NCBI GenBank assembly: GCA_028711115.1
Contig: JAQTSV010000001.1
Coordinates: 134,032-198,031, forward strand
DNA length: 64,000 nucleotides
Direction of reading: 5' to 3'
DNA from: Candidatus Omnitrophota bacterium
GTDB taxonomy: Bacteria; Omnitrophota; Gorgyraeia; Velamenicoccales; JABMQK01
Positions 1 through 64,000 of this stretch are shown one piece after another. The position numbers and the translations under genes are program-made. A model generated the notes under the pieces. That model searched no databases, had not been told where the DNA came from, and saw nothing but the letters and a program-made list of their open reading frames with translations. Positions within the stretch are counted from its first letter, which is position 1; the number at the start of each line of letters is the position of its first letter.

Positions 1-11
1 AGGTGTCAAAA

Positions 12-980
12 ATGAAAAAAAATATTTTGTTGTGTTGTGTCTTTTTTGTGCTGATTATTGCCGGTAATGTGTTTGCTGATACTTTATATTTAAAAAACGG
101 GAATCAGGTCACAGGCACAATGATAATGCAGGACGACGAAAAGGTGCTATTCAGAATCGGTGAAGGCCAGGATGCAGTAGAGATCACTTTTTTTAAGGAT
201 GAGATATCGCGCATAGAAAAACAGGAAATTCCCAACTTTGTCACACCGCCTTCTGCAGAGGAAAAAACACAACCCCTGCCTCTTGCTCAGCCAGTTGCTA
301 AAGAACAGGCACCTGTCGAGAAAACCGCTGAAGTAGCTACTTCAGCGCAGACAGATAAACAAGATAATGCTGTCACTTCAGAATCTTTATACACAATGAC
401 GCCTATTGAGAAAGCTACTTTGGTAACTCCGCCGCCGCAGGCCACCGCGCTAGAACAGGAAATTGCACCAAAACCTTTGACAGAAGTTCCGGCGCAAAAG
501 ATTCAGCCGCCCGAAAAACAGCCCGAGATTCTGCCTCAAAAGACGAATCAAGCGGCTGTCCCGCCGGAGAGCAGTTTAGTGGCAGAGCTCGTCACACTTT
601 TGAATAAAGAAGAGATAGATTATTTTACCAATATCACTTCTCTGGTAAAAGATTCTATGACCAAAACAATGAGCCTGGCAGCTAATCCTGATAAATTTAT
701 GCAGGAACCGGATAAGCTGCCGCAGGCAATAATAGATATGTCATCGGAACTGGACAGCGTCATAAGACAGCTGAGTAATTCAAGCGTGCCCGAACAATTT
801 GTCAGGTTTCATAAAATTTATTTGAATAATCTGATTCTTATGAAGGGCATATTAACAGATATTTCCAAAGGCGATATTACCAATGCCCAGGCAAAAATAG
901 CAGATTTAAACAGCGCAAACGGGACAATACAGTCTGAATTAGAGGCAATACTTGCCGCAAAGAAGAACAAACAGCAGTAA
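12..980 (+). CDS. secreted hypothetical protein (signal-like N-terminus, small beta-rich module, Pro/Gln/Ala/Glu-rich linker, helical C-terminal part)
   Basis: ORF track 3..980 (GTG at 3). ATG at 12 gives MKKNILLCCVFFVLIIAGNVFA. Low-complexity P/Q/E/A middle. No family recognised. Upstream context is cut by the window edge. Confidence 0.6.
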   Translation: MKKNILLCCVFFVLIIAGNVFADTLYLKNGNQVTGTMIMQDDEKVLFRIGEGQDAVEITFFKDEISRIEKQEIPNFVTPPSAEEKTQPLPLAQPVAKEQAPVEKTAEVATSAQTDKQDNAVTSESLYTMTPIEKATLVTPPPQATALEQEIAPKPLTEVPAQKIQPPEKQPEILPQKTNQAAVPPESSLVAELVTLLNKEEIDYFTNITSLVKDSMTKTMSLAANPDKFMQEPDKLPQAIIDMSSELDSVIRQLSNSSVPEQFVRFHKIYLNNLILMKGILTDISKGDITNAQAKIADLNSANGTIQSELEAILAAKKNKQQ

Positions 981-983
981 GAC

Positions 984-1805
984 ATGAATATATCTCAAAT
1001 AGACTCCGGAATAATCTCCAATATAAAATTAGATAAGAATTATTATGTATTAAAGTTGGAAGCTCCGTCGATGTTTAAGGATGCACAGCCGGGGCAGTTC
1101 GTGCATGTAAGGACTTGTAATTGCGGTGAACCATTGCTGCGCCGGCCATTCAGTATCCATAAAATCACTCCGGCGAAAGCCAAATCTAGCCAACATAAGT
1201 TTGATCTGGATATTTTGTACGAGTTAAAAGGGAAAGGCACAGCTCTTCTTTCCCGGAAACAGGCCGGAGAGTACGTAAATATTTTAGGCCCTTTAGGAAA
1301 GGGGTTCGATTGTCAGGATTTGCATACCAAAGAAAAGACGCACATTCTCATTGCCGGAGGCATGGGGGTGGCGCCGTTATTATTTCTGGCACATAAGATA
1401 TCCCAGCACAGCAAAAATAAAATAATAGTTTTGATTGGCGCGGCAAACAGCCATAAAATACTCTGCGAAAAAGATTTCGAGGATTTGTCATGCCGGGTTC
1501 ATATAGCCACCGAAGACGGAAGCTGCGGATTCAAAGGTATGATTACGGCTTTCTTTGAAAAGAAATTATTGCCAAAGGCGAACCAGCCCATAAGTGTGTA
1601 TGCCTGCGGGCCGAAGGCTATGCTTACAAACTTGGCAAAAATTTGCATGATAAAAAAGATTCCCCTGCAGGTGTCTCTGGAGGAATTCATGGGTTGCGGC
1701 ATCGGTGCCTGTTTGGGCTGTGCCATTGAGACAAAGGCCGGTTTTAAAAGAGTCTGCCACGACGGCCCGGTATTTTGCGCAGAGGATATATCCTGGAAAT
1801 TTTAG
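984..1805 (+). CDS. pyrK: dihydroorotate dehydrogenase (type 1B) electron-transfer subunit
   Basis: FAD/NAD-binding ferredoxin-reductase-like layout (RPFSIH, GGMGVAPLLFLA). C-terminal 2Fe-2S cysteine cluster CGIGACLGCA...C. Sits upstream of pyrD. Confidence 0.85.
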   Translation: MNISQIDSGIISNIKLDKNYYVLKLEAPSMFKDAQPGQFVHVRTCNCGEPLLRRPFSIHKITPAKAKSSQHKFDLDILYELKGKGTALLSRKQAGEYVNILGPLGKGFDCQDLHTKEKTHILIAGGMGVAPLLFLAHKISQHSKNKIIVLIGAANSHKILCEKDFEDLSCRVHIATEDGSCGFKGMITAFFEKKLLPKANQPISVYACGPKAMLTNLAKICMIKKIPLQVSLEEFMGCGIGACLGCAIETKAGFKRVCHDGPVFCAEDISWKF

Positions 1806-1814
1806 GAGGAAGAT

Positions 1815-2174
1815 ATGACGCAAACTCTATATATAATTTTAGGAATGGTTGCGGGAATATGCGGCGGGATGTTTGGTATTGGCGGGGCAACGATTTTGGT
1901 CCCGGCAATGGTCTATATATTCGGGCTGACACAACACCAGGCGCAGGGAACGACCCTCGCGATTATGGTTCCGCCCATCGGGCTTTTGGCGGCGCTGCGT
2001 TATTATTATAGCGGCAACGTCAAATTAGGCATGGTTTTATTTGTCTGCCTGGGATTTTTTATCGGAGGTCTAATCGGCGCGCAGTTTGTTCAGAACATTC
2101 CGGATGCTTTTTTAAAAAAACTTTTTGGATTTTTTCTGCTGTTTGTTGCTGTGAGAATGATTATAGGAAAATGA
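1815..2174 (+). CDS. half-size TauE/SafE (DUF81)-like membrane protein
   Basis: 119 aa with about 4 predicted TM helices. Gly-rich GGMFGIGGATILVPAM motif is typical of the TauE/SafE family. SD GGAGGAAG lies upstream. Its stop overlaps the pyrD start (ATGA). Confidence 0.6.
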   Translation: MTQTLYIILGMVAGICGGMFGIGGATILVPAMVYIFGLTQHQAQGTTLAIMVPPIGLLAALRYYYSGNVKLGMVLFVCLGFFIGGLIGAQFVQNIPDAFLKKLFGFFLLFVAVRMIIGK

Positions 2175-3082
2175 AGATACAAACTACGGTAAATATCGGC
2201 AAGCTGGAATTGAAAAATCCTGTTTTGGTGGCTTCAGGCACTTTTGGCTATGCGCAGGAATTCAGCCCGTATATGGATTTAAAAGAATTGGGCGGGATTA
2301 TTACCAAGACAATTACCCTCGATGCGAAATCAGGCAACCCCGCACCGCGGATTGCAGAGACAGCCAGCGGTATGCTCAATGCTATTGGCCTGCAGAACGA
2401 AGGCATAGCCAAGTTCTTAAAAGATAAAATGCCTTATTTAAGAAAAATTAAAGTACCTGTAATAGTCAGTATCGGCGGAGACACCGGCGAGGAATACGTT
2501 AAATTAGCCAGGATACTGGAGAAGACAAAAGGGGTGGCTGCCCTGGAATTAAATATTTCCTGCCCCAATGTCAAAGGCAAAGAATGTCTGGTTTCACAGG
2601 ATAAAGAAGCTACATATCAATTGGTAAAACAGGTGCGCAGCTCAACTGATAAGACGATTATCACAAAACTTTCCCCCAATGTCACAGACATTGTAGAAAT
2701 TGCCCGGGCAGCCAAGGCTGCTGGTTCAGACGCTGTAAGTCTGGTAAATACATTTGTAGGTATGAGCATTAATGTTAGAACCAGGGCTCCTGTATTGGGT
2801 AACATTACCGGCGGATTAAGCGGACCGGCGATAAAGCCCATTGCGCTGCGCATGGTCTGGCAGGTAGCAAAAGATATTGATATTCCTGTAATAGGCATGG
2901 GAGGTATAATGACTGCCGATGATGCGGTGGAGTTTCTTATTGCCGGCGCAAGCGCAATATGCGTGGGCACGGCGAATTTAGTCAACCCTGCCGCGGCAGA
3001 CGATATACTCGCCGGATTAAAACAATATTTAATTCAAAACAAATTAAAAAATATCAAACATTTAATCGGCAGTCTGCAATAA
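2171..3082 (+). CDS. pyrD: dihydroorotate dehydrogenase B catalytic subunit
   Basis: Class 1B PyrD motifs: NPVLVASGTFGY, LNAIGLQNEG, ELNISCPN, GGLSGPAIKPIALRMV, IGMGGI. Confidence 0.9.
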   Translation: MKIQTTVNIGKLELKNPVLVASGTFGYAQEFSPYMDLKELGGIITKTITLDAKSGNPAPRIAETASGMLNAIGLQNEGIAKFLKDKMPYLRKIKVPVIVSIGGDTGEEYVKLARILEKTKGVAALELNISCPNVKGKECLVSQDKEATYQLVKQVRSSTDKTIITKLSPNVTDIVEIARAAKAAGSDAVSLVNTFVGMSINVRTRAPVLGNITGGLSGPAIKPIALRMVWQVAKDIDIPVIGMGGIMTADDAVEFLIAGASAICVGTANLVNPAAADDILAGLKQYLIQNKLKNIKHLIGSLQ

Positions 3083-3108
3083 TTGAAATTCCAAAAAGGA
3101 GATATGTA

Positions 3109-4296
3109 ATGAATTGGTTAAAAATTTATGTATTTGCCTCTTGTCTGGCAATAGCCTGTTCGTGTTTTTCCTCTAATATTTATGCCGAGACAATTAAATT
3201 GAAATCCGGTAAAATTATTACAGCGGATATTTCAGAAAAAAACGACGAGCAACTAAAGGTTAACGTGGACGGTGTTTCCGTGACATATTTTACGGATGAC
3301 GTGGAAACGATTGACGGCGCTCCTGCCAGCGAATATAACAAGCAAGCTGCGACGTCAGTTTCGGAAAACCAAAACCCGCAGGCCGGACAGGTTTCATCCG
3401 GCGCGCTGGAGAAAACATCACAGCAATTATTTACAGAGGCAGACCCGAAAAATAATAAGTTATTGGTTGTCTCGGTTTCGCTTGATTCCTCCTGGCAGAA
3501 ACTTCCCGATACAAACGACAAAGGCGGCATAAGGGCATCCACCACACACGAATTCACCAAAGAAGATATGTGGTTTTTTGTCCGTCTGCGCACACCGGGA
3601 GAAGCAGATTTACACACCTGGGTCAGCGATGAAATAAAGATGCAGCAGGAAAAAGGCATTATAATAGTTGAGCCGCTTAAAGAAATTCAATATGGCAGCC
3701 GCAAGTGGCTGCAGGTCCGCGCAGAAAGCCCGGACCAAAACAAAAATAATTTTATCATCATGAGTTATATTTCTTACGGCCCGTTATTACTGGAAGTAGG
3801 TTTTATGGGGCCTCAGGAAGAAGTAACAAGGGAGCTTTCTGCGGTTGAGGCCGCATTGGCGAATATCTCGCTGGGCGCATTATCCTCGCTGGACAGCGAT
3901 GCATACAGGGCTTGCACAAAAACAGACCTCGTCGGTACATGGGATATGGCAAGCCTTGAATCCGTGGTGCCTTATGAATATCCAGCGTATCAGCGGTCAA
4001 TTTTTTATGAAGATGACAAGATGAGGTATATCACCTCGAGCAGTTCTTTTGAGAGTGACCCGGCCTATCAAGCCTTGCTCTCAGCTCCTGTTACAACCAC
4101 CTATACGATAAAAGATGGCATTCTTATGCTCAACAAACAAGCCGTGCCGTATCCCGAGGTATATATCTGTCATTATTGCACCAAGGCCGTTGTCGACGAG
4201 AATAGTAAAGAACTGATTCATCCGGGAGACATTGTGGAAGTTATCCCCGGGCCAGAAGGCAGCGTTCAGGGCATAGTAGTTTTAAGGAAAAAATAA
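3109..4296 (+). CDS. secreted hypothetical protein
   Basis: ORF 2959..4296. The likely start is ATG 3109, preceded by AAAGGAGA. MNWLKIYVFASCLAIACSCF looks like a signal peptide. The N-terminal module resembles that of ORF 12..980. No family recognised. Confidence 0.6.
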   Translation: MNWLKIYVFASCLAIACSCFSSNIYAETIKLKSGKIITADISEKNDEQLKVNVDGVSVTYFTDDVETIDGAPASEYNKQAATSVSENQNPQAGQVSSGALEKTSQQLFTEADPKNNKLLVVSVSLDSSWQKLPDTNDKGGIRASTTHEFTKEDMWFFVRLRTPGEADLHTWVSDEIKMQQEKGIIIVEPLKEIQYGSRKWLQVRAESPDQNKNNFIIMSYISYGPLLLEVGFMGPQEEVTRELSAVEAALANISLGALSSLDSDAYRACTKTDLVGTWDMASLESVVPYEYPAYQRSIFYEDDKMRYITSSSSFESDPAYQALLSAPVTTTYTIKDGILMLNKQAVPYPEVYICHYCTKAVVDENSKELIHPGDIVEVIPGPEGSVQGIVVLRKK

Positions 4297-4329
4297 TTTT
4301 GTTGCGCAGATTTTTAAAGGATAATTCTT

Positions 4330-5016
4330 ATGAGTTGTATTGATAATAAAACTAAACTAATTGTCGCCTTGGACGTGGACACAGTCGACAAAGCAAAATA
4401 TTTTGTAGACAGGCTGTATCCCAGAGTAAAAATATTCAAAGTAGGATTACAGCTCTTTACGCTGGCAGGGCCGGGGATAATCCAGTGTATACACGCTAAA
4501 GGCGCAAAAGTTTTCTTGGATTTAAAGCTGTTTGATATACCCAATACCGTGGCCAATGCCTCCAGGGAAATGGTGCGGCTGGGCGTGGATATGTTTACAG
4601 TTCATGTGCAGGGCGGCCCAGATATGCTCAAACGCGCCAAAGACGCAGCAACAGAAGAATCGCACAAATTAGGCATAAAGCCGCCTCTGATTATCGGTGT
4701 AACAATATTAACTAGCGAAGGCAAGAAGACCAATATACCGGCCCGCGTTTTAAGTTTGGCAAAATTAGCAAAACAATGCGGGCTTAGCGGCGTAGTCTGC
4801 TCAGTCAATGAAGCAAAGGCAGTGAGGGAAAAATTAGGCAAGGATTTTATAATCGTTACTCCCGGCATAAGGCTGCCTACAGATAAAAAAGGAGACCAGA
4901 AACGGGTGGCAACTCCGGCACAGGCCATAAAGGCAGGCAGCAACTATTTAGTTGTAGGCAGGCCCATATTGGAAGCAGACGATCCGCTCGCGGCTTTAGA
5001 GCAGCTTTGTAAATAA
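4330..5016 (+). CDS. pyrF: orotidine 5'-phosphate decarboxylase
   Basis: LIVALDV, DLKLFDIPNT and a C-terminal VVGRPI motif are typical of PyrF. Confidence 0.9.
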   Translation: MSCIDNKTKLIVALDVDTVDKAKYFVDRLYPRVKIFKVGLQLFTLAGPGIIQCIHAKGAKVFLDLKLFDIPNTVANASREMVRLGVDMFTVHVQGGPDMLKRAKDAATEESHKLGIKPPLIIGVTILTSEGKKTNIPARVLSLAKLAKQCGLSGVVCSVNEAKAVREKLGKDFIIVTPGIRLPTDKKGDQKRVATPAQAIKAGSNYLVVGRPILEADDPLAALEQLCK

Positions 5017-5028
5017 AGGATAGAAAAA

Positions 5029-5343
5029 ATGGACTCAAAATTTGCCTTAGATAAAATTAAACAAGCAGAAAAAAAGGCGCAGGATATAATTGAACAGGCC
5101 AAAAAAGAGGCCCAGCACATTTTAAATACAGCCAAAACAGAAAAGGCGCGCATTATAGAAGATGCGCAAAAGCAGGCTGCCAGTGACAGCCAGAAACTAA
5201 AAATTAAAACACAACAAGAGGCGGAGCAAAAAGTGAGCGCAATCGAAAAACAGGCCAGCGAAGATATGCATAAATTGAAACAGAATGCGCAGGCCAATAT
5301 TGATAAGGCAGTAGAGCTTGTTAAAACCAAACTAGATTTGTAA
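5029..5343 (+). CDS. V/A-type ATPase peripheral-stalk subunit (G/H-like)
   Basis: 104-aa all-helical K/E/Q/A-rich protein, first gene of the V-ATPase operon. This position and composition match subunit G/H (NtpF-like). Confidence 0.55.
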   Translation: MDSKFALDKIKQAEKKAQDIIEQAKKEAQHILNTAKTEKARIIEDAQKQAASDSQKLKIKTQQEAEQKVSAIEKQASEDMHKLKQNAQANIDKAVELVKTKLDL

Positions 5344-5364
5344 TTTCATTTCATTCCCAATAAT

Positions 5365-7383
5365 ATGGCAATTGCAAAAATAAAAAAATTAGAGATTATA
5401 GGATTGTTGAAAGACAAAGAGAGCGTTCTGGATTTGTTGCAGAGATTAGCGGTTGTGCAGCTTCTGGAGGCGGAAAAACCAGACACTGCAGCAACTTCTG
5501 CCGCGCCCGGTAGCGACGTCAATCTTTTAGAAATCGAGGAATCGGTTTCCTACCTTGCCACTTTTCAGGAAAAGGCCGGTATGTTCGGCAATATGGTTAA
5601 ATTTAAGCCCACTCTTTACAAACAAAAGTTAAGAGAGGTTATGGATAATTTCGATTATCGTACATTTCTCGGCGAGCTGTCTAAATTGCGTAACCACTTA
5701 AAAAATCTTCTTCAGCACAGAGAACACCTGATGCAGGAAAAACACATGCTTGCTCCTTGGATTAAGTTAAAAATCCCACTGGAAGGATTGCATTCCACAG
5801 AGAGCTGCGGAATTTTATTGGGGTTGTTGCGCACCGACGATTACGAGAATCTGTCGAACAATTGCAAAAAAGAAAAAATCGATTTATTCTGCGAGGCAGT
5901 CAGCCAGGACGAGGCCAGCACTCACCTTATAATTTTTTATATCAAAGAACAATTCGAAAAAATAGAAGCCATTTTGAAAAACCACCATTTTAATTTTGTA
6001 ACGCTCGCCCGTCATAAAGGCACGGCAGAGGAAAGGTTGTTTGAGATAAACCGCGAAGTGATGATTTTGGACGACCAGCTAGAGGATACAAAAGATACAA
6101 TCAGAAAATTGTCACAGCAGATGTTTAAGCTTATGGTAGTGTATGATTATTTTTCCCGTATAAAAAATATAAAAGAGGCAGGCAGGGATTTAGCCACGCA
6201 GCAATTTACATTTATGCTTAAAGGCTGGGTTAAGCACAGAGACATAAGTTTATTGGAAAAAGAAATTAACTCTGACACCAAAGATATGGCCGTATTTATC
6301 TCTGAGCCCAAACCCGGAGAAGAAGTGCCGGTGGATTTGGAAAACCCGCCGCTTATACAGCCTTTTGAATTTATCACAAAAATATATGGCGCCCCCAAAT
6401 ACGGAGAGATAGATCCCACTCCGTATCTGGCGCCGTTTTTCTTTTTATACTTCGGTTTTTGTGTCTCAGACGCGGGTTACGGATTTGTTCTGGCTTTGTT
6501 TTGTCTTTTCATACTAAAAAAATTAAAGATGGGGCCGCAGGGTTTAAGATTTTTTAAATTATTTTTCTTATGCGGCATATCTACGATTATAGTGGGCGCA
6601 CTTACAGGCAGCTGGTTCGGCAATCTTTTTGATTTATTGGCAGATGGCAATAAATCATTCCTGCCGCTCAAACAATTTAAAGATGCTCTTATTATGCTGG
6701 ACCCTTTGAAGGAGCCGACCAAATTACTGGCCATTGCACTTTCCTTCGGAATAGTCCAGGTTTGGTTCGGTAACATCGTCGCAGCCATAGGCAACATAAA
6801 AAATAAACGTTATCTGGATGTAGCGCTCGACCAGGTTTCTATGCTTACATTGTTATTCGGCCTGACCGGGCTGGGGCTTGTTTTCTTAAAGCTGTTAGGC
6901 AACACTCATATTGCTTTATTTAAATATGCGGCGTCAGCTGGGGCATTGGCGCTTATTCTTACGCAGGGCCGTTCTGAAAAAGGCTGGGGCTCAAAACTTT
7001 TTTATGGCGGATACAATCTTTATAGCGCGCTCTCGGGTTATCTGAGCGACATATTATCCTACAGCCGTCTCTGGGCGCTGGGCCTGGTTACGGGCGTTAT
7101 GGCAAATACTATAAACCTTATCAGCATACAATTCAGCCAGATATTTACTTCTATTGTGCCGTTTATAGATAAGCTGGGATTTATCAAAGTTTTGGTCAGC
7201 AGTTTTATTTTAGTGGTTATTTTTTTATGCGGGCATCTGGTTTCTTTTTTGATGAATTTATTGGGGGCATTTGTGCATCCGCTGAGGCTTCAGTTTGTAG
7301 AATTCTTTTCCAAATTCTTTAAAAGCGGCGGAGTTTCATTTAGGCCATTTAAAGTGCAGACAAAATATATCAACTTTAATTAA
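5365..7383 (+). CDS. atpI: V/A-type ATP synthase subunit I (membrane a-subunit homolog)
   Basis: 672 aa with a soluble N-terminal half and a multi-TM C-terminal half. Contains the conserved YSRLWALG arginine motif. Operon context supports the call. Confidence 0.85.
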   Translation: MAIAKIKKLEIIGLLKDKESVLDLLQRLAVVQLLEAEKPDTAATSAAPGSDVNLLEIEESVSYLATFQEKAGMFGNMVKFKPTLYKQKLREVMDNFDYRTFLGELSKLRNHLKNLLQHREHLMQEKHMLAPWIKLKIPLEGLHSTESCGILLGLLRTDDYENLSNNCKKEKIDLFCEAVSQDEASTHLIIFYIKEQFEKIEAILKNHHFNFVTLARHKGTAEERLFEINREVMILDDQLEDTKDTIRKLSQQMFKLMVVYDYFSRIKNIKEAGRDLATQQFTFMLKGWVKHRDISLLEKEINSDTKDMAVFISEPKPGEEVPVDLENPPLIQPFEFITKIYGAPKYGEIDPTPYLAPFFFLYFGFCVSDAGYGFVLALFCLFILKKLKMGPQGLRFFKLFFLCGISTIIVGALTGSWFGNLFDLLADGNKSFLPLKQFKDALIMLDPLKEPTKLLAIALSFGIVQVWFGNIVAAIGNIKNKRYLDVALDQVSMLTLLFGLTGLGLVFLKLLGNTHIALFKYAASAGALALILTQGRSEKGWGSKLFYGGYNLYSALSGYLSDILSYSRLWALGLVTGVMANTINLISIQFSQIFTSIVPFIDKLGFIKVLVSSFILVVIFLCGHLVSFLMNLLGAFVHPLRLQFVEFFSKFFKSGGVSFRPFKVQTKYINFN

Positions 7384-7395
7384 AGGAGGTTTAAG

Positions 7396-7869
7396 ATGGA
7401 CGCAGGTTTGGCTTTTGCGATTGCAGGTACGGCAATAGTTATGGCGATATCAGGAGTGGGCTCGGCCATCGGAGTGGCTTTTGCAGGCCAGGCTGCCGGC
7501 GGGGTGATGACAGAAGATCCTGAAAAGTTCGGCCGCATGATTCCTCTTATCGGTATGCCCGGCACACAGGGTTTCTACGGTTTTCTTATCGGATTTTTGG
7601 TGTTAAACAAACTAAATCTTCTGGCAGCGGATGTGAAGATTCCTACGCTTGTTCAGGGCATAGAAATTTTTGCCATATGCGCAGTGGTGAGTTTGGTCGA
7701 GTCAATCTCGGCGGTGTGGCAGGGCAAGGTTGCAGTTGCCTCCATTTATATGGTGGCCAAAAAGCCGGAAGAGGCAGGTAAGGCACTGGTGTTGCCCATA
7801 TTCGTAGAAATTTACGCCATACTTGGTTTGGCCGCGGCATTTTTATTATTGCTGGCAGTAAAGATTTAA
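7396..7869 (+). CDS. atpK: V/A-type ATP synthase subunit K (duplicated 4-TM proteolipid)
   Basis: 157 aa, aligns by eye with Enterococcus hirae NtpK (PGTQGFYGF, WQGKVAVAS, FVEIYAILG). Confidence 0.85.
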   Translation: MDAGLAFAIAGTAIVMAISGVGSAIGVAFAGQAAGGVMTEDPEKFGRMIPLIGMPGTQGFYGFLIGFLVLNKLNLLAADVKIPTLVQGIEIFAICAVVSLVESISAVWQGKVAVASIYMVAKKPEEAGKALVLPIFVEIYAILGLAAAFLLLLAVKI

Positions 7870-7925
7870 TTCGCACAGATAACTTACGTCGCAATTTATG
7901 CTCCGTAAGTTAAACACTCATTAAT

Positions 7926-8336
7926 ATGTCATTAGAATCTATTTTAGACCATATTTTTAACGCAGCCGAAGCCCAAAAGCAGAGGATTATCCAGGAAGCC
8001 CAGAAAGAAAAAGACGGGATAATCCAGGAGGCAAAAAATGAGGCGGATAGTCTTTATCAGGAGATTATTGCCAGGGCAAAGACAGACTGCGAAAATCAAA
8101 GGCAGCGCCTCATTGTCAGCGCGCGCCTTAAGGTTAGGAAAAATCTGCTTTCAGCAAAACAGGAATTGATAGAGGCAGTATTTAATAAATTAAAGTCGAG
8201 CCTGCACGCCGGAAAACTTAAGAAAAAACAGATTTCTGCGGATGGAATTAAAGAAGTTCCAGAAGACATAGATTTCTATTTGGGGCAGTTGCGCCAGGAT
8301 TTTGAGACGCAGATAACAGATATTCTTTTTAAATGA
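7926..8336 (+). CDS. atpE: V/A-type ATP synthase subunit E (short form)
   Basis: Helical K/E/Q-rich N-terminus (QKQRIIQEAQKEKDGIIQEA) and operon position between K and C. At 136 aa it is shorter than a typical subunit E. Confidence 0.6.
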   Translation: MSLESILDHIFNAAEAQKQRIIQEAQKEKDGIIQEAKNEADSLYQEIIARAKTDCENQRQRLIVSARLKVRKNLLSAKQELIEAVFNKLKSSLHAGKLKKKQISADGIKEVPEDIDFYLGQLRQDFETQITDILFK

Positions 8337-9139
8337 AGACAAAGAGCGTATCCAATTTAGAGTATATTTTTGCCGTGGGCAGAATCCGCGCCCTGGAAAA
8401 TTTCCTGATTAAATCAGAGGTATTCGAGGAGGCCATAGAATCGGATTTAGGCGAAGCCCTGCGGCTGTTTGTGGAGGCGGACCTTTACAGCGAGGAACTC
8501 CTACATGTTAAAGACAGCCGGCAATTGGAAGATTTATTGGCACAGGAACTTTCCAAAGTAAAAAAACTCGTCAGCGAATTAATTTTGGATAAAGAACTCT
8601 TGAGGTTACTGGATTTAAATACAACAGAGTGCGCCGTGCATATCGTCAGAAATTATCCCAGCAAATTATTAAAGGATTATCTCCTGCATGTTATTGATAT
8701 GCACAACATAAAAAGTTTTTTAAGGCTTTATGTCTTAAAGGAACCGCGGGAAAAGCTGGAGACAGAGATATCCTGTGAAGGCTTTATCAGAAAGAAAGAT
8801 TTTCTGGAGCTCTACGATAAAGAATTGACAGCTTTTTTAAACAGATTAGAGTATGTGCACAAGGATTGCTGTACGCTGGATTATACTTATAGTTTAGGCC
8901 AGGCCATAGATAAGGCAGTCAGGGAAAATTCCTTTATCGCCCTGGAGAAATCGATGAATGATTTTTTAATCAATGTGTTAAAGGCGGCAAAATATCTGGG
9001 TTTTGGCCCGGAGCCGGTACTGGCATATTACTTTGCCAAAGCAAACGAGATAGGTCTCATACGCATGATTATATTGGCCAAACTAAATAACGTATCCGCT
9101 GAATTATTAAAGGAAAGGTTAAACAGCGTCTATGCTTAA
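8333..9139 (+). CDS. atpC: V/A-type ATP synthase subunit C (eukaryotic d homolog)
   Basis: 268-aa helical protein. N-terminal YIFAVGRIRALE motif is typical of subunit C. Operon position fits, and its start overlaps the subunit E stop. Confidence 0.7.
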   Translation: MKTKSVSNLEYIFAVGRIRALENFLIKSEVFEEAIESDLGEALRLFVEADLYSEELLHVKDSRQLEDLLAQELSKVKKLVSELILDKELLRLLDLNTTECAVHIVRNYPSKLLKDYLLHVIDMHNIKSFLRLYVLKEPREKLETEISCEGFIRKKDFLELYDKELTAFLNRLEYVHKDCCTLDYTYSLGQAIDKAVRENSFIALEKSMNDFLINVLKAAKYLGFGPEPVLAYYFAKANEIGLIRMIILAKLNNVSAELLKERLNSVYA

Positions 9140-9452
9140 AGAAACATCTTTGGAAAAAAAACTGGCAATAGCAGGACACGAAGATATAGTTACTGGATTT
9201 AAGGCCTTGGGTTTTAACGTATATCCGGTCAAAGAGGCAGAGGATTTTAAAAAAGCGCTGGAGGAAATCGTGCAGCAAAACAGCGCTGTCTGTCTGGTGC
9301 AGGATGATATTTATCGCGCCGCAGAAGCCGAGATTAACAATTATAAACATCTGGCGTTTCCGATTTTTATACCTTTTGCTAAAGATTTCAAAATGAATTC
9401 ATTAGATACAATAGTCAAAGATTTACGGCTCAGGGCAACAGGAACGTTTTAA
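9132..9452 (+). CDS. atpF: V/A-type ATP synthase subunit F
   Basis: 106 aa. KLAIAGHEDIVTGFKALGF motif and position directly before the A subunit. Confidence 0.75.
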   Translation: MLKETSLEKKLAIAGHEDIVTGFKALGFNVYPVKEAEDFKKALEEIVQQNSAVCLVQDDIYRAAEAEINNYKHLAFPIFIPFAKDFKMNSLDTIVKDLRLRATGTF

Positions 9453-9468
9453 AACGGAGAAACAATTT

Positions 9469-11211
9469 ATGAAACAACAAGCAACAGTTATTAAGGTGTC
9501 TGGCCCGTTAGTCGTAGCCAGTGGCTGCCGCGGCACAAAGATGTACGATATGGTACGCGTGGCCGACAAAAAGTTAATCGGCGAAATTATCGAATTGAAA
9601 AATGACCTGGCTTATATACAGGTTTACGAGGAGACTTCAGGCATAGGCCCGGGCGAGCCCGTATACCTAACCAATGAGCCGTTGAGCGTGGAATTAGGGC
9701 CGGGATTAATGGGCTCAATTTACGACGGTATACAAAGGCCGCTTAATGTGATAAGAGAGATTTCCGGAGATTTTATATCCCGCGGCGTGGATGTATCCGG
9801 CCTTGACCAGAATAAAAAATGGCATTTTATTCCAGAGGTAAAATCCGGGCAGAAAGTCGTCTCCGGAGATATTTTAGGTATAGTCAACGAGACAGCATTG
9901 ATAAAACATAAAATTATGGTGCCGCCGGGCATAAGCGGTGAAGTCACAGAAATTAAAGAAGGGGATTTTAATGTCAAAGAAACAATCGCCAGGATTAAAA
10001 ATAATAATGAAACTAATGATGTAACCATGTCTTCGCGCTGGTCTGTAAGAAAGTCGCGCCCGGTAAAGGAAAAACTTTCACCGGATGAGCCGCTTACAAC
10101 CGGCCAGCGTGTTATCGATACATTCTTTCCTATTGCCAAAGGCGGTGCTGCCTGTATTCCCGGGCCGTTCGGGGCCGGTAAGACCGTAACCATGCATGAA
10201 ATTGCCAAGTGGTCAGATGCGCAGATTATTGTTTACGTGGCTTGCGGGGAAAGAGGCAATGAGTGCGCTGATTTATTGCTGAGTTTTCCGGAACTAAAAG
10301 ATCCGCACACAGGAAGGCCATTATTGGAACGCACGGTAATTGTGGCCAATACCTCCAATATGCCTGTGGCCGCGCGCGAGGCATCAATTTATACAGGCAT
10401 AACCATTGCCGAATATTTTCGCGATATGGGTTATTCCGTGGCTTTAATGGCAGATTCCACTAGTCGCTGGGCTGAGGCCTTGCGCGAAATTTCCGGCAGG
10501 CTTGAGGAAATGCCGGGAGAAGAAGGATATCCCGCGTATTTGTCGTCGAGGTTGGCGGAATTCTACGAGCGCGCCGGCAAGGTGATTTGTCTGGGCGCGG
10601 ATAGCCGCCAGGGTGCTTTAAGCGTAATGGGCGCGGTCTCTCCTCCGGGCGGAGATTTGTCTGACCCTGTGGTTCAGGCAACGCTGCGTGTAGTAAAAGT
10701 TTTCTGGGGGCTGGATGATAAATTAGCCAATGCCAGGCATTTTCCGGCCATAAACTGGCTGACCAGTTATTCTTTATATCACGACAATCTGGAAGAGTTA
10801 CTGAAAAATAAAATTTCCGCAGAGTTTGCAGATTTAAGAAAACAGGCAATGCGCCTTCTGGAAGAAGAGGCCTCGCTTTCAGAGATTGCGCGCCTGGTGG
10901 GAATTGAATCGCTTTCTTTTTCTGACCGGCTGATTTTGGAAGTTGCCAAATCCATAAGAGAGGATTTCCTGCATCAGAACGCATTTCATGAAATCGATAC
11001 TTACACATCGCTGGCAAAACAATGCCGCATGTTAAAAATTATTCTGGAATTTTATAAGTTAAGCAAAGAAAAGTTAAAAGACGGCGCTGATTTTGATGAA
11101 ATTGTAAAGCTGGCTGTGCGCGAAAAAATCAGCCGCCTGAAATATATTGAGGAAAATAAACTTAAAGATTTTGATAAGGTGGAGGAGGAATTGAGAGGTA
11201 GCTATGCTTAA
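9469..11211 (+). CDS. atpA: V/A-type ATP synthase catalytic subunit A
   Basis: Walker [36 protein letters not shown], and the non-homologous bulge region typical of A subunits. Confidence 0.95.
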
Positions 11212-12577
11212 AGAATATTTGACGGTTACATCTGTCTCCGGACCGCTGGTAATTGTGGAAAAAACCAAGGATGTAAAATACGCGGAGCTGGTGGAAGTGG
11301 AATTTTCCAACGGCGAAATCCGACGGGGAAAGGTGCTGGAGATTAGCGAGGATAAAGCCCTGGTGCAGATGTTTGAAGGGACGATGGGCTTGGACGTGGC
11401 CGGCTCAAAAGTCAGATTTTTAGGCAGGGTTCAGGAACTGGGTGTTTCGCCGGATTTATTGGGCAGGATTTTTGACGGCGCTGGCAGGCCGCGCGATAAC
11501 GGCCCGCAGGTTATTGCACAGAAACGCCTGGATATTAACGGTAATCCCATAAATCCCACGTCGCGCGATTATCCGTCGGAGTTTATCCAGACGGGAATTT
11601 CCTGTATCGACGGAATGAATCCTTTGGTGCGCGGCCAGAAACTGCCTATATTTTCCGGTTCGGGTCTGCCGCATTCGCGCCTGGCAGCACAGATCGGCCG
11701 TCAGGCAAAAGTACTGGGCAAACAGGAAAACTTTGCTGTGGTGTTTGCGGCCATGGGCATTACTTTTGAAGAGGCGGATTTCTTTATGCGCGATTTTAGA
11801 AATACCGGGGCAATTGAGCGCAGCACGCTTTTTATAAATTTAGCCAATGACCCGGCCATCGAGCGCATTTCTACGCCGCGCCTGGCGCTGACCTGCGCGG
11901 AGTATCTGGCTTTTGAGCTGGATATGCACGTCTTGGTAATTTTGATTGATATGACTTTTTACTGCGAATCGCTGCGCGAAGTTTCTGCTGCGCGCAAAGA
12001 AATTCCCGGACGCCGCGGTTATCCCGGATATTTATATACGGATTTAGCTACGCTTTATGAGCGCGCCGGAAGAATCAAAGGCAAAAAAGGTTCGGTTACG
12101 CTTTTGCCGGTATTGACTATGCCGGAAGATGACAAAACTCATCCCATTCCGGATTTAACCGGATATATTACAGAAGGACAGATTATTTTATCGCGCGAAT
12201 TGCACCGCAAAGGAATTTATCCACCGGTGGATGTTTTGCCCAGTCTTTCCCGTTTAAAAGATAAAGGTATCGGCCAAAACAAGACGCGCGAAGACCACTC
12301 TGATGTGTTAAACCAATTGTTTGCCTGTTATGCCAAAGGAAAAGAGGCAAGAGAATTATCGGTCATTCTCGGCGAGGCAGCGCTTTCGGATTTAGACAGG
12401 CTCTATCTAAAACTTGCAGATGAGTTTGAAACCAAATTTGTCAGGCAGTCCGAAACAGAAGACAGGACCATAATCCAGACTCTGGAAATCGGCTGGAAAC
12501 TTTTGCGCATTATACCAAGACAAGAACTTAAACGTATTCGAGAGGAATATCTTAGTAAATATTATTCACAAAAATAA
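11204..12577 (+). CDS. atpB: V/A-type ATP synthase subunit B
   Basis: Strong B-subunit similarity ([44 protein letters not shown]). Overlaps the atpA stop. Confidence 0.95.
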
Positions 12578-12579
12578 GT

Positions 12580-13200
12580 ATGATTCTGCAAATTAATCCC
12601 AACAGAATGGAATTGTTGCGCCTCCGTCGGAGACTGGCCTTGGCCCGGCGCGGCCATAAACTTTTGCAGGATAAACTGGAAGAAATGATGCGCAGGTTCC
12701 TTAGCCTGCTTAAAGATATTGATAGGGCAAAAGAGGATTTTCAGAAATTAACCCAGAGTGTTTTGGCGGATTTATTATATTGCCGCATCACCAGTTCCCG
12801 GGATAATTTTCAGGAAGCAATGGGTAAGATTGATACACAAATGCGCCTGGCAGTTTCCACGCTAAGAATTATGAACGTGAAAGTCCCCGTATTTAATATA
12901 GAACAATTAAAAATAGACAGGCACTATGATTTTTTTAAGACTTCTGCGCAGCTGGATTTGGTAATAGCATCCGCCAAAGGATATATACAGTCACTTTTAA
13001 AATTAGCACAGCTTTTAAAAACCCTGGATATTTTGTCTTATGAGATTGAGCGCACCCGCAGGCGCGTAAATGCCCTGGAGTATATGCTCATACCCTCGAT
13101 AGAGGAGACAATACGTTATATTACTCACAAGCTTAATGAATTTGAGCGCGGCAATTTAGTGCGGCTTATGCGCGTAAAAGAGATTGTACGCAGTCATTAG
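12580..13200 (+). CDS. atpD: V/A-type ATP synthase subunit D (central stalk)
   Basis: PNRMELLRLRRRLALARRGHKLLQDK N-terminus and RRRVNALEYMLIP motif are typical of subunit D. Confidence 0.85.
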   Translation: MILQINPNRMELLRLRRRLALARRGHKLLQDKLEEMMRRFLSLLKDIDRAKEDFQKLTQSVLADLLYCRITSSRDNFQEAMGKIDTQMRLAVSTLRIMNVKVPVFNIEQLKIDRHYDFFKTSAQLDLVIASAKGYIQSLLKLAQLLKTLDILSYEIERTRRRVNALEYMLIPSIEETIRYITHKLNEFERGNLVRLMRVKEIVRSH

Positions 13201-13229
13201 TTGACTTTGAAATTATCTGAGTTTATAAT
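13201..13229 (+). promoter_or_regulatory. sigma70-type promoter (TTGACT-17 nt-TATAAT)
   Basis: TTGACT at 13201-13206, a 17-nt spacer, TATAAT at 13224-13229. Located directly after the atpD stop and about 130 nt upstream of tRNA-Val. Confidence 0.55.
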
Positions 13230-13266
13230 AGTCTCGCTCTAAAAAGATAATTTTTATAGATTTTAA

Positions 13267-13360
13267 GGGCGTCCGCCACTAAAACTTCAGCGGACTGCCC
13301 GCCGAAGTTCGCCTTCGCTTGTAGAATGTAAAACGATGGCAAGCTTCGGCGAACGAAAGC
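13267..13360 (+). other. structured leader: two adjacent imperfect hairpins abutting the tRNA-Val 5' end
   Basis: Hairpin 1: GGGCGTCCGC...GCGGAC(T)GCCC (13267-13300). Hairpin 2: 13301-13360, with helices GTTCGCC/GGCGAAC and GCTTG/CAAGC separated by internal loops. Confidence 0.4.
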
Positions 13361-13434
13361 GGGCGGTTAGTTCAGTTGGTTAGAACGCATGATTTACATT
13401 CATGAGGTCAGAGGTTCGACCCCTCTACCGCCCA
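13361..13434 (+). tRNA. tRNA-Val (anticodon TAC)
   Basis: Manual cloverleaf. Acceptor GGGCGGT/ACCGCCC, D-arm GTTC..GAAC, anticodon stem CATGA/TCATG with loop TTTACAT, T-arm AGAGG-TTCGACC-CCTCT. No encoded CCA. Confidence 0.9.
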
Positions 13435-13443
13435 TTGTAAACC

Positions 13444-13480
13444 GCAGATTACACAGATGAGAATTACAGATTACGCAGAT
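13444..13480 (+). repeat. two direct 14-nt repeats (CAGATTACACAGAT / CAGATTACGCAGAT)
   Basis: Copies at 13444-13457 and 13467-13480, identical at 13 of 14 positions, just upstream of the GxxExxY gene. Confidence 0.85.
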
Positions 13481-13511
13481 AAAGGTTAAAACTGCCTAAC
13501 TGAGGTCTCAT

Positions 13512-13892
13512 ATGGTTGATAAAGAAGAATTAAATGCTATTTCTCAAAAGGTAATAGGTCTTGCATTTGATGTTCATAATGAATTGGGGCCGGGATTTAT
13601 CGAGAGAATATACTCTGAAGCATTAGCGCTGGAATTTGCAAGAAACAATGTTAAGTTTGAAAAAGAAAAAACAATAAAGATAGGCTACAAAGGCAAAGAA
13701 TTAGGTGAGCAGAGAATAGATTTTTTGATAGAAGGAGAAATAATTCTGGAAATAAAAGCAGCGGAATCAATAAGTAAAATACATTTAGCGCAAATTCTTT
13801 CTTATCTAAAGGCATTGAATAAAAAATTAGGGCTCATTCTAAATTTTTGTAATACGAAACTCGAAATCAAGCGAGTCGTTAATAATTTTTAA
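13512..13892 (+). CDS. GxxExxY family protein (PD-(D/E)XK nuclease-like)
   Basis: 126 aa with the family signature GPGFIERIYSEAL (GxxExxY) and the core RIDFLIEGEIILEIKA (D...ExK). Confidence 0.8.
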   Translation: MVDKEELNAISQKVIGLAFDVHNELGPGFIERIYSEALALEFARNNVKFEKEKTIKIGYKGKELGEQRIDFLIEGEIILEIKAAESISKIHLAQILSYLKALNKKLGLILNFCNTKLEIKRVVNNF

Positions 13893-13898
13893 ATACAT

Positions 13899-13912
13899 AT
13901 CTGCGCAATTTG
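13899..13912 (-). repeat. inverted copy of the 14-nt repeat (ATCTGCGCAATTTG)
   Basis: Matches the reverse complement of CAGATTACGCAGAT at 12 of 14 positions. Lies 7 nt after the GxxExxY stop, so the gene is bracketed by inverted repeats. Confidence 0.7.
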
Positions 13913-13954
13913 CTGACATGTTGTTTACTTGAAATTTGCGGTATCAGCGGTTTC

Positions 13955-14032
13955 GGGGACGTCGTTTAGCCTGGCTAAGACCCTTGATTGTCGATCAAGT
14001 GACCGGGGGTTCAAATCCCCTCGTCCCCGCCA
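13955..14032 (+). tRNA. tRNA-Asp (anticodon GTC), CCA encoded
   Basis: Manual cloverleaf. Acceptor GGGGACG/CGTCCCC, anticodon stem CTTGA/TCAAG with loop TTGTCGA, T-loop TTCAAAT, discriminator G followed by CCA. Confidence 0.9.
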
Positions 14033-14108
14033 ATTTTTAAGTAAACCCTTCCGACGAGAGCCAATGCAATTTTAGGCTTGAGTAGAAGGGGATTCGAACT
14101 TTTTAATT

Positions 14109-14153
14109 GGGGCCATCCTAGGATCGTAGGCTGTCCTCAAATAGGATGTCCCC
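14109..14153. repeat. 12-nt imperfect inverted repeat (GGGGCCATCCTA ... TAGGATGTCCCC) with a 21-nt spacer
   Basis: 11 of 12 positions are complementary. Ends 25 nt upstream of the methyltransferase ATG. Function unknown (possibly an operator or RNA hairpin). Confidence 0.5.
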
Positions 14154-14177
14154 GATAAAAACATAGGCCCCAAAATT

Positions 14178-15272
14178 ATGGCAAACAGCCATCTTACAAA
14201 CGCAAAAAGGGTAAAGAATGACGAGTTTTATACCCAGTATGGTGATATTCAAAAAGAGATTGAAGCGTATCTGGAGTACAACTCCGATGCATTTCGCAGC
14301 AAGGTGGTGTATTGCAACTGTGACGATCCGTTCGAGAGCAATTTCTTTCGCTATTTCGTGCTAAATTTCAACAAGCTCGGATTGAAACAGCTTATCACCA
14401 CCAGCTACAAGCCCTCGCCCGTGGCCAACACACAGCTGGAATTGTTTGGTGAATACAAAACTCTCACAAAATCAAAAGGTCGTCCAAAGGTAACCGCCAA
14501 TAAGTTTATTATCAACGAGGTGCACGACATAGACGGCGACGGCGAATTTAACTTGAAGGATGTTGCCAAGCAGTTAAAGGCAAACAAACACAACGAATGG
14601 ACGCCGCTAGAAGGCGACGGCGACTTCCGTAGCGATGAATGTGTAAAACTACTTAAACGATCAGATATAGTGGTAACAAATCCGCCGTTCAGTCTGTTTC
14701 GTGAATATGTTAAACAACTTTTTGATTACAACAAAAAATTCGTGATTATTGGCAATAAAAATGCGATTACTTATAAGGAGATTTTTCCGCTTATAAAAGA
14801 TAATAGGATGTGGGCTGGGGTAACTAGTTTTAATAAAGACATGCTCTTTATTTCACCAGAGAAAATTGATCCGTCAAAACTACCGAGTACAGCGACTAGG
14901 GTTGTTGATGGTGTAGCCTACTTGCGTTCGCCTTCGATATGGCTATCAAGTCTTGACCACGGACGACGTCACCAACCATTGCCGCTTATGACAATGAAAG
15001 AAAATTTGAAATACAGCAAGCACAAAGAAATTAAAGGTAAGAAGGCGTATGATAAATATGACAATTGCGATGCCATAGAAGTGCCGTTTACCGATGCGAT
15101 TCCAAGTGATTATGAGGGCGTAATGGGTGTGCCGATCAGTTTTTTGGATAAATATAATCCAGAACAGTTTGAGATTATAAAATTTAGACACGGCGATGAT
15201 GGAAAAGATTTGCGATTAAAAGACGGAACCTGCCCATATTTTAGAGTTTTAATTAGACATAAAAAGAAATAA
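14178..15272 (+). CDS. N6-adenine DNA methyltransferase, EcoRI-methylase family
   Basis: N-terminus [22 protein letters not shown]...[18 protein letters not shown] and catalytic [10 protein letters not shown] (NPPF) match my recollection of the M.EcoRI-type family (Pfam EcoRI_methylase). Confidence 0.85.
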
Positions 15273-15273
15273 T

Positions 15274-16443
15274 ATGAAAACAACACTCAAAACTAACATC
15301 ACTGTCAAAGACATTTGCGAAGGGTTTGTTTATAACGAATTGGAGGGTAAAGGATTATTCGGTTTGTCTGGTAAGCTCACTATTCAGCCGGAGTATCAGC
15401 GCAACTATATCTATGCTTCCGATGGCGGAAAAAAAGAAATGGCCGTCATCGAATCAGTCCTCAAAGGATATCCAATAGGGTTGATATATTTTAATAAAGT
15501 GAGTGAAAGCAATTCGGAAGTTTTAGACGGCCAACAGCGCATCACCAGTCTCGGACGTTTCATAACTGATAAATTCGCTATTAAAGATGAAAATGGTATG
15601 GAGCAATATTTTGGCGGTATGGCAAAAGACAAACAAGCCAAGATTTTGGAAACGAAACTAACTATTTATGAATGCGAAGGCAAAGAAAGCGAAATAAAAG
15701 AGTGGTTTAAGACAATAAATATTGTTGGCGTTCCGATCAATGCTCAGGAAGAGCGTAATGCTGTGTATTCCGGTTCGTTTGTTACGCTTGGTAAAGAAGA
15801 ATTCAGCAATAGCCAAAATGCTAATATTCAAAAATGGAGCGCGTATATAAAAGGCAGCGCCAACCGGCAGGAGTTTTTGGAATGTGCGCTGGACTGGGTC
15901 AGCAAAGGCCATATTGACGATTACATGAGTCATCATCGCTTCGACAAAAATATTACTGAGTTAAAGAAATATTTCAACAGTGTGATTGATTGGGTTTCCA
16001 GTGTATTTACTGATGTTGAAAGCGAGATGCGTGGGCTTGAGTGGGGACGACTGTACGAAGAGTATCGCAAGAAAGCATATAACCCTTCGAAAGTGTCAGT
16101 TGAGGTACAAAAGCTTTACGCTGATCCATATGTAAATAATCGCAAGGGTATTTTTGAGTATATTCTCGGTGGTTCAGTCGACACAAAATTGCTCGAAGTT
16201 AGAGTCTTTGACGAAGCAACTAAAAAAGCGGTTTATGCAACACAAACTGCTAAAGCAAAGAAAAAAGGCGAATCAAACTGCCCGCATTGCGCTATTGGAC
16301 ACGACGCCAACAAGAGTAAGATTTGGAATTTTGTCGAAATGGACGCCGACCATGTTGCAGCATGGAGTAAAGGCGGAAAAACAGCATCCAAAAACTGTCA
16401 AATGTTGTGTAAAACACATAATCGGGCAAAAGGTAATCGATAA
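15274..16443 (+). CDS. DUF262 (ParB/GmrS-like, DGQQR motif) - HNH endonuclease fusion protein
   Basis: N-terminal [11 protein letters not shown]...[13 protein letters not shown] is typical of DUF262. The C-terminal CPHC...[12 protein letters not shown]...[15 protein letters not shown] is an HNH/His-Me finger with a zinc-ribbon cysteine pair. Starts 1 nt after the methyltransferase stop. Confidence 0.8.
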
Positions 16444-16468
16444 GGCGGTGTTGCCTCGATAATGACGA

Positions 16469-16660
16469 CTAAATAACGTAGTCGTAGTATGGTTCTGATC
16501 TTGGTGGTTCTTTGGGTTTTGTAGGTTTGGTGAACATGGGTTCGTCTAAGGCGATAAGCCACCCCATGCCTCTTTTTCGATGAATTTTTATAAGTAGCGG
16601 TATTTCAATGGGTTGTAGGGTTCGACTTCCGTCCACGACTACCCGCCATTTTTTTATCAA
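16469..16660 (-). CDS. doubtful small ORF (63 aa)
   Basis: Present in the ORF track only. It has a TTG start, no SD, no recognisable family, and lies antisense inside a plus-strand spacer that ends in a plus-strand terminator. Confidence 0.15.
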   Translation of the reverse strand: MIKKWRVVVDGSRTLQPIEIPLLIKIHRKRGMGWLIALDEPMFTKPTKPKEPPRSEPYYDYVI

Positions 16661-16674
16661 TAAAAAATTACGGG

Positions 16675-16701
16675 GATCCTAAAATAATGTATTTTAGGAT
16701 C
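16675..16701. repeat. perfect 12-bp inverted repeat GATCCTAAAATA-ATG-TATTTTAGGATC
   Basis: Read directly from the sequence. The 3-nt spacer is the central ATG. No adjacent T-tract on either strand, so it is not a canonical terminator. Confidence 0.9.
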
Positions 16702-16740
16702 TCTGGTAATCTTTCGCAACTGGTTATCCACCAGTGCATA

Positions 16741-16779
16741 AGCTGTAATTTGATTATAATAATCAGTTACGGCTTTTTT
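16741..16779 (+). terminator. intrinsic terminator-like hairpin plus T-tract
   Basis: AGCTGTAA..TGATT(loop)AATCA.TTACGGCT, with an 8-bp outer helix (including one G-T pair) and a 5-bp inner helix, followed by TTTTT (16775-16779). Confidence 0.55.
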
Positions 16780-16873
16780 GTTTATGTGAAATAAGGGACG
16801 CCCTATTGAATAAATCAGGGAACGTCCCTGTGATTTTTGATGATATTACCTACTACGATAAAGAAGAAATTTA

Positions 16874-17716
16874 ATGGGAAATCAAATTACTAGTCCAAAT
16901 ACCTTAGTTGCTTATGTTGATATTTTGGGTTTTTCGAGCATTCTCGAAAAAGAAGATCCAGATGTTTATTACAATGCAATCAATAAGGCATTAGCTGAAT
17001 GGAACAAACATTTCAGCAAGGATATTACAAATAAATATGAATTATCAAGAAAGTTTGCAAGCAGCATATTTTTAGAGGTTTTTAGCGATACTTTTGTAAT
17101 TGCAGTTAATGAACAAAGATTAATTGAAGACGCAGAACTAAAAGTAACGCCACCAGTGGTATTCCATGTTTTCGCTTACCTCATTTCATATTTGATAAAA
17201 GATTTATTTTTGGAAACAGGACATCTTTTGCGAGGAGCTATTGGGAGAGGGCAATTTTATCTTAATGAATTTGAAGCTTTAAAAGGGAACAATTTCATTT
17301 TTAGCAAAGCATTAAGTGATGCGTATGAGGCCGCAGAGAAAATCGCAGATACCCCAAGGATTTTAATTCACGAAAATATTTTTAGCGAATTTAAGCCAGA
17401 AGAACTTTGTAGCAGTCAGCCGATTAGCACATTGATTAGAGATGAAGACGGAATTTTATATTTAAATGTATACGGTCCCATGGTGCTTCGTCTTAACTTG
17501 GAGATAGCTACTTTTGTAAAAGCAAAGGGAATTATAGAAGATGCGATTAGCAAATACAAAGATGATGTTATAAAGAGAAGAAAATGGATTTGGTTCGCAA
17601 ACTATCACAACAGAATCATTTGTCGTATTATAAAGCACAGCAATAACATTCAGCTTTATCCCGAATATAAAGAATTTAAGGAGAAAGAAAATCTTGTTAC
17701 GGTAAGAATACCGTAG
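16874..17716 (+). CDS. hypothetical protein with class III nucleotidyl-cyclase-like (palm/CHD-like) motifs
   Basis: 280 aa. VAYVDILGFSS (Asp16), EVFSDTFVIAV (Asp72), LLRGAIGRGQFY, FSKALSDAYEAAEK and TPRILIHENIF occur in the same order as FADIVGFT / GDxxM / RIGIHTG / VNxAARLE / ILVSE of cyclase homology domains. The ~90-aa C-terminal region is unassigned. This is motif-level resemblance only. Confidence 0.45.
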   Translation: MGNQITSPNTLVAYVDILGFSSILEKEDPDVYYNAINKALAEWNKHFSKDITNKYELSRKFASSIFLEVFSDTFVIAVNEQRLIEDAELKVTPPVVFHVFAYLISYLIKDLFLETGHLLRGAIGRGQFYLNEFEALKGNNFIFSKALSDAYEAAEKIADTPRILIHENIFSEFKPEELCSSQPISTLIRDEDGILYLNVYGPMVLRLNLEIATFVKAKGIIEDAISKYKDDVIKRRKWIWFANYHNRIICRIIKHSNNIQLYPEYKEFKEKENLVTVRIP

Positions 17717-17759
17717 AAAGACTCATTATTAATTACTATGATAAATAAAGGAGGCTCAA

Positions 17760-17957
17760 ATGTTTGAAAAATTCAATGAGAGAGCGAAGAAGCTGACAGC
17801 TGCGGATATCATATTGGTTAAGTGGGCGGTGTTGTTTGCTACGATTATTATCGTAAAGCTCGTGCCGCAACTTTTGAATATCAATTATCCGGTGCTGGTC
17901 GTACTTATGCTTCTATGCTCGGCTGTTCCTTTTTACAAATTCTGGATTAAGAAGTAA
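17760..17957 (+). CDS. small membrane protein (65 aa, two predicted TM helices)
   Basis: SD AAAGGAGG 5 nt upstream. Hydrophobic segments WAVLFATIIIVKLVPQLL and YPVLVVLMLLCSAVPF. Lies 43 nt downstream of the cyclase-like gene and shares the terminator at 18065. Confidence 0.6.
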   Translation: MFEKFNERAKKLTAADIILVKWAVLFATIIIVKLVPQLLNINYPVLVVLMLLCSAVPFYKFWIKK

Positions 17958-18064
17958 TTATCCTAACCCCTTGCTGCCAGCCGTGATTTGCCTTTGTTTA
18001 TATTTTGTGCTATACTTATATCAGAAAAGGGTTAGTGGGTAGTTAACACTAACAAACACTGACC

Positions 18065-18092
18065 AAGCCCCTTAAAACAGGGGCTTGTTTTT
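18065..18092 (+). terminator. rho-independent terminator
   Basis: AAGCCCCT-TAAAAC-AGGGGCTT (8-bp stem) followed by GTTTTT. Confidence 0.75.
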
Positions 18093-18115
18093 ATGAACCG
18101 CTTAGCGGTTCATAA
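18091..18115. repeat. perfect 11-bp inverted repeat TTATGAACCGC-TTA-GCGGTTCATAA
   Basis: Read directly. Immediately follows and overlaps the terminator T-tract. Confidence 0.85.
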
Positions 18116-18126
18116 ACCCCACCGAG

Positions 18127-18159
18127 TGTTTAAAAATTGTCGAAGAGAATTTTTGAACA
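18127..18159 (+). repeat. 12-bp hairpin TGTTTAAAAATT-(9 nt)-AATTTTTGAACA
   Basis: Includes one T-G pair. Flanked by partially complementary CCCCACC (18117-18123) and GGCGGGG (18168-18174). Confidence 0.6.
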
Positions 18160-18264
18160 TCATACGAGGCGGGGTAAGTTCCCACCAACAAAATCCATTA
18201 CCAAACCCAAACTTTCTGCTATAATTATCTAAAGCTTACGATTTGTAAACAGTCAGGGGATTAG

Positions 18265-21200
18265 ATGACCATAGTACTTATTATATTGTTGGCCGGGTTT
18301 ATCGTTCTTATAGCCTATGCCTTATATGCTTTGGGTTTTCTGCAGGAGCCGGTAGATAAACTGATAGGTAAGGAGAAAAAGTCCGACAGCTCCGAGCAGG
18401 ATACCGCCGTATTGAATAAACAGGTCAGCTCTTTGAGAAGGGCGCTGGATAAACGAGAGGCAGAATATGCTACCTTAAAAAAAGAAACCGAAAGGGCGCA
18501 GCGCAACGAATTAGAGCTGCAGGAGCAATTGCTCAAGCAGAAAGAATGGACCAATGCCGATAAGGATAAATTGGAAAGAACTCTTGCCCAGAACGCAGAG
18601 CTGAAAAATGAATTTATCAAGAAAGAAACAGAGCTGAAGACAGAATTCTCCAAGGCCGTGAATTTAACCAAGGAGGTAAAAGACCTAAAGCAGAAAATAC
18701 AGGATTTCGAGGAGGATAAGAAAAATAAATTAAGCGAAATGATGGCCTTAAAGGCGCACATAGACATATATGAAAAAGGCAAAAAAGAACACTTAAAGAT
18801 TATCTCCGACTTTATGAAGAAAGAGGAGGAGAGCGAATTTATTTCCAAGGATATGTTCAGGAAGCTCCAGGATGATTACAATAAATTATTGAAAGAATAT
18901 ACGCAGGAATATGGCGCGCTGGAGAAGGAACTGGAGATAAAAGAAAGACAGCTGCAGCAATTATTATTAGCCAAGGTAACGGACAGGCAGGAGGCAGTAG
19001 CCGCGGCGCCAACACAAAATCCGCCGCCAGAAACACCGCCAATATCAACAGTGCCGCAGCCACCGCAAGAAAAACCCAGAGACATTCAGGAAGTTGCCCC
19101 AGCTCCGGCAAAGCCGCCAGTTGTGGAAGGATTGCCAGCGCAGCCACAGCCACCAACGCAAGAAGAAAAGCCGCAGCCAGCAGTTGCAGTGCCACAGGAA
19201 GAAATAAAACCAGGCGAACCTCAGGTTACAGAACCGCCGCAACAAGGGCAAGCTGAAGCAACACAACGCAAGGAAGAAATCCCTGCTCCCAAGTTTAATC
19301 TAGAGCAGTTAAGAAATATCGGAATTATGGCTCATATCGATGCCGGCAAGACCACGCTCACTGAAAGAATTTTATTTTACACCGGAAAATCACATAAAAT
19401 AGGCGAAGTCCACGACGGGACTGCCACTATGGACTGGATGGTGCAGGAACAGGAAAGAGGAATTACTATTACCTCCGCAGCTACCACCTGTTTATGGAAA
19501 GGCCACAGGATTAATGTAATCGATACGCCCGGCCACGTGGATTTTACCGTCGAGGTGGAGAGAAGCCTGCGCGTTTTAGACGGGGCAGTGGTTGTGTTTT
19601 GCGCTGTTGCCGGCGTGCAGGCGCAGTCCGAAACCGTATGGCGCCAGTCAGAAAAATATAATGTCCCCAAATTAGTATTCGTAAATAAAATGGACCGCAC
19701 CGGCGCTGATTTTTTTGCCGTGGTAAAGAGTATTGAAGAGGAACTTCAGTCAAATCCCATTATGGTGCAGATTCCTGTGGGCGCGGAACAGGATTTTGCT
19801 GGCGTAATCGACCTTCTGGAGATGAAGGCCTATGGATTTGACGAGGAGACTTTCGGCCAGGATGTTGTGGCCTGCGAAATCCCCGATGAATATAAAGAAG
19901 CCGCCAAAAAATACCGCCACCTTATGATAGAAAAAATTGCCGCATGCAATGATGCGCTGATGGAAAAATACCTTAAATCCGAGGATTCCATAACCAAGGA
20001 TGAATTGGTGGTTGTTTTGCGCAGTGCCACAATTGCCAACAGGGCTGTGCCTGTTTTGTGCGGCACGGCTTTGCGGAATAAAGGAGTGCAGCTTCTGCTC
20101 GACGCTGTGACTATGTATCTGCCTTCACCACTTGAGCTTCCTCCTGCCAAAGGAAATTCACCTGATGCGCCGGAGACAATTCTGGAAAGAAAGGCATCTA
20201 TTCAGGAGCCGTTTTCTGCTCTGGCATTCAAGGTGCAGACAGACCCGCATATGGGAAAACTCATTTATTTTAGGGTTTATTCGGGATTTCTCAGCGCAGG
20301 TTCTTATGTATTGAATTCCACCAAGAATAAAAAAGAAAGAGTGGCCAGGCTTTTTCAGATGCACGCCAATCAGAGAGAAAATATAGATGACGTCTTTACC
20401 GGAGATATCGCAGCCACAGTAGGGCTTAACTATACCATAACAGGCGATACTTTATGTGACGAAGATAATCCTGTTATTCTGGAGGCGATGCATTTTCCTA
20501 CGCCGGTGGTGTCTCTTAGCATAAAACCGGTAAGCCGCACAGACCAGGATAAATTAGGCAGGTCATTGGCGAAATTATCGGAAGAAGATCCTACCTTTAT
20601 TGCGCAGACAGACAGAGAAACAGAAGAAACGCTTTTAACCGGTATGGGCGAACTGCATTTAGAAATTATCGTGGACAGATTAAAGCGCGAGTTTGGCGTA
20701 AATGCCGAAGTAGGCCGGCCAAAAGTGGCTTACAGAGAAACCATCACGCAATCCGTAACCGAAGAGAGTAAATACATAAGGCAATCCGGCGGCAGAGGCC
20801 AGTATGGCCATGTAGTTTTTGAAATATCTCCGGCGGAATCCGGCAAGGGCCTGGATTTTGAAGACAGCATTAAAGGCGGCGCGATTCCCAAAAATTACAT
20901 TCCCTCCATAGAAAAAGGCGTGCGCGAAGCCATGCAGGACGGTATTTATGCGGGCTATCCTGTGGTGGACGTAAAAGTGAATCTGATAGACGGTTCCTTT
21001 CACGAGGTGGATTCTTCGGATATTGCCTTTCAGATTGCCGCCAGAGGCGGTTTCAAAAGCGGTTTTATGAAGTGCACGCCGATATTGCTTGAGCCATATA
21101 TGAAGCTTGAGGTTATTACGCCCGAGGAATATGTAAGTAACATTACTGCGCATATTTGTTCTCACCGGGGAAAAATTCAGGGCATGGAGACCAAAGGCAA

Positions 21201-21393
21201 ACAGAAAGTTGTCCTTGCGCAGGTGCCCCTTGCGGAGATGTTCGGTTCCACCACGGCATTCCGCTCATTAACCAGCGGCAGGGCAAGTTCATCCATGGAG
21301 TTTGAAAAGTATGCGCCGGTGCCTGCGGAAATCGCCAAAAAAATTATAGAAGAAAATAAAAAATCAGAAGAGAATAAGGGCAATAAGGAATAA
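18265..21393 (+). CDS. fusA: elongation factor G with a ~340-aa N-terminal extension (TM helix, coiled coil, Pro/Gln-rich linker)
   Basis: Residues ~343-1042 are canonical EF-G ([21 protein letters not shown], domains II-V including [10 protein letters not shown]). Residues 1-26 are hydrophobic ([26 protein letters not shown]), ~45-235 are K/E/L/Q heptad-like, and ~245-340 are P/Q/E-rich. SD-like AGGGGA lies before the ATG. Confidence 0.85.
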
Positions 21394-21454
21394 ATATCTG
21401 CCATAAAACTTTTTAGCGTTGCGCGACCTATCTGTCGCATTGTCTTTATATATA

Positions 21455-21463
21455 TGGTATAAT
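21455..21463 (+). promoter_or_regulatory. extended -10 promoter element (TGgTATAAT)
   Basis: TG at 21455-21456 and TATAAT at 21458-21463, about 35 nt upstream of the 21499 start. No convincing -35 element. Confidence 0.35.
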
Positions 21464-21498
21464 TATTTCCACGCAATTAACATAAGGAGCGAATTAAA

Positions 21499-21819
21499 AT
21501 GGTGACCATAGGCGAATTTAGAAACATCGAAATAAGAATTGCTACCATAAAAGAGGTAAACGACCATCCCAACGCAGACAAGTTATACCTGGTTAAGGTA
21601 GACCTCGGGGATAAACAGAAGGAATTAGTGGCCGGCATAAAACCTTATTATGCAAAAGAGAGCTTAATAGGCAAACAGGTGGTTGTAGTGGACAACTTGG
21701 AGCCGGCAGTGATCCGCGGCGTGGAAAGCCAGGGTATGTTACTGGCTGCGCAGGATGAATCCGGGATTGTTATTTTATCTCCGGAGCGAAATATAAAGGA
21801 GGGTAGCCGGGTAAAATGA
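21499..21819 (+). CDS. tRNA-binding domain protein (CsaA/Trbp111/EMAP-II-like OB fold)
   Basis: IRIATIKEVNDHPNADKLYLVKVDLG...VVVVDNLEPAVIRGVESQGMLLAA is typical of the MetRS C-terminal-like tRNA-binding domain. Confidence 0.8.
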   Translation: MVTIGEFRNIEIRIATIKEVNDHPNADKLYLVKVDLGDKQKELVAGIKPYYAKESLIGKQVVVVDNLEPAVIRGVESQGMLLAAQDESGIVILSPERNIKEGSRVK

Positions 21820-22241
21820 AAACCATAACCAAATTTATTGATGTTTCCACCAAAGGAAACAACGACATTATCGATATCACCTACGAAGTAAAAGAAAAAT
21901 TACGCGAATCAAAACTGGAAGAGGGCAGTGTGCTTTTGTTTATAACCGGCTCTACTGCCGCGCTCACTACCATGGAATATGAGCCGGGCCAGATTCAGGA
22001 TTTGAAAGAAGTCGTCGATAAATTAATACCCCACAATAAAACATACGCCCATAATCATTCAATGTCCGGCTCCGACGGTAATGCGCATTCGCACCTCAGG
22101 GCTTCTTTATTCAAGGCAGACCTGACTATCCCTTTTGTGGACTCCGAACTTTTATTGGGCACATGGCAGCAGATCGTCCTTATTGATTTCGATATTTATC
22201 CGCGCCAGAGAAAGATAGCGGTGCAATTTACAGGCGAATAG
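21816..22241 (+). CDS. YjbQ/UPF0047 family protein (secondary thiamine-phosphate synthase-like)
   Basis: Family pattern NNDIIDIT...GSVLLFITGSTAALTTMEYEPG...NAHSHLRASL...GTWQQIVLIDFD. Confidence 0.8.
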   Translation: MKTITKFIDVSTKGNNDIIDITYEVKEKLRESKLEEGSVLLFITGSTAALTTMEYEPGQIQDLKEVVDKLIPHNKTYAHNHSMSGSDGNAHSHLRASLFKADLTIPFVDSELLLGTWQQIVLIDFDIYPRQRKIAVQFTGE

Positions 22242-22781
22242 ATGCTGTTCAAGCAATTAGTTCCGCAAGATTTTTGTTTAAGCTGCGATGTTTGTTGCCG
22301 CTTCACAGAACCCCAGACCATATGGGCACCGTTATTTACCAAAGAAGAAATTGAGTATCTGGTAGAAAAAGACATCCTTCCGCCTTTGGTATTTACAGGC
22401 CATCCGGAAAATCAGACAAAAAAAGACAAAAATAAAATAAGCAGTGCGCAGAGGATTAATTTAGTAAACTACAAAGATTATTTTATCTGTCCCTGTTTTG
22501 ATGTTTTTGATTCCCATTGCAAAATATATGCCGAAAGGCCTTTTGAATGCCAATTGTATCCGTTTTTATTAGTGCGTAAAAGCAATAAGTTCTATCTGGC
22601 AATGGATAAAAAATGTCCTTATTTAAATAAGGTTCAAAAGAATCAATTAAAAACTTATACGGATTATTTAAGAAAAGAATTTGCCAAGAAAAAGGTTTTG
22701 TCATTTTTAAGGCAGAATCAAGAGTTGTTTTGCGAATATCCTTCCGGTGATTTAGAATTATTATTTTCCTTAGATATTTAA
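22242..22781 (+). CDS. YkgJ-family cysteine-cluster protein (UPF0153)
   Basis: CLSCDVCCRF (CxxCxxCC) near the N-terminus plus a later C..C pair. Confidence 0.65.
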   Translation: MLFKQLVPQDFCLSCDVCCRFTEPQTIWAPLFTKEEIEYLVEKDILPPLVFTGHPENQTKKDKNKISSAQRINLVNYKDYFICPCFDVFDSHCKIYAERPFECQLYPFLLVRKSNKFYLAMDKKCPYLNKVQKNQLKTYTDYLRKEFAKKKVLSFLRQNQELFCEYPSGDLELLFSLDI

Positions 22782-23675
22782 ATGATGCAGTTTGAACGCC
22801 TTAGTTTAAATGATAAGTTAATCTTTGAGAGATTTTTGTCCCAGAGAAAACATTCTTTGTCAGCCTATGCATTTACGAATATTTTTATTTGGAGAAGTAT
22901 CTACGATATATTCTGGGCCAAAATCAATAAAAGCCTGTGTGTATTTTTTAAAGACAGGGTAGGCTGTTTCTTATATCTGCCGCCTTTGGCCAAAGAACTA
23001 GATTTAAAAGCCGTGAATAAATGTTTTAAAATTATGAACGGTTTTAACAAAAATCCCGTTATTTCCCGCATAGAAAACGTAGAAACCAAAGACACAGGTT
23101 TTTACAAAAATTCAGGATATGAAGTGGTCTTGGGAAGTTACGATTACGTCTGCAAAAAAGACAGCCTTGTGAATTTACAGGGTAACAGTTTTAAAAGCAA
23201 GCGCTGCGCAGTGAATTATTTCGTCGATAACTATAGTTTTAAATACCGGCTATACCAGGAAAAAGACAAAAAGGAATGCCTGGATTTATACTCATTATGG
23301 ATGAAAGAGCGCAAAGAAAAAAATAAAGATAGAATTTATGAGAAGTTACTTGATGATAATTTTTCTGTGTTTAAAGCAACCCTGGATTATTATAACAAGC
23401 TGAATTTTATCGGCAGGATTATAAAGATAAACAACGATATTAAAGCAGTAACCCTTGGCTATCGTCTGAACAAGAACACCTTTGTAGTTTTATTTGAAGT
23501 CTGCGATTTAAATTTTAAAGGCATCGCTCAATATATTTTCCGGGAATTTTGCAGCGAATTAAACTATAAAGATATAAATATTATGGACGATTCAGGGCTA
23601 GACAATCTAAAACGGGTTAAATTGTCATACCGCCCATATAAAAGAGCGGAAAACTTCGTTGTGCGCAATGAATAA
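22782..23675 (+). CDS. DUF2156 domain protein (LPG-synthase C-terminal-like, GNAT-fold)
   Basis: Size and N-terminal pattern (LSAYAFTNIFIWRSIYDIFW) resemble DUF2156 proteins. Recognised from memory only. Confidence 0.5.
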   Translation: MMQFERLSLNDKLIFERFLSQRKHSLSAYAFTNIFIWRSIYDIFWAKINKSLCVFFKDRVGCFLYLPPLAKELDLKAVNKCFKIMNGFNKNPVISRIENVETKDTGFYKNSGYEVVLGSYDYVCKKDSLVNLQGNSFKSKRCAVNYFVDNYSFKYRLYQEKDKKECLDLYSLWMKERKEKNKDRIYEKLLDDNFSVFKATLDYYNKLNFIGRIIKINNDIKAVTLGYRLNKNTFVVLFEVCDLNFKGIAQYIFREFCSELNYKDINIMDDSGLDNLKRVKLSYRPYKRAENFVVRNE

Positions 23676-25113
23676 TTCAGCTTATATTTACAAAAAATTA
23701 AACTTTACGACACATCGTTTGCTAAGGTTATTAGAAAAAAGCAAGACAGGATTTTTGCTGGAGAGTAACTTAGATAACGCCAATTTGGGGCGTTATTCTT
23801 TTTTTGGCATTGAACCTTTTCTTACCATTCAATGTAAAGACGGTATTGTTACCAAAACACAGGAAAACCGCAAGCAGAGTTTTAAAGGCAATATTTTTAT
23901 TGAAATGCGTTCGCTTTTAAACAAATACCGCTTGAATTCTAACGGCAAGAAAATTAATTTTCCTTTTTTGGCCGGGGCTGTGGGATTTTTATCTTACGAT
24001 TTAGGATTTTACTTAGAAAAGATTCAGAGAAAAAATATTGATGACTTGGGAATACCCGATCTGTGGTTTGCCTTTTTTGATATTATTATAGCCATAGACC
24101 ACTACAGAGATAATTTATTAATTTTTTCTACGGGATTTCCCGAGACAAGCGCTTCTTCAAGAAGAAAGCGGGCAAATTCGCGCTTAAAAGACATTTTATA
24201 CAAATTGAACGATGCCGACGAGATTGACAAAATTTCTTTGGGACGCACGCCTTGCAGAAATGGCGGATTGGAATCAAATCTCAGCCACAGGAATTATCTT
24301 AAAACAGTAAATAAATCCCTGGATTATATTACCAAAGGAGACATCTATCAGATCAATCTTTCACAGCGCTTTCATACAAATACGGATTTATCCGACGCAG
24401 AACTTTATGCAAATTTAAAAGATGTCTTTCCCGTGCCTTTCGGGGGGATTTTGAAGACAGGAGATTTCAGCATTATCTCCGGCTCTCCGGAAAGATTCCT
24501 TAAATATGACGGCCGTTTTCTCGTCACGCGGCCGATGAAGGGTACGAGGCCGCGTTCGCAGAATAGAATTTTGGACAGGCAATTTAAGGCAGAACTGGAG
24601 AGGAGCCATAAAGATAAGGCAGAGCTGCTTATGATTGTGGATTTGGAGAGGAATGATTTAGGCAGGGTCTGTGATTACGGTTCTGTAAAGGTTGAGGCCT
24701 TAAGAAATTTTGAGGAATATTCCACGGTATTTCAGACCACTTCTCAAATTAGAGGCAGGCTCTATCCGGAAATGGACAGAATCGATATAATCAAGGCCTG
24801 TTTCCCCGGTGGCTCTATTACGGGATGTCCCAAAATCAGGGCGATGCAGATTATCGAGGAGCTCGAGCCGAACCGGCGGGGAATTTATACCGGCAGCCTC
24901 GGCTATTTCAGTTTTAATGGCAATATGGATTTTAATATTTTAATCCGCAGCTTCCTGAAAAAGAATAGCGATGTGTATTTTGGCGTCGGTGGAGGCATAG
25001 TTTATGATTCCCAGCCGGAGGCAGAATACCAGGAGACACTGGTCAAGGCAGAGGCTTTGAAAAAGGCCCTGAAAGGATCTTATAATGAAGCCATATGTAT
25101 GGCTGGACAATAA
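23668..25113 (+). CDS. pabB: aminodeoxychorismate synthase component I
   Basis: Chorismate-binding motifs SGSPERFL, RPMKGT, DLERNDLGRVC, PGGSITGCPKIRAMQIIEELE, RGIYTGSLGY. Adjacent to pabC. ATG 23668 is preferred over the TTG at 23659. Confidence 0.85.
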   Translation: MNNSAYIYKKLNFTTHRLLRLLEKSKTGFLLESNLDNANLGRYSFFGIEPFLTIQCKDGIVTKTQENRKQSFKGNIFIEMRSLLNKYRLNSNGKKINFPFLAGAVGFLSYDLGFYLEKIQRKNIDDLGIPDLWFAFFDIIIAIDHYRDNLLIFSTGFPETSASSRRKRANSRLKDILYKLNDADEIDKISLGRTPCRNGGLESNLSHRNYLKTVNKSLDYITKGDIYQINLSQRFHTNTDLSDAELYANLKDVFPVPFGGILKTGDFSIISGSPERFLKYDGRFLVTRPMKGTRPRSQNRILDRQFKAELERSHKDKAELLMIVDLERNDLGRVCDYGSVKVEALRNFEEYSTVFQTTSQIRGRLYPEMDRIDIIKACFPGGSITGCPKIRAMQIIEELEPNRRGIYTGSLGYFSFNGNMDFNILIRSFLKKNSDVYFGVGGGIVYDSQPEAEYQETLVKAEALKKALKGSYNEAICMAGQ

Positions 25114-25918
25114 AATAATATCATTCAAAGACATAGATATCCCATTTTGCGACGAGGGATTCTTATACGGCCAGGGATTATTCGAGACCATGCGCAGTTA
25201 CGACGGCCAGGTATTTTTATTAGACCGGCATATAAGGCGGCTGATTAATAGTTGCAAGATAATGGATATCGCGGCGCCAGATAAAAATTTGTTAAAGAAA
25301 GCGGTTTTAAATACTGCAAAGAAAAACAAATTGGATTGCGCATATATCCGTCTGAATGTTTGGAAAAAGAATAAAAAAACAGGCATCTTTGTATTTACCA
25401 AAGATATGGATTTCTATTCCCGTAAAGATTATGCGCACGGATTTTCCGCAGTTATTTTTAAAGATATAAGACAGAATGAATATTCTCCCCTGGTTAAGGT
25501 AAAATCCTTAAATCACTACTTTTATATTTTGCTGACCAAAATGGCCAAGGCCAAAAATGCCGACGAGGCCATAATCTTGAATGACAAAGGTGGCGTATGC
25601 GAAGGCTCGCGCAGCAATATCTTCATTATAAAAAAAGGGATAATATCTACGCCTGCCATTAATTCCGGTTGTCTGCCTGGCATAACACGCGAAATTATAA
25701 TGGAAATAGCCAAGCAGCTCTCCTGGGATTTAAGGGAGACAGAGATTAAGCCGGAGGATTTATTTGCAAGCGATGAGGCATTCTTGACCAATTCTTTAAT
25801 AGAAGTAATGCCTTTGACAAAAATCAATGCTAAAATTATCGGAGATGGTACAATAGGTAGAAAGACGCAGCTAATTTTAGATTGCTATCGCAAACTGATT
25901 CGAGAATGTTATAAATAA
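25085..25918 (+). CDS. pabC: aminodeoxychorismate lyase / class IV aminotransferase
   Basis: Fold-type IV pattern (GFLYGQGLFETMR, EGSRSNIF, PGITR) and an overlap with the pabB stop. Confidence 0.75.
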   Translation: MKPYVWLDNKIISFKDIDIPFCDEGFLYGQGLFETMRSYDGQVFLLDRHIRRLINSCKIMDIAAPDKNLLKKAVLNTAKKNKLDCAYIRLNVWKKNKKTGIFVFTKDMDFYSRKDYAHGFSAVIFKDIRQNEYSPLVKVKSLNHYFYILLTKMAKAKNADEAIILNDKGGVCEGSRSNIFIIKKGIISTPAINSGCLPGITREIIMEIAKQLSWDLRETEIKPEDLFASDEAFLTNSLIEVMPLTKINAKIIGDGTIGRKTQLILDCYRKLIRECYK

Positions 25919-25960
25919 TTATTCTTGAGTATATACGAAAAACGTGTTACAAATTTGATT

Positions 25961-28336
25961 ATGAAAAATAAATTATGTCTTATATGGATAGTATTATTTG
26001 TCTTGGGGTGCGGCCGTCTGCCGCAGGATAAGCAAGCCAGGTTAAAACAGGCTGATGTTTATGCTGCACAAGGCCATAAATATATAGCCAGGTCCATTGA
26101 ATTGTATAAGGGATTGATAAAAGAGGAAACCAGCGCTAATTTAAGAGATGGCTTAAAGCTGAAACTGGGCGATTTATATTCAGAGATGGGCCGTTATGCC
26201 GAAGCAGTAGACTGTTTTTCGGGAATAGAATCCCCGGAGGCCAAGAAAAAATTAGCCATCGCCTATTTTAAGAATTCTCAATTAACCGATGCCTTGGCGC
26301 AATTCGACAGATTAGGCAAATTAAATGACAATGATTACCTATATTACTATGGGCAGACATTGGAAAAGAATAATCTCTACGATAAGGCTCTGGAGATTTA
26401 TTCGCTGATTCCCAAAATAGATAAAAATTATGCCAAAGTCAAATCCAGGATTAACGCCATAAATCTTTCTGAAGATATTTCTCCGCTTAAGAATTTATCA
26501 GAAAGTATTATAAAGAATGCCCCTAATCAACAGGACTATCCCGAAGCCGGAGCAGTTATTCTGCTAAGCGAAGAGGACTTTGAGGCTTTCGAAAATAATA
26601 CCGCCCAATACGATACGCATATCGTGGCCAAGATATTCAATGAACGTGGTAAGCAGGAATTTTCCGAGATACAGATTCCCTATGATTCCACTTTCGAGGA
26701 AGTTAAATTAGATTTTGCCCGCACCATAAAGCCGGACGGCACAGCGGTGTATGTGGGTGACAAAAATATCCGCGATGTTTCCATGTATCTTAATTATCCG
26801 CTTTACAGCAATGCGCGTGTGAGAATTATTTCCATGCCCGAAGTAACCGAAGGGGCTATAATCGAATACCGGGCAAAGGTATTTCAGAAACAACTGGTGA
26901 ACAAAAAGGATTTTGTTTTGAATTATGCTGCCCAGGAAAATGAGCCAGTAAAAATTTCCAAACTTAATATAAAGATACCCCAAGACAAAAATTTCAATTA
27001 CAAAGTCATAAATCTAGAATACAACAAGTTTTCTGCCGTACTAAATCCCAAGATTAGCATTGTTGACAATAAGAAGGTATTTTCCTGGCAGATAGAGAAT
27101 ATCCCCGAAATACTGCCCGAACCGGATATGTCGCCTGCTTCTCGGATTAATCCTATTATTATGATGTCGACTTTTGAAAAATGGGACGATGTTTATAAAT
27201 GGTGGTACGCTTTATACAGAGATAAAATTGGAATTGATAAAGATATCCAGAATAAAATAAACGAATTGATAAAAAATAAAACAACCCTCAAAGATAAAAT
27301 GAGGGCGATATATAATTTTTGTGCGAAAGACATCCGTTATGTGGCGGTGGAATACGGCCAGGCAGGATACGAACCCCACCAGGCTAAAGATATATTTAAG
27401 AATAAATACGGAGATTGCAAAGACCAGGCGATATTGCTTGTTGCCATGTTGAGGTCTATAGGTATAAACGCGTATCCTGTGTTGATTGGAACATACGATA
27501 CCATTAATTTAGACAGAGATTTCCCCAGCATTAATTTTGACCACTGTATTGCTGCGGCAGATTTTGAAGGCGAAAGGATATTTATGGATCCCACGGGAGA
27601 GACCGTTTCATTCGGGGATCTGCCGGCGATGGACCAGGACAGGTTAATATTCGCGGTATTGGATGATGGCTATAAAATTATCTCAACGCCTACATTTGGA
27701 GCCCAGCAGAATTATTCGCAAATTAAGATGCAGATTACAATAAATGAAGATGACAGCATATACGCCAGGCGCCAGGCAGATACAAAAGGTTTCTTCCAGC
27801 AGGGCCAGAGGTATTGGATACAGTTTACAAAACCCAAACTAATCGAAGAAACTTTAAAAAGTACTGCCAATGCCATAGCCCCCGGCGCGCGCCTCATAAA
27901 ATATAATATTGAAAATGCAGACGACTTAGATAAAGATATAGTTTTGGAATATGAATTTCAGGCGCCGGAATTTCTTGCCAAAGCAGATGGTTCTAGGCTG
28001 TTACCGCAATTAGGCGGGATAGATATATCATCCGTCGGCAAAGAGGAAAGGAATTATCCTATAGAGTATTCTACGTTATTTGAGACGACAGTTATCACAG
28101 AAATAAAACTCCCCAAAAATCTTAAATTAAAATATTTACCGCAGAACCTAAAGATTGATTCTGAGTGGTTTGAATTCGAAAACAGCTATACGGAGAAAAA
28201 TAGGCTGATAACATTTTTTGAAAGGTATAGACTAAAGAAAAAACTTATTACCCAAGATGAATATAAAGAATACAAGGGCCTGCTTGAGGATATAGCCCGC
28301 AAGGTGAACCAAAACATAATACTACAGGAGAAATAG
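25961..28336 (+). CDS. lipoprotein with N-terminal TPR region, DUF3857-like domain and transglutaminase-like cysteine protease core
   Basis: ATG 25961 gives MKNKLCLIWIVLFVLGCG (lipobox). YGDCKDQAILLVAMLRSIGINAYPVLI is the transglutaminase-core Cys motif, and a later FDHCIAA..FMDPT supplies His/Asp. Confidence 0.7.
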   Translation: MKNKLCLIWIVLFVLGCGRLPQDKQARLKQADVYAAQGHKYIARSIELYKGLIKEETSANLRDGLKLKLGDLYSEMGRYAEAVDCFSGIESPEAKKKLAIAYFKNSQLTDALAQFDRLGKLNDNDYLYYYGQTLEKNNLYDKALEIYSLIPKIDKNYAKVKSRINAINLSEDISPLKNLSESIIKNAPNQQDYPEAGAVILLSEEDFEAFENNTAQYDTHIVAKIFNERGKQEFSEIQIPYDSTFEEVKLDFARTIKPDGTAVYVGDKNIRDVSMYLNYPLYSNARVRIISMPEVTEGAIIEYRAKVFQKQLVNKKDFVLNYAAQENEPVKISKLNIKIPQDKNFNYKVINLEYNKFSAVLNPKISIVDNKKVFSWQIENIPEILPEPDMSPASRINPIIMMSTFEKWDDVYKWWYALYRDKIGIDKDIQNKINELIKNKTTLKDKMRAIYNFCAKDIRYVAVEYGQAGYEPHQAKDIFKNKYGDCKDQAILLVAMLRSIGINAYPVLIGTYDTINLDRDFPSINFDHCIAAADFEGERIFMDPTGETVSFGDLPAMDQDRLIFAVLDDGYKIISTPTFGAQQNYSQIKMQITINEDDSIYARRQADTKGFFQQGQRYWIQFTKPKLIEETLKSTANAIAPGARLIKYNIENADDLDKDIVLEYEFQAPEFLAKADGSRLLPQLGGIDISSVGKEERNYPIEYSTLFETTVITEIKLPKNLKLKYLPQNLKIDSEWFEFENSYTEKNRLITFFERYRLKKKLITQDEYKEYKGLLEDIARKVNQNIILQEK

Positions 28337-28338
28337 CT

Positions 28339-28722
28339 ATGCCCAGGAATGAGGATAGAAAAAGTGACAACATTAAGTTTGAGATCGAGTTTTACGAGAA
28401 AATTTTAGAAGACCGTCCGAATTTTACCGATGCGCTCAAGGTATTGGCTGAGTTGTATACAAAATCAGGAATGCATAAAAAAGGCCTGGAGCTGGATAAA
28501 AAGTTAGCCGGACTCCTGCCTTGCGATTCACTGGTGTACTATAACCTTGCCTGCAGTTATTCTCTGTTAGGTGATATCGACAATTCGTTAAAGTCTATAA
28601 AAAAGTCAATTGAACTAGGATATAGCGATTTTGCCTATATAAATAAAGACCCCGACTTGGCGAATGTAAGACAGGATAAGAGATTCGAAAATATTATTTC
28701 CAGGAATATCGATAAAAAATAA
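28339..28722 (+). CDS. TPR repeat protein
   Basis: 127 aa with TPR-like helices (ALKVLAELYTKSGMHKKGLE, YYNLACSYSLLGDIDNSLKSIKKSIELG). Confidence 0.65.
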   Translation: MPRNEDRKSDNIKFEIEFYEKILEDRPNFTDALKVLAELYTKSGMHKKGLELDKKLAGLLPCDSLVYYNLACSYSLLGDIDNSLKSIKKSIELGYSDFAYINKDPDLANVRQDKRFENIISRNIDKK

Positions 28723-28724
28723 TT

Positions 28725-29852
28725 ATGCCACAGGATAATAATCGAATTAAAAGTTCCCAGGAAGCCAAAGAATACCACAAAATAAAGAATTTCTTATTTG
28801 TGGTGAATCTGTTGATTTCGCTTTTGGTTCTTTCGGTATTCATAGTATTTGGTTTATCCATATTCTTAAGATTTTATCTTAATATGTTTTTTGCAAACCT
28901 GATTATATTAAACGGCGTATTTTTTATTATTTTTTATTTGGTAGTGATTATATTCAGTTTCCCCCTGGATTTATTCGAGGGTTTTATTTTGGAGCATAAA
29001 TTTAAACTCTCGCGGCAAAATTTCGGCAGTTGGCTAAAAGACTATCTCAAGAAAAATTTCATTACGCTGTCAATCGCTTTGATTGTCGTCGAGTGCGTAT
29101 ATGTATTTATAGGAGCTTTTTATAACAGCTGGTGGGTGTTTGCGGCTTTGCTCTGGTTAATAATCACAGTTATCTTTACCAAGGTGTTTCCGCTTATAAT
29201 TCTTCCCCTGTTTTTTAAATCACGCCCTTTGGCCGACAAAAAACTTAAAGAACGCATAGATAAATTAGCCAGGAAATTTAATTTTAAATTATCTAATATT
29301 TTTATTCTGGAGTTGTCCAAAAAGACCATAAAGGCCAATGCAATGGTTACGGGTATGGGTATAACCAAACGCATATATTTATCTGACACTTTGCTGAATG
29401 ATTTTTCTCACGAGGAAATCGAAATAGTGGTGGCCCATGAGTTGGCGCACAACAAAAACAAAGATATCTATAAACATATCGCAGTGTCATTTCTCATCAG
29501 TATTCTTTCTTTTTATGTCTGTGATTTTGTTTTAAGCAGGGCAACATATCATTTGGGTTATGCGGCAAAGAATGACATAGCCAATCTGCCTTTGTTTTCT
29601 CTGCTAGTTTTTATTGTGGGATTTTTTATGCTTCCTTTTCAAAATGGTTTTTCTCGCTATATGGAAAATAACGCCGATGCGGATTCCATAAAAGTTACGG
29701 CCAATCCCAAAGGCTTTATCTCGATGATTTCAAAACTGGGCCGCAAAAATTTAGCAGATTTTTCGCCCACGCCAATTGTGGAATTTTTCCTTTATGACCA
29801 TCCGCCGATTTCTAAAAGAATTAATTTGGCCAAACAGTTTATCAAGGATTGA
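28725..29852 (+). CDS. M48 family zinc metalloprotease (Ste24/HtpX-like), multi-TM
   Basis: HELAHNKNKD (HExxH), a downstream ENNADADS glutamate, and an N-terminal multi-TM region. Confidence 0.8.
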   Translation: MPQDNNRIKSSQEAKEYHKIKNFLFVVNLLISLLVLSVFIVFGLSIFLRFYLNMFFANLIILNGVFFIIFYLVVIIFSFPLDLFEGFILEHKFKLSRQNFGSWLKDYLKKNFITLSIALIVVECVYVFIGAFYNSWWVFAALLWLIITVIFTKVFPLIILPLFFKSRPLADKKLKERIDKLARKFNFKLSNIFILELSKKTIKANAMVTGMGITKRIYLSDTLLNDFSHEEIEIVVAHELAHNKNKDIYKHIAVSFLISILSFYVCDFVLSRATYHLGYAAKNDIANLPLFSLLVFIVGFFMLPFQNGFSRYMENNADADSIKVTANPKGFISMISKLGRKNLADFSPTPIVEFFLYDHPPISKRINLAKQFIKD

Positions 29853-29853
29853 C

Positions 29854-31914
29854 ATGTTGATTAAAAAGATTCCTCAGGATGAGCGAAGAAAATATAGGCG
29901 TCTAGATACTGTCTTTCCTGTCGAATTTCAGATTCTGGATAAAGAACTTAATCCTGTTTCGGGCTGGCAGCAGGCTTTTAGCCAGGATATATCCAAAGGA
30001 GGCATCTGCCTTACAATCAACAACCTCAATAAAGACAAGCCTCTGAAATTAGTCTCTCGCGAGACGAATCTGCTTCTGCAGATTCACTCTCCAATATCCG
30101 AGAGGCATTTTCTTGCATATACAAAAGTTATGTGGGCAAAGAAAATACAGGAATCTCCATTTGAGCAATATATCGCAGGCGTGAGTTTCTCTAATGTTGA
30201 CTCGAGAGAAATTTCACGGCTTCTTAGCTATGTCCGCTTTAAGAAAATTCTCTGGCATACACTGCAGCTTTTAATTCTCGGCCTGTTATGCTATTCGGCA
30301 TTCGCTGTGGTAAATAATCTGAGGTTAAACTCCCGCAATAATCTGCTTATCAATCAGTATTCCCAGTTAATACATAAGAATTTAGAGTTAAATGAAAATT
30401 ATAAGATGCTTTTGGATGAAAGAGAGAAATTAGACAACGCTTTAGAGAATAGCGAACAAAAGATTGTCGTTTTGGAGGAAACATTGAGTAAAACAGAGAA
30501 TTCCAAGAATGAACAAATTCAAGCATTAGAGAATGAATTAATAAAAGCCAACAGCGTTATAAAGAAGTCCGAGCAGGATTTGATGCGCATAAAAGAACTG
30601 GAGAAAAAAATAAACGAGTTAAAGAATGCAAAAGAAGAAGATATCGCTAAGCTTAAGAGTGAAATTTTTTCTTTGCGAGAAGAGGGAAATAATCTAAAAG
30701 AAAAACTTTCCCAGGCCGTGGCCAAAGAATCCAAAATCCAGGCAGAGACCTCTGCGGTTGTAGAAGAGGAAACAGTCCTGGCAGAAGGTTTCCAGGATAA
30801 ATTATATAATTGGCTCAGCACACATCAAATAAGCAAAACAGGTTTAATAGTCAGCTTTGAAGGCGATTATAATTTAAAAGACACCACCTTTATTTATGAC
30901 CAGGCCCTGGCAGTTATCACCTATACTTTATTCGGTGATTATGAAAAGGCAAAAAGAGGATTGGATTTCTTTCTTAATAAGGCGGAAAAAATAGACGGAG
31001 AAGGTTTTTATAACGCCTATTATTCCAAAAAAGGAGATGTGGCGGAATATATTGCCCACGCCGGACCTAATTTATGGCTAGGCATCGCCATTGCGCAATA
31101 TACCAACAGGACCAAAGATTATACTTATATAAATTTAGCCAAACAGATTGCCCATTGGATAAATTCCCTGCAGGATAGAGAAGGCGGCATAACAGGCGGC
31201 AGAGGGCTCACTTGGTACAGCACCGAGCATAATCTTGATGGATTTGCATTCTTTAGTATGTTGTATCAATTGACAAAGGATGAAGGATACAGGGACACCG
31301 CCGGAAAAATACTGAACTGGCTGGAAAAGTATGCCTATGGTAACGAATCTATCCCGGTTAACCGCGGCAAAGGGGATTCCACAATTGCCACAGACACATA
31401 TGCCTGGTCCATAGCCGCATTAGGTCCGGCAATTTTAAAAGAATTAAATATGGACCCTGATGGGATATTGGAGTTTGCCGTAGAGAATTGTGCGGTGGAG
31501 GCAGAATTTAAAGATCGCTCAGGCAAGAATATCGCCGTAAGCGGATTTGACTTTTCCAAACCTCAAAATATCGCCAGGGGCGGAGTTGTTTCCTGTGAAT
31601 GGACCGCCCAGATAGTTTTATCTTTCAAGATTATGTCCGATTATTATCTGAGGCTCGGCCAGGCAAATAAATCCGCTTATTATAAAAATCAGGCGCTTAG
31701 ATATCTCAATGAATTAAATAAAATGGCTATTTCTAGTTTTTCTTCTTTTGGCCGGGGTGACTGGTGTTTGCCGTATGCTTCGCATGAGAATGTTGATACA
31801 GGCCACAGCTGGCGTACGCCCAAAGGCAACAGGACCGGCTCTGTGGCTGCCACAGCCTATACTATTTTTGCCATTTCTGGTTTTAATCCGCTCAGGCTTT
31901 ACAGTAATGAATGA
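29854..31914 (+). CDS. PilZ domain - TM - coiled coil - large C-terminal (alpha/alpha-barrel-like) domain protein
   Basis: ATG 29854. PilZ motifs RRKYRRLD (RxxxR) and DISKGGICL (DxSxxG). TM segment LLILGLLCYSAFAVV. About 150 aa of K/E/L/N coiled coil. The C-terminal ~370 aa is W/Y/G-rich with no family recognised. Confidence 0.65.
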   Translation: MLIKKIPQDERRKYRRLDTVFPVEFQILDKELNPVSGWQQAFSQDISKGGICLTINNLNKDKPLKLVSRETNLLLQIHSPISERHFLAYTKVMWAKKIQESPFEQYIAGVSFSNVDSREISRLLSYVRFKKILWHTLQLLILGLLCYSAFAVVNNLRLNSRNNLLINQYSQLIHKNLELNENYKMLLDEREKLDNALENSEQKIVVLEETLSKTENSKNEQIQALENELIKANSVIKKSEQDLMRIKELEKKINELKNAKEEDIAKLKSEIFSLREEGNNLKEKLSQAVAKESKIQAETSAVVEEETVLAEGFQDKLYNWLSTHQISKTGLIVSFEGDYNLKDTTFIYDQALAVITYTLFGDYEKAKRGLDFFLNKAEKIDGEGFYNAYYSKKGDVAEYIAHAGPNLWLGIAIAQYTNRTKDYTYINLAKQIAHWINSLQDREGGITGGRGLTWYSTEHNLDGFAFFSMLYQLTKDEGYRDTAGKILNWLEKYAYGNESIPVNRGKGDSTIATDTYAWSIAALGPAILKELNMDPDGILEFAVENCAVEAEFKDRSGKNIAVSGFDFSKPQNIARGGVVSCEWTAQIVLSFKIMSDYYLRLGQANKSAYYKNQALRYLNELNKMAISSFSSFGRGDWCLPYASHENVDTGHSWRTPKGNRTGSVAATAYTIFAISGFNPLRLYSNE

Positions 31915-32572
31915 TAAAAAAATACTGCGAATTTATAAAAAGCTGTATAAGTCTTTTGGCAAACAATATTGGTGGCCGGCGAAAACGAAGCTGGAAGTAA
32001 TTATTGGTGCCATGTTGACCCAGAATACTGCGTGGTCCAATGTAGAAAAAGCCATAGGTAATTTAAGAAAAAACAAAAAATTGTCTTTTAAAAAATTATA
32101 TAAAATAAAAACTGACAAATTGGCTGTTTTGATTAAACCGGCAGGATATTTTAATATAAAAGCCAAACGATTGAAAAATCTTTTGGAATTTATAAAATCC
32201 AGATACAATGGCAATTTGGAGAATATGCAAAGAGAAAATACGCAGGCGTTAAGGGGGCAATTATTAAGTGTCAACGGCGTAGGGCCCGAGACCGCGGATT
32301 CAATTTTATTATACGCTTTGGATAAACCCGTATTTGTCGTCGATGCATATACAAAGAGAATTTTCTCAAAGATCGGAATTATATCTTCGAATGCAACCTA
32401 CGAAGACATCCAGGAGTTTTTTATGAATAATTTAAAACGCGATACATACCTATTCAATGAATATCACGCATTAATTGTAAAATTAGGGAAAGACTATTGT
32501 AAAAAGAATAGGCCGAATTGTAAGGCGTGCCCGATTAAAGAGGAAATATGTTCAGTGCCAACAGGCTCGTAA
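31907..32572 (+). CDS. endonuclease III-related HhH-GPD protein
   Basis: ATG 31907 overlaps the previous stop. WWPAKT..., LLSVNGVGPETADSILLYAL (HhH-GPD) and a C-terminal Cys cluster CKKNRPNCKACPIKEEIC. Confidence 0.75.
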   Translation: MNDKKILRIYKKLYKSFGKQYWWPAKTKLEVIIGAMLTQNTAWSNVEKAIGNLRKNKKLSFKKLYKIKTDKLAVLIKPAGYFNIKAKRLKNLLEFIKSRYNGNLENMQRENTQALRGQLLSVNGVGPETADSILLYALDKPVFVVDAYTKRIFSKIGIISSNATYEDIQEFFMNNLKRDTYLFNEYHALIVKLGKDYCKKNRPNCKACPIKEEICSVPTGS

Positions 32573-33681
32573 AGTTAACCCAGGATTTAATTAAGATTGA
32601 TTCACAGAATCCGCCCGGCGATGAAAGAAGAATTGCTGTTTTTATTAAGCGGCTACTTTTCAAAAGCGGTCTTAATACTCGCTTGTTGGAATTCGGTAAA
32701 AATAGATTTAATACAATCACAGTATTAAAAGGCAAGAAGAGCGAAATTTCTTTATTGATTACGCCCCATTTGGATACGGTTCCTTTCGGAAAAAACTGGA
32801 AATATCCGCCTTTGGCAGCACGCATACATAAAAATAGAATTTATGGCCGTGGCGCCACAGATTGCAAAGGGAATTTGGCCGTAGGGCTGGAAGTTTTAAG
32901 GAACCTGGCTGAAGAGAATATCAAACTGAACTATGATATAATTTTTGCGGCTACGGCCGACGAAGAAACAGGAAGCCAGCACGGATTGCTGCCTTTATTG
33001 GAACGGAAAATAATAAAGCCGACCTATGCTTTAATATTGGACGCGGATGAATTTGATATTATTCTTGCCCAAAAAGGGCTGATGCATATTAAAATCGGTA
33101 TTTTGGGCAGGAAAGCACATGGTGCATATCCTGAAAGAGGCATAAACGCAATTGATATTGCGCTGGAAGTGATTAACAAGATTAAAAAAATTAAATTTCC
33201 ATACAGAAAACACAGGTTGCTTAAGCCGCCGACAATCAATGTGGGTACCATCCGGGGCGGAGACAAGGTAAACATGGTGGCAGATTGGTGTGAATTTGAA
33301 TTAGATGTGAGATTTCTTCCGGGTATGGATAAACACAAAATTATCTCAAGTATAAAAAATAAAGTGAGATCCGTAACTAAAAATTTTAAATTCGAAATTA
33401 CAGCCTTGCAGGCCCCTTCCCAGATAAGAACCGATCATATTTTAGTGTATTCACTTAAACAGGCGTCAACAAACGCTATCGGTAAATACAGATTAAAAGG
33501 CAGCCAGGGCGCAACAGTAATGACTTTTTTTGATAAATATAATATTCCCTGCGTAGCGACGGGTTTTGGCAGTTCGCAGTGCGCACACGCAACTGATGAA
33601 TATGTAGCTGTTAATAATCTTATTCTGGGATATAATATGCTTAGGAATTTTTTGTTTGTTTTTGATAAATACGTCAGGTGA
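32548..33681 (+). CDS. M20 family metallopeptidase (ArgE/DapE-type deacylase)
   Basis: LIKIDSQNPPG, ITPHLDTVP, GRGATDCKG, ATADEETGS and AHGAYPERGINAI motifs. Confidence 0.8.
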   Translation: MFSANRLVKLTQDLIKIDSQNPPGDERRIAVFIKRLLFKSGLNTRLLEFGKNRFNTITVLKGKKSEISLLITPHLDTVPFGKNWKYPPLAARIHKNRIYGRGATDCKGNLAVGLEVLRNLAEENIKLNYDIIFAATADEETGSQHGLLPLLERKIIKPTYALILDADEFDIILAQKGLMHIKIGILGRKAHGAYPERGINAIDIALEVINKIKKIKFPYRKHRLLKPPTINVGTIRGGDKVNMVADWCEFELDVRFLPGMDKHKIISSIKNKVRSVTKNFKFEITALQAPSQIRTDHILVYSLKQASTNAIGKYRLKGSQGATVMTFFDKYNIPCVATGFGSSQCAHATDEYVAVNNLILGYNMLRNFLFVFDKYVR

Positions 33682-33754
33682 ACACGCCCCGCCTTTTTTG
33701 GGCGGAGTTAATTCGCCCGTCAATAAATATGGCGGGCTCATAAAGGAGGTGGCT

Positions 33755-34021
33755 ATGACTGCAAGAGACGATAGGACAGAGGTTCTGCCCATAGTTAGCC
33801 CTTTGAAGGTCATTGATCATCGCACAATTAAAAAGGGTTCCGGGTGGTGGTTGGCTGTAGTCTTGGTGGAGTCATGGGGTAAACGTAATATTGGATTATA
33901 TATGTGGCAGAGGAAAAAAGACGGAAGGTGGCACAGAAAACAGAAGTTCACAATCCACACCCAGGAAAAATGGGATTTAATATCCGAGGCAGTCGAAGAA
34001 TTAATAAAGGACATGCATTAA
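33755..34021 (+). CDS. hypothetical protein (88 aa)
   Basis: ATG 33755 preceded by AAAGGAGG. Basic, Trp-rich, no family recognised. Confidence 0.5.
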   Translation: MTARDDRTEVLPIVSPLKVIDHRTIKKGSGWWLAVVLVESWGKRNIGLYMWQRKKDGRWHRKQKFTIHTQEKWDLISEAVEELIKDMH

Positions 34022-34022
34022 T

Positions 34023-34994
34023 ATGAAGAAAAACATTACTTTATTAAAAAAACCGAAACTTAAAAATACTTTTTTTATTGCTGCCTGGCCAGGCATGGGT
34101 GATGTGGCTTTAAAGGCAGCCACATTTTTAAAAGACAAACTTAAGGCAGAAGAGTTTGCTGTGTTTAAATCCGAAGATTTCTTCCAGCCGCAGGGTGTTG
34201 AAATTCAGAATCAGATAATCACTACAGCTAAAATACCCGAAGGCAAATTTTATTTTTATAAAAGCAAACTGCTTAAAAATGACCTGATTATTTTTATCAG
34301 CGAAGCCCAGCCTCTGCTTGAGAAGAGTTATGAATATGCAAAACAGATAATTTCTTTCATCAAAGAATTTGATGTAGAAATGGTTTTTACATTTGCGGCC
34401 CTGCCTTCGCCCATAGAGCATAATAAAAAACCGGGGGTATGGGCGGTGGCCACACATAAAGAATTGCTTGAGAAATTAAAACAGCTGCCGCTGCAGTTTA
34501 TGCCTACAGGCCAGATCAGCGGACTCAACGGTTTGATTTTAGGCGTGTCCGGGGAATTTAACATACCCGGTATATGTTTGTTAGGCGAGATTCCTTTTTA
34601 TACCATCCAGATAGAAAATCCTTTATCTTCTTTGGCCGTCTTAAGGGTTTTGACGAAAATAATTAATGTAAGGATTGAGTATGCGGAACTAGAAGAACAC
34701 GCACATTTGATAAGTCAGGAGATTGAGAAGTTTATGGATTTTCTCAAAGATCCGGAATCTCAGGAAAAACCCATTGGCAGCGACGAGATAGAAAAGATAA
34801 AGGAAAGTTTAAGCGCCTATACGAAAATTCCCGAATCGGTAAAAAAGAAGATTGAGCAGTTATTCGAAGAGGCCAGGAGAGATATTTCCCAGGCCAGCGA
34901 ACTAAAAAAAGAATTAGACCACTGGAGTATCTATAAAGAATATGAAGACAGATTCCTGGATTTATTCAGAAAACCCGGTAAGAAAAATAACTGA
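34023..34994 (+). CDS. PAC2 (proteasome assembly chaperone 2-like) family protein with acidic/helical C-terminal tail
   Basis: N-terminal FFIAAWPGMGDVALKAATFLKDKL pattern and overall size resemble bacterial/archaeal PAC2 (COG1938) proteins. Confidence 0.55.
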   Translation: MKKNITLLKKPKLKNTFFIAAWPGMGDVALKAATFLKDKLKAEEFAVFKSEDFFQPQGVEIQNQIITTAKIPEGKFYFYKSKLLKNDLIIFISEAQPLLEKSYEYAKQIISFIKEFDVEMVFTFAALPSPIEHNKKPGVWAVATHKELLEKLKQLPLQFMPTGQISGLNGLILGVSGEFNIPGICLLGEIPFYTIQIENPLSSLAVLRVLTKIINVRIEYAELEEHAHLISQEIEKFMDFLKDPESQEKPIGSDEIEKIKESLSAYTKIPESVKKKIEQLFEEARRDISQASELKKELDHWSIYKEYEDRFLDLFRKPGKKNN

Positions 34995-35284
34995 TGTTTA
35001 AAAAGTCGGTTTTTAAGATAGGTAAGAATAAATTTACAGGTTTTACAATAAAATTGCAGAAGGCAAATATTGTCCTGATCACCGCAAGAAAAGGTTATGT
35101 TATGTGCGGTTACCTGAATTTAAAAATTCCTGACAGGTTAAATGAAGCAGCCTGTATTGTTACGGGAGTTAAAAAACCCGAGGATATTTTATCGAAGAAA
35201 GTTGAATATGTATCAAAGGCCGCAAAACTTTTGGGTATCAAAAAAGGCATTTCTGCAAAAAAAGCCCTCGCCAAATTATCCTGA
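34994..35284 (+). CDS. DUF1805 (YunC-like) domain protein
   Basis: KGYVMCGYLN...ACIVTGVKKPEDILSKKVEYVSKAAKLLGI matches the DUF1805 pattern. Confidence 0.7.
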   Translation: MFKKSVFKIGKNKFTGFTIKLQKANIVLITARKGYVMCGYLNLKIPDRLNEAACIVTGVKKPEDILSKKVEYVSKAAKLLGIKKGISAKKALAKLS

Positions 35285-35285
35285 C

Positions 35286-35789
35286 ATGTCAATTTCCCGG
35301 ATAATAAAGAGAAGAAGAAGTACAAGGTCGTTTTTAAATAAGCCCGTGGGAATCAATAAGATAAGGTTAATTTTAGATTCCGGCCGCTGGGCTCCGTCGG
35401 GCTTGAATAACCAGCCGTGGCGGTTTGTAGTTATAAAGAATAAAAACATAAAAGAAAAAATCTCGCAGTTTACAAAATATTCTCGCGTAATAAAACAGGC
35501 CGATTGTTTGATTCTGGTATTTCTGGATAAAAAGAATAGCTATAACCTGCTTAAAGATACACAGGCGATAGGCGCTTGCATAGAAAATATGCTGTTGTGC
35601 GCTTTGGATTTGGGCATTTCCAGCTGTTGGCTGGGTGAAATATTAAACAGGAAAGCAAAGGTTAATAAGTCATTGAAGATAAGCTTGCGGTACGATTTGA
35701 TGGCTGCAGTTGTTTTGGGCTATTCCCCAAAAAAGACAAAATCTAACCGCCTCGCACTGGATAAATTAATTTTAAAGGAATTATTATGA
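35286..35789 (+). CDS. nitroreductase family protein
   Basis: ATG 35286. RRSTRSF, APSGLNNQPWRFVV and a C-terminal GYS.. pattern. Confidence 0.8.
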   Translation: MSISRIIKRRRSTRSFLNKPVGINKIRLILDSGRWAPSGLNNQPWRFVVIKNKNIKEKISQFTKYSRVIKQADCLILVFLDKKNSYNLLKDTQAIGACIENMLLCALDLGISSCWLGEILNRKAKVNKSLKISLRYDLMAAVVLGYSPKKTKSNRLALDKLILKELL

Positions 35790-36421
35790 CACAAGAATGT
35801 GTAATTTTATTTGACTTGGGCAGAGTTCTAATCGATTTCGACCACAATATCGCCGTTAAAAGAATGAAACATTTTTGCAGTTTGGACGAAAATAATATCT
35901 ATGATTTATTTTTTGATTCCGACCTCACAGACAGATTCGAGAAAGGCCTGATTTCTTCCTTGGAGTTTTTTCAGGAGCTTAAGGCAAGGCTCAATGCAAA
36001 AATTAGCTATGAAGAATTCGTGCCTATCTGGAATGAAATATTTACGCCGCATCCGGGGATGCGCGAGATTGTAGAATCGCTAAAGGATAATTACAGTCTT
36101 TACATGGTATCAAATATCAACGAACTGCATTTTAAATATCTGCAGCAGCAATTCAAGGATTATTTCGTATATTTTAGTTATATATTTTTGTCTTACGAAC
36201 TGAAACTGCGTAAACCGGATTTGAAAATTTATGAGTTGATTATAGATTATTTGAAGATTCCTGCCGAAAAGATTATTTATACAGATGATCGTCCTGAATT
36301 GGTAAACGCCGCCAAAAAACTAGATATCGATGCATTTGTCTTCGAATCCACAGCCGTATTTAAGGAAGAATTAATCAGGAGAAATATTAAATTTGATTTA
36401 GTTTTAAATAAGAGGCAATAG
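35786..36421 (+). CDS. HAD-superfamily hydrolase (subfamily IA-like)
   Basis: ILFDLGRVLIDFD N-terminal motif, VSNIN (motif II) and YTDDRPELV (motif IV). Confidence 0.7.
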   Translation: MTQECVILFDLGRVLIDFDHNIAVKRMKHFCSLDENNIYDLFFDSDLTDRFEKGLISSLEFFQELKARLNAKISYEEFVPIWNEIFTPHPGMREIVESLKDNYSLYMVSNINELHFKYLQQQFKDYFVYFSYIFLSYELKLRKPDLKIYELIIDYLKIPAEKIIYTDDRPELVNAAKKLDIDAFVFESTAVFKEELIRRNIKFDLVLNKRQ

Positions 36422-36512
36422 TATTCGAATTAATTATTTTTCTCCGCATCTTAAGGTGTTTATCGCTTTGTTTGTATTAAACTGTCTTAAATCAGGCTAA
36501 CCCCAGAATCCC

Positions 36513-37169
36513 ATGCCTTTAAAAAATATTACAAAGATTATAATCATATTAAGAAATTATTACCGCAATTTTAAAAGGCCTTCTGTCACAGAAATATCAC
36601 AAAGATATAATAAACCTTTCTTTGTGTTGATTAGCTGTATTTTGTCTTTAAGGACGCAGGATAAAACCACGCATCAAGCAAGTGAAAGATTATTCCAAAT
36701 AGCCGATAGTCCCGAAGATCTTATAAAAATCCCGCTAAAGAAATTAGAAAGAACAATTTATCCCGTAGGATTTTATCGCGTAAAGGCACGCACCTTAAAA
36801 ACAATATCGCAGGGATTGATTCAGCGTTTTGGCGGCCGGGTTCCGGACAATTTGGAGGATCTGCTTTCTTTGAAAGGCGTAGGCAGAAAGACTGCAAACC
36901 TAGTTTTGACGTTAGGTTTTAGTAAACTCGGCATTTGTGTGGATACACATGTGCACAGAATATCCAATCGGTTGGGGATAGTTAAAACCAAAACACCCTT
37001 TGATACAGAAATGAACTTAAGAAAGATATTGCCCAGGAAGTTTTGGATAGAATATAACGATTTATTGGTTGCCTTTGGGCAGAATGTTTGTAGGCCCTTA
37101 AGCCCTTTGTGTAGCAGCTGTAAAATATCCCGTTTTTGCCCCAAGATAGGCGTAATTACACGCAGATAA
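36513..37169 (+). CDS. nth: endonuclease III
   Basis: ILSLRTQDKTT, LKGVGRKTANLVL (HhH), VDTHVHRISNRLG and the 4Fe-4S cluster CRPLSPLCSSCKISRFC (C-x6-C-x2-C-x5-C). Confidence 0.9.
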   Translation: MPLKNITKIIIILRNYYRNFKRPSVTEISQRYNKPFFVLISCILSLRTQDKTTHQASERLFQIADSPEDLIKIPLKKLERTIYPVGFYRVKARTLKTISQGLIQRFGGRVPDNLEDLLSLKGVGRKTANLVLTLGFSKLGICVDTHVHRISNRLGIVKTKTPFDTEMNLRKILPRKFWIEYNDLLVAFGQNVCRPLSPLCSSCKISRFCPKIGVITRR

Positions 37170-37286
37170 TACTTACAAAATCCCTGCCGAAAATAAAAAA
37201 TCCGATTTCAGCCCAATTCATCGGTAAATCTTTGTGAAAATAATTAAAAAATATTTGATTTTTTCTGAAAAATATTCAAAAACATC

Positions 37287-37315
37287 TTGACAATGGTATC
37301 GTAGTGTGATAATTT
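37287..37315 (+). promoter_or_regulatory. sigma70-type promoter candidate (TTGACA ... TGtGATAAT/TAATTT)
   Basis: TTGACA at 37287-37292. -10 options are GATAAT at 37308 (15-nt spacer, preceded by TGT as an extended -10) or TAATTT at 37310 (17-nt spacer). Confidence 0.45.
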
Positions 37316-37375
37316 TTTCTTAAGAAAATAAATTTTATCCGGGAGGGAAAAATTAAATAAAATCAAATTTTGTTG

Positions 37376-37407
37376 AGGGACTCGAATACGAGAGTCCCTA
37401 TTTTTTT
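37376..37407 (+). terminator. intrinsic terminator-like hairpin 8 nt upstream of the ATP-grasp start codon (possible attenuator)
   Basis: AGGGACTC-GAATACGA-GAGTCCCT (8-bp stem), then A and TTTTTTT (37401-37407). Confidence 0.6.
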
Positions 37408-37414
37408 AATTCAT

Positions 37415-38410
37415 ATGCCAAAGAAAATAGGTTTTACCTATAATGTAAAAAGTGAATTTCCCTTAAAGGTCGGCGATCCGGAAGATCTTAATGCCGAATT
37501 TGACAATCCGCAGACTATAGATTTAGTAAAATCTGCCATAGAATCCGGCGGGCACGAGGTTATCCTTATCGGCAACGCAAAAAATTTATTAAAAATGTTG
37601 CCGGATTTGAAAGTGGACATAATTTTTAATATTTGCGAGGGGATTGGTTCGAGAAATCGCGAGGCGCAAATCCCGGTTATATTAGAAACGTTAGGCATTC
37701 CATATGTCGGTTCGGACGGCCTGACCATGAGTTTGGCACTGGATAAAGTAATGGCAAAAAAAGTTTTTGCCGCCGAGAAAATTCCCACGCCCGGATGCGT
37801 AGGCATAAAAAAGATGGAGGATCTTGTCAATTTAGACCATTTGGAATTTCCTCTGATTGTGAAGTTGCGCCAGGAAGGGACTTCTAAGGGGCTTGCTAAC
37901 GACTCGGTGGTTCACAATAGAAAAGAACTAGAAAAAAAATCAGAATATTTATTCGGCACATATCATAACGCGCCTATTATTATCGAGCAGTTTATTCCCG
38001 GGAAAGAAATTACAGTTCCTATTATCGGCAATTCGCCACCAGAAGCCCTGCCGTCTGTCCAGTTGGCCATTAGCGGTATAACAGAATTGGAAGAGCTAAT
38101 CTACACTTACGAAATGGTGAAGTCTCCGGATGTAGACTATCTTTGCCCGTCCAGAATTGATAAACAATTGGAAAGCCAGCTTGGAGATTTAGCCGTGCGT
38201 GCATATAAAGCGGTGGATTGCCTGGATTTCGGCAGAGTAGATTTTAGAGTGGACAAAAATAATAATCCCTATGTTTTGGAAATAAACCCTTTGCCTTCTC
38301 TTGCTTTCGACGATGTATTTAACTTATCTCCGCAAGTCGTAGGTTACGATTACAACAAAGCTATTAATAAAATTCTTGATGCGGCGTTACTAAGATATGG
38401 TTTAAATTAA
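37415..38410 (+). CDS. ATP-grasp enzyme, D-alanine--D-alanine ligase family
   Basis: ATG 37415 (MPKKIGFTYNVKSE...). Ddl-like pattern: GSDGLTMSLALDKVMAKKVF, PLIVKLRQEGTSKG, IIEQFIPGKEITV, GRVDFRVD...PYVLEINPLPSL. Confidence 0.75.
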   Translation: MPKKIGFTYNVKSEFPLKVGDPEDLNAEFDNPQTIDLVKSAIESGGHEVILIGNAKNLLKMLPDLKVDIIFNICEGIGSRNREAQIPVILETLGIPYVGSDGLTMSLALDKVMAKKVFAAEKIPTPGCVGIKKMEDLVNLDHLEFPLIVKLRQEGTSKGLANDSVVHNRKELEKKSEYLFGTYHNAPIIIEQFIPGKEITVPIIGNSPPEALPSVQLAISGITELEELIYTYEMVKSPDVDYLCPSRIDKQLESQLGDLAVRAYKAVDCLDFGRVDFRVDKNNNPYVLEINPLPSLAFDDVFNLSPQVVGYDYNKAINKILDAALLRYGLN

Positions 38411-38421
38411 AGGAGGCCCAG

Positions 38422-39600
38422 TTGTCAACATCTAATATCGCGGCAGAAACACAACAATCTACCATTGATCCGGCATTGTTAAAAAAGAGCGTTATCGGCG
38501 ATTATCGCCGTATTGATTTATGGAAAGATGTATCGGAGCTTGATTGGGAAGATTGGCACTGGCAGGTTAAAAATCGTATTTGTAAAAAGGAAGAATTATC
38601 ACATCTTATAAAAATAACCCCCGAAGAGGAAGAAGGAATTAATAAATCTCACGGCCGTCTTGCTATGGCGATTACGCCGTACTGGGCAAATTTAATGGAT
38701 CCCGACGATTCTAATTGCCCTATACGCAAACAAGCTGTACCTGTAAAATCAGAATTAAAAATTTCGCAACATGAGATGACAGATCCCTGCGCAGAAGACA
38801 GAGATTCTCCTGTGCCTGGGTTGGTGCATCGTTATCCGGACAGGGTGTTGCTTTTGGTTACAGAGATGTGTTTTTCATATTGCCGCCATTGTACTCGACG
38901 CAGAATGGTCGGTGAAGGCAGAAATATTTTAGACCGGAATAATTTAGATAAAGCTATAGATTATATCCGTTCCGACCGTAAGATAAGGGATGTTTTGATA
39001 TCCGGCGGCGATCCGTTTATGTTGGAAGACAATGTATTGGAGGAAATTATTAAGAAGTTGCGTTCCGTCTCCCAAATAGAATTTTTACGTATAGGCACGC
39101 GTGCGCCGGTAACATTGCCGCAGAGAATTACTATTGGTTTGGTGAATATGCTTAAAAAATATTCACCGATTTGGATTAGTATTCATTTTAATCACCCCCG
39201 GGAAATAACCAAGCGCTGTAAATTTGCCTGTGATATATTAGCCGATAACGGATTCCCTTTGGGCAGCCAGACAGTATTGCTTAAGGGCGTAAATGACAGG
39301 CCTTATGTTATGCGCAAACTAATGCACGAACTATTGGAAATCCGCGTGCGCCCTTATTATATCTATCAATGCGACCCGGCAAAAGGCACATCGCACTTCC
39401 GTACGCCTATATCCGTAGGCATAAATATCATGGAGAAGTTAAGAGGCCATACTTCCGGCTATGCCGTGCCTACTTATGTTGTGGATGCGCCCGGCGGAGG
39501 CGGTAAGATTCCTGTGGGGCCAAATTATCTTATTTCAGAAGCAAAAGACAGATACACATTCCGCAATTACAAGAAGAAAATCTATACATATATAGAGTAG
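38422..39600 (+). CDS. kamA: lysine 2,3-aminomutase (KamA family radical SAM)
   Basis: TTG start 6 nt after AAGGAGG. CFSYCRHCTRR (CxxxCxxC), ISGGDPFML, GSQTVLLKGVND, YYIYQCDPAKGTSHFRT, VVDAPGGGGK. Confidence 0.9.
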   Translation: MSTSNIAAETQQSTIDPALLKKSVIGDYRRIDLWKDVSELDWEDWHWQVKNRICKKEELSHLIKITPEEEEGINKSHGRLAMAITPYWANLMDPDDSNCPIRKQAVPVKSELKISQHEMTDPCAEDRDSPVPGLVHRYPDRVLLLVTEMCFSYCRHCTRRRMVGEGRNILDRNNLDKAIDYIRSDRKIRDVLISGGDPFMLEDNVLEEIIKKLRSVSQIEFLRIGTRAPVTLPQRITIGLVNMLKKYSPIWISIHFNHPREITKRCKFACDILADNGFPLGSQTVLLKGVNDRPYVMRKLMHELLEIRVRPYYIYQCDPAKGTSHFRTPISVGINIMEKLRGHTSGYAVPTYVVDAPGGGGKIPVGPNYLISEAKDRYTFRNYKKKIYTYIE

Positions 39601-39662
39601 ATTCAATCCTTGGCTGTTTCTTGGTATAATTTCCCCCCTTAAGTATAAAAAACTAACTTTTC

Positions 39663-39691
39663 TTGACTGATTTTTGCTTTTCTAATATAAT
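39663..39691 (+). promoter_or_regulatory. near-consensus sigma70 promoter (TTGACT-17 nt-TATAAT)
   Basis: TTGACT at 39663-39668 and TATAAT at 39686-39691, about 90 nt upstream of the EF-G-2-like start. Confidence 0.6.
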
Positions 39692-39778
39692 AAGCACTCT
39701 AACATTGTTCCTTCCTTATATATTTAGGTAAGCCTTTTATTGGTTTTAACTATTTGGTAAGAAAGGAGATTTGTTTCT

Positions 39779-41743
39779 ATGGAAGGTTTCTCACCCGACA
39801 AAAAAAGAAACTTTATTTTGGTTTCTCATTCGCAGGCAGGAAAGACCACGCTTTGCGAATCTTTATTGTCACTTGCCGGCGCAACAACCCGTAAAGGTTC
39901 TGTTGCAGAAGGAAATACCGTCAGTGACTATTCCGAGGAAGAGAAGGCTCGCAAGATTTCTATTTCATCCAGCGTAATGAATCTTACATATAAAGGCCAT
40001 TTTATTCAGATGATAGATTCGCCCGGCTATGCGGATTTTATCGGCGAGGTTGTGTCGTGTTTACGGGGAGTGGACGCGGCAATAGTTATAATAGATGCCT
40101 TTGGCGGCATAGAAGTGGGCACCGAGCGCGTTTGGGAAATGCTGGACAATTTAAATCTGCCCCGTTTGATTTTTGTCAATAAATTAGACAAAGAAAGCAC
40201 CAATTTAGACAAAACTTTTGCAGAGATAAAAAATAATCTTTCTAAAAAAGCCATTTTGATTAAAGAGCCGTTGTCCGCAGAGAATATCGAAACAATCGCC
40301 GAGAGTAACGATGCGTTATTGGAAAAATATCTGGAAGGAAAAGAAATTCCGCAGGACGAACTAAAGAAGGCCTTGAAAACCGCAGTGGCCCAGGGAAAAG
40401 TCTATCCTGTATTTAGCGGCTGTGCCATTTCGGATAAAGGCGTTAAAGAAGTTTTGGAGGCAATTATTGAGTATCTTCCCAGCCCTCTGGAAAGGCCCAG
40501 GCCGAAGGTCAAGGACGCAAAGAGCAATCAGGAAAAAGAAATTGAGTTGAGTGAATCAGCGCCATTGGCAGGATTTGTCTTTAAGACCGTCGCTGATCCG
40601 TATGTGGGTCAGCTTTCCATATTAAGATTATTCTCAGGTAAGCTCCAGGCGAATACAAGTTTTTATAATGTTACAAAACAAAGCAAAGAGCGTTTCAGCC
40701 AGATTTATTGTCTGCAGGGGAAAGAACAGCGGCCCATTACAGAGGCTTCCTGCGGAGATATTGTCGCCATAGCCAAGTTAAAAGACACCAGCACAAACGA
40801 CAGCATATCCAGCGAGAATAATCCTGTTTTGTTTGAGCCCACAGTTTTTCCCGAACCCATATATTCCGCCTCCATAAAACCTAGGACTCGCCAGGACGAA
40901 GATAAAATCTCAGTTACCTTGGCCAAAATCACCAGCGAAGATTCAACTTTTAAGATAACGCGCGATGCCCAGACAAAAGAAATGATAATCTCGGGGATGG
41001 GCGATCAGCATTTAAATGTAATGGTTGAGAGAATGAAGAAGAGGTTTAATGTAGAGGTGGATTTAGGCACTCCCAAAGTTCCTTATAAAGAGACGCTTGT
41101 AAAGACAGCCAAGGTCCAGGGAAAATATAAAAAGCAATCCGGAGGCCGCGGACAATACGGCGATGTCTGGCTGGAAGTGGCGCCATTGCCACGCGGAGGA
41201 GATTTCGAATTTGTGGATAAAATTGTCGGAGGCGCAATACCCAGAAATTATATTCCCTCAGTAGAAAAAGGCGTAAGAAATGCAATGGTCGAAGGCATAA
41301 TTGCCGGCTATCCTTTTGTGGATGTGAGAGTCACTTTATATGACGGTTCTTATCATGAGGTTGATTCTTCAGATATGGCTTTTCAGATTGCCGGTGCCAT
41401 GGCTTTTCGCAAGGCAGTTTTAGAGGCAAGCCCGGTATTAATCGAACCAATTATGAATGTCGAGGTATTGATTACGGAAGAATTTATGGGCCAGATTTCC
41501 GGAGATGTCAATTCGCGCCGTGGCAGGGTCATGGGCATGGATTCGCGTTCCAAATATCAGGTTCTGAAAGCCCAGATCCCTCTGGTTGAGATGTTTAGCT
41601 ATGCGGCAGATTTAAGGTCTATGACCGGCGGCAGAGGCACATATTCCATGAGTTACTCTCATTACGAAATAGTTCCGCCGAAGATCGCCCAGGAAATTAT
41701 CGCCAAATACCAGCAGACAAGAAAAGCGGAGCAGGAAAGATGA
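39779..41743 (+). CDS. elongation factor G paralog (EF-G-2-like)
   Basis: 654 aa with a five-domain EF-G layout. G1 SHSQAGKTT, G3 DSPGYADF (Tyr84, codon TAT at 40028-40030, in place of the catalytic His), G4 NKLD, and [10 protein letters not shown] in domain IV. Confidence 0.85.
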   Translation: MEGFSPDKKRNFILVSHSQAGKTTLCESLLSLAGATTRKGSVAEGNTVSDYSEEEKARKISISSSVMNLTYKGHFIQMIDSPGYADFIGEVVSCLRGVDAAIVIIDAFGGIEVGTERVWEMLDNLNLPRLIFVNKLDKESTNLDKTFAEIKNNLSKKAILIKEPLSAENIETIAESNDALLEKYLEGKEIPQDELKKALKTAVAQGKVYPVFSGCAISDKGVKEVLEAIIEYLPSPLERPRPKVKDAKSNQEKEIELSESAPLAGFVFKTVADPYVGQLSILRLFSGKLQANTSFYNVTKQSKERFSQIYCLQGKEQRPITEASCGDIVAIAKLKDTSTNDSISSENNPVLFEPTVFPEPIYSASIKPRTRQDEDKISVTLAKITSEDSTFKITRDAQTKEMIISGMGDQHLNVMVERMKKRFNVEVDLGTPKVPYKETLVKTAKVQGKYKKQSGGRGQYGDVWLEVAPLPRGGDFEFVDKIVGGAIPRNYIPSVEKGVRNAMVEGIIAGYPFVDVRVTLYDGSYHEVDSSDMAFQIAGAMAFRKAVLEASPVLIEPIMNVEVLITEEFMGQISGDVNSRRGRVMGMDSRSKYQVLKAQIPLVEMFSYAADLRSMTGGRGTYSMSYSHYEIVPPKIAQEIIAKYQQTRKAEQER

Positions 41744-42438
41744 AGGCTGCCATATATGGTTTGGATAATTTTCCTGTGGGCAAAAAAAACGTACCCGACG
41801 AAAGATTGGACCGCCTGGAAGAAATGTTTCAGTCCAAAAAAGTCACTTCTGTGCAGATTGAATTTATTTCCGTAGAAGATGTTAAAGACGCAGAAGTGGT
41901 GTTTTCCAAAGAAGACAAAAAAACAGACCTTGTTTTGTCTGATCTGGAATATGTCCAGGACAGGCTCACCAAAGATATTCCCGACGCGGAAAAGACGCTT
42001 TTTTCCAAGGCGAAAGAGATTCTCGAAAAAGAGGAATTTTTATTTAAACACCTAAGCAAGGAAGAACTGAAAATCTTAAGAGGTTTTCCTTTGCTTACGG
42101 TTATTCCCGTATACCTTATTAAAGATGAAGATAGCTTTGATGAAGACAAGGATTTAAAGGAAATCTACTATGCCTCGGGTAGAATTTGTTTCTTTACCGC
42201 CGGAGAAAAAGAAGCGCGCGCCTGGTCTATACAAAACGGCACAAATGCATTTGATGCGTCGGGCTATATCCATTCAGACATTAAACAGGGTTTTATCCGC
42301 GCCGAGGTGGTGAGCTTGGAAGATTTATTCAATACAGGGCATTATAACCAGGCAAAGAACGAAGGCAAGATAAGATTAGAGAATAAAGATTATATCGTCA
42401 AAGACGGCGATTATATTATTTTCAGAACGAATAAATAG
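41740..42438 (+). CDS. YchF-like protein with degenerate P-loop (retains YchF C-terminal TGS-like/DUF933 domain)
   Basis: The C-terminus [16 protein letters not shown]...[13 protein letters not shown]...[20 protein letters not shown] aligns closely with E. coli YchF (YFTAGVKEVRAWTI...GFIRAQTISFEDF...[20 protein letters not shown]). The N-terminus reads [12 protein letters not shown] instead of GLPNVGKST. 232 aa versus about 363. An ATGA overlap joins it to the upstream gene. Confidence 0.75.
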   Translation: [232 protein letters not shown]

Positions 42439-42456
42439 ACAACGGAGGAGATAAAG

Positions 42457-44016
42457 ATGGCTAAGATTAAGCGCGCATTGATCAGCGTATCAGACAAAAG
42501 TGGAATTGTGGAATTGGCACAGGAATTAGCCAAATTTGGCGTGGAAATTATTTCTACAGGCGGCACGGCAAAATTATTGAAAAATTCAGGCGTAAATGTA
42601 AAAGAAATATCCGAACATACGGGTTTTCCCGAAATGCTCGACGGAAGAGTAAAGACGCTGCATCCCAAGATTCACGGCGGATTACTCGCGCTTCGCGACA
42701 ACCCCGAGCATTTAAAACAAATCAAAGAACATAATATCGAGCCCATAGATATGGTGGTGGTTAATTTATATCCGTTTGAGGCGACTATAAAAAAGCCCGG
42801 CGTAACTTTGGAAGAAGCTATAGAAAATATCGATATCGGCGGGCCGTCAATGTTACGTTCTGCTGCCAAGAATTATCGTTCGGTTGCGGTTGTCTCTGAT
42901 GCAAAATATTATTCCAGAATCATCCAGGAATTAAAGCAAAATCAAGGCGCAATTTCCGACGGACTTTTAAAAGAACTGGGTTTGAATGTATTTAAACTTA
43001 CTTCTTATTACGACGGGAAAATTTACGAATATCTTTCCCGGCAATTAGCCCAAGGCAAGGCGGACGAATTATTTCCCAAAGAAATTAATTTAAAATTTTC
43101 CAAAATTCAGGATTTGCGTTACGGAGAAAACCCGCATCAGAAAGCAGCGCTTTACAAAGACCCGCAGGTTTTGGACGAATCATTGGCAAATGCGCAAAAA
43201 TTAAGCGGCAAGGAATTATCCTTCAATAATTTTCTGGATTTAAACGCAGCCTGGGGTATTGTGCGCGAATTCGACGAGCCGGCAGCAGTGGTCATAAAAC
43301 ACTTAAATCCCACGGGAGTTGCTATCGCCAAAGACATAAAGACGGCTTATCTTAAGGCCTGGTCTGCGGATAAACTTTCCGCATTCGGCGGCATTGTCGG
43401 ATTAAATAAAAAAGTTGATTTGGACACAGCCAAAAAAATAAATACCAGCGGTTTCCTGGAATGCGTCATCGCTCCTGATTACGATAAGGACGCATTGGAA
43501 CTGCTTATACAGAAGAAAAATTTCAGAGTCCTTAAATTAAAATTAAATAAACCCAAACAGGGCCTGGATATAAAAAGTATCGACGGCGGAGTGGTTATTC
43601 AGGAGAATGATTTATTAGATTTGGATAAAGATAAATTAAAAGTCGTTACAAAAAGAAAGCCTACGCAGAAAGAATGGAAGGATTTATTGTTTGGCTGGAA
43701 AGTTGTAAAGCACGTAAAATCCAACGCCATTGTGTTTGCCAAAAATTTGCAGACAGTCGGCGTGGGCATGGGCCAGATTAACAGAGTTGACAGCGTTATG
43801 CTCTGCGCAAAAAGAGCGGGCAAAAATTCCAAAGGTTCGGTGCTTGCCTCCGACGCGTTTTTCCCGAAGGAAGACAATATAAAACTTGCCGCAAAGGCAA
43901 AAGTTAAAGCAATAATCCAGCCCGGCGGCTCCATCGCCGACGAGGCTGTAATCAAAGAAGCCGACAAGCACGGCATTGCCATGGTTTTTACCGGCTGCCG
44001 CCACTTTAAGCACTAG
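42457..44016 (+). CDS. purH: bifunctional AICAR transformylase / IMP cyclohydrolase
   Basis: RALISVSDK, GGTAK, GRVKTLHPKIHGG, VVVNLYPF and C-terminal QPGGSIAD...FTGCRHFKH. Confidence 0.95.
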   Translation: MAKIKRALISVSDKSGIVELAQELAKFGVEIISTGGTAKLLKNSGVNVKEISEHTGFPEMLDGRVKTLHPKIHGGLLALRDNPEHLKQIKEHNIEPIDMVVVNLYPFEATIKKPGVTLEEAIENIDIGGPSMLRSAAKNYRSVAVVSDAKYYSRIIQELKQNQGAISDGLLKELGLNVFKLTSYYDGKIYEYLSRQLAQGKADELFPKEINLKFSKIQDLRYGENPHQKAALYKDPQVLDESLANAQKLSGKELSFNNFLDLNAAWGIVREFDEPAAVVIKHLNPTGVAIAKDIKTAYLKAWSADKLSAFGGIVGLNKKVDLDTAKKINTSGFLECVIAPDYDKDALELLIQKKNFRVLKLKLNKPKQGLDIKSIDGGVVIQENDLLDLDKDKLKVVTKRKPTQKEWKDLLFGWKVVKHVKSNAIVFAKNLQTVGVGMGQINRVDSVMLCAKRAGKNSKGSVLASDAFFPKEDNIKLAAKAKVKAIIQPGGSIADEAVIKEADKHGIAMVFTGCRHFKH

Positions 44017-44047
44017 GTTTCGCAGTGCCGGATAAGTTTACTCACCT

Positions 44048-45436
44048 ATGAATTATTCTCAGGCAATAAAATACCTGAATTCATTCGTTAATTACGAAAA
44101 AATCTCCAGTTATTCTTACGGTTATCCGCTTAAATTACAGCGGTTTATTAATTTTCTTAATTTAATCGGCAATCCGCAAAATGATTTAAAGGTTATTCAC
44201 GTTGCCGGCACAAAAGGAAAAGGTTCAACCTCGGCGTTCACAGCTTTTATTTTGAAAGAGGCAGGTTTCAAAATCGGTTTATACACATCGCCGCATCTGA
44301 ATGATTTCCGGGAGAGAATCAGAATCTTAAATCCGAAATCCGAAATCCGAAATCCGAAGCAAATCCCAAATCCCAAATCCCAAATTCAAAAATTAGATGA
44401 TTTTGAAGGGATGATTTTAAAAAAAGATATTCTCGGTTTAGTTTCCGGATTAAAACCTAAAATAGATAAATTTAATAAAACTTCGAAATACGGAGAATTA
44501 ACTTTTTTTGAAGTCTATACAGCGATAGCATTTCAATATTTCAAAGACAAAAAAGTAGATTTTGCGGTTTTAGAGACAGGTCTCGGCGGAAGATTGGATG
44601 CGACCAATGTATGCAAATCACTGGTATCCATACTTACGCCGATTAGTTTAGAACATACGTATTTATTGGGTAATACTTTGGAAAAAATCGCTTTTGAAAA
44701 GGCCTCAATTATAAAAAAAGAAAATAAGAAATCTCTAAACGGAAAAACTTTAGCTGTAAGCGCGCATCAGGATAAAACCGCTTTAAATGTAATTAAAAAA
44801 ATGGCGCAAAGAAATAACGCGGTTTTGTTTTACGAAGGGCGAGATTTCAAATTCAAGGTAAAAAAGAATTCATTTGATTATAAAGGATTAAATTATAATT
44901 TAGAAAATTTAAACATAAAATTACTAGGCAAACATCAAATTGCCAACGCCAGTTTAGCTATTTGCGCTATTGAGGCTTTGCGATATCAAGGTATCGATAT
45001 AAAAGAAGACGCGATTAAAAATGGATTAAAGAATTGCCTTTGGCCGGCGAGATTTGAGGTTATTTCCAAGAAACCAACGATTATTATCGACGGAGCGCAG
45101 AATGGCGCGTCAGTAAAAGCTTTAAGCAAAGCGCTAAAAGAAAAGTTTCCTGGCAGAAAAATCTGGGCGATTTTTGGCATTGCCAAAGATAAGGAGCTAA
45201 AAGATACATCTTGCGAGGTAGAAAAAATTACGCGTAACATAATTTTAACCAAAGCAGATAATACCCGCGCCGCCGAACCCAAAGATTTATTAAAATATTT
45301 TAAAACCAATTCCCAAATTCTGACTAAGAATTCCAAAGAGGCCCTGAAAGTAGCTAAGGCTAAAGCAAACAAAAACGATGTGATTTTAGTAACGGGATCG
45401 TTATATTTGTGCGGAGAGACAAGGGAAATTTTATAA
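44048..45436 (+). CDS. folC: bifunctional folylpolyglutamate synthase / dihydrofolate synthase (carries an internal repeat-encoded insertion)
   Basis: HVAGTKGKGST P-loop, TSPHL, LETGLGGRLDATN, DGAQN. About 30 extra residues after ERIRI relative to E. coli FolC, as recalled. Confidence 0.85.
   Translation: MNYSQAIKYLNSFVNYEKISSYSYGYPLKLQRFINFLNLIGNPQNDLKVIHVAGTKGKGSTSAFTAFILKEAGFKIGLYTSPHLNDFRERIRILNPKSEIRNPKQIPNPKSQIQKLDDFEGMILKKDILGLVSGLKPKIDKFNKTSKYGELTFFEVYTAIAFQYFKDKKVDFAVLETGLGGRLDATNVCKSLVSILTPISLEHTYLLGNTLEKIAFEKASIIKKENKKSLNGKTLAVSAHQDKTALNVIKKMAQRNNAVLFYEGRDFKFKVKKNSFDYKGLNYNLENLNIKLLGKHQIANASLAICAIEALRYQGIDIKEDAIKNGLKNCLWPARFEVISKKPTIIIDGAQNGASVKALSKALKEKFPGRKIWAIFGIAKDKELKDTSCEVEKITRNIILTKADNTRAAEPKDLLKYFKTNSQILTKNSKEALKVAKAKANKNDVILVTGSLYLCGETREIL
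44329..44388 (+). repeat. tandem heptanucleotide repeats: (AAATCCG)x4, AAGC, (AAATCCC)x3, then degenerate AAATTCA
   Basis: Read directly. Units at 44329, 44336, 44343, 44350 and at 44361, 44368, 44375. Translated in the folC frame as LNPKSEIRNPKQIPNPKSQIQ. Confidence 0.9.
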
Positions 45437-45456
45437 AAAAGGCGTTAGGAGGGTAT

Positions 45457-45819
45457 ATGAAAAAACTAATTTATCTATTCGTTGCTGTAATATTAGTTAG
45501 CGGGTGTGCTTCCTATTGGAATTCTTTGCCTTGGAGCATAGATAATAACAGAAAGAAATTAATGGAGTTGGAAATAGGAATGACAAAAAAAGAAGTTATT
45601 AATGTGATGGGTGATCCTTATAATAGAGAAGCATATGCTTTACCAAATGGGCACACTCTTGAGTTTTTAATATATTTGACTAAATATACGGACAGTGGTT
45701 CAATTCCAGATTCTGATACTACTCCAATTTGTTTTGAAGATGGCAAGGTTACTGGTTGGGGCAGAAATTTTTATGTTGAGAGAAAACAAAGATATGAAAT
45801 AGAGATAAGGAATAGATAG
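45457..45819 (+). CDS. small lipoprotein (BamE/SmpA-OmlA-like or DUF3192-like)
   Basis: ATG 45457 after GGAGGG. MKKLIYLFVAVILVSGC lipobox. MELEIGMTKKEVINVMGDP resembles the SmpA/OmlA fold motif. Confidence 0.6.
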   Translation: MKKLIYLFVAVILVSGCASYWNSLPWSIDNNRKKLMELEIGMTKKEVINVMGDPYNREAYALPNGHTLEFLIYLTKYTDSGSIPDSDTTPICFEDGKVTGWGRNFYVERKQRYEIEIRNR

Positions 45820-45972
45820 TAGTGCAATCTATGCAAGAGTATCTGAATAGATTATAAGAATATGTGAGGAATAAATGGGTAGCGAACGTATAACCAGACG
45901 GCAGAAAAATATATCTCGATTGTTGCGGGAAAGAAAACAAGTGCAGAGTGATAAGATAAAGAGCCAGAGAAA

Positions 45973-47352
45973 ATGGATACCAAAATAGACGATACAATTG
46001 TAGCAATTTCCACACCAATCGGCGAGAGCGCGATTGGGATTGTGAGGATGAGCGGAGGAAGTTCCCTAAAAATCGCAGATAGGATTTTTAAGGGAAAAGA
46101 CGGAATCTTGCCATCAAAGTTTAAGTCGCACACTATTCGTTACGGCTGGATAAGAAATAAGGCTAAACCGATAGATGAAGTCCTTTTGACGTTGATGCGC
46201 GCGCCAAAAACTTATACGCGTGAAGATATCGTGGAGATAAGTTCGCACGGCGGAGCAGTATCTTTACGAAAGATTTTGGAATTGGTTATAAATTGCGGTG
46301 CAAGGCTGGCAGAACCCGGTGAATTTACCAAAAGGGCATTTTTGAATGGCCGCATTGATTTGGCAAAAGCAGAAGCGGTTTTGGATATAATCCGCGCAAA
46401 GACTGATACCGCCTTAAAATTGGGAGTCGAGCAATTATCCGGAGGCTTATCCAATAAAATAAAATCAATCAGAAAAGAACTTATAGATATTTTAGCGCAT
46501 ATTGAAGCGGATATTGATTTTTGCGAGGAGGATATAGAAACAAATTCCCGTAAAATCCTGGTAAATAAAATAAATAATGTCTCCAAGCAATTGGAAGTTA
46601 TCATTTTGGATTCCCAGAAATCAAATTTCTTCCGCGAGGGAATAAAAGTTACAATTTGCGGCAGGCCAAATGTAGGAAAATCATCTTTGCTTAACGCGAT
46701 TTTAAGAAAAGAAAGGGCGATTGTTACACCTATTGCCGGAACCACGCGTGATATAATCGAAGAATTCATAAATTTGGGCGGAGTCGGCATAAGATTAGTC
46801 GATACAGCAGGAGTGGTTAAACCCAAAGATTTGATAGAACACCACGCAGTAAGATTGGCAAAAAATTCAATCGCGCTTAGCGATATAGTGTTACTTGTAT
46901 TTGACTCAAGCCAAAAGTTAACTCAAAGAGATTTTCATCTTATCAAAGAATTAAAAGGAAAAGATGTGATTGCAGTTTTAAATAAAATTGATTTGCCACA
47001 GCGCATACAAATAGGTAAGATAAGGAAAGAATTCAAAAAGATTGTTTCGGTTTCTTCGTTAAAACAGAAAAATATCGATAAATTGGAGAAAGCAATTGCG
47101 GGTTTTGTTTATAAGGGAAAAGTTATTTCCAGCGAGGGATTGATTACTACCAATGCCCGCCAGATTGGCGAGATAAAACAGGCCAGGGATTTATTAGATA
47201 AAGCAAAAAACAGTTTTATAAAAGAATTGTCTTTAGAATTTGTGGCCCTGGACTTAAAACTGGCGCTGGATTGTTTAGGCAGAATTACAGGCGAAGCAGT
47301 AGATAGCGCTATATTAGATAAAATATTTTCGGAATTCTGTATCGGCAAATAG
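45973..47352 (+). CDS. mnmE: tRNA uridine-5-carboxymethylaminomethyl modification GTPase
   Basis: DTIVAISTPIGESAIGIVRMSG, GRPNVGKSSLLNA, DTAG and the C-terminal FCIGK. Confidence 0.95.
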   Translation: MDTKIDDTIVAISTPIGESAIGIVRMSGGSSLKIADRIFKGKDGILPSKFKSHTIRYGWIRNKAKPIDEVLLTLMRAPKTYTREDIVEISSHGGAVSLRKILELVINCGARLAEPGEFTKRAFLNGRIDLAKAEAVLDIIRAKTDTALKLGVEQLSGGLSNKIKSIRKELIDILAHIEADIDFCEEDIETNSRKILVNKINNVSKQLEVIILDSQKSNFFREGIKVTICGRPNVGKSSLLNAILRKERAIVTPIAGTTRDIIEEFINLGGVGIRLVDTAGVVKPKDLIEHHAVRLAKNSIALSDIVLLVFDSSQKLTQRDFHLIKELKGKDVIAVLNKIDLPQRIQIGKIRKEFKKIVSVSSLKQKNIDKLEKAIAGFVYKGKVISSEGLITTNARQIGEIKQARDLLDKAKNSFIKELSLEFVALDLKLALDCLGRITGEAVDSAILDKIFSEFCIGK

Positions 47353-47366
47353 AATTGGAGGAATAA

Positions 47367-47927
47367 ATGGATAAAAATAAAATTAAGAAAGCAGTAAAAG
47401 AAATTTTAGCGGCAATCGGCGAAAATCCGAACAGGACTGACCTTAAAGCAACTCCGCAAAGGGTGGCTGATATGTATGAGGAGATTTTTTCCGGGATTAA
47501 ACAGGATGCCAAAAAAGAATTAGAGGTTGTTTTGGAACAGAAGCACAATGAAATAGTTCTTTTAAAAAGTATTCCTTTATATTCTGTATGCGAACATCAC
47601 CTTCTTCCGTTTATCGGAAAGGCGCATGTTGCCTATATTCCCAAAGGCGGGCGCGTGACGGGATTAAGCAAAATTGCGCGCGTTGTCGATGTTTTATCTA
47701 GGCGGCTGCAGGTCCAAGAAAGGCTGACTACGCAAATCGCCGACGTAATTATGCAAAAATTAAAACCTCTGGGAGTTATGGTAGTTTTGGAAGCGGAACA
47801 TCTTTGTATGTCCATGCGCGGGGTGAGAAAGCCCGGGACGTTTACCGTGACAAGTGCTGTGAGAGGGATATTTAAGGATAATCAGAAGACAAGGTCAGAA
47901 GCACTATCTTTAATCAAAGATAGGTAA
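47367..47927 (+). CDS. folE: GTP cyclohydrolase I
   Basis: [25 protein letters not shown] and RLQVQERLT motifs. Confidence 0.95.
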
Positions 47928-47931
47928 TAAT

Positions 47932-49077
47932 TCAAAAACTCGGTTCGATACAGAACGTTTTATATTTTAAACTTCCTTTTAGCCCGCCTCGGATGAAGTA
48001 GAGATTTGTTAAATACTTCATCTTGCACCAATCCCATAAATTCTTTCGCGGTTCCATCGGTATGCACCACTTTATGAATTGATAGGTAAAATAAATAAAA
48101 TATAAAAAAGATATTCCCAATAGTATTTTTAAAGCTAAAGACGCGGGATTATTTATCGAGGCCGCTAAAAATAAAAGGCAAGCCAGACCGAATATCTGAA
48201 ACAGATGAAAATTGCCCAGATAAATAAAACCTTTTATAGGGAAAGGAAAACTTATTTTTGGTTTTGACCTTTCTAGCTGTAAGATTATTTCCATGCGCCT
48301 TTTGGCGTATTTATCCAGAAGCGGAGGGTGCGCCGCGCCATAAGTAATCCAGACCTTTAAAAGCTGCTGTAAATTTGCACGGTGCATATGGTCTACCTTT
48401 GCCTTAGGCGCAAAATATAATTTCCAGCCAGCGCGCTGTATCTGATAACAAAAGTCAATATCCTCGCCCGTGGGCCTATCCCAGAATTTTGCACCGGCCT
48501 GGTCAATGGCTTTTTTACGGTAAGACACATTTGCCGTGACAAAGAAATATGCTCTGTGGCCGACAATCTGTGTGGGATACATATCGGATAAAAGCGGAAA
48601 GTAACCTTCTTTTATAAATCCGTAGCGCGGCGAAACCATATTAAAACGGAAGTGTTCGCACCAGGCTTCCACAAGGTTATCCTTGTCTACTCTTAGGGTA
48701 TAAACCTCGCCGCCCACAATGCCGATTTTTTCATCGCGCTGAAAATGTTTTAACATTTCATAAATCCATTCTTTGCAAGGCGCGCAATCTCCGTCGGTAA
48801 AAAACAGGAATTCCCCTTTTACGTGTTCCAGCGCTTTATTGCGGGCATAACCAGGAGAAGGGCAATTCGGGATTTCCACAAGTTTTATAAAAGGATATTT
48901 TTCCTGGTATTTTTTGATTAGAGGGATTGTGCCGTCGCTGCTTCCGCCGTCGGCGATGACTATTTCCATCGAGTCGCGCGGATAATCCACCCGCATTAAG
49001 TATTCAAATGTTTTATCCAGCGTGCGCTCAAAATTTTTTACCGGCATGATAATGGAAATAAACGGATCTTTAGGCAT
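47932..49077 (-). CDS. family 2 glycosyltransferase with C-terminal TM helices
   Basis: ISIIMPVKN, ADGGSSDGT and FTDGDC (DxD-like) motifs. Hydrophobic C-terminal third. Confidence 0.8.
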   Translation of the reverse strand: MPKDPFISIIMPVKNFERTLDKTFEYLMRVDYPRDSMEIVIADGGSSDGTIPLIKKYQEKYPFIKLVEIPNCPSPGYARNKALEHVKGEFLFFTDGDCAPCKEWIYEMLKHFQRDEKIGIVGGEVYTLRVDKDNLVEAWCEHFRFNMVSPRYGFIKEGYFPLLSDMYPTQIVGHRAYFFVTANVSYRKKAIDQAGAKFWDRPTGEDIDFCYQIQRAGWKLYFAPKAKVDHMHRANLQQLLKVWITYGAAHPPLLDKYAKRRMEIILQLERSKPKISFPFPIKGFIYLGNFHLFQIFGLACLLFLAASINNPASLALKILLGISFLYFIYFTYQFIKWCIPMEPRKNLWDWCKMKYLTNLYFIRGGLKGSLKYKTFCIEPSF

Positions 49078-49090
49078 TAAAGCCTCCTTT

Positions 49091-50623
49091 TTATAGCCAC
49101 AACTGTCTGTCCAAAGAGCGGTATTGTATGGCTTCAGATATGTGGCTAGAATCTATTTTATCACTTTTATCCAAATCCGCAATAGTGCGTGAGATTTTTA
49201 ATATTTTATCATAGGCGCGTGCGGAAAAATTCATACTCTCCATTGTGGTCTTGAGCAGTTCGTTGGTTTCTTCGTCCAGGTGGCAATACTTTTTTATTTG
49301 TTTGTGATTCATGTGGCTGTTGAAGTAAATATTTTCATTTGTAAATCTTTGTTTCTGGATTTTGTGTGCTTCTTTGACGCGTTCTTTGATTTCTTGTGAG
49401 GATTCACTTTGCTGCGGGCTGGTTATCTCTTTGTGCCCCAGCGAAGGAACTTCGATATGTATATCGATTCTGTCCAAGAGCGGCCCGGAAATTCTGGAGA
49501 GATATTTTTCAATCTTTGTGGAATTACAGCGGCAATTCCTTTTTAAATCTGTAAAATAACCGCAGGGGCAGGGATTCATCGCACACACCAGCATAAAACG
49601 CGAAGGAAAAGTCAGGGATTTGCTTGCGCGCGCAATATGTACACAGCCATCTTCCAGCGGCTGGCGCAGTGCTTCTAAGGCGTCACGGTGGAATTCCGGT
49701 AATTCATCTAAAAACAGAACTCCGTTATGGGCTAAACTTATTTCGCCGGGCTGCGGTATAGAACTTCCGCCTATTAAAGCCACGTCGGATATTGTGTGGT
49801 GCGGGGCGCGGAATGGCCGGGCGAAAATCAGTCCTGTTTTTTCAGGGATAAGCCCCAGCGATGAATGGATGCAGGTAGTTTCAATAATCTCCTCTTCGCT
49901 CATATCGGGAATTATGGTAGGGATTCTTTTGGCTAGCATAGATTTGCCGCTGCCTGGCGGGCCGATCATAAGTATATTGTGTCCGCCGGAAACTGCCACT
50001 TCCAAAGCACGTTTAGCCATCAACTGGCCTTTAACCTCGGAAAAATCTACGTCATATCTTTGTACGCTGTTTAAAATTTCGTTTATGTCTATTTTGGTTT
50101 CCAATACCCCGTCGCCGCTAGACAGAAAATTTATAGTTTCTTTTATTGAATCCAGGCCGAATACTTTTATGCCTTTGATTAATGCAGCTTCTTTGGTATT
50201 GGCTGTGGGCAGGATAAGATTTTTGATTCTGCCTGCACGCATCTTCATCGCTATGGGCAGAGCGCCTTTAACCGGCCTTAATTTACCTTCCAAAGACAAT
50301 TCGCCCAGCACTATGTAATCTGCGAGCAGATTCTTGTTTATCTGTCCTGAGCTAGCCAAAATACCTAGGGCTATGGCAAGATCGAAATTGCCACCTTCTT
50401 TTTTTATGTCAGCAGGAGCAAGATTTACGGTAATTCTTTCCGAAGGAAAACGCAAGCCGCTATTTCTTATGGCGGATTTTATTCTTTCCTTGCTTTCCTT
50501 TACGCTGGCATCAGGAAGCCCTACGATATTAGTCACCGGCAGACCAGAGGAAATATCCGCCTCTATTTCTACCGCATAGGCCTCAATGCCCAAAATGCCG
50601 AAACTGTTTATTTTTGAAAACAT
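49091..50623 (-). CDS. comM: YifB/ComM family Mg-chelatase-like AAA+ ATPase
   Basis: N-terminal Lon-protease-like domain, Walker A GPPGSGKS, VLFLDELPEF, a CPCG zinc motif, and a C-terminal ChlI-like helical domain. Confidence 0.9.
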   Translation of the reverse strand: MFSKINSFGILGIEAYAVEIEADISSGLPVTNIVGLPDASVKESKERIKSAIRNSGLRFPSERITVNLAPADIKKEGGNFDLAIALGILASSGQINKNLLADYIVLGELSLEGKLRPVKGALPIAMKMRAGRIKNLILPTANTKEAALIKGIKVFGLDSIKETINFLSSGDGVLETKIDINEILNSVQRYDVDFSEVKGQLMAKRALEVAVSGGHNILMIGPPGSGKSMLAKRIPTIIPDMSEEEIIETTCIHSSLGLIPEKTGLIFARPFRAPHHTISDVALIGGSSIPQPGEISLAHNGVLFLDELPEFHRDALEALRQPLEDGCVHIARASKSLTFPSRFMLVCAMNPCPCGYFTDLKRNCRCNSTKIEKYLSRISGPLLDRIDIHIEVPSLGHKEITSPQQSESSQEIKERVKEAHKIQKQRFTNENIYFNSHMNHKQIKKYCHLDEETNELLKTTMESMNFSARAYDKILKISRTIADLDKSDKIDSSHISEAIQYRSLDRQLWL

Positions 50624-50671
50624 TTTACCCTTGTTAAAATTTATCTACTGTTTAATTTATTATCTGCGAAT

Positions 50672-50716
50672 AAGACTGATTGGGGCGATGCGGTTTGTTC
50701 CGCATGATTCAGTCTT
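50672..50716. repeat. nested inverted repeat AAGACTGA..ATGCGG-TTTGTT-CCGCAT..TCAGTCTT
   Basis: An 8-bp outer and a 6-bp inner helix in the divergent intergenic region between comM (-) and the PAP2-like gene (+). No T-tract. Confidence 0.5.
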
Positions 50717-50809
50717 TAAAGAAATTAAGGTTTATGGCCCTGCGGATTGTTAAAGTAGCAAAATATGCTGATTTCAGAGAATAAAGAGGAATCAACAATT
50801 ACAAAATCC

Positions 50810-50837
50810 TTGCAATTTTATTGAATTATAATATAAT
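50810..50837 (+). promoter_or_regulatory. promoter candidate (TTGCAA-16 nt-TATAAT)
   Basis: TTGCAA at 50810-50815 and TATAAT at 50832-50837, about 65 nt upstream of the 50901 start. Confidence 0.4.
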
Positions 50838-50900
50838 GTAGCTTAACATATCAGCGGAAAAGCGTCAAGAAAAACCACTTTTTAAGAATTTTTACCCAAG

Positions 50901-51368
50901 ATGATTAATTATATTCACGTAAGAGGTATATTTGACGAATTAAAGTTAAACCATTTGTTTTTGGTGACTATTTTTGCTTGGTGTTTGGCCCAGCTGATAA
51001 AAGTAAGCTTAGGAGTAATCAGAACAAAGAAATTCGACTTCAGGTGGTTCATCGGAACAGGCGGTATGCCTTCTGCGCATGCAGCAGGTGCCAGCGCCTT
51101 AGCAATCACTTCGGGATTTGACTACGGTTTTAATTCGGGCATATTTGCTCTGGCAATCGTGTTTGCCATAGTTACGATGTTTGATGCGCAGGGAGTGCGC
51201 CGTTCAGCAGGAAGCCAGGCGAAGATATTGAATCAGGTGATGGAAGATATCTACTGGAAGGGCAGAATCCACGAGATGAGATTAAAAGAGCTCATCGGCC
51301 ATACCCCGGTAGAAGTGATAGTGGGTTCAATTATAGGTATATTAATCGCCATAATTCTTCAAAAATAG
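50901..51368 (+). CDS. divergent PAP2 / DUF212 family membrane protein
   Basis: GGMPSAHAA and MFDAQGVRR motifs are typical of the acid phosphatase/vanadium-haloperoxidase-related DUF212 family. Confidence 0.75.
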   Translation: MINYIHVRGIFDELKLNHLFLVTIFAWCLAQLIKVSLGVIRTKKFDFRWFIGTGGMPSAHAAGASALAITSGFDYGFNSGIFALAIVFAIVTMFDAQGVRRSAGSQAKILNQVMEDIYWKGRIHEMRLKELIGHTPVEVIVGSIIGILIAIILQK

Positions 51369-51380
51369 AAAGGGATATAA

Positions 51381-52199
51381 ATGAAACCGCGTTTCTTAAT
51401 TATTATTGCTATTTTGTTAGTTGTTTTGATATCCGTTCTTTTGCCAAGATTCATTAAAAGAGATATGACAAGCAGGGCGCAGGACGGGACTGCCCAGGTA
51501 AATATCGATTCATATCTGAAGCAGGCAGACGCCTTTACGGAACACAACAGTTTATTAGAGGCAAAAGAAATTTACAAAAAAGTCATGGATATGTCTTTGT
51601 CGTCGGAACAGATGAGTGCTGTGCAAGCCAAACTGGAGGATTTGAATATAAAAATACTCCTTTCCGGAGTTAACAACGAGCAATCGCAAGTTTATGAAGT
51701 AAAGCCCGGAGATACGCTCATAGACATTTCCCGGGATTTTAACGTAACCGTAGATTCAATTATCAAGGCAAATAACATAAAAGATAATATGATATATCCG
51801 GCGATGAAGCTGAAGATTCTGAAAGGAAAATTCAGTATTTACGTAGATAAATCACAGAATATTTTACTTCTAAAATTTAATGATGAAGTCATAAAGACTT
51901 ATAATGTTTCTACCGGTAAGAATAATTGCACTCCGGTGGGCACATATAAAATTGTAAACAAGATATTAAATCCACCCTGGTATAAAGATGGCAAAAAGAT
52001 TCCTCCTTCCAGCCCTGAGAATATCCTCGGTTCGCGCTGGCTGGGTTTTGATATCCCCGGCTATGGCATACACGGTACCACTCAACCGGATGAAATTGGC
52101 AAGCAAATAACCGAAGGTTGTGTACGCATGAGAAACAGCGATGTAGAAGAAGTATACAGCCTTGTGCCCGTCAATACAGAAGTAACAATCGTCGATTAA
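51381..52199 (+). CDS. L,D-transpeptidase (YkuD) with LysM domain
   Basis: N-terminal TM helix. LysM (YEVKPGDTLIDISRDFNVTVDSIIKANNI). YkuD catalytic YGIHGT...GCVRM. Confidence 0.85.
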   Translation: MKPRFLIIIAILLVVLISVLLPRFIKRDMTSRAQDGTAQVNIDSYLKQADAFTEHNSLLEAKEIYKKVMDMSLSSEQMSAVQAKLEDLNIKILLSGVNNEQSQVYEVKPGDTLIDISRDFNVTVDSIIKANNIKDNMIYPAMKLKILKGKFSIYVDKSQNILLLKFNDEVIKTYNVSTGKNNCTPVGTYKIVNKILNPPWYKDGKKIPPSSPENILGSRWLGFDIPGYGIHGTTQPDEIGKQITEGCVRMRNSDVEEVYSLVPVNTEVTIVD

Positions 52200-52267
52200 T
52201 CATAAATTTTTATTTTCAACCGCCATCGGTGTTTGAGCATTAATTTATTTTCGAATAGGGTAAACAG

Positions 52268-53242
52268 ATGAATGGATTAGATTTTGAAAAACCCATAACC
52301 GAGCTGGAAGAAAAGATAGAGGAGCTTAAAGAGTTCCAGCAGAAGCACTCTGATCAGGATAGAAAAATCAATCTGTCTGCAGAGATTAAGAAGCTGGAAG
52401 ACAAACTCAATACGCTCAAGAAGGAAGTTTTTGAAAACCTTAGCCCTTGGCAGAGAATTCAAATTGCCCGCCATCCTCGACGGCCTTATACCTTGGACTA
52501 TATTGATATGCTTTCCGAGAATTTTATCCAGTTGTATGGGGACAGGTGTTTTGCAGACGACAAGGCAATCGTGGCAGGCCTGGTTAAAATAGGAACTCAG
52601 AGGTTATTGGTTATGGGTCATCAGAAAGGCCGCGATACGCAGGAAAATATTTATCGCAACTTTGGTTGTGCGCATCCCGAAGGATACCGCAAGGCACTGC
52701 GCCTGATGCAATTAGCCGAGAAATTCAATCTGCCTATATTGATATTTATTGATACGCCGGGTGCATATCCCGGCATTGGCGCGGAAGAAAGAGGCCAGGC
52801 ACAGGCCATCGCCTGGAATTTAAGAGAAATGATAAAGATAAAAACTCCGATTGTTATTTATGTTATCGGTGAAGGCGGCAGCGGCGGAGCATTAGGTATA
52901 GGCATAGGAGATAGAATAAGCGTTTTAGAAAATGCATATTATTCTGTAATTTCTCCTGAGGGTTGTGCTGCCATACTTTGGAAAAATAGCAATAAGGCCA
53001 GCGACGCCGCAGAGGCGCTTAAATTGACAGCCACGGATTTATTAAGGTTCGGCATTATCGATGAGATAATCAAAGAGCCGTTAGGCGGCGCGCATCGCGA
53101 TCCGCAGACAACAGCGAAGAATATCAAAGAATCGCTTAAGAAAAATATAGAGGAATTATCCAGCCTCTCCAAAGACGAACTTATAAATAAACGTTACGAT
53201 AAATTCCGCAAAATCGGAGTAATCTCCGAGCAGGTTTCGTAA
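52268..53242 (+). CDS. accA: acetyl-CoA carboxylase carboxyltransferase subunit alpha
   Basis: [33 protein letters not shown] and [10 protein letters not shown]. Confidence 0.95.
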
Positions 53243-53245
53243 TCG

Positions 53246-53773
53246 ATGAAATTAGAACAGGAATTAGTGATTTTAGGTCTTCTTAAAGATAAGCCCCGCC
53301 ATGGTTATGAAATCAGAAAACAAATTAACGATTTTCTTACCTATTTTACAGGCCTGGGATATGAGTCGATATACTATTCTTTGACTGCTCTCGAGAAGAA
53401 AGGAATAGTAAAAAGGATAGTAACGGCTTCAAAAAATCGCCCCGATAAATATGTATATTCTCTCACAGAGAAAGGCAAAGAACGCTTCAGCGCTTTATTG
53501 GATAAGAGTTTTCTCCATATCCAGCGGCCTTATTTTGGCATAGATATCTCATTATTTTTTCTACCATATTTAGATTCGGATAACGTTCGTATAAAGCTTA
53601 AAGCGCGGCTCAGGATTTTAAAGAAAATAGAGCTGAATCTTTTGAAATTTTATTCTGAAATCCGCAGTCAAAAACCACCTCATCTGTTAGCCATTCTTGA
53701 ACATAACCTGGAATTGATTAAAACAGAGATAAATTTTGTCTCTAATTTAATTTCTCGCCTGAATAAAATATAA
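53246..53773 (+). CDS. PadR family transcriptional regulator
   Basis: ILGLLKDKPRHGYEIRKQI...SIYYSLTALEKKGIV winged-helix pattern with a C-terminal dimerisation-type extension. Confidence 0.8.
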   Translation: MKLEQELVILGLLKDKPRHGYEIRKQINDFLTYFTGLGYESIYYSLTALEKKGIVKRIVTASKNRPDKYVYSLTEKGKERFSALLDKSFLHIQRPYFGIDISLFFLPYLDSDNVRIKLKARLRILKKIELNLLKFYSEIRSQKPPHLLAILEHNLELIKTEINFVSNLISRLNKI

Positions 53774-53820
53774 CCTATCTCATTATTCTTCAATAGGTTT
53801 TATATCAGATAAAATAACAG

Positions 53821-53849
53821 TTGACACATTTGTTGAAAGATAGTAAAAT
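53821..53849 (+). promoter_or_regulatory. sigma70-type promoter (TTGACA-17 nt-TAAAAT)
   Basis: TTGACA at 53821-53826 and TAAAAT at 53844-53849, about 45 nt upstream of the acyl-CoA synthetase start. Confidence 0.55.
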
Positions 53850-53871
53850 TTTACTAATTAAATTTTACTAA
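53842..53871. promoter_or_regulatory. candidate operator: 14-bp perfect palindrome AGTAAAATTTTACT plus a repeated half-site
   Basis: The palindrome at 53842-53855 overlaps the -10 hexamer. AAATTTTACTAA occurs twice (53846-53857 and 53860-53871). Confidence 0.4.
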
Positions 53872-53895
53872 GAGCAATTAGTTTATAAAGTTAAT

Positions 53896-55389
53896 ATGGA
53901 TATAGAGTCTCTCCTAACCAGAAATTCTCAAAACTTTCCTCAGCAACCAGCCGTAATTTTTCAAGACAAATCTATTTCTTTTGAGCAGTTAAAAAATACG
54001 GTTTTTAAACTGGCCAATGGATTAGCCAGTTTAGGCATAAAATCTCAGGATAAAGTAGGTATTTATTTGCCTAATTGGCCCGAGTATATTTATAGTTATC
54101 TGGCGCTATTTTGTTTAGGTGCGACGGTTGTGCCTTTAGATTTTATGTTCACCGAGGAAGAAATGGCAACATGTTTGAATCACAGCGAAGCCAAATACGT
54201 TATAGCCAAAGCAAAGGATATAGGGGTATTTAAAAAGTTGAAAGAAGACGTTAAGACCATAAAAGACATTGTCTTGATTACCGATAAAATTGAAGGCTTC
54301 CGTTATTTCGATGATTTAATCAAACATTCTGACTCTGAATTTAAAACAAGGGATATTAAAGATGATGATTTATCTTTGATTCTATATACATCAGGAACAA
54401 CAGGCAGGCCAAAAGGCATAATGCTTACCTATAAACATCTCGATGCCTGTCCTGCAGCAATAGGCCATTTCGTGGACATAACTAACAATGACACCATGAT
54501 TTGTGCGCTTCCTTTTTCTCATATAGCCGGATTGATGTATATCCAAATCGGAGTTTATTTCAGCAATAAGTTTATTTTAATGGAACGCTTTAATCCTTTG
54601 GAATTTCTAAAGAATGTTCAAAAATATAAAGTAACTTGTTTTTATTTGGTGCCTTCGATGTATTATGCAATTTTACACCTTAAAGAGTTTGAGAAATTTA
54701 ATCTTTCCAGTATCCGCTGGGTAGATGTATTTGGCGCTCCCAATAATCCAGAAATTTTGCGCAGATTCCATCAGTATTGTCCGCATGCTTATTTTTTAAA
54801 TGGCTGGGGGCTAACTGAGACTTATGGGCCATGCGTAATCACTCCTATGAGTTCAGAGAAATTGGAGAGCGTCGGTAAACCTGCGCCCTGGGTAGATATA
54901 AAAGTCGTTGACGATAGTGGTAAAACATTACCGACGGGCCAAATAGGTGAAATTATAGTGCGCAGCTGGGTGGTAATGAAAGGGTATTATAAAGACGAAG
55001 ACGAAACCAAGAAAGTTATGCGCAATGGTTGGTTTTATACCGGAGATTTAGGCAGATTTGATAAGGAAGGTTTTTTATATATTTTAGGCAGAAAAAAAGA
55101 AATGATAAAAGTTTCAGGTGAAATAGTATATACAGGCGAAGTTGAATCTGTGATTGCGAGGCATCCCTTAGTTAAAGAAGTGGCGGTTGTAGGCGTATCT
55201 GATAATTTGCGTGGAGAAGTGGTAAAGGCAGTGGTGGTGCTTCAACCAGAAGCTGCCCTAAAAGAAGAAGACATCCGTTATTTTTCCAAAGAACATCTCG
55301 CCCATTTCAAAGTGCCGCATATCGTAGAATTCAGGCAGGAGCTTCCCAAAAATAGAGTGGGCAAGGTTGACAAAACTCAGCTGAAATAA
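53896..55389 (+). CDS. AMP-dependent acyl-CoA synthetase/ligase (FadD-like)
   Basis: YTSGTTGRPKG AMP-binding motif, GWGLTET, YTGDLGRFDKEGFLYILGRKKEMIKVSGE, and the C-terminal PKNRVGKVDK lysine motif. Confidence 0.85.
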   Translation: MDIESLLTRNSQNFPQQPAVIFQDKSISFEQLKNTVFKLANGLASLGIKSQDKVGIYLPNWPEYIYSYLALFCLGATVVPLDFMFTEEEMATCLNHSEAKYVIAKAKDIGVFKKLKEDVKTIKDIVLITDKIEGFRYFDDLIKHSDSEFKTRDIKDDDLSLILYTSGTTGRPKGIMLTYKHLDACPAAIGHFVDITNNDTMICALPFSHIAGLMYIQIGVYFSNKFILMERFNPLEFLKNVQKYKVTCFYLVPSMYYAILHLKEFEKFNLSSIRWVDVFGAPNNPEILRRFHQYCPHAYFLNGWGLTETYGPCVITPMSSEKLESVGKPAPWVDIKVVDDSGKTLPTGQIGEIIVRSWVVMKGYYKDEDETKKVMRNGWFYTGDLGRFDKEGFLYILGRKKEMIKVSGEIVYTGEVESVIARHPLVKEVAVVGVSDNLRGEVVKAVVVLQPEAALKEEDIRYFSKEHLAHFKVPHIVEFRQELPKNRVGKVDKTQLK

Positions 55390-55419
55390 ATTGTTAAACT
55401 CAGAGCAATATAAATTACA

Positions 55420-56571
55420 ATGAGTGCGCAAAAATTTGTTGTAAAGAAAAAGGCAAAGACCGGCGGTAAGGATTCAAAGGGGCAGCCGGCATTAGGTAAG
55501 CTCAAGCCAGAAAAAAAACCGGAGGTAAAAGAAGAAGTCCTGCCGCAGCTTCCTCCCGCCAAGATGAATATCTGCGTCTTTGGCGCAGGTGCCACAGGCG
55601 GAACTATTGCCGCTTACTTAAAATCTAAAATGAGAAATATTTTTATGGTGGCTTCCGGCGAGGAACGCAGGCTAATCAGGTCAAATGGATTAAAAGTAGA
55701 AAGCCCCAAAGGGACTACTTTTATTGATTTAGATACCAGAGAAACACTAAATCAAAAAGTAGATCTGGTTATTTTAACTGTTAGCGTTGATCAGATTAAA
55801 GAAATAATCCACAAAAATCATAATTTTTTAGAGAACACAATTATTCTCACTACGCAAGACAGCATAAGGGCGGAGAAAATAATTTCTTTGATATTGGGAG
55901 AAAAAAATATCGTTTCTAGCGTGGTTATGTTCGATGCGGTTTGCGCAGAACCCAATCTGATTAATTACAGAAAAGAGGGCAAGTGGTATATCGGCAGGCC
56001 ATTTTCTGCCAATGATGACAAGATAAAAGAAATCGCAGAAGAGCTTTCCTTGGCGTTTGAGATGGTTGTGGTAGACGACATTATGTCTGTAAAGTGGGCT
56101 AAATTATTTGTCAATTTGTATAACTGCATCCCCGCGCTTTTAGGAAAGAATGCACAGGAGACATTTGCAGATTTAGATATGGCGAAATTGGGGATTCTTC
56201 TTTTAAAGGAAGGATTCCAGATATTGGAAGGCGCCGGAATAAAACTTACAAATTTGCCGGATTTTGGGTTGGATAAATTGCGCCAGTTAACGCAGATGTC
56301 CATAGAAGAAGCAGCGCAGTCTTTTTCTCAGGAGGTAAGCAATTTAGGTAAAGAACAAATGCATAAAGTTGTTTCGCAAATTATCAATGCAGGGTATTCT
56401 TCGCAAGCTGATTGTATTAACGGTGAGCTTGTAATTTTTTCCCGTTTTAACAATACAGGCGCAAATTTAAATGCCAAGGCAGTTAATCTTATGCATAGAG
56501 TTGAAAAACTTCATAAATTTTTGAATATAGACGAATTAAAACGAGAGTTCGATTTAAACACAATAAAATAA
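55420..56571 (+). CDS. ketopantoate reductase (ApbA/PanE)-family oxidoreductase, possible Lys-rich N-terminal extension
   Basis: The Rossmann motif MNICVFGAGATGGTIAAYL begins at residue 49 (ATG 55564 is an alternative start). Size and layout are ApbA-like. Confidence 0.5.
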   Translation: MSAQKFVVKKKAKTGGKDSKGQPALGKLKPEKKPEVKEEVLPQLPPAKMNICVFGAGATGGTIAAYLKSKMRNIFMVASGEERRLIRSNGLKVESPKGTTFIDLDTRETLNQKVDLVILTVSVDQIKEIIHKNHNFLENTIILTTQDSIRAEKIISLILGEKNIVSSVVMFDAVCAEPNLINYRKEGKWYIGRPFSANDDKIKEIAEELSLAFEMVVVDDIMSVKWAKLFVNLYNCIPALLGKNAQETFADLDMAKLGILLLKEGFQILEGAGIKLTNLPDFGLDKLRQLTQMSIEEAAQSFSQEVSNLGKEQMHKVVSQIINAGYSSQADCINGELVIFSRFNNTGANLNAKAVNLMHRVEKLHKFLNIDELKREFDLNTIK

Positions 56572-58913
56572 TGAAGAAAATTTTTGGCAATTTTATTCAT
56601 TGGTTCAGCCACGGATTGATAAGGTACAGATACGGTTTTCTTGCTCTCTGTATTATTATCAGTCTGTTTTTTGCCTATCAGTTAAAAAATATCAGCTTTA
56701 ATACAAACCTCGGCGATTTTTATCCCCTGAAGCATCCTTATCTGCAGATACAGAACAAATTAACCAAAATATTCGGCGGGTTAAACCAGGCCTCAATTGC
56801 CATTGAGATAAAAGAAGGGGATATCTTAAATCCCGTTACTTTGGAGAAGGTCTGGCAGATTACTAACGAACTTTATTCAATCAAGGGTATAAATGCGGGA
56901 CGGGTTGTTTCTTTGTCAGCAAGGAAAATTAAACATGTAGAGGCCAATGAGGAAGGATTTGTTACCGAGAGATTAATGCATGATCCGCCCCAGACACAAG
57001 AAGGGCTGGATATTCTCAGAGAGCGAATTGTAAGAAATCCCTTGGTTTATGGTCCGATTGTATCCAAGGATTTCAAGGCCACTTTAATTCAGGCAGATTT
57101 TGAATCGGATGTTTCAGCCAGAGATATCTTTAATACCCTTCAGGGATTTAAAAAACAATTCGAGGACAAAAATCATAATATTTATATCGCAGGTCAGCCT
57201 GTTTTGCAGGGCTGGCTGGATTATTATCTGCCGCGCATGGCAGGTCTTTCCCTGATTACTTTAATAGTCATGGCTTTTGTTTTATATAATTTCTTTCATT
57301 GTAAACGCGGAGTTTTTCTGCCTTTGATTTCAGCCGGCATGGCTACGTTATGGGGTTTGGGCCTTATGGTTATGTTTGGATACAAGCTTACGCCTTCAAC
57401 TATTCTTGCACCGTCTTTGGTATTTGCTTTGGGCGTGAGCCATTCAGTTCAATTTATCAAGCGTTACTATGAATACATGAGTAAACACAAAATGAATTCC
57501 AAGGCGGCAGCCATACATATCACGCACTCGCTGTTTGTGCCTGCCTTTACAGGTTTGCTTACCGACGGCATCGGTCCGTTTACCTTATTTATAGTTCCTC
57601 TTGAAATGGTGAGAAGCCTTGCCTTGGCAATAGGATTTGGGATATTGAGTATATTTTTTAGCACGGTTATTTTGGTACCGAATCTGCTTTCTTTTATGAA
57701 ACCGCCCAAGCGTTTAGAAATATTGCAGGAAGAACGCGCAACACTTACCAACAAAATTCTTGGCTATTTTGCTAAATTAGCCGTAAATAAAACTTCGCGC
57801 TGGATAGTTATCGGTTCATTTTTAATTCTTACAGGCGTTGCCTTAATCGGCATGAAACAATTGGAAGTAGGCGATAAAAAGCCGGGGACTTCATTGCTTT
57901 ATCCGCGTAGTTCTTATAATCAGGCAGAGAAATTTATTAGTGAAAAATTTTCTACAGCAGACCCTTATTATATTTTTATAGAAGGCAAAGACCAGGACGC
58001 ACTATTAAGCAGCAGTGCCCTTAAAGAAATCGATGGCCTGCAGAGATATTTAGAAAAAGAAGTAAAAGGCGTAGGCCGCACGCTTTCGCTGGTCGAATAT
58101 ATAAAGAGTATGAATATGGTGATGTTCGCAGGCAAAAGGAATGAATTCAGGATACCTGATCAAGATGCAACTATCGCCGAATATTTATTCCTGTATTCTT
58201 TGACGGGTTTTCCCGGAGATTTTGACCCCGTGGTCAATTATAATTATCAATACGCAAATATCAAGGTAGACCTTATTGATCATAAAGCCACGACGATGAA
58301 TGAGGTGATTAAAAAGACAGAAGAATGGATAAAATCCAATCACAAAGAAAAAAATATAGAATTTGAGTATGCCGGCGGGGCAATCGGTATGCTGGCTGCG
58401 GTAAACCAGATAGTCGCTACTATGCTTACGGCTAATTCTTTGTTTACATCCGGGCTTGTATTCCTTTGCCTTGTGTTTGCATACGGTTCTTTGGTGTCTG
58501 GCTGGCTTTTGATAATTCCGCTTATTTTCAGGACTTTATTGGTTTTTGGGATTTTAGGTTTTTTAAAGATTGGTTTGACTGCCGAGATGATTCCCATGGT
58601 TGCCTTAGGGATTGGTTTTGGCGATGATTTCGGTATATACATAGTATCAAGACTCAAAGATGAACTAAAGGAAGGAGGTGGCGTTTCATTACAGGATGCA
58701 TTAGTTAAAACAATGTCTTCATCTGGCAAGGCTGTATTTTTTACAGGATTGACACTTACGATCGGTATAGCTACATGGATGTTTTCCGATATTTTAATGC
58801 AGGCAAAGCTAGGTGCCCTCTTGGCATTCTTTATATTCTTCAATGCCATAGGCACACTGGTCGTTATTCCGTCGATGATTATGACGGTTAAACCTAAATT
58901 CTTAATGAAATAA
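56571..58913 (+). CDS. MMPL/RND-superfamily transporter (two 6-TM bundles, HpnN-like lipid exporter architecture)
   Basis: 780 aa with TM1, a large loop and 5 TM, duplicated. GxxxD-type SSD-like segments. Its start overlaps the previous stop. Confidence 0.75.
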   Translation: MKKIFGNFIHWFSHGLIRYRYGFLALCIIISLFFAYQLKNISFNTNLGDFYPLKHPYLQIQNKLTKIFGGLNQASIAIEIKEGDILNPVTLEKVWQITNELYSIKGINAGRVVSLSARKIKHVEANEEGFVTERLMHDPPQTQEGLDILRERIVRNPLVYGPIVSKDFKATLIQADFESDVSARDIFNTLQGFKKQFEDKNHNIYIAGQPVLQGWLDYYLPRMAGLSLITLIVMAFVLYNFFHCKRGVFLPLISAGMATLWGLGLMVMFGYKLTPSTILAPSLVFALGVSHSVQFIKRYYEYMSKHKMNSKAAAIHITHSLFVPAFTGLLTDGIGPFTLFIVPLEMVRSLALAIGFGILSIFFSTVILVPNLLSFMKPPKRLEILQEERATLTNKILGYFAKLAVNKTSRWIVIGSFLILTGVALIGMKQLEVGDKKPGTSLLYPRSSYNQAEKFISEKFSTADPYYIFIEGKDQDALLSSSALKEIDGLQRYLEKEVKGVGRTLSLVEYIKSMNMVMFAGKRNEFRIPDQDATIAEYLFLYSLTGFPGDFDPVVNYNYQYANIKVDLIDHKATTMNEVIKKTEEWIKSNHKEKNIEFEYAGGAIGMLAAVNQIVATMLTANSLFTSGLVFLCLVFAYGSLVSGWLLIIPLIFRTLLVFGILGFLKIGLTAEMIPMVALGIGFGDDFGIYIVSRLKDELKEGGGVSLQDALVKTMSSSGKAVFFTGLTLTIGIATWMFSDILMQAKLGALLAFFIFFNAIGTLVVIPSMIMTVKPKFLMK

Positions 58914-58925
58914 AGGAGGAGGAAA

Positions 58926-59813
58926 ATGAAAAGAACGATGTTTTTGGTTTTGGCAATGATGACCCTGGCTTGGGGTTGTCTATTTGCAGGAGAACTCGGA
59001 TATTTTAATGTTTACAAGCCTAAAGACGGTATGACAGCAAATGAGATTATGCAGATTAAATATTTTAACAAATACACGCTATTTGCTCACGATGTTTCTT
59101 ATACTGGCAAGGCCTACTTTATTGAAAAATCAGGTTCTACCCGTGAAAGGTCAACTGCAAGGAAAAGAATCAATCTGGGCAGAAAATCCGATGGTATTGC
59201 CTATAAAGACTTAACTGTATTCACCGGCCCTACACAAGTCAAGGGGTTGGCAAACTTATCCTGGACATATCTTAATCCGGAAAAACAACAGGATGTCTGG
59301 TTATGGTTGCCTTCGTTAAAGAAGGTAAGAAAGATTTCCGCTTCGCAAGCAGATGATTCTTTCTTAGGAGCGGATTTTACTGTGGAAGATATATCTACAA
59401 GACGCTTTGAAGATGAAACGTATAAAATAGTTAAAGAGGCAAATTTCACAGGTTACACCTCGGATTTTTCCAAAAAAACATACTATAAAGATACTCCGTG
59501 CTATGTTATAGAAGCAACTCCCAAGCGCGCAAACTGGTATTATGCGAAGAGGCTGGTTTGGGTTGACAAAAAATACGGGACAAATATCTATGAAGAAAAA
59601 TACGATGCCAAAGGCAATAAATTCCAGTATATCTTCAGATGGTATGAGATTCATAACGTCGACGGAAAAGAATATCCTATACAAATGTTCTTAGAAGGCG
59701 AAGACTTGAGATCTGAACATCGCACAGTTATTGTTAATAACACTGTAGAGATAGACAAAGGTTTATCCGAACAAGAATTTACTGAAGAAGCACTTAGCCG
59801 TTCACGTTGGTAG
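58926..59813 (+). CDS. outer-membrane lipoprotein-sorting (LolA-like) protein
   Basis: Signal peptide MKRTMFLVLAMMTLAWGC. The pattern TANEIMQIKYFN...W..LPSLKKVRKIS...SFLGADFTVEDI resembles the LolA_like family that often accompanies MMPL transporters. Confidence 0.6.
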   Translation: MKRTMFLVLAMMTLAWGCLFAGELGYFNVYKPKDGMTANEIMQIKYFNKYTLFAHDVSYTGKAYFIEKSGSTRERSTARKRINLGRKSDGIAYKDLTVFTGPTQVKGLANLSWTYLNPEKQQDVWLWLPSLKKVRKISASQADDSFLGADFTVEDISTRRFEDETYKIVKEANFTGYTSDFSKKTYYKDTPCYVIEATPKRANWYYAKRLVWVDKKYGTNIYEEKYDAKGNKFQYIFRWYEIHNVDGKEYPIQMFLEGEDLRSEHRTVIVNNTVEIDKGLSEQEFTEEALSRSRW

Positions 59814-59831
59814 AAAGGAGGATTGACTACA

Positions 59832-61199
59832 ATGTTCAAACGTATTTTAATTACTTTGTTATTAATGACAGGTTTATCTTTACCTGCGTACGCAGAGCTT
59901 TCTAGCGGAAACTTTACGCTCGCAGGATATGTAAAAAACGAAACATCATTGACTGTAAATGGCTCTGGTTCAACTCTTTCTAAATTTAAGAATATGTTAG
60001 AGTTGTCCGGGGAGTACGATATCAAAGGTCAAGACTTGGTATTTTTTATGAAGACTCGCTATTGGTATGACTCTGCGTATGATTGGAACAAAAAATATGA
60101 TTGCGATAGATTCTACGTGAGTCATGATCAGCGTAGCAATTGGTTAAGAGATTTTTACGTGGATTATACAAATGGTCCATGGTTCTTAAGATTAGGTAAA
60201 CAACAGGTTGCTTGGGGTCAGGCAGATGGTATTACTATTTTAGACAGGGTTAATCCGGTTGATTTGACTGAATTTTGGCTCCCGGATATGGCTGATATGC
60301 GTATACCTCTCTGGATGGCAAATATTAATTATTCACCGAAGCTCAATGCCAACCTGCAATTTTTGTTTATCCCGGATTTTGAAGGTTCAACAGCCGCTCC
60401 CCCGAATGCTCCTTTTGCCTTCAGATCAACCAATGTATTTGGCAGTATAGCAATTCCGTATAACCTTAATGTACAGACAAGGTATCCCGGCAAGCAATTT
60501 GACAATTCTACTTTTGGGTTACAATGGCAAGACAGGATTGGTGACCTGACATATACGCTTAACTTTCTTAACGGTTACTACTATAATGCCAGGACCCTTC
60601 AAATAGGAACAGTTACTAATCGTTCTTTCAAGCGTTGGAGGATGTACGGCGGCTCCATGAATAAAACTTTTACAAATCCCGGCCCTATGCAGGGTGTAAC
60701 GATGAGAGGCGATTTTGCTTATTATAATGATGAGCCAATTTATTATGGCAATCCCACAACTGCTTCTACCAGTGGATTTAAGCGCTGGGATAATATATTC
60801 TGGTTGATTGGTTTTGATAAAACATTCTTTACAAACTGGGTAGGTAGTTTTCAATTCAGCCAGTATATAATGCAGGATGCAAAAATAAAAGATAAAGGCA
60901 TAACCGCGGCGACGCAGTATCCTTTGAACTCTTATACATACGGCGCGCAGGATCAGGTGGAGAATATTTTTACGCTAAAGATATCCACTGATTTTTTACA
61001 CGAGCGTTTGAAGCCGGAGATCTTATGGAGTCTTACCGATGATAACCAGGGAAGGCTCGCCCCAAAAATAACTTACGAAATAAAAGATAATGTGTGGTGG
61101 ACAGTGGGTGCACACTATTTTTATGGCAGCGAATATGACACCAATGGTCAGTTTCGCGACGCGAACCAGGTTTATACTCAGCTTAAGATAACTTTCTAA
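59832..61199 (+). CDS. outer-membrane beta-barrel protein (DUF1302-like)
   Basis: ATG 59832 after AAAGGAGGA. Signal peptide MFKRILITLLLMTGLSLPAYA. Alternating aromatic/Gly-rich strands and a C-terminal ...QLKITF with terminal Phe. Confidence 0.55.
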   Translation: MFKRILITLLLMTGLSLPAYAELSSGNFTLAGYVKNETSLTVNGSGSTLSKFKNMLELSGEYDIKGQDLVFFMKTRYWYDSAYDWNKKYDCDRFYVSHDQRSNWLRDFYVDYTNGPWFLRLGKQQVAWGQADGITILDRVNPVDLTEFWLPDMADMRIPLWMANINYSPKLNANLQFLFIPDFEGSTAAPPNAPFAFRSTNVFGSIAIPYNLNVQTRYPGKQFDNSTFGLQWQDRIGDLTYTLNFLNGYYYNARTLQIGTVTNRSFKRWRMYGGSMNKTFTNPGPMQGVTMRGDFAYYNDEPIYYGNPTTASTSGFKRWDNIFWLIGFDKTFFTNWVGSFQFSQYIMQDAKIKDKGITAATQYPLNSYTYGAQDQVENIFTLKISTDFLHERLKPEILWSLTDDNQGRLAPKITYEIKDNVWWTVGAHYFYGSEYDTNGQFRDANQVYTQLKITF

Positions 61200-61232
61200 C
61201 TTCTGTGATTTTGGAATGCGGTCTTTAAACAA

Positions 61233-61266
61233 AAAGAGGAAGATTTATCTCTTCCTCTTTTTGTTG
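61233..61266 (+). terminator. rho-independent terminator
   Basis: AAAGAGGAAG-ATTTATCT-CTTCCTCTTT (10-bp stem) followed by TTGTTG. Confidence 0.75.
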
Positions 61267-61291
61267 TATAATCTATAATAATGGTCTGCAT

Positions 61292-62245
61292 ATGAATAAA
61301 AACACAAGAAGAATATTGGGCAGAAAAATAGGTCTGTTTTTCTTAAGGCTATTTGTTTCCATTACCGGCAGTGTACCTCTGCGCCTAAATTATTTTATAG
61401 GTTATTTTTTAGGCAGTATATTTTATTTGGTAGTACCACACTACAGAAAGGTGGCATCGCAGAGTTTAAATGTAGCTTTTCCTTATAAAACTATTAAGGA
61501 AAGAAAAAATATTGCCAAGTCATCTATCAAACTCATGGTTTGCAGTGTTATTGAAACTATTTACTTTCTTAAGAATCAATACAGGTTAAACAATGTAAGA
61601 ATAGAAGGCCGTCAATATTTAGAAGAAGCCTTGAAGCAAAATAAAGGCGTTATAGGTTTTACAGCGCATTTCGGTAATTTCCCTTTAATGGATTTAAAAT
61701 TAGCGAAGGAGAATTATCCGGTAAGTGTAATCCTCCGTCCCATAAGGGACCCCCGGACAGGAGAGCATATTTACGATATGTGTGTTCAGGGGGGAGTTAA
61801 AACGATACTATCTTATCCCAGGGAAGAAGTAGTCAGCAAGACCATAAAGGCTTTACGCAATAACGAATTGGTTATAGTTCAGATGGACCAGAATTTTGGC
61901 ACAGGCGGGGTGTGGGTGGATTTCTTTGGTAAATTAGCGGCTACGCCAGTCGGACCAATAGTGTTTGCCTTAAGGACAAAGGCAGTAATTTTACCGATAT
62001 ATATTATAAGAGAAGGGATGGGTAAACACTGCATTAAAATCCTAGAGCCGTATAATTTAGAAAAGGCAAGTGATACAAGGGAAACAGTTCTTTTAAACGC
62101 GGCAAAGATTACCAAGATAATCGAGGGATGGATTAAGGAAAATCCAGAACAGTGGTTCTGGATCCATAGCCGTTGGAAATCCAGGCCCAGCGATATAGTA
62201 AAAAAGGCAAAGTTTAAAATTTACAGCAAAGCACTAGCACAATAA
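61292..62245 (+). CDS. lysophospholipid/lipid A acyltransferase (LpxL/HtrB family)
   Basis: N-terminal TM helix, HFGNFP (HX4D-like region), and DQNFG...VDFFGKLAATPVGP as in late lipid A acyltransferases. Confidence 0.7.
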   Translation: MNKNTRRILGRKIGLFFLRLFVSITGSVPLRLNYFIGYFLGSIFYLVVPHYRKVASQSLNVAFPYKTIKERKNIAKSSIKLMVCSVIETIYFLKNQYRLNNVRIEGRQYLEEALKQNKGVIGFTAHFGNFPLMDLKLAKENYPVSVILRPIRDPRTGEHIYDMCVQGGVKTILSYPREEVVSKTIKALRNNELVIVQMDQNFGTGGVWVDFFGKLAATPVGPIVFALRTKAVILPIYIIREGMGKHCIKILEPYNLEKASDTRETVLLNAAKITKIIEGWIKENPEQWFWIHSRWKSRPSDIVKKAKFKIYSKALAQ

Positions 62246-62302
62246 TTTCATTTATCGAATGTTTTTATAGTGTCATAAAATAAATAACACAAGAGGAAAA
62301 CT

Positions 62303-63043
62303 ATGGACAAGAGCCAATTGCAGGAATATTCCAGAATATTTAAAGAAATATTTAATCTCCAAACAAGCCCTGTTGCTATAAGATGTGTAAAGGCTAAAAA
62401 TGTATCTGCCGATGAGAGCAAAGTGCGCATATGCCGCGCTATCCTTGATGCTGCAAAAGGTCAGACCTCAGAGGTGTGCAGAGAAAACAACGCCTGTTTC
62501 GGCGCAAATTGGCATTTAGGTTTTTCGAAGATAGATGATCCTAAAGCTATCAAGATGATAAAACAATTTGTTGTGGAGGGGGAGAAATTATTTTCTTCCT
62601 ATGAGGCACTGGATAAGCTGCTTTCTCAGATAGAAGATGTGCCAGACAATAAAGATATGTGTTTTGTCCTGTCTCCTTTGGAAAATACAGATTCCCAGCC
62701 TCAGCTTGTGGTTTTTGTCTGTAATCCCGAACAGGCATGCCGCCTGCTTACATTCGTTACTTTTATCGACGGAGTTATTCCCAAGATTAAAATAGGCGGT
62801 CCTACCTGCAGAATGGCTATTATGTATCCTTTGATTAGCTCAGAAGTTAATGTTTCTTTTCAGGACTATACGGCGAGAAAACTATGTAAAATGGATAAAG
62901 ATAAGCTTTTGGTAAGCATCCCTTTCCGGTTAATACCCACAATAATCGGTAATATTGATAAATGTTCTGCCGGTACGGCAAAAGTTGAATATCCCCAAGA
63001 GTTCAGGGAGTTTCTGCAGAAGAAAATGTCTGTCAAAAAGTAA
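62303..63043 (+). CDS. DUF169 domain protein
   Basis: Size (246 aa) and the SPVAIRCVK...C...FGANWHLGF pattern resemble DUF169. Recognised from memory only. Confidence 0.45.
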   Translation: MDKSQLQEYSRIFKEIFNLQTSPVAIRCVKAKNVSADESKVRICRAILDAAKGQTSEVCRENNACFGANWHLGFSKIDDPKAIKMIKQFVVEGEKLFSSYEALDKLLSQIEDVPDNKDMCFVLSPLENTDSQPQLVVFVCNPEQACRLLTFVTFIDGVIPKIKIGGPTCRMAIMYPLISSEVNVSFQDYTARKLCKMDKDKLLVSIPFRLIPTIIGNIDKCSAGTAKVEYPQEFREFLQKKMSVKK

Positions 63044-63073
63044 AACAAGCCTTTATCATAGCATAAATTTATC

Positions 63074-63102
63074 TTGCCAAATTACAGCTTAGGTGGTAGA
63101 TT
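63074..63102 (+). promoter_or_regulatory. promoter candidate (TTGCCA-17 nt-TAGATT)
   Basis: Hexamers at 63074-63079 and 63097-63102, about 55 nt upstream of the 63156 start. Confidence 0.35.
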
Positions 63103-63155
63103 TCTTCTAGTAGTAAAAAAACTTATTCCTTTCAGTATTCTTCCTTAATTTTGAT

Positions 63156-63707
63156 ATGAAAATAGAGATACCCAAAAGCAAAGCCAGCCGTCTTGTTAAT
63201 GCAGGAGGAGTTATTTTAGTGACTTCCTCATACAAGGATAAAAATAATATCATAACTCTTGCCTGGCATACGCCTATATCCAGAGACCCCGCGCTTTTAG
63301 GCATAGCTATTGCCAAGAGCCATCTTTCATATGAGCTCATAAAAAAGTCCGAGGAGTTTATTATAAATATTCCCAGTATTGATATTTTAAAACAAGTGGT
63401 TTTTTGCGGTAGCATATCGGGAAATAAAATCGATAAGTTCAAAGAATCAAAATTAACCGCCGAGAAAGCCGCACAGCTCATTAAAACGCCGATAATTAAA
63501 GAATGCATCGGCCATATTGAATGTAGCTTGCGCGATATAAAGGATATCGGAGACCACGGTTTGTTTATAGGCGAAGCAGTTTATGCAAGCGCAGAGGAAG
63601 GGTTATTCGACGAGACCTGGCAGATTAATAAGACAAAGCTGATATTTCATTTAGGCGGAGATTTATTCACGACTAACACAGAAAAAATAAACATACCTAA
63701 ATATTAA
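63156..63707 (+). CDS. flavin reductase-like (FMN-binding split-barrel) protein
   Basis: VILVTSSYKDKNNIITLAWHTPIS...LLGIAI...S.ELIKKSEEFIINIP is typical of the flavin reductase domain family. Confidence 0.75.
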   Translation: MKIEIPKSKASRLVNAGGVILVTSSYKDKNNIITLAWHTPISRDPALLGIAIAKSHLSYELIKKSEEFIINIPSIDILKQVVFCGSISGNKIDKFKESKLTAEKAAQLIKTPIIKECIGHIECSLRDIKDIGDHGLFIGEAVYASAEEGLFDETWQINKTKLIFHLGGDLFTTNTEKINIPKY

Positions 63708-63709
63708 AT

Positions 63710-64000
63710 ATGTTTTTAATAAGAAAGACAGATGTCAGCAAATCGTTTATCCTCAGTTACGCCGCTATATTCTCCCATCTTAGAAGGTCGGAAAAAAACT
63801 TAATAGCCAAAAAGAGCGAAGTTGTAAGTTATAAAAAAGGAAATTTGATTTATCGGCAGGGGGAGCCTTCGGATGCTTTCTATTGCGTTATCAGCGGAAG
63901 AGTGAAGATGTCAAGATTCCAAGATAACAGAGAAACGGTATTGGAGTTTTTGACCTGTGGAATGTATTTTGGAATCAGTTCGTTATTAACAACCCAGACG
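63710..64000 (+). CDS. cyclic-nucleotide-binding domain protein (Crp/Fnr-type), 5' partial at window end
   Basis: My own translation from ATG 63710 runs open to the window end (97 codons). It reads MFLIRKTD...YKKGNLIYRQGEPSDAFYCVISGRVKM...FGISSLL, a typical CNB beta-roll. It is absent from the ORF track because no stop codon falls in the window. Confidence 0.7.
   Translation, partial: MFLIRKTDVSKSFILSYAAIFSHLRRSEKNLIAKKSEVVSYKKGNLIYRQGEPSDAFYCVISGRVKMSRFQDNRETVLEFLTCGMYFGISSLLTTQT

Follow-up and report, generated by a model that had tools for sequence, protein, structure and literature searches.

Organization of the locus

The window analysed here, a 64 kb stretch of DNA from a Candidatus Omnitrophota bacterium, carries on its forward strand a gene for an elongation factor G (EF-G) with a long N-terminal extension (Table 1). 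As the original prediction had proposed, the gene is one uninterrupted open reading frame of 1042 codons followed by a stop codon. An in-frame TAG lies immediately 5' of the ATG, which makes Met1 the earliest possible start. The methionines in the N-terminal third and at the beginning of the EF-G part are residues 1, 159, 160, 184, 197 and 355, and the absence of an ATG between Met197 and Met355 had likewise been noted correctly. It had also been stated that the only alternative starts near the EF-G part are one GTG/TTG pair, but five such codons are found in codons 198–354 (TTG209, GTG263, GTG287, TTG290 and GTG309). The further statement that these alternatives lack a Shine–Dalgarno (SD) sequence holds for four of the five, which have no SD-like run in the 18 nt upstream of each, and fails for TTG290, where an SD-like GGAAGGA abuts the codon without a spacer.

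The hairpin upstream of the gene closes a 65-aa gene, so that the anchored EF-G gene appears to be transcribed on its own. The promoter-like site that precedes it has ten of 12 matches together with an extended -10 element and is the top-scoring site in 17700..21900; promoter-like sites were also sought on the + strand of the linker region and none was found there. A single open reading frame encodes the 1042-residue protein, and a promoter-like site and start signals of its own precede it. At a GC content of 40.3% about 6% of random codons are stops, and the chance of 342 open codons upstream of EF-G is about 3e-10. Seven of the 12 anchored genes with DNA have no ATG, GTG or TTG in the 45 codons preceding the EF-G domain, and among the 12 no internal start codon is conserved in position. 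The conserved internal start with an SD sequence that would mark a two-isoform gene of the IF2 type was not found in these 12 genes.

In the public annotation the gene is shorter. The NCBI record (P0006), with Ile339 taken as the start, is 100% identical to the window protein over 700 aa. An exact look-up of the 1042-aa product gave no match, and NCBI holds the 704-aa call only. Public annotation systematically cuts off about the first third (~340 real codons) of anchored EF-G genes. Because family-guided start selection trims these ~340 codons, the long proteins are missing from NCBI protein sets and hence from analyses derived from these.

Table 1. Features of the anchored EF-G gene and its surroundings. 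Nucleotide positions are those of the 64 kb window.
Feature	Residues	Nucleotides	Strand	Remarks
Terminator-like hairpin		18064..18087	+	9-bp stem with 6 GC pairs, then T-run; ends the upstream 65-aa gene
Promoter-like site		18198..18225	+	TTACCA, 16-nt spacer, TG-TATAAT; ~40 nt 5' of the ATG of the long ORF
SD-like GGGG run, in-frame TAG and ATG start		18250..18267	+	Sequence: ...CAGTCAGGGGATTAGATG
Complete anchored EF-G gene	1–1042	18265..21393	+	1042 aa plus stop
Signal-anchor TM helix	2–27	18268..18345	+	AF2 helix 2–22, pLDDT ~84; predicted N-out/C-in
Charged, disordered juxtamembrane segment	28–44	18346..18396	+	pLDDT <50 at 27–46; K/R-rich in orthologs
Coiled-coil stalk helix 1	45–189	18397..18831	+	AF2 helix, pLDDT ~80; 3.5-residue hydrophobic periodicity
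Invariant Trp	95	18547..18549		In stalk helix 1
EF.KNV.L motif	127–134			In stalk helix 1
Conserved helix break	190–194	18832..18846	+	pLDDT <50; inside KKKE..SEW/F-V/I-x-K motif
Stalk helix 2	195–246	18847..19002	+	AF2 helix 195–246
Disordered Pro/Gln/Glu-rich tether	247–342	19003..19290	+	pLDDT ~33
ATC codon taken as start by NCBI	Ile339	19279..19281	+	Yields a 704-aa 'elongation factor G'
Full five-domain EF-G	343–1042	19291..21390	+	G1–G5, catalytic His424, domain IV tip loop
Weak terminator-like hairpin		21423..21438	+	30 nt 3' of the stop; 5-bp stem, consensus match only
Second EF-G paralog		39779..41743		654 aa

The N-terminal anchor, stalk and tether

The hydrophobic helix, heptad-type coiled coil and P/Q/E-rich linker that had been read from the sequence agree with the AlphaFold2 (AF2) model, with the periodicity and with the composition. 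The model, which is of a monomer, has a helix at residues 2–22, disorder at 23–44, a helix at 45–189, the break at 190–194, a second helix at 195–246, disorder at 247–345 (pLDDT ~33) and then the EF-G fold. In residues 45–246 the strongest hydrophobic periodicity is 3.5 residues, the occupancy of a/d positions is 5.09 of 8 compared with 4.42 ± 0.21 in shuffled sequences, and there are no prolines and two glycines. The linker (residues 247–342) is 28% Pro, 15% Gln and 14% Glu.

The 72 orthologs that were aligned, with the window protein as the first row, begin at residue ~1 with an uncharged segment of 25 aa on average, and the mean count of Lys plus Arg rises from 0.04 before the anchor to 5.4 in the next 20 aa. 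This is not the pattern of a cleavable Sec signal peptide or lipoprotein, which would have a positively charged n-region, a short h-region and an AxA motif or lipobox Cys, and residues 1–27 of the window protein contain no cysteine. Trp95 is invariant in 72/72 orthologs, and conservation reaches 90% or more at 11 other stalk positions, among them Lys120, Phe128 and Lys130 in helix 1 and Lys195, Leu201, Leu223 and Glu236 in helix 2. The KKKE..SEW/F-V/I-x-K motif is kept in both fused and stand-alone homologs (see below). The length of the stalk is 233.6 ± 6.3 aa across orthologs. Their linkers span 58–147 aa, with 16% Pro, 24% Asp/Glu and a mean net charge of -10, and the conservation of linker sequence is near zero.

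The EF-G part

The EF-G part is full-length with G1, G3 and G4 intact, as the original prediction had it. The motifs comprise G1 (AHIDAGKTT, 356–364), switch I (RGITI, 398–402), G3 (DTPGHVDF, 420–427), G4 (NKMD, 474–477), residues 602–607, which complete G1–G5, and the domain IV loop SGGRGQYGH (841–849). The positions of G1–G5, the DTPGH histidine and the domain IV tip loop are invariant in 72/72 orthologs, and no catalytic or ribosome-contacting motif has been lost from the EF-G part. Matches to the five Pfam domains (GTP_EFTU, EF-G_D2/GTP_EFTU_D2, EFG_III, EFG_IV and EFG_C), all above their cut-offs, extend across residues 348–1026 and account for domains G (with G'), II, III, IV and V. Residues 343–1032 match the NCBIfam EF-G equivalog TIGR00484 with 1043.9 bits (cut-off, 659.4). 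The pLDDT across this part is mostly 75–94. A Foldseek comparison of the model with PDB entries 2xex, 2bm0, 1fnm and 4m1k gave TM scores (target) of 0.91–0.93 and an r.m.s.d. of ~3 Å, with 52–54% identity to the Staphylococcus aureus and Thermus thermophilus EF-G structures.

Three other identities were considered and rejected. An EF-G2 or EF-G-like paralog would be expected to pass NF009377 or NF058620, where the scores are 492.6 against a cut-off of 890 and 496.5 against 1000, respectively; for a Tet(M)/Tet(O) ribosomal protection protein the score with NF012153 is 381 against 775. A conventional soluble housekeeping FusA has its N-terminus ~10–16 residues before G1, which here begins at residue 356.

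The identity of the EF-G domain to outgroups is 57.7% in the anchored clade versus 60.4% in the free clade, and a single alignment column is diagnostic of anchored versus free EF-G. By these measures the anchored EF-G part has diverged little more than the EF-G of the soluble sister clade. The functions that had been put forward (a localized pool of translocase or ribosomes, or a regulatory or rescue role) are conjectural; the evidence favours a fully active translocase and is neutral on the rest.

Conservation and a stand-alone module

The N-terminal extension is full in 80 and partial in five of the 120 closest protein clusters, these being the best 120 matches; those that carry it are from Omnitrophota and stem from four independent assembly sources (JGI, ENA, Logan and NCBI). 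Insertions and deletions in the upstream part keep the frame across at least 80 independent clusters with TM helix and stalk. The source organism has been assembled at least three times, with an identical EF-G each time, and the synteny of the long ORF is retained in a 77%-identical relative. The view that the fusion is genuine and is probably translated from the first ATG is supported, and the 80 full extensions show that the architecture recurs.

A profile search with the N-terminal part found 259 representatives at E < 1e-10. They include 52 proteins of 203–257 aa, 50 of which have an N-terminal hydrophobic helix. Complete genes for the stand-alone module are present at three loci (L084, L100 and L091), and one stand-alone copy lies directly 3' of an ORF of at least 1673 aa. 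A profile scan of metagenomes with a narrower alignment of the N-module gave 17 loci. Searches of the N-module against Pfam, NCBIfam and PDB sequences returned generic coiled-coil noise only, and the stalk module forms an uncharacterized protein family of its own.

A stalk of fixed length (234 ± 6 aa), the invariant Trp and the stand-alone homologs of ~225 aa mark this as a true domain fusion. Across Omnitrophota the alignments show conservation of the architecture and of both the length and the motifs of the stalk. The window protein has the N-terminal hydrophobic helix, the ~234-aa stalk, the acidic Pro-rich linker and the full EF-G of this group, whose defining stalk motifs are Trp95, EF.KNV.L and KKKE..SEW. 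On sequence grounds the Omnitrophota anchored EF-Gs, with TM helix, stalk, tether and EF-G, are a new family. From its conserved motifs and its existence as stand-alone proteins, the stalk module may be expected to have a specific partner, or a function that the anchoring model described below does not cover.

Soluble relatives and genomic context

The second EF-G paralog in the window, which the original prediction had correctly recognized as EF-G-2, is EF-G2-like: Tyr replaces the catalytic His and the G' insert is missing. In a neighbour-joining tree with 200 bootstraps, rooted on eight EF-Gs from Bacillota, Nitrospirota and Proteobacteria, a large clade of free Omnitrophota EF-Gs is the sister of all anchored forms in 137/200 replicates (69%). 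A first tree, rooted on the divergent 654-aa paralog, had placed the free clade within the anchored forms, a topology that we reject as a rooting artefact, although support for the re-rooted one is only moderate; in that first tree the window clade consists of long or annotation-truncated forms only. The anchored clade is probably sister to the large soluble clade. The description of the window protein as a lone instance of canonical EF-G has accordingly to be revised: it belongs to a large anchored clade and is probably not 'the' canonical FusA.

Two genomes encode an anchored and a soluble EF-G side by side, 1.6 kb apart, and a scan of contigs with the free EF-G had at least six Omnitrophota loci among the matches listed. 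Conventional S12–S7–EF-G–EF-Tu operons have been reported for complete Omnitrophota chromosomes (2026 preprint). Genes for S12, S7 and EF-Tu were found neither in the 64 kb window nor in the 6–10 kb flanks of relatives (shorter on short contigs), and the S12–S7–fusA–tuf context is absent at the more than 20 anchored EF-G loci examined. Gene neighbourhood is not conserved around either the fused or the stand-alone genes, and it contains no genes for Sec, YidC or SRP. A scan of viral contigs for Omnitrophota-like str operons gave no full-length match above 57% identity. The supplementary data of PMC10066038 record K02355 by presence or absence, without copy numbers.

Given the sister soluble clade, the two genomes with both forms and the reported operons, anchored EF-G is probably a specialized paralog and not the sole translocase. 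A soluble EF-G is likely to be encoded elsewhere in the source genome.

A model for anchored EF-G and its alternatives

With somewhat better than even confidence, we consider the gene to encode a genuine paralog of canonical EF-G that is anchored in the membrane, a translocase confined to membrane-proximal ribosomes. Such a protein would have originated when a complete EF-G acquired an ancestral bitopic membrane protein at its N-terminus, with a disordered stretch, acidic and rich in Pro, as the tether between them. The ancestor would have consisted of an N-out/C-in signal-anchor helix and a coiled-coil stalk of ~200 aa, and its homologs would be those that persist as the ~225-aa stand-alone proteins. 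The protein would insert in the membrane with EF-G on the cytoplasmic side. The stalk, of ~21 nm (helix 45–189) plus ~8 nm (helix 195–246), probably oligomerizes and stands off the membrane, although the model is of a monomer, and oligomerization and orientation are both guesses. The ~90-aa tether would have a contour length of ~35 nm, and its two ends would probably lie ~8–10 nm apart. A GTPase-competent EF-G held in this way could dock on ribosomes within a few tens of nm of the inner face of the membrane. There it would carry out normal translocation and probably take part in recycling too, limited to membrane-proximal ribosomes; these would include ribosomes docked on SecYEG or YidC during the synthesis of membrane or secreted proteins. 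Elsewhere in the cytoplasm this work would fall to soluble EF-G copies in genomes that have them. Omnitrophota cells measure ~0.2 µm (PMC10066038), and in a cell of this size the reach of the tether would span much of the cytoplasm. As a tether of tens of nm would restrict little there, the selective advantage of anchoring is unclear.

Alternatively, EF-G might be stored at the membrane as a latent factor, with a protease cutting the linker to release soluble EF-G when translation is needed, for example when free-living cells with few ribosomes turn to host-attached growth. Membrane-tethered regulators undergo a comparable, regulated release, and the proposed storage of LepA/EF4 at the membrane is a precedent. 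The long, disordered and poorly conserved linker should be accessible to proteases, and the ribosome content of free V. archaeovorus cells is low and rises upon host attachment (PMC10066038). We nevertheless think this unlikely: no conserved cleavage motif is visible in a linker whose conservation is near zero, mere storage needs neither a fixed stalk length nor conserved stalk motifs, and some genomes with anchored EF-G, at least, already have soluble paralogs.

The emphasis could also be reversed, with the primary function in the stalk module, which would build or join a membrane complex. EF-G would then be mainly a handle, reversible and under GTP control, for bringing ribosomes or polysomes to that complex; one use would be to insert or export the very long membrane and surface proteins of the phylum during their translation. 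The module is an independent conserved family whose invariant Trp and motifs are common to the stand-alone proteins, and a Rosetta-stone argument suggests a functional link between it and the ribosome or EF-G. The stand-alone copy that directly follows the ORF of at least 1673 aa would fit, as would the finding that 94% of Omnitrophota proteins of at least 10,000 aa bear TM helices or signal peptides (bioRxiv 10.64898/2026.06.07.730766). Against this, EF-G binds ribosomes transiently and would be a poor anchor, the catalytic motifs of its domain are not relaxed, and the gene neighbours are neither conserved nor drawn from Sec, YidC or SRP genes. The chances of this arrangement seem to us slim.

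We give little credence to the proposal that the anchored protein is the only GTPase-competent EF-G of the source genome, with all elongation carried out by a membrane-tethered factor. It is consistent with the Tyr and the missing G' insert of the only other EF-G homolog in the window, and with a window clade made up of long or annotation-truncated forms only. A free-clade EF-G of the source genome is absent among the best 120 matches of either search, but each search had at least 120 matches, so that this absence is uninformative. Moreover, the large size of the free clade and its probable position as sister to every anchored form imply an old duplication, and the reported operons of the complete chromosomes argue in the same direction. 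If the proposal were true, protein synthesis in ~0.2 µm cells would be a membrane-associated process. A variant in which the fixed-length stalk is a ruler, holding the sole competent EF-G level with the factor-binding site of ribosomes docked on the translocon, is in our judgement also improbable.

Least credible by far is an artefact or mis-call, in which an ordinary soluble 704-aa EF-G is preceded by 338 codons that do not code, belong to another gene or were joined to it in a chimeric assembly: the length of the NCBI record speaks for it, but that call requires an ATC start, a frame open for 342 codons is hardly due to chance, the TM helix and stalk recur with frame-keeping indels in the independent clusters, repeated assemblies gave the same EF-G, and seven of 12 relatives lack a canonical start before the EF-G domain.

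Comparison with known systems

EF-G is viewed as the archetypal freely diffusing translation factor. In the literature we found no prior description of a membrane-anchored EF-G, in accord with the original prediction, and to our knowledge anchored EF-G would be the first core elongation factor to be spatially confined by its own sequence. If the model of a membrane-anchored paralog is correct, a phylum-wide membrane-integral EF-G would be a natural experiment on whether the location of factor supply shapes where, and what, ribosomes translate. It would bear on the organization of translation in ultra-small host-dependent cells and on the synthesis of extremely long membrane and secreted proteins.

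The five domains, G motifs, catalytic His and domain IV tip loop are common to anchored EF-G and canonical EF-G (FusA; TIGR00484). The anchored protein differs in its 342-aa extension of TM anchor, coiled-coil stalk and disordered tether, and in its location outside the S12–S7–fusA–tuf operon. Extra copies of EF-G that imply a division of labour are likewise kept in other bacteria, such as the EF-G2 of Thermus, Mycobacterium and Pseudomonas, that of Bacteroides, which is without GTPase activity (cited in PMC12172202), and the split pairs of spirochaetes, planctomycetes and deltaproteobacteria. These paralogs are soluble and differ in catalytic or domain sequence, whereas anchored EF-G keeps the canonical features and would differ by its cellular location.

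Other translation-linked GTPases, namely LepA/EF4 and the SRP receptor FtsY, act or are stored at the cytoplasmic membrane, as proposed here for anchored EF-G, and FtsY has an acidic disordered N-terminal region beside its membrane-binding element. LepA has no TM helix, however, the membrane binding of FtsY is mostly peripheral and neither is an EF-G; the N-module, which matches no Pfam or NCBIfam family, has no sequence relationship to either. The bitopic tethers ZipA and TonB follow a similar plan: after an N-terminal N-out/C-in anchor, a charged region and a flexible or extended spacer rich in Pro lead to a globular effector domain at the C-terminus. Here the likeness is one of layout only; homology was not detected, and the effector in the present case is a translation factor. 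The N-terminal region of RNase Y, as in anchored EF-G, places a TM helix and a coiled coil before a cytoplasmic enzyme, there of RNA metabolism, but KH and HD domains are absent here. The stand-alone homologs do match the RNase-Y-related NF009344 (E = 2.8e-4; 19.6 bits against a cut-off of 831), a match that is probably driven by composition.

The anchored gene and its EF-G part

The original prediction described a single 1042-codon ORF with a complete EF-G at its C-terminal end, and its coordinates, profile matches and G motifs all agree with that description. An in-frame TAG lies immediately 5' of the ATG, so that Met1 is the earliest possible start, and, by simple arithmetic from composition, the 342 upstream codons would stay open by chance with a probability of about 3e-10 at 40.3% GC. 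The NCBIfam EF-G equivalog TIGR00484 matches residues 343-1032 with 1043.9 bits (cut-off 659.4), Pfam finds all five EF-G domains, and the protein scores below the EF-G2 and Tet(M) model cut-offs. The motifs G1 (356-364), G3 (420-427, including the catalytic histidine), G4 (474-477) and G5 are all intact, as are switch I and the tip loop of domain IV (841-849). The EF-G part of an AlphaFold2 model built with 72 orthologs aligns with solved EF-G structures at TM 0.91-0.93. On all sequence and fold tests the C-terminal part belongs to the EF-G family.

The promoter-like site preceding the gene scores highest in the region, and a GGGG run lies 5' of the ATG. A perfect palindrome, TTATGAACCGC-TTA-GCGGTTCATAA, occupies intergenic positions 18091..18115 between the upstream terminator-like hairpin and this site, and might serve as an operator or form another hairpin.

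It had been claimed that no methionine occurs between residues 197 and 355, which holds for the window ORF, and that alternative starts before the EF-G domain lack a Shine-Dalgarno (SD) sequence. None is usefully placed, but there are five GTG/TTG codons, of which TTG290 alone has an SD-like run, and this abuts the codon. In seven of the 12 anchored genes for which DNA is available, ATG, GTG and TTG are absent from the 45 codons that lead up to the EF-G domain; across the 12 there is no position-conserved internal start codon. The sole methionine common to the anchored genes is in RNIGIM, 3' of the first β-strand of the G domain. These two observations lead us to predict that canonical internal initiation cannot yield a soluble EF-G from these genes.

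Coordinates of the principal features in the window and in other loci
Feature	Sequence	Position	Strand	Remarks
Terminator-like hairpin ending upstream gene	Window	18064-18087		9-bp stem (6 GC pairs), then T-run
Promoter-like site	Window	18198-18225		TTACCA, 16 nt, TG-TATAAT; 10/12 matches; ~40 nt 5' of ATG
Anchored EF-G gene	Window	18265..21393	+	Single ORF, 1042 codons
Second EF-G paralog	Window	39779..41743	+	654 aa
Complete stand-alone module gene	L084	5123..5827		After ORF of at least 1673 aa
Complete stand-alone module gene	L100	8618..9292		Adjoins Cpn10
Complete stand-alone module gene	L091	3188..4147		Adjoins cyclophilin

Recurrence and annotation

With residues 1-364 as the query, five partial Omnitrophota proteins were found with their parts in identical order, namely hydrophobic helix, coiled coil, acidic/proline linker and EF-G G1 motif. 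When only the EF-G part served as the query, an NCBI protein 100% identical to it was found (P0006; 704 aa; 'MAG: elongation factor G [Candidatus Omnitrophica bacterium]'; GCA_028714715.1, JAQTLW010000001.1; contigs 1.55-1.57 Mb). From the N-terminal sequence of this entry, the annotated start is the ATC codon of Ile339 (19279..19281).

The comparison set comprised the best 120 90%-identity clusters listed, 67-100% identical to the EF-G part. This survey of relatives bore out the claim that the fusion is genuine: an N-terminal extension of more than 250 aa, beginning with a hydrophobic helix, occurs in 80 of the 120 best listed clusters, from independent sources (JGI, ENA, Logan and NCBI assemblies), and is partial in five more. 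Genuine soluble forms, which start M-x-R and have G1 at residue 17, account for 11 of the 120, and 23, chiefly NCBI entries, are short calls whose N-termini are unusual (MP.P.., MSLDK..); in the tree most of these 23 are interspersed with long forms. Many NCBI entries of ~700 aa in the anchored clade begin in one of these two ways, which points to the same truncation error. The homolog in the complete genome CP070797.1 (L103 13692..16847) is annotated as 797 aa; its ORF is 1051 aa with a TM helix at the start. NCBI annotation trims anchored EF-G genes to the EF-G family length, in the window by way of an ATC start.

A relative with 77% identity preserves the long ORF and, downstream of it, the order of the genes (tRNA-binding protein, YjbQ, CxxCxxCC, LPG_synthase_C, chorismate-binding enzyme, transglutaminase, TPR, M48 peptidase). 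Judged from these comparisons, the anchored EF-G is no artefact but is concealed by annotation. It combines phylum-wide conservation with a clear structure, is surprising for a core elongation factor and escapes notice in standard annotation. Two short EF-Gs of 711 aa (P0085 and P0086; JGI and ENA calls), which start MQKKEAKKKIRVLPELNL, are tree neighbours of the long form P0074; true secondary loss of the anchor or interrupted ORFs may account for them.

Anchor, stalk and tether

TM and coiled-coil segments had been proposed, and both are recovered. The AlphaFold2 model has a helix at 2-22, disorder at 23-44, a single long helix at 45-189 (pLDDT ~80), a break at 190-194, a helix at 195-246 and a disordered linker at 247-345 (pLDDT ~33), followed by a normal EF-G. 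The 72 orthologs have an uncharged N-terminal segment that runs from about residue 1 for a mean of 25 residues, with essentially no charges ahead of it and 5.4 K+R in the following 20 residues. By the positive-inside rule the N-terminal helix is a predicted signal-anchor, N-out/C-in; the pattern of charge and length is not that of a cleavable signal peptide.

Residues 45-246 contain no proline, and their strongest hydrophobic periodicity is exactly 3.5 residues. The combined length of TM helix and stalk is nearly constant in the orthologs (233.6±6.3 aa); Trp95 is invariant and 11 further stalk positions are at least 90% conserved (L57, K120, F128, K130, I180, K184, E191, K195, L201, L223 and E236). 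Linker length ranges between 58 and 147 aa; almost no positions are conserved in it, and its composition is steady (Pro 16%, D/E 24%, mean net charge -10). ZipA- or TonB-type tethers and the membrane anchor of RNase Y are alike in architecture, with no detectable homology.

Origin of the stalk

Searches with the module, that is the TM helix and coiled coil, gave nothing above coiled-coil noise in Pfam, NCBIfam or PDB sequences. Its profile, searched against 1.84 billion representative proteins, gave 496 matches at E≤1e-3 and 259 at E≤1e-10, anchored EF-G fragments among them. A separate group of 52 representatives of 203-257 aa has a hydrophobic N-terminal helix in 50 cases, shares the tryptophan and the ..SEW-V-x-K motif with the stalk, and ends soon after the motif. 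The contexts of the three complete stand-alone genes are unrelated to one another. Given these stand-alone homologs, we infer that the anchored EF-G arose by fusion of a pre-existing membrane stalk protein to EF-G.

The stand-alone membrane proteins of this family (P0194-P0272; ~203-257 aa) are uncharacterised. Four longer proteins (P0200, P0201, P0228 and P0238; 614-724 aa), which combine a TM helix and coiled-coil repeats with MshEN and PilZ domains, match the stalk profile at E ~1e-20 to 1e-28. They may be a c-di-GMP-binding relative of the module, or the likeness may be mere coiled-coil similarity.

Paralogs and gene neighbourhood

The Omnitrophota EF-Gs are monophyletic with respect to eight outgroups (200/200 bootstraps). 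The genuine soluble EF-Gs form one clade (193/200), here called the free clade, which comprises at least 120 clusters under the names Omnitrophica, Aureabacteria and Susulua; all anchored forms fall in its sister clade in 137 of 200 replicates. With 57.7% identity to the outgroups, the anchored EF-G domain has diverged just a little further from them than the free form (60.4%), and only one column separates the two clades.

Two genomes carry both forms 1.6 kb apart (L001 10001..16940; L103 10001..16847) in the shared order free EF-G, SpoU-type methylase, PG-binding protein, anchored EF-G; the two copies in L001 are 73% identical. Beyond the anchored gene, L001 has genes for S21, an RF-1-domain (ArfB-like) protein and an RRM protein. 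In a third pair both forms are on contigs of 133,688 bp. The EF-G part of the anchored protein P0364 (1029 aa) shares 77% identity with the soluble P0076 and falls by its scores with the free clade, which hints at recombination, domain exchange or gene conversion between paralogs. At none of the loci examined does either form adjoin S12, S7 or EF-Tu. The anchored EF-G, as read from these loci, departs from conventional fusA in its N-terminus and operon context.

An EF-G-2-like paralog had also been reported in the window and was found. It shares 41% identity with the EF-G domain of the anchored protein and reads SHSQAGKTT at G1 and DSPGYADF at G3, with tyrosine for the catalytic histidine (DSPGY versus DTPGH); the G' insert is missing (~45 aa deleted) and aspartate replaces histidine at the domain IV tip. 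From its sequence it is predicted to be unable to act as a normal GTP-hydrolysing translocase, and it resembles GTPase-deficient EF-G2 types. Beside it, 38422..39600 (+) encodes a KamA-type radical SAM aminomutase (TIGR03820, 522 bits; cut-off 525) that is also related to models of the EF-P modifier EpmB. A 232-aa ORF at 41740..42438 (+), with a 4-nt overlap with the paralog's stop codon, matches the C-terminal part of YchF only. The three may constitute a small translation-related cluster.

Proposed function

The anchor would direct the nascent chain to the membrane, with all remaining parts staying cytoplasmic. A coiled coil extends ~0.15 nm per residue; helices 45-189 and 195-246 would then reach ~21 and ~8 nm, and the tether of ~96 residues would have a contour of ~35 nm and, by polymer scaling, a likely end-to-end distance of ~8-10 nm. 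A fixed stalk with a variable acidic, proline-rich tether is the design expected of a spacer, which would keep EF-G off the anionic membrane and away from rRNA, still free to dock. EF-G tagged at the N-terminus is routinely active, so a flexible tether there should be tolerated. On the basis of this geometry and tolerance we favour, with moderate confidence, a catalytically normal EF-G serving ribosomes that lie no more than a few tens of nanometres from the membrane.

Most Omnitrophota cells are ~0.2 µm across (PMC10066038), so a membrane-near shell would be a large share of the cytoplasm. Very long Omnitrophota proteins carry a TM segment or signal peptide in 94% of cases (bioRxiv 10.64898/2026.06.07.730766), which would offer a plausible motive for holding a translocase by translocon-engaged ribosomes.

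The anchored protein might alternatively be freed by regulated proteolysis, which we consider unlikely, and docking on the ribosome led by the stalk module seems similarly doubtful. That the anchored form is the sole translocase of its lineage is improbable: canonical S12→S7→EF-G→EF-Tu operons are reported in a study of 176 complete Omnitrophota genomes (bioRxiv 10.64898/2026.06.07.730766, 2026 preprint), and a conventional fusA is therefore likely elsewhere in the genome of the window too. We give almost no credence to an artefact. The absence of any earlier description of a membrane-tethered EF-G, as the original prediction had it, was upheld by a literature search, including full texts on Omnitrophota or EF-G, which found no membrane-anchored or membrane-tethered form.

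Other genes in the window

Upstream, ~1..13200 and 13512..16443 hold an operon for a V/A-type ATPase, of which subunits I, c, A, B and D were recognised, then a PD-(D/E)XK nuclease and restriction-modification-like genes, an EcoRI-type adenine methylase and GmrSD/HNH protein pair. Downstream, the 712-aa product of 29776..31914 (+) has a PilZ domain at its N-terminus and, after it, a long stretch rich in helix and coiled coil.

What the first reader, a model, noticed from the sequence alone, without database searches (positions are those of the whole stretch)
39779..42438. EF-G-2-type paralog (catalytic His to Tyr) translationally coupled to a P-loop-degenerate, shortened YchF
Seen in sequence: the 654-aa EF-G paralog has DSPGYADF, with TAT at 40028-40030, where translational GTPases carry DxPGH. 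Its stop overlaps the start of the next gene (ATGA at 41740). That 232-aa protein keeps the YchF C-terminal domain almost intact (GFIRAEVV..., [13 protein letters not shown]). Its N-terminus reads [12 protein letters not shown] instead of the Walker A GLPNVGKST, and it lacks about 130 residues of the G domain and helical insertion. A near-consensus promoter (39663-39691) precedes the pair. Established knowledge: EF-G-2 of Thermus also has a Tyr at this position (as I recall) and its function is unresolved, and YchF is a ribosome-associated ATPase. Inference: the pair may form a dedicated ribosome-associated module in which a nucleotide-binding-dead YchF acts as an adaptor.
Basis: partly seen in the sequence, partly recalled or inferred. 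Interest (0 to 1): 0.5.

Follow-up and report, generated by a model that had tools for sequence, protein, structure and literature searches.

The report
Histidine-less EF-G paralog beside nucleotide-free mini-YchF
In an Omnitrophota bacterium, an already-known type of second elongation factor G (tyrosine in place of the catalytic histidine) is co-transcribed with an undescribed, well-conserved cut-down YchF that has lost every ATP-binding element; whether the two proteins work together is untested.

Summary
The 654-aa gene (39779-41743) belongs to the known EFG II subfamily. It has Tyr for the catalytic His, as in Thermus EF-G-2 and M. smegmatis EF-G2, and Ser in G2. It matches 5 of 6 subfamily-specific positions and lies outside the str operon. 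A His-bearing EF-G sits in the same window, at 18265-21393. All 80 relatives recovered from several phyla also lack the His, so this feature is ordinary.

The 232-aa gene (41740-42438) is the new part. It aligns collinearly with canonical YchF, with exactly 130 residues missing in 7 blocks and no insertions. The missing blocks remove G1, G2, G3/switch II, the HVVR segment, the coiled-coil tip and the region where G5 is expected. AlphaFold gives mean pLDDT 96, and Foldseek matches only YchF/OLA1 strongly. About 140 such proteins exist; every one that carries a taxon label is Omnitrophota apart from a few contigs labelled as other taxa, which look mis-binned.

Pairing is frequent but not obligatory. 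EFG II lies directly upstream in 23 of 27 mini-YchF loci, with gaps of 18 bp or less in 15. purH follows just as often (20 of 23). No YchF lies beside EFG II in the 57 loci from other phyla.

The "adaptor module" idea is untested. I could not determine whether a canonical YchF coexists in these genomes.

The parts
37370..38410 (+). Ddl-like ATP-grasp ligase gene, the upstream member of the conserved gene string. The start codon is uncertain.
   Evidence: It scores below the cut-off on NCBIfam D-Ala-D-Ala ligase models. One or two copies are conserved upstream in relatives.
38422..39600 (+). KamA-family radical-SAM lysine 2,3-aminomutase-like gene (AblA-like).
   Evidence: TIGR03820 scores 522 bits against a cut-off of 525; the KamA family model TIGR00238 scores 348 against 199. 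It is conserved directly upstream of EFG II in many loci.
39663..39691 (+). Sigma-70-like promoter match, TTGACT-17-TATAAT, in the 178-bp gap upstream of the EF-G paralog.
   Evidence: It matches 11 of 12 positions and is the best site in 38.3-47.5 kb. This is a consensus match only.
39763..39768 (+). Shine-Dalgarno-like AAGGAG, 10 nt upstream of the ATG at 39779.
   Evidence: Read directly from the sequence.
39779..41743 (+). EFG II-subfamily elongation factor G paralog, 654 aa.
   Evidence: It has all five EF-G Pfam domains and scores 861 bits on NF009381. The best PDB match to its G domain is Thermus EF-G-2, 1WDT. EFG II signature positions are met (PMC3150367).
40028..40030 (+). TAT codon (Tyr84) at the position of the catalytic switch-II histidine.
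   Evidence: DSPGY aligns with DTPGH of the second EF-G in the window and with DAPGY of 1WDT.
40283..40288 (+). Junction of a deletion of about 45 residues in the G' subdomain, between residues 169 and 170.
   Evidence: BLASTP against the His-bearing EF-G of the window shows the gap. HMM matches are split in two stretches at this point.
41740..41743 (+). ATGA stop/start overlap between the two genes.
   Evidence: Seen directly. The same -4 overlap occurs in 5 of 23 paired loci.
41740..42438 (+). Mini-YchF, a 232-aa YchF/OLA1 derivative with no nucleotide-binding motifs.
   Evidence: Supported by Pfam and NCBIfam, the family alignment, an AlphaFold2 model with mean pLDDT 96.4, Foldseek matches to YchF/OLA1 with query-normalised TM-score 0.69-0.83, and the deletion map.
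41767..41772 (+). Junction where 26 residues are missing: the Walker A GKS, helix alpha-1 and the G2 motif NYPFCT.
   Evidence: MAFFT alignment against canonical YchF P0118 places the deletion after window residue 10.
42184..42432 (+). Intact YchF C-terminal (TGS-like) domain, residues 149-231.
   Evidence: PF06071 scores 110 bits. This domain holds most of the family's invariant residues.
42457..44016 (+). purH, 19 bp downstream on the same strand, with no terminator-like site in the gap.
   Evidence: NF002049 scores 744 bits. purH follows mini-YchF in 20 of 23 assessable loci. Terminator scan.
44048..45436 (+). folC, a member of the conserved downstream string.
   Evidence: TIGR01499 scores 373 bits. 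Synteny.
45973..47927 (+). mnmE (45973-47352) and folE (47367-47927), which end the conserved string.
   Evidence: Identified by NCBIfam. Synteny.
18265..21393 (+). Context: a second, His-bearing EF-G (DTPGH, RGITI) in the same window. It shows that the 654-aa gene is a paralog.
   Evidence: TIGR00484 scores 1044 bits in one stretch. Translation. It is 39% identical to the Tyr-type EF-G.

Best explanation
This is the front of an Omnitrophota operon. It encodes two ribosome-associated factors that are made together but are probably not an obligate complex.

Gene 1 is an EFG II-subfamily EF-G paralog.
- It keeps GTP-binding motifs G1 (GKTT) and G4 (NKLD), the G5-region sequence (GCAIS), and canonical domain IV loops.
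- It has Tyr for the catalytic His, Ser for the G2 Thr, and a 45-residue G' deletion.
- By analogy with characterised EF-G2 proteins, it most likely binds GTP and the ribosome but hydrolyses GTP poorly. It would then act as an alternative factor under stress or energy limitation, alongside the genome's His-bearing EF-G (inference).

Gene 2 is a 'mini-YchF'.
- It is a YchF/OLA1 from which exactly the 130 residues carrying the nucleotide-binding elements were excised. These are G1, G2, G3/switch II, the HVVR segment (the region where the catalytic His is expected), the region where G5 is expected, and the Lys-rich coiled-coil tip.
- What remains is a remnant of the beta-sheet core, a shortened coiled coil and an intact TGS-like domain.
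- It cannot be an ATPase. It most likely acts as a nucleotide-independent ribosome- or RNA-binding scaffold (inference).

Shown: the identities, the deletions, the conservation, the gene order, and spacing typical of co-transcribed genes.
Inferred: the biochemical activities and any cooperation between the two proteins.
For: EFG II identity:
- The domain architecture is complete.
- The window protein has Leu25, Ser61, Thr291, Gly333, Lys352 and KK471-472 at the EFG II signature positions of PMC3150367 Table 1. These were read from the alignment using 1WDT numbering verified.
- It has Tyr at the position where 1WDT has Tyr.
- All 80 relatives found in genome contigs lack the His (mostly Tyr, sometimes Phe, Asp or Ser). 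None has S7 or EF-Tu genes as neighbours.
- A canonical EF-G lies in the same window.

Likely behaviour of EFG II, from the literature:
- M. smegmatis EF-G2 has H88 replaced by Y98, and an H88Y mutation in EF-G1 nearly abolishes GTPase activity (bioRxiv 10.64898/2026.05.25.727771).
- B. thetaiotaomicron fusA2 is induced on carbon limitation (PMC6989115).

Mini-YchF:
- 130 residues are missing in 7 blocks, there are no insertions, and identity to a canonical YchF is 46% over the 232 aligned columns.
- 142 of 143 mini-length family members lack a Walker A motif.
- The 48-sequence alignment has 20 invariant columns.
- The AlphaFold2 model has mean pLDDT 96.4, and the top 15 Foldseek hits are all YchF/OLA1.
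- About 30 clusters at 50% identity exist among 1.84 billion representative proteins.

Operon:
- A promoter-like site lies upstream.
- The two genes overlap by 4 nt.
- 15 of 23 EFG II/mini-YchF gaps are 18 bp or less.
- The gap to purH is 19 bp, with no terminator-like site in it.

Plausibility of nucleotide-independent action: for E. coli YchF, the ATPase is proposed to be unnecessary for subunit splitting and to be needed only for release from the 50S subunit (PMC11814078).
Against: - No biochemical data exist for either protein.
- Thermus EF-G-2, which also carries Tyr, is reported to retain ribosome-dependent GTPase and translocation activity (cited in bioRxiv 10.64898/2026.05.25.727771). 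Tyr therefore does not by itself prove loss of hydrolysis.
- The 50S contacts mapped for E. coli YchF are not obviously kept. The Lys-rich helical tip is shortened by 8 residues, and the region that contains the alpha-7 contact is deleted (PMC11814078). Ribosome binding by mini-YchF is thus an assumption.
- Overlapping stop/start spacing recurs across lineages that are 35-100% identical. This would also fit a tighter, stoichiometric partnership than I assume.
Confidence: 0.55

Rival explanations
1. EFG II and mini-YchF form a dedicated physical module on the ribosome, in which the nucleotide-dead YchF scaffold acts as an adaptor or regulator for the GTPase-impaired EF-G. It might, for example, position EF-G or hold subunits apart.
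For: - The genes are adjacent in 23 of 27 mini-YchF loci. The -4, -1 or +1 spacing seen in 8 of these suits 1:1 co-translation.
- Adjacency persists down to 32-35% mini-YchF identity.
- Both parent families act on ribosomes, and both are linked to subunit splitting or recycling (PMC11814078; bioRxiv 10.64898/2026.05.25.727771).
- Where EFG II lacks mini-YchF, its downstream neighbour is YebC/TACO1 in three lineages.
- In L093, mini-YchF sits beside an ABC-F protein.
- From my own knowledge, not tested here: both YebC/TACO1 and ABC-F proteins belong to families described as translation factors.
Against: - Four mini-YchF loci lack EFG II upstream. These include L094, where the kamA-like gene abuts mini-YchF directly.
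- Five Omnitrophota EFG II loci lack mini-YchF.
- None of the 57 EFG II loci from other phyla has any YchF within 8 kb.
- purH is as tightly linked to mini-YchF as EFG II is.
- There is no interaction evidence. Co-folding could not be run.
Confidence: 0.2
2. Mini-YchF functions with the downstream purine, folate and tRNA-modification genes (purH-folC-mnmE-folE) and not with EF-G. It could act, for example, as a TGS-domain ligand sensor or regulator. Its position next to EFG II would then be incidental.
For: - purH follows mini-YchF directly in 20 of 23 assessable loci, and folC follows in 2 more. This includes L093 and L094, which lack EFG II.
- The gap to purH in the window is 19 bp, with a GGAGGAG ribosome-binding site.
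Against: - I found no known link between YchF/OLA1 and folate or purine metabolism in the papers read.
- L095 has mini-YchF without any of these neighbours.
- The conserved surfaces are those of the YchF C-terminal domain, as in ribosome-associated YchF.
Confidence: 0.1
3. The short YchF is a decaying relic, a mis-called ORF or an assembly artefact, and has no function.
For: - It scores well below the YchF equivalog cut-off (118 bits against 279).
- It lacks all catalytic motifs.
Against: - About 140 proteins of 221-256 aa share the same deletion pattern in independent assemblies whose G+C content ranges from 39% to 64%.
- The family alignment has 20 invariant and 28 nearly invariant columns.
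- The loss is deletion-only and collinear, with no frameshifts.
- The model has mean pLDDT 96.4.
Confidence: 0.03

Closest known systems
EFG II subfamily of elongation factor G (Margus, Remm and Tenson 2011, PMC3150367). Examples: Thermus thermophilus EF-G-2 (PDB 1WDT/2DY1) and M. smegmatis EF-G2 (PDB 9K0Z/9K10).
   Same: - Five-domain EF-G fold, located outside the str operon, and co-resident with a His-bearing EF-G.
- G2 reads xxxSx in place of RGITI.
- Leu25, Thr291, Gly333, Lys352 and KK471-472 are present.
- Tyr replaces the switch-II catalytic His.

   Different: - Position 16 is Ser in the window protein, not Gly. Many Omnitrophota orthologs do have Gly.
- It has a 45-residue G' deletion that the Bacillota and Aminicenantes relatives (about 690-700 aa) appear not to share.
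- It is unusually well conserved within the phylum, at 59-84% identity, for a subfamily described as fast-evolving.
- Only here is it followed by a YchF derivative.
Bacteroides thetaiotaomicron EF-G2 / fusA2 (NCBIfam NF058620; PDB 7UVP/8DMF)
   Same: It is a second EF-G used under carbon limitation and reported to support slow translocation (PMC6989115; bioRxiv 10.64898/2026.05.25.727771). This is the working analogy for the function proposed here.
   Different: The window protein scores 537 bits against the model's cut-off of 1000, so it is not a member of that Bacteroidota clade. Its expression conditions are unknown.
YchF/OLA1 Obg-family ATPase (TIGR00092; PDB 1JAL, 2DBY, 2OHF, 8KIE)
   Same: - Same overall three-lobed architecture in the model: query-normalised TM-score 0.69-0.83, and all 15 top Foldseek hits are YchF/OLA1.
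- 46% identity over all 232 aligned residues.
- The C-terminal domain is near-canonical.
   Different: - It lacks Walker A, G2, G3/switch II, the HVVR segment, the NxxE specificity motif and the region where G5 is expected.
- Its coiled-coil tip is shorter and lacks the Lys cluster that contacts H62 in E. coli.
- It scores 118 bits against the 279-bit cut-off.
(PMC11814078)
RsfS and eIF6, nucleotide-independent ribosomal-subunit anti-association factors
   Same: This is a functional analogy only. E. coli YchF binds at uL14/bL19 near the RsfS/eIF6 site. Its ATPase is proposed to be dispensable for splitting (PMC11814078). A nucleotide-free YchF could act in the way these factors do.
   Different: There is no homology. 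Binding of mini-YchF to any ribosomal site is untested.

Membership tests
EFG II subfamily of EF-G (PMC3150367) | Complete EF-G architecture (G domain and domains II-V) | tested here: met
   Pfam finds GTP_EFTU, EF-G_D2, EFG_III, EFG_IV and EFG_C.
EFG II subfamily of EF-G (PMC3150367) | Gene not in the str operon (rpsL-rpsG-fusA-tuf) | tested here: met
   The neighbours are the kamA-like gene and mini-YchF/purH. No S7 or EF-Tu hits occur in any of the 80 related loci.
EFG II subfamily of EF-G (PMC3150367) | Always accompanied by another EF-G in the genome | tested here: met
   Window ORF 18265-21393 encodes an EF-G with DTPGH and RGITI and scores 1044 bits on TIGR00484. The str-operon EF-G reported for Omnitrophota comes from bioRxiv 10.64898/2026.06.07.730766.
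EFG II subfamily of EF-G (PMC3150367) | G2 RGITI relaxed, with Ser instead of Thr (position 61) | tested here: met
   RKISI in the window protein aligns with RGITI of the window's canonical EF-G.
EFG II subfamily of EF-G (PMC3150367) | Type I positions Leu25, Thr291, Gly333 and Lys/Arg352 (1WDT numbering) | tested here: met
   The window protein reads GKTTL, FKTVADP, CLQGKE and AIAKLK. The canonical EF-G reads GKTTL(T), FKVQTDP, QMHANQ and ATVGLN. Numbering follows the verified 1WDT sequence.
EFG II subfamily of EF-G (PMC3150367) | Type I position Gly16 (GH...GKT) | tested here: not met
   The window protein has SHSQAGKTT. Many Omnitrophota orthologs have GHAQSGKTS. The position is 86% conserved in the subfamily.
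EFG II subfamily of EF-G (PMC3150367) | Lys-Lys before the domain IV loop I QSGG (positions 471-472) | tested here: met
   [15 protein letters not shown] in the window protein compares with [14 protein letters not shown] in the canonical EF-G and YKKQTGGHGQYGDVW in 1WDT.
EFG II subfamily of EF-G (PMC3150367) | Weak or absent ribosome-stimulated GTPase activity (reported for the M. smegmatis member; not a formal criterion) | not testable with these tools
   Only sequence evidence is available: Tyr84 replaces His. All 80 relatives lack the His.
YchF/OLA1 ATPase (NCBIfam TIGR00092 equivalog) | Score at or above the curated cut-off (279.2 bits) | tested here: not met
   The score is 118.3 bits, and only profile positions 277-367 are matched.
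YchF/OLA1 ATPase (NCBIfam TIGR00092 equivalog) | Walker A / G1 motif GxxxxGK[ST] | tested here: not met
   The motif is deleted together with helix alpha-1 (P0118 residues 11-36). It is absent in 142 of 143 family members.
YchF/OLA1 ATPase (NCBIfam TIGR00092 equivalog) | G2 (NYPFCT), G3 (DxxG)/switch II, G4 (NxxE) and G5 | tested here: not met
   P0118 blocks 11-36, 72-89 and 210-264 are absent. NISE aligns with KDED.
YchF/OLA1 ATPase (NCBIfam TIGR00092 equivalog) | Inserted coiled-coil (helical) domain | tested here: met
   Helices 58-76 and 82-96 are present in the model, and the fold matches YchF structures. The tip is 8 residues shorter.
YchF/OLA1 ATPase (NCBIfam TIGR00092 equivalog) | C-terminal YchF-specific TGS-like domain (PF06071) | tested here: met
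   It scores 110 bits against a cut-off of 27 and covers profile positions 2-84 of 84.
YchF/OLA1 ATPase (NCBIfam TIGR00092 equivalog) | Ribosome association and ATP hydrolysis | not testable with these tools
   Hydrolysis is predicted to be absent. Ribosome binding is unknown.

The most novel reading that the evidence does not exclude
In most Omnitrophota the near-universal ATPase YchF has been replaced, not supplemented, by a nucleotide-free scaffold. This scaffold would be co-produced with a GTPase-impaired EF-G2 and work with it on the ribosome. Together they would form an NTP-sparing system for splitting, holding or slowly translocating ribosomes in ultra-small, energy-limited cells. It would also mean that the core function of YchF does not need its ATPase.
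Probability: 0.15. Interest if true: 0.75.

Novelty: new variant of a known kind. Interest (0 to 1): 0.45.

Why it matters
YchF/OLA1 is encoded in about 99% of bacterial genomes (PMC12641178, supplement), yet its role remains poorly defined. The mini-YchF family is a natural separation-of-function variant: it keeps the helical and TGS-like parts under strong constraint and discards every nucleotide-binding element. If mini-YchF still acts on ribosomes, it would show which YchF activities do not depend on ATP. That would bear directly on the proposal that the ATPase serves only to release YchF from the 50S subunit (PMC11814078).

[quoted passage not shown] At present the family is annotated only as 'DUF933 domain-containing protein' or, misleadingly, as 'ribosome-binding ATPase YchF'.

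Tried and rejected
- **Does a canonical YchF coexist in Omnitrophota genomes?** I could not resolve this.
  - The top canonical hits to the mini-YchF profile are Coprothermobacter, Wallbacteria and unlabelled proteins.
  - The paper supplements hold no per-phylum YchF table.
  - The roughly 0.5 Mb of Omnitrophota DNA I held contains no canonical YchF, but all of it comes from the same region.
- **Metagenome scan with the family alignment.** Only 4 mini-YchF loci were gained.
- **P0257 and P0258.** They looked like the closest canonical relatives of the mini family, but they are assembly artefacts with duplicated segments.
- **P0086.** It carries a chance GDLTSGKT string at the deletion junction. 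Helix alpha-1 and the other motifs are missing, so this is not a retained P-loop.
- **Rfam search of 36-48 kb at E up to 1.** No leader or riboswitch was found.
- **spdEFG1/2 classification.** I considered it because Omnitrophota is related to Planctomycetes. I rejected it: there is no KDG insertion in switch I, and the EFG II signature positions are met.
- **Linker-fused co-folding of the two proteins.** I did not attempt it.
- **My first by-eye assignment of domain II signature positions.** It was wrong. I corrected it after verifying 1WDT numbering.
- **Literature searches.** Searches for DUF933, truncated YchF and membrane-anchored EF-G found nothing relevant.


Full report
**Observation**

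The window comes from a Candidatus Omnitrophota MAG. The 232-aa protein is identical to an NCBI 'DUF933 domain-containing protein', and it lies on contig JAQTLW010000001.1 of GCA_028714715.1.

- ORF 39779-41743 (654 aa) has DSPGYADF, with TAT at 40028-40030.
- Its TGA overlaps the ATG of ORF 41740-42438 (232 aa).
- The site TTGACT-17-TATAAT lies at 39663-39691.
- The second ORF has a YchF C-terminal domain but no Walker A motif.

A 4-nt overlap is ordinary in this genome; 35786-35789 is another example. The promoter match is the best in 9 kb, but it is only a consensus match.

**The EF-G**

Pfam finds all five EF-G domains. NCBIfam's best model is the 'elongation factor G' subfamily NF009381, at 861 bits. 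The canonical equivalog TIGR00484 is passed only narrowly (692 bits against a cut-off of 659), in two stretches that skip part of the G' subdomain.

The G domain alone is most similar to Thermus thermophilus EF-G-2 (1WDT), among all PDB chains.

The same window holds a second EF-G, at 18265-21393. It has [19 protein letters not shown] and NKMD, and it scores 1044 bits on TIGR00484 in a single stretch. The two proteins are 39% identical. The Tyr-type protein has a 45-residue G' deletion.

I read the diagnostic positions of Margus et al. (PMC3150367, Table 1) from that alignment, using 1WDT numbering that I verified. The window protein has Leu25, Ser61, Thr291, Gly333, Lys352 and KK471-472. Only Gly16 is missing; it is Ser here and Gly in many orthologs.

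A scan of GTDB species representatives returned 80 relatives:
- 23 are from Omnitrophota, at 51-82% identity.
- 57 are from Bacillota, Aminicenantes, Sumerlaeota, Syntrophales and other groups, at 40-47% identity.
- Every one has Tyr, Phe, Asp or Ser at the His position.
- None has S7 or EF-Tu genes as neighbours.

The gene is therefore a normal member of the EFG II subfamily, and His-to-Tyr is a trait of that subfamily.

The literature has moved beyond 'unresolved':
- In M. smegmatis EF-G2, H88 is replaced by Y98. An H88Y mutation in EF-G1 nearly abolishes GTPase activity. EF-G2 is described as a stress-specific factor.
- Thermus EF-G-2 is reported to retain GTPase and translocation activity.
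- B. thetaiotaomicron EF-G2 supports slow translocation and is induced on carbon limitation.

The sources are bioRxiv 10.64898/2026.05.25.727771 and PMC6989115.

**The short YchF**

A homology search found about 117 proteins of 213-254 aa, at 38-100% identity. Nearly all that carry a name are labelled Omnitrophota. Full-length YchFs appear only below them in the ranking, at 34% identity or less.

A 48-sequence alignment has 20 invariant and 28 nearly invariant columns. Most lie in the C-terminal domain, but G14-K15, D20, R22, K34 and Q39 in the N-terminal remnant are also conserved.

I aligned the protein to a canonical YchF (P0118, 362 aa). The window protein is strictly collinear: 130 residues are absent in seven blocks, there are no insertions, and identity is 46% over all 232 aligned positions. 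The missing blocks, in P0118 numbering, are:
- 11-36, VGKST...NYPFCTID, which holds Walker A, helix alpha-1 and G2.
- 72-89, which holds the rest of G3 and switch II.
- 100-103, HVVR.
- 109-126.
- 148-155, the tip of the coiled coil.
- 178.
- 210-264, the stretch after G4, where G5 is expected.

The G4 specificity motif NISE aligns with KDED.

Of 143 proteins of mini length, 142 have no GxxxxGK[ST] motif. The one exception is a chance string at the deletion junction.

AlphaFold2 with the family alignment gives mean pLDDT 96.4 and pTM 0.88. The top 15 Foldseek hits in the PDB are all YchF/OLA1, with query-normalised TM-scores of 0.69-0.83. Isolated TGS domains follow far behind.

A profile search of 1.84 billion representative proteins finds about 30 mini-length clusters. 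After them come canonical YchFs, matched in three stretches.

This is therefore not a degenerate P-loop. It is a clean excision of every nucleotide-binding element from an otherwise well-preserved YchF. I call it mini-YchF. It fails the YchF equivalog cut-off (118 bits against 279), and I do not file it as a YchF ATPase. I found no paper that describes it.

**Gene order**

Eight look-ups of mini-YchF proteins, at 42-100% identity, all show the same gene string: one or two Ddl-like ATP-grasp genes, an AblA-like lysine 2,3-aminomutase, EFG II, mini-YchF, purH, folC, mnmE and folE.

Pooling all distinct loci gives these counts:

| Question | Count |
|---|---|
| Mini-YchF loci with EFG II directly upstream | 23 of 27 |
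| EFG II/mini-YchF gaps of -4 | 5 of 23 |
| EFG II/mini-YchF gaps of -1 or +1 | 3 of 23 |
| EFG II/mini-YchF gaps of 18 bp or less | 15 of 23 |
| Largest EFG II/mini-YchF gap | 421 bp |
| Assessable mini-YchF loci with purH directly downstream | 20 of 23 |
| Assessable mini-YchF loci with folC directly downstream | 2 of 23 |
| Assessable Omnitrophota EFG II loci with mini-YchF downstream | 16 of 21 |
| EFG II loci from other phyla with any YchF within 8 kb | 0 of 57 |

Four mini-YchF loci lack EFG II:
- L093 has an ABC-F gene upstream.
- In L094 the kamA-like gene abuts mini-YchF.
- L095 and L096 are contigs with 63-64% G+C and unrelated neighbours.

Five Omnitrophota EFG II loci lack mini-YchF. 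In three of them the next genes are yebC/TACO1 and ruvC.

The pairing is thus lineage-specific, frequent and often compact. It is not obligatory, and it is no tighter than the link between mini-YchF and purH.

In the window, no terminator-like site separates mini-YchF from purH. The gap is 19 bp and holds a GGAGGAG ribosome-binding site. No Rfam family matches the region.

**Most likely mechanism**

Shown: the identities, the motif losses, the conservation, and spacing typical of co-transcribed genes.

Inferred for the Tyr-type EF-G: it keeps the G1 and G4 motifs, the G5-region sequence and canonical domain IV loops ([21 protein letters not shown]). It should therefore bind GTP and the ribosome, but with impaired hydrolysis. 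It would serve as an alternative factor under energy limitation, as described for characterised EF-G2 proteins.

Inferred for mini-YchF: it cannot use nucleotides. It probably acts as a passive ribosome- or RNA-binding scaffold through its helical and TGS-like parts. This would fit the proposal that E. coli YchF splits or holds subunits without needing ATP hydrolysis, which serves only for release (PMC11814078).

There is a caveat. The Lys-rich helical tip, and the deleted region that contains the alpha-7 contact, bind H62 and uL14/bL19 in E. coli. Both are shortened or deleted here, so the binding site may differ.

A role tied to purH-folC gets 0.1, and a non-functional relic gets 0.03.

**What remains open**

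The key unknown is whether these genomes also encode a canonical YchF. Replacement of a protein present in about 99% of bacteria (PMC12641178, supplement) would be far more notable than an extra paralog. No tool allowed co-folding or an interaction test.

**Verdict**

- The EF-G half is already known biology.
- The mini-YchF half is a new, undescribed variant of a known family.
- The functional coupling is plausible but unproven.

Interest is moderate, at 0.45.

Noticed in passing
window 18265-21393 (+): A 1042-aa ORF. Its C-terminal ~700 aa form a canonical His-type EF-G (TIGR00484, 1044 bits). This part is fused in frame, with no stop codon and no plausible internal ATG/GTG/TTG start, to an N-terminal extension of about 340 aa. 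The extension has a hydrophobic, TM-like helix ([25 protein letters not shown]), a Lys/Glu-rich coiled coil and a Pro/Gln-rich linker. Of the 120 best homologs, 105 carry an extension longer than 250 aa, and 95 of those start with a TM-like segment. All 120 have DTPGH. NCBI annotates only 704 aa (P0415, beginning MPAPKF where the ORF reads IPAPKF), which hides the extension. This may be a membrane-anchored EF-G conserved in Omnitrophota. I found no literature on it.
   Followed up: partly
L175 10001-16940: One Omnitrophota contig carries two His-type EF-G genes 1.6 kb apart: a 698-aa form and a 1081-aa N-terminally extended form. Neither is in a str operon. Genes for an S21 protein, a 141-aa RF-1-domain protein and an RRM protein lie nearby. 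These genomes therefore appear to hold at least three EF-G family genes.
   Followed up: partly
window 37370-39600 (+); also L004-L021, L173, L174: An AblA-like lysine 2,3-aminomutase (TIGR03820, 522 bits against a cut-off of 525; it scores much lower, 239 bits, on the EpmB model) and one or two Ddl-like ATP-grasp ligases are conserved directly upstream of EFG II. This could be a beta-lysine-forming and ligating unit. Its product, and any link to translation, are unknown.
   Followed up: partly
L026 8234-9602; L028 4489-5265; L033 6966-7727: In Omnitrophota lineages where EFG II is not followed by mini-YchF, the next gene is YebC/TACO1, followed by ruvC in L026 (the next gene was not annotated in L028 or L033). 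From my own knowledge, YebC/TACO1 belongs to a family recently described as translation factors that relieve ribosome stalling. EFG II thus sits beside a different ribosome-associated factor in these lineages.
   Followed up: partly
L093 2891-5705: Here a mini-YchF is preceded not by EFG II but by an ABC-F ATPase (two ABC_tran domains, ABC_tran_Xtn and ABC_tran_CTD). purH-folC-mnmE-folE still follow downstream.
   Followed up: partly
L007 11324-12702; L008 6465-7843: The folE gene (GTP cyclohydrolase I) at the end of the conserved string is interrupted by an intein (Intein_splicing, PT-HINT and a faint LAGLIDADG hit), giving a 533-aa product.
   Followed up: no
window 34023-34994 (+): A PAC2 / proteasome assembly chaperone family protein (TIGR00162, below cut-off; Pfam PAC2) is encoded in this bacterial genome.
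   Followed up: no
window 5365-13200 (+): This stretch holds a V/A-type ATPase gene cluster: a subunit I-like gene and the A and B catalytic subunits. No F-type ATPase genes were seen in the ORFs I annotated in this window.
   Followed up: no
P0036, P0144, P0496; L015, L018, L024, L026, L027, L031, L035: Several records that carry the Omnitrophota-type EFG II or mini-YchF genes are labelled 'Thermoproteota archaeon' or 'uncultured Planctomycetia bacterium' in public databases. These labels are probably mis-binning or mislabelling.
   Followed up: no
L095 5001-5702; L096 4989-5705: Mini-YchF genes also occur on contigs with 63-64% G+C, beside unrelated genes (an NPCBM/melibiase gene and a TPR/YfiO gene). 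The family therefore spans very different genome compositions, and its taxonomic range may be wider than the labelled Omnitrophota MAGs.
   Followed up: partly
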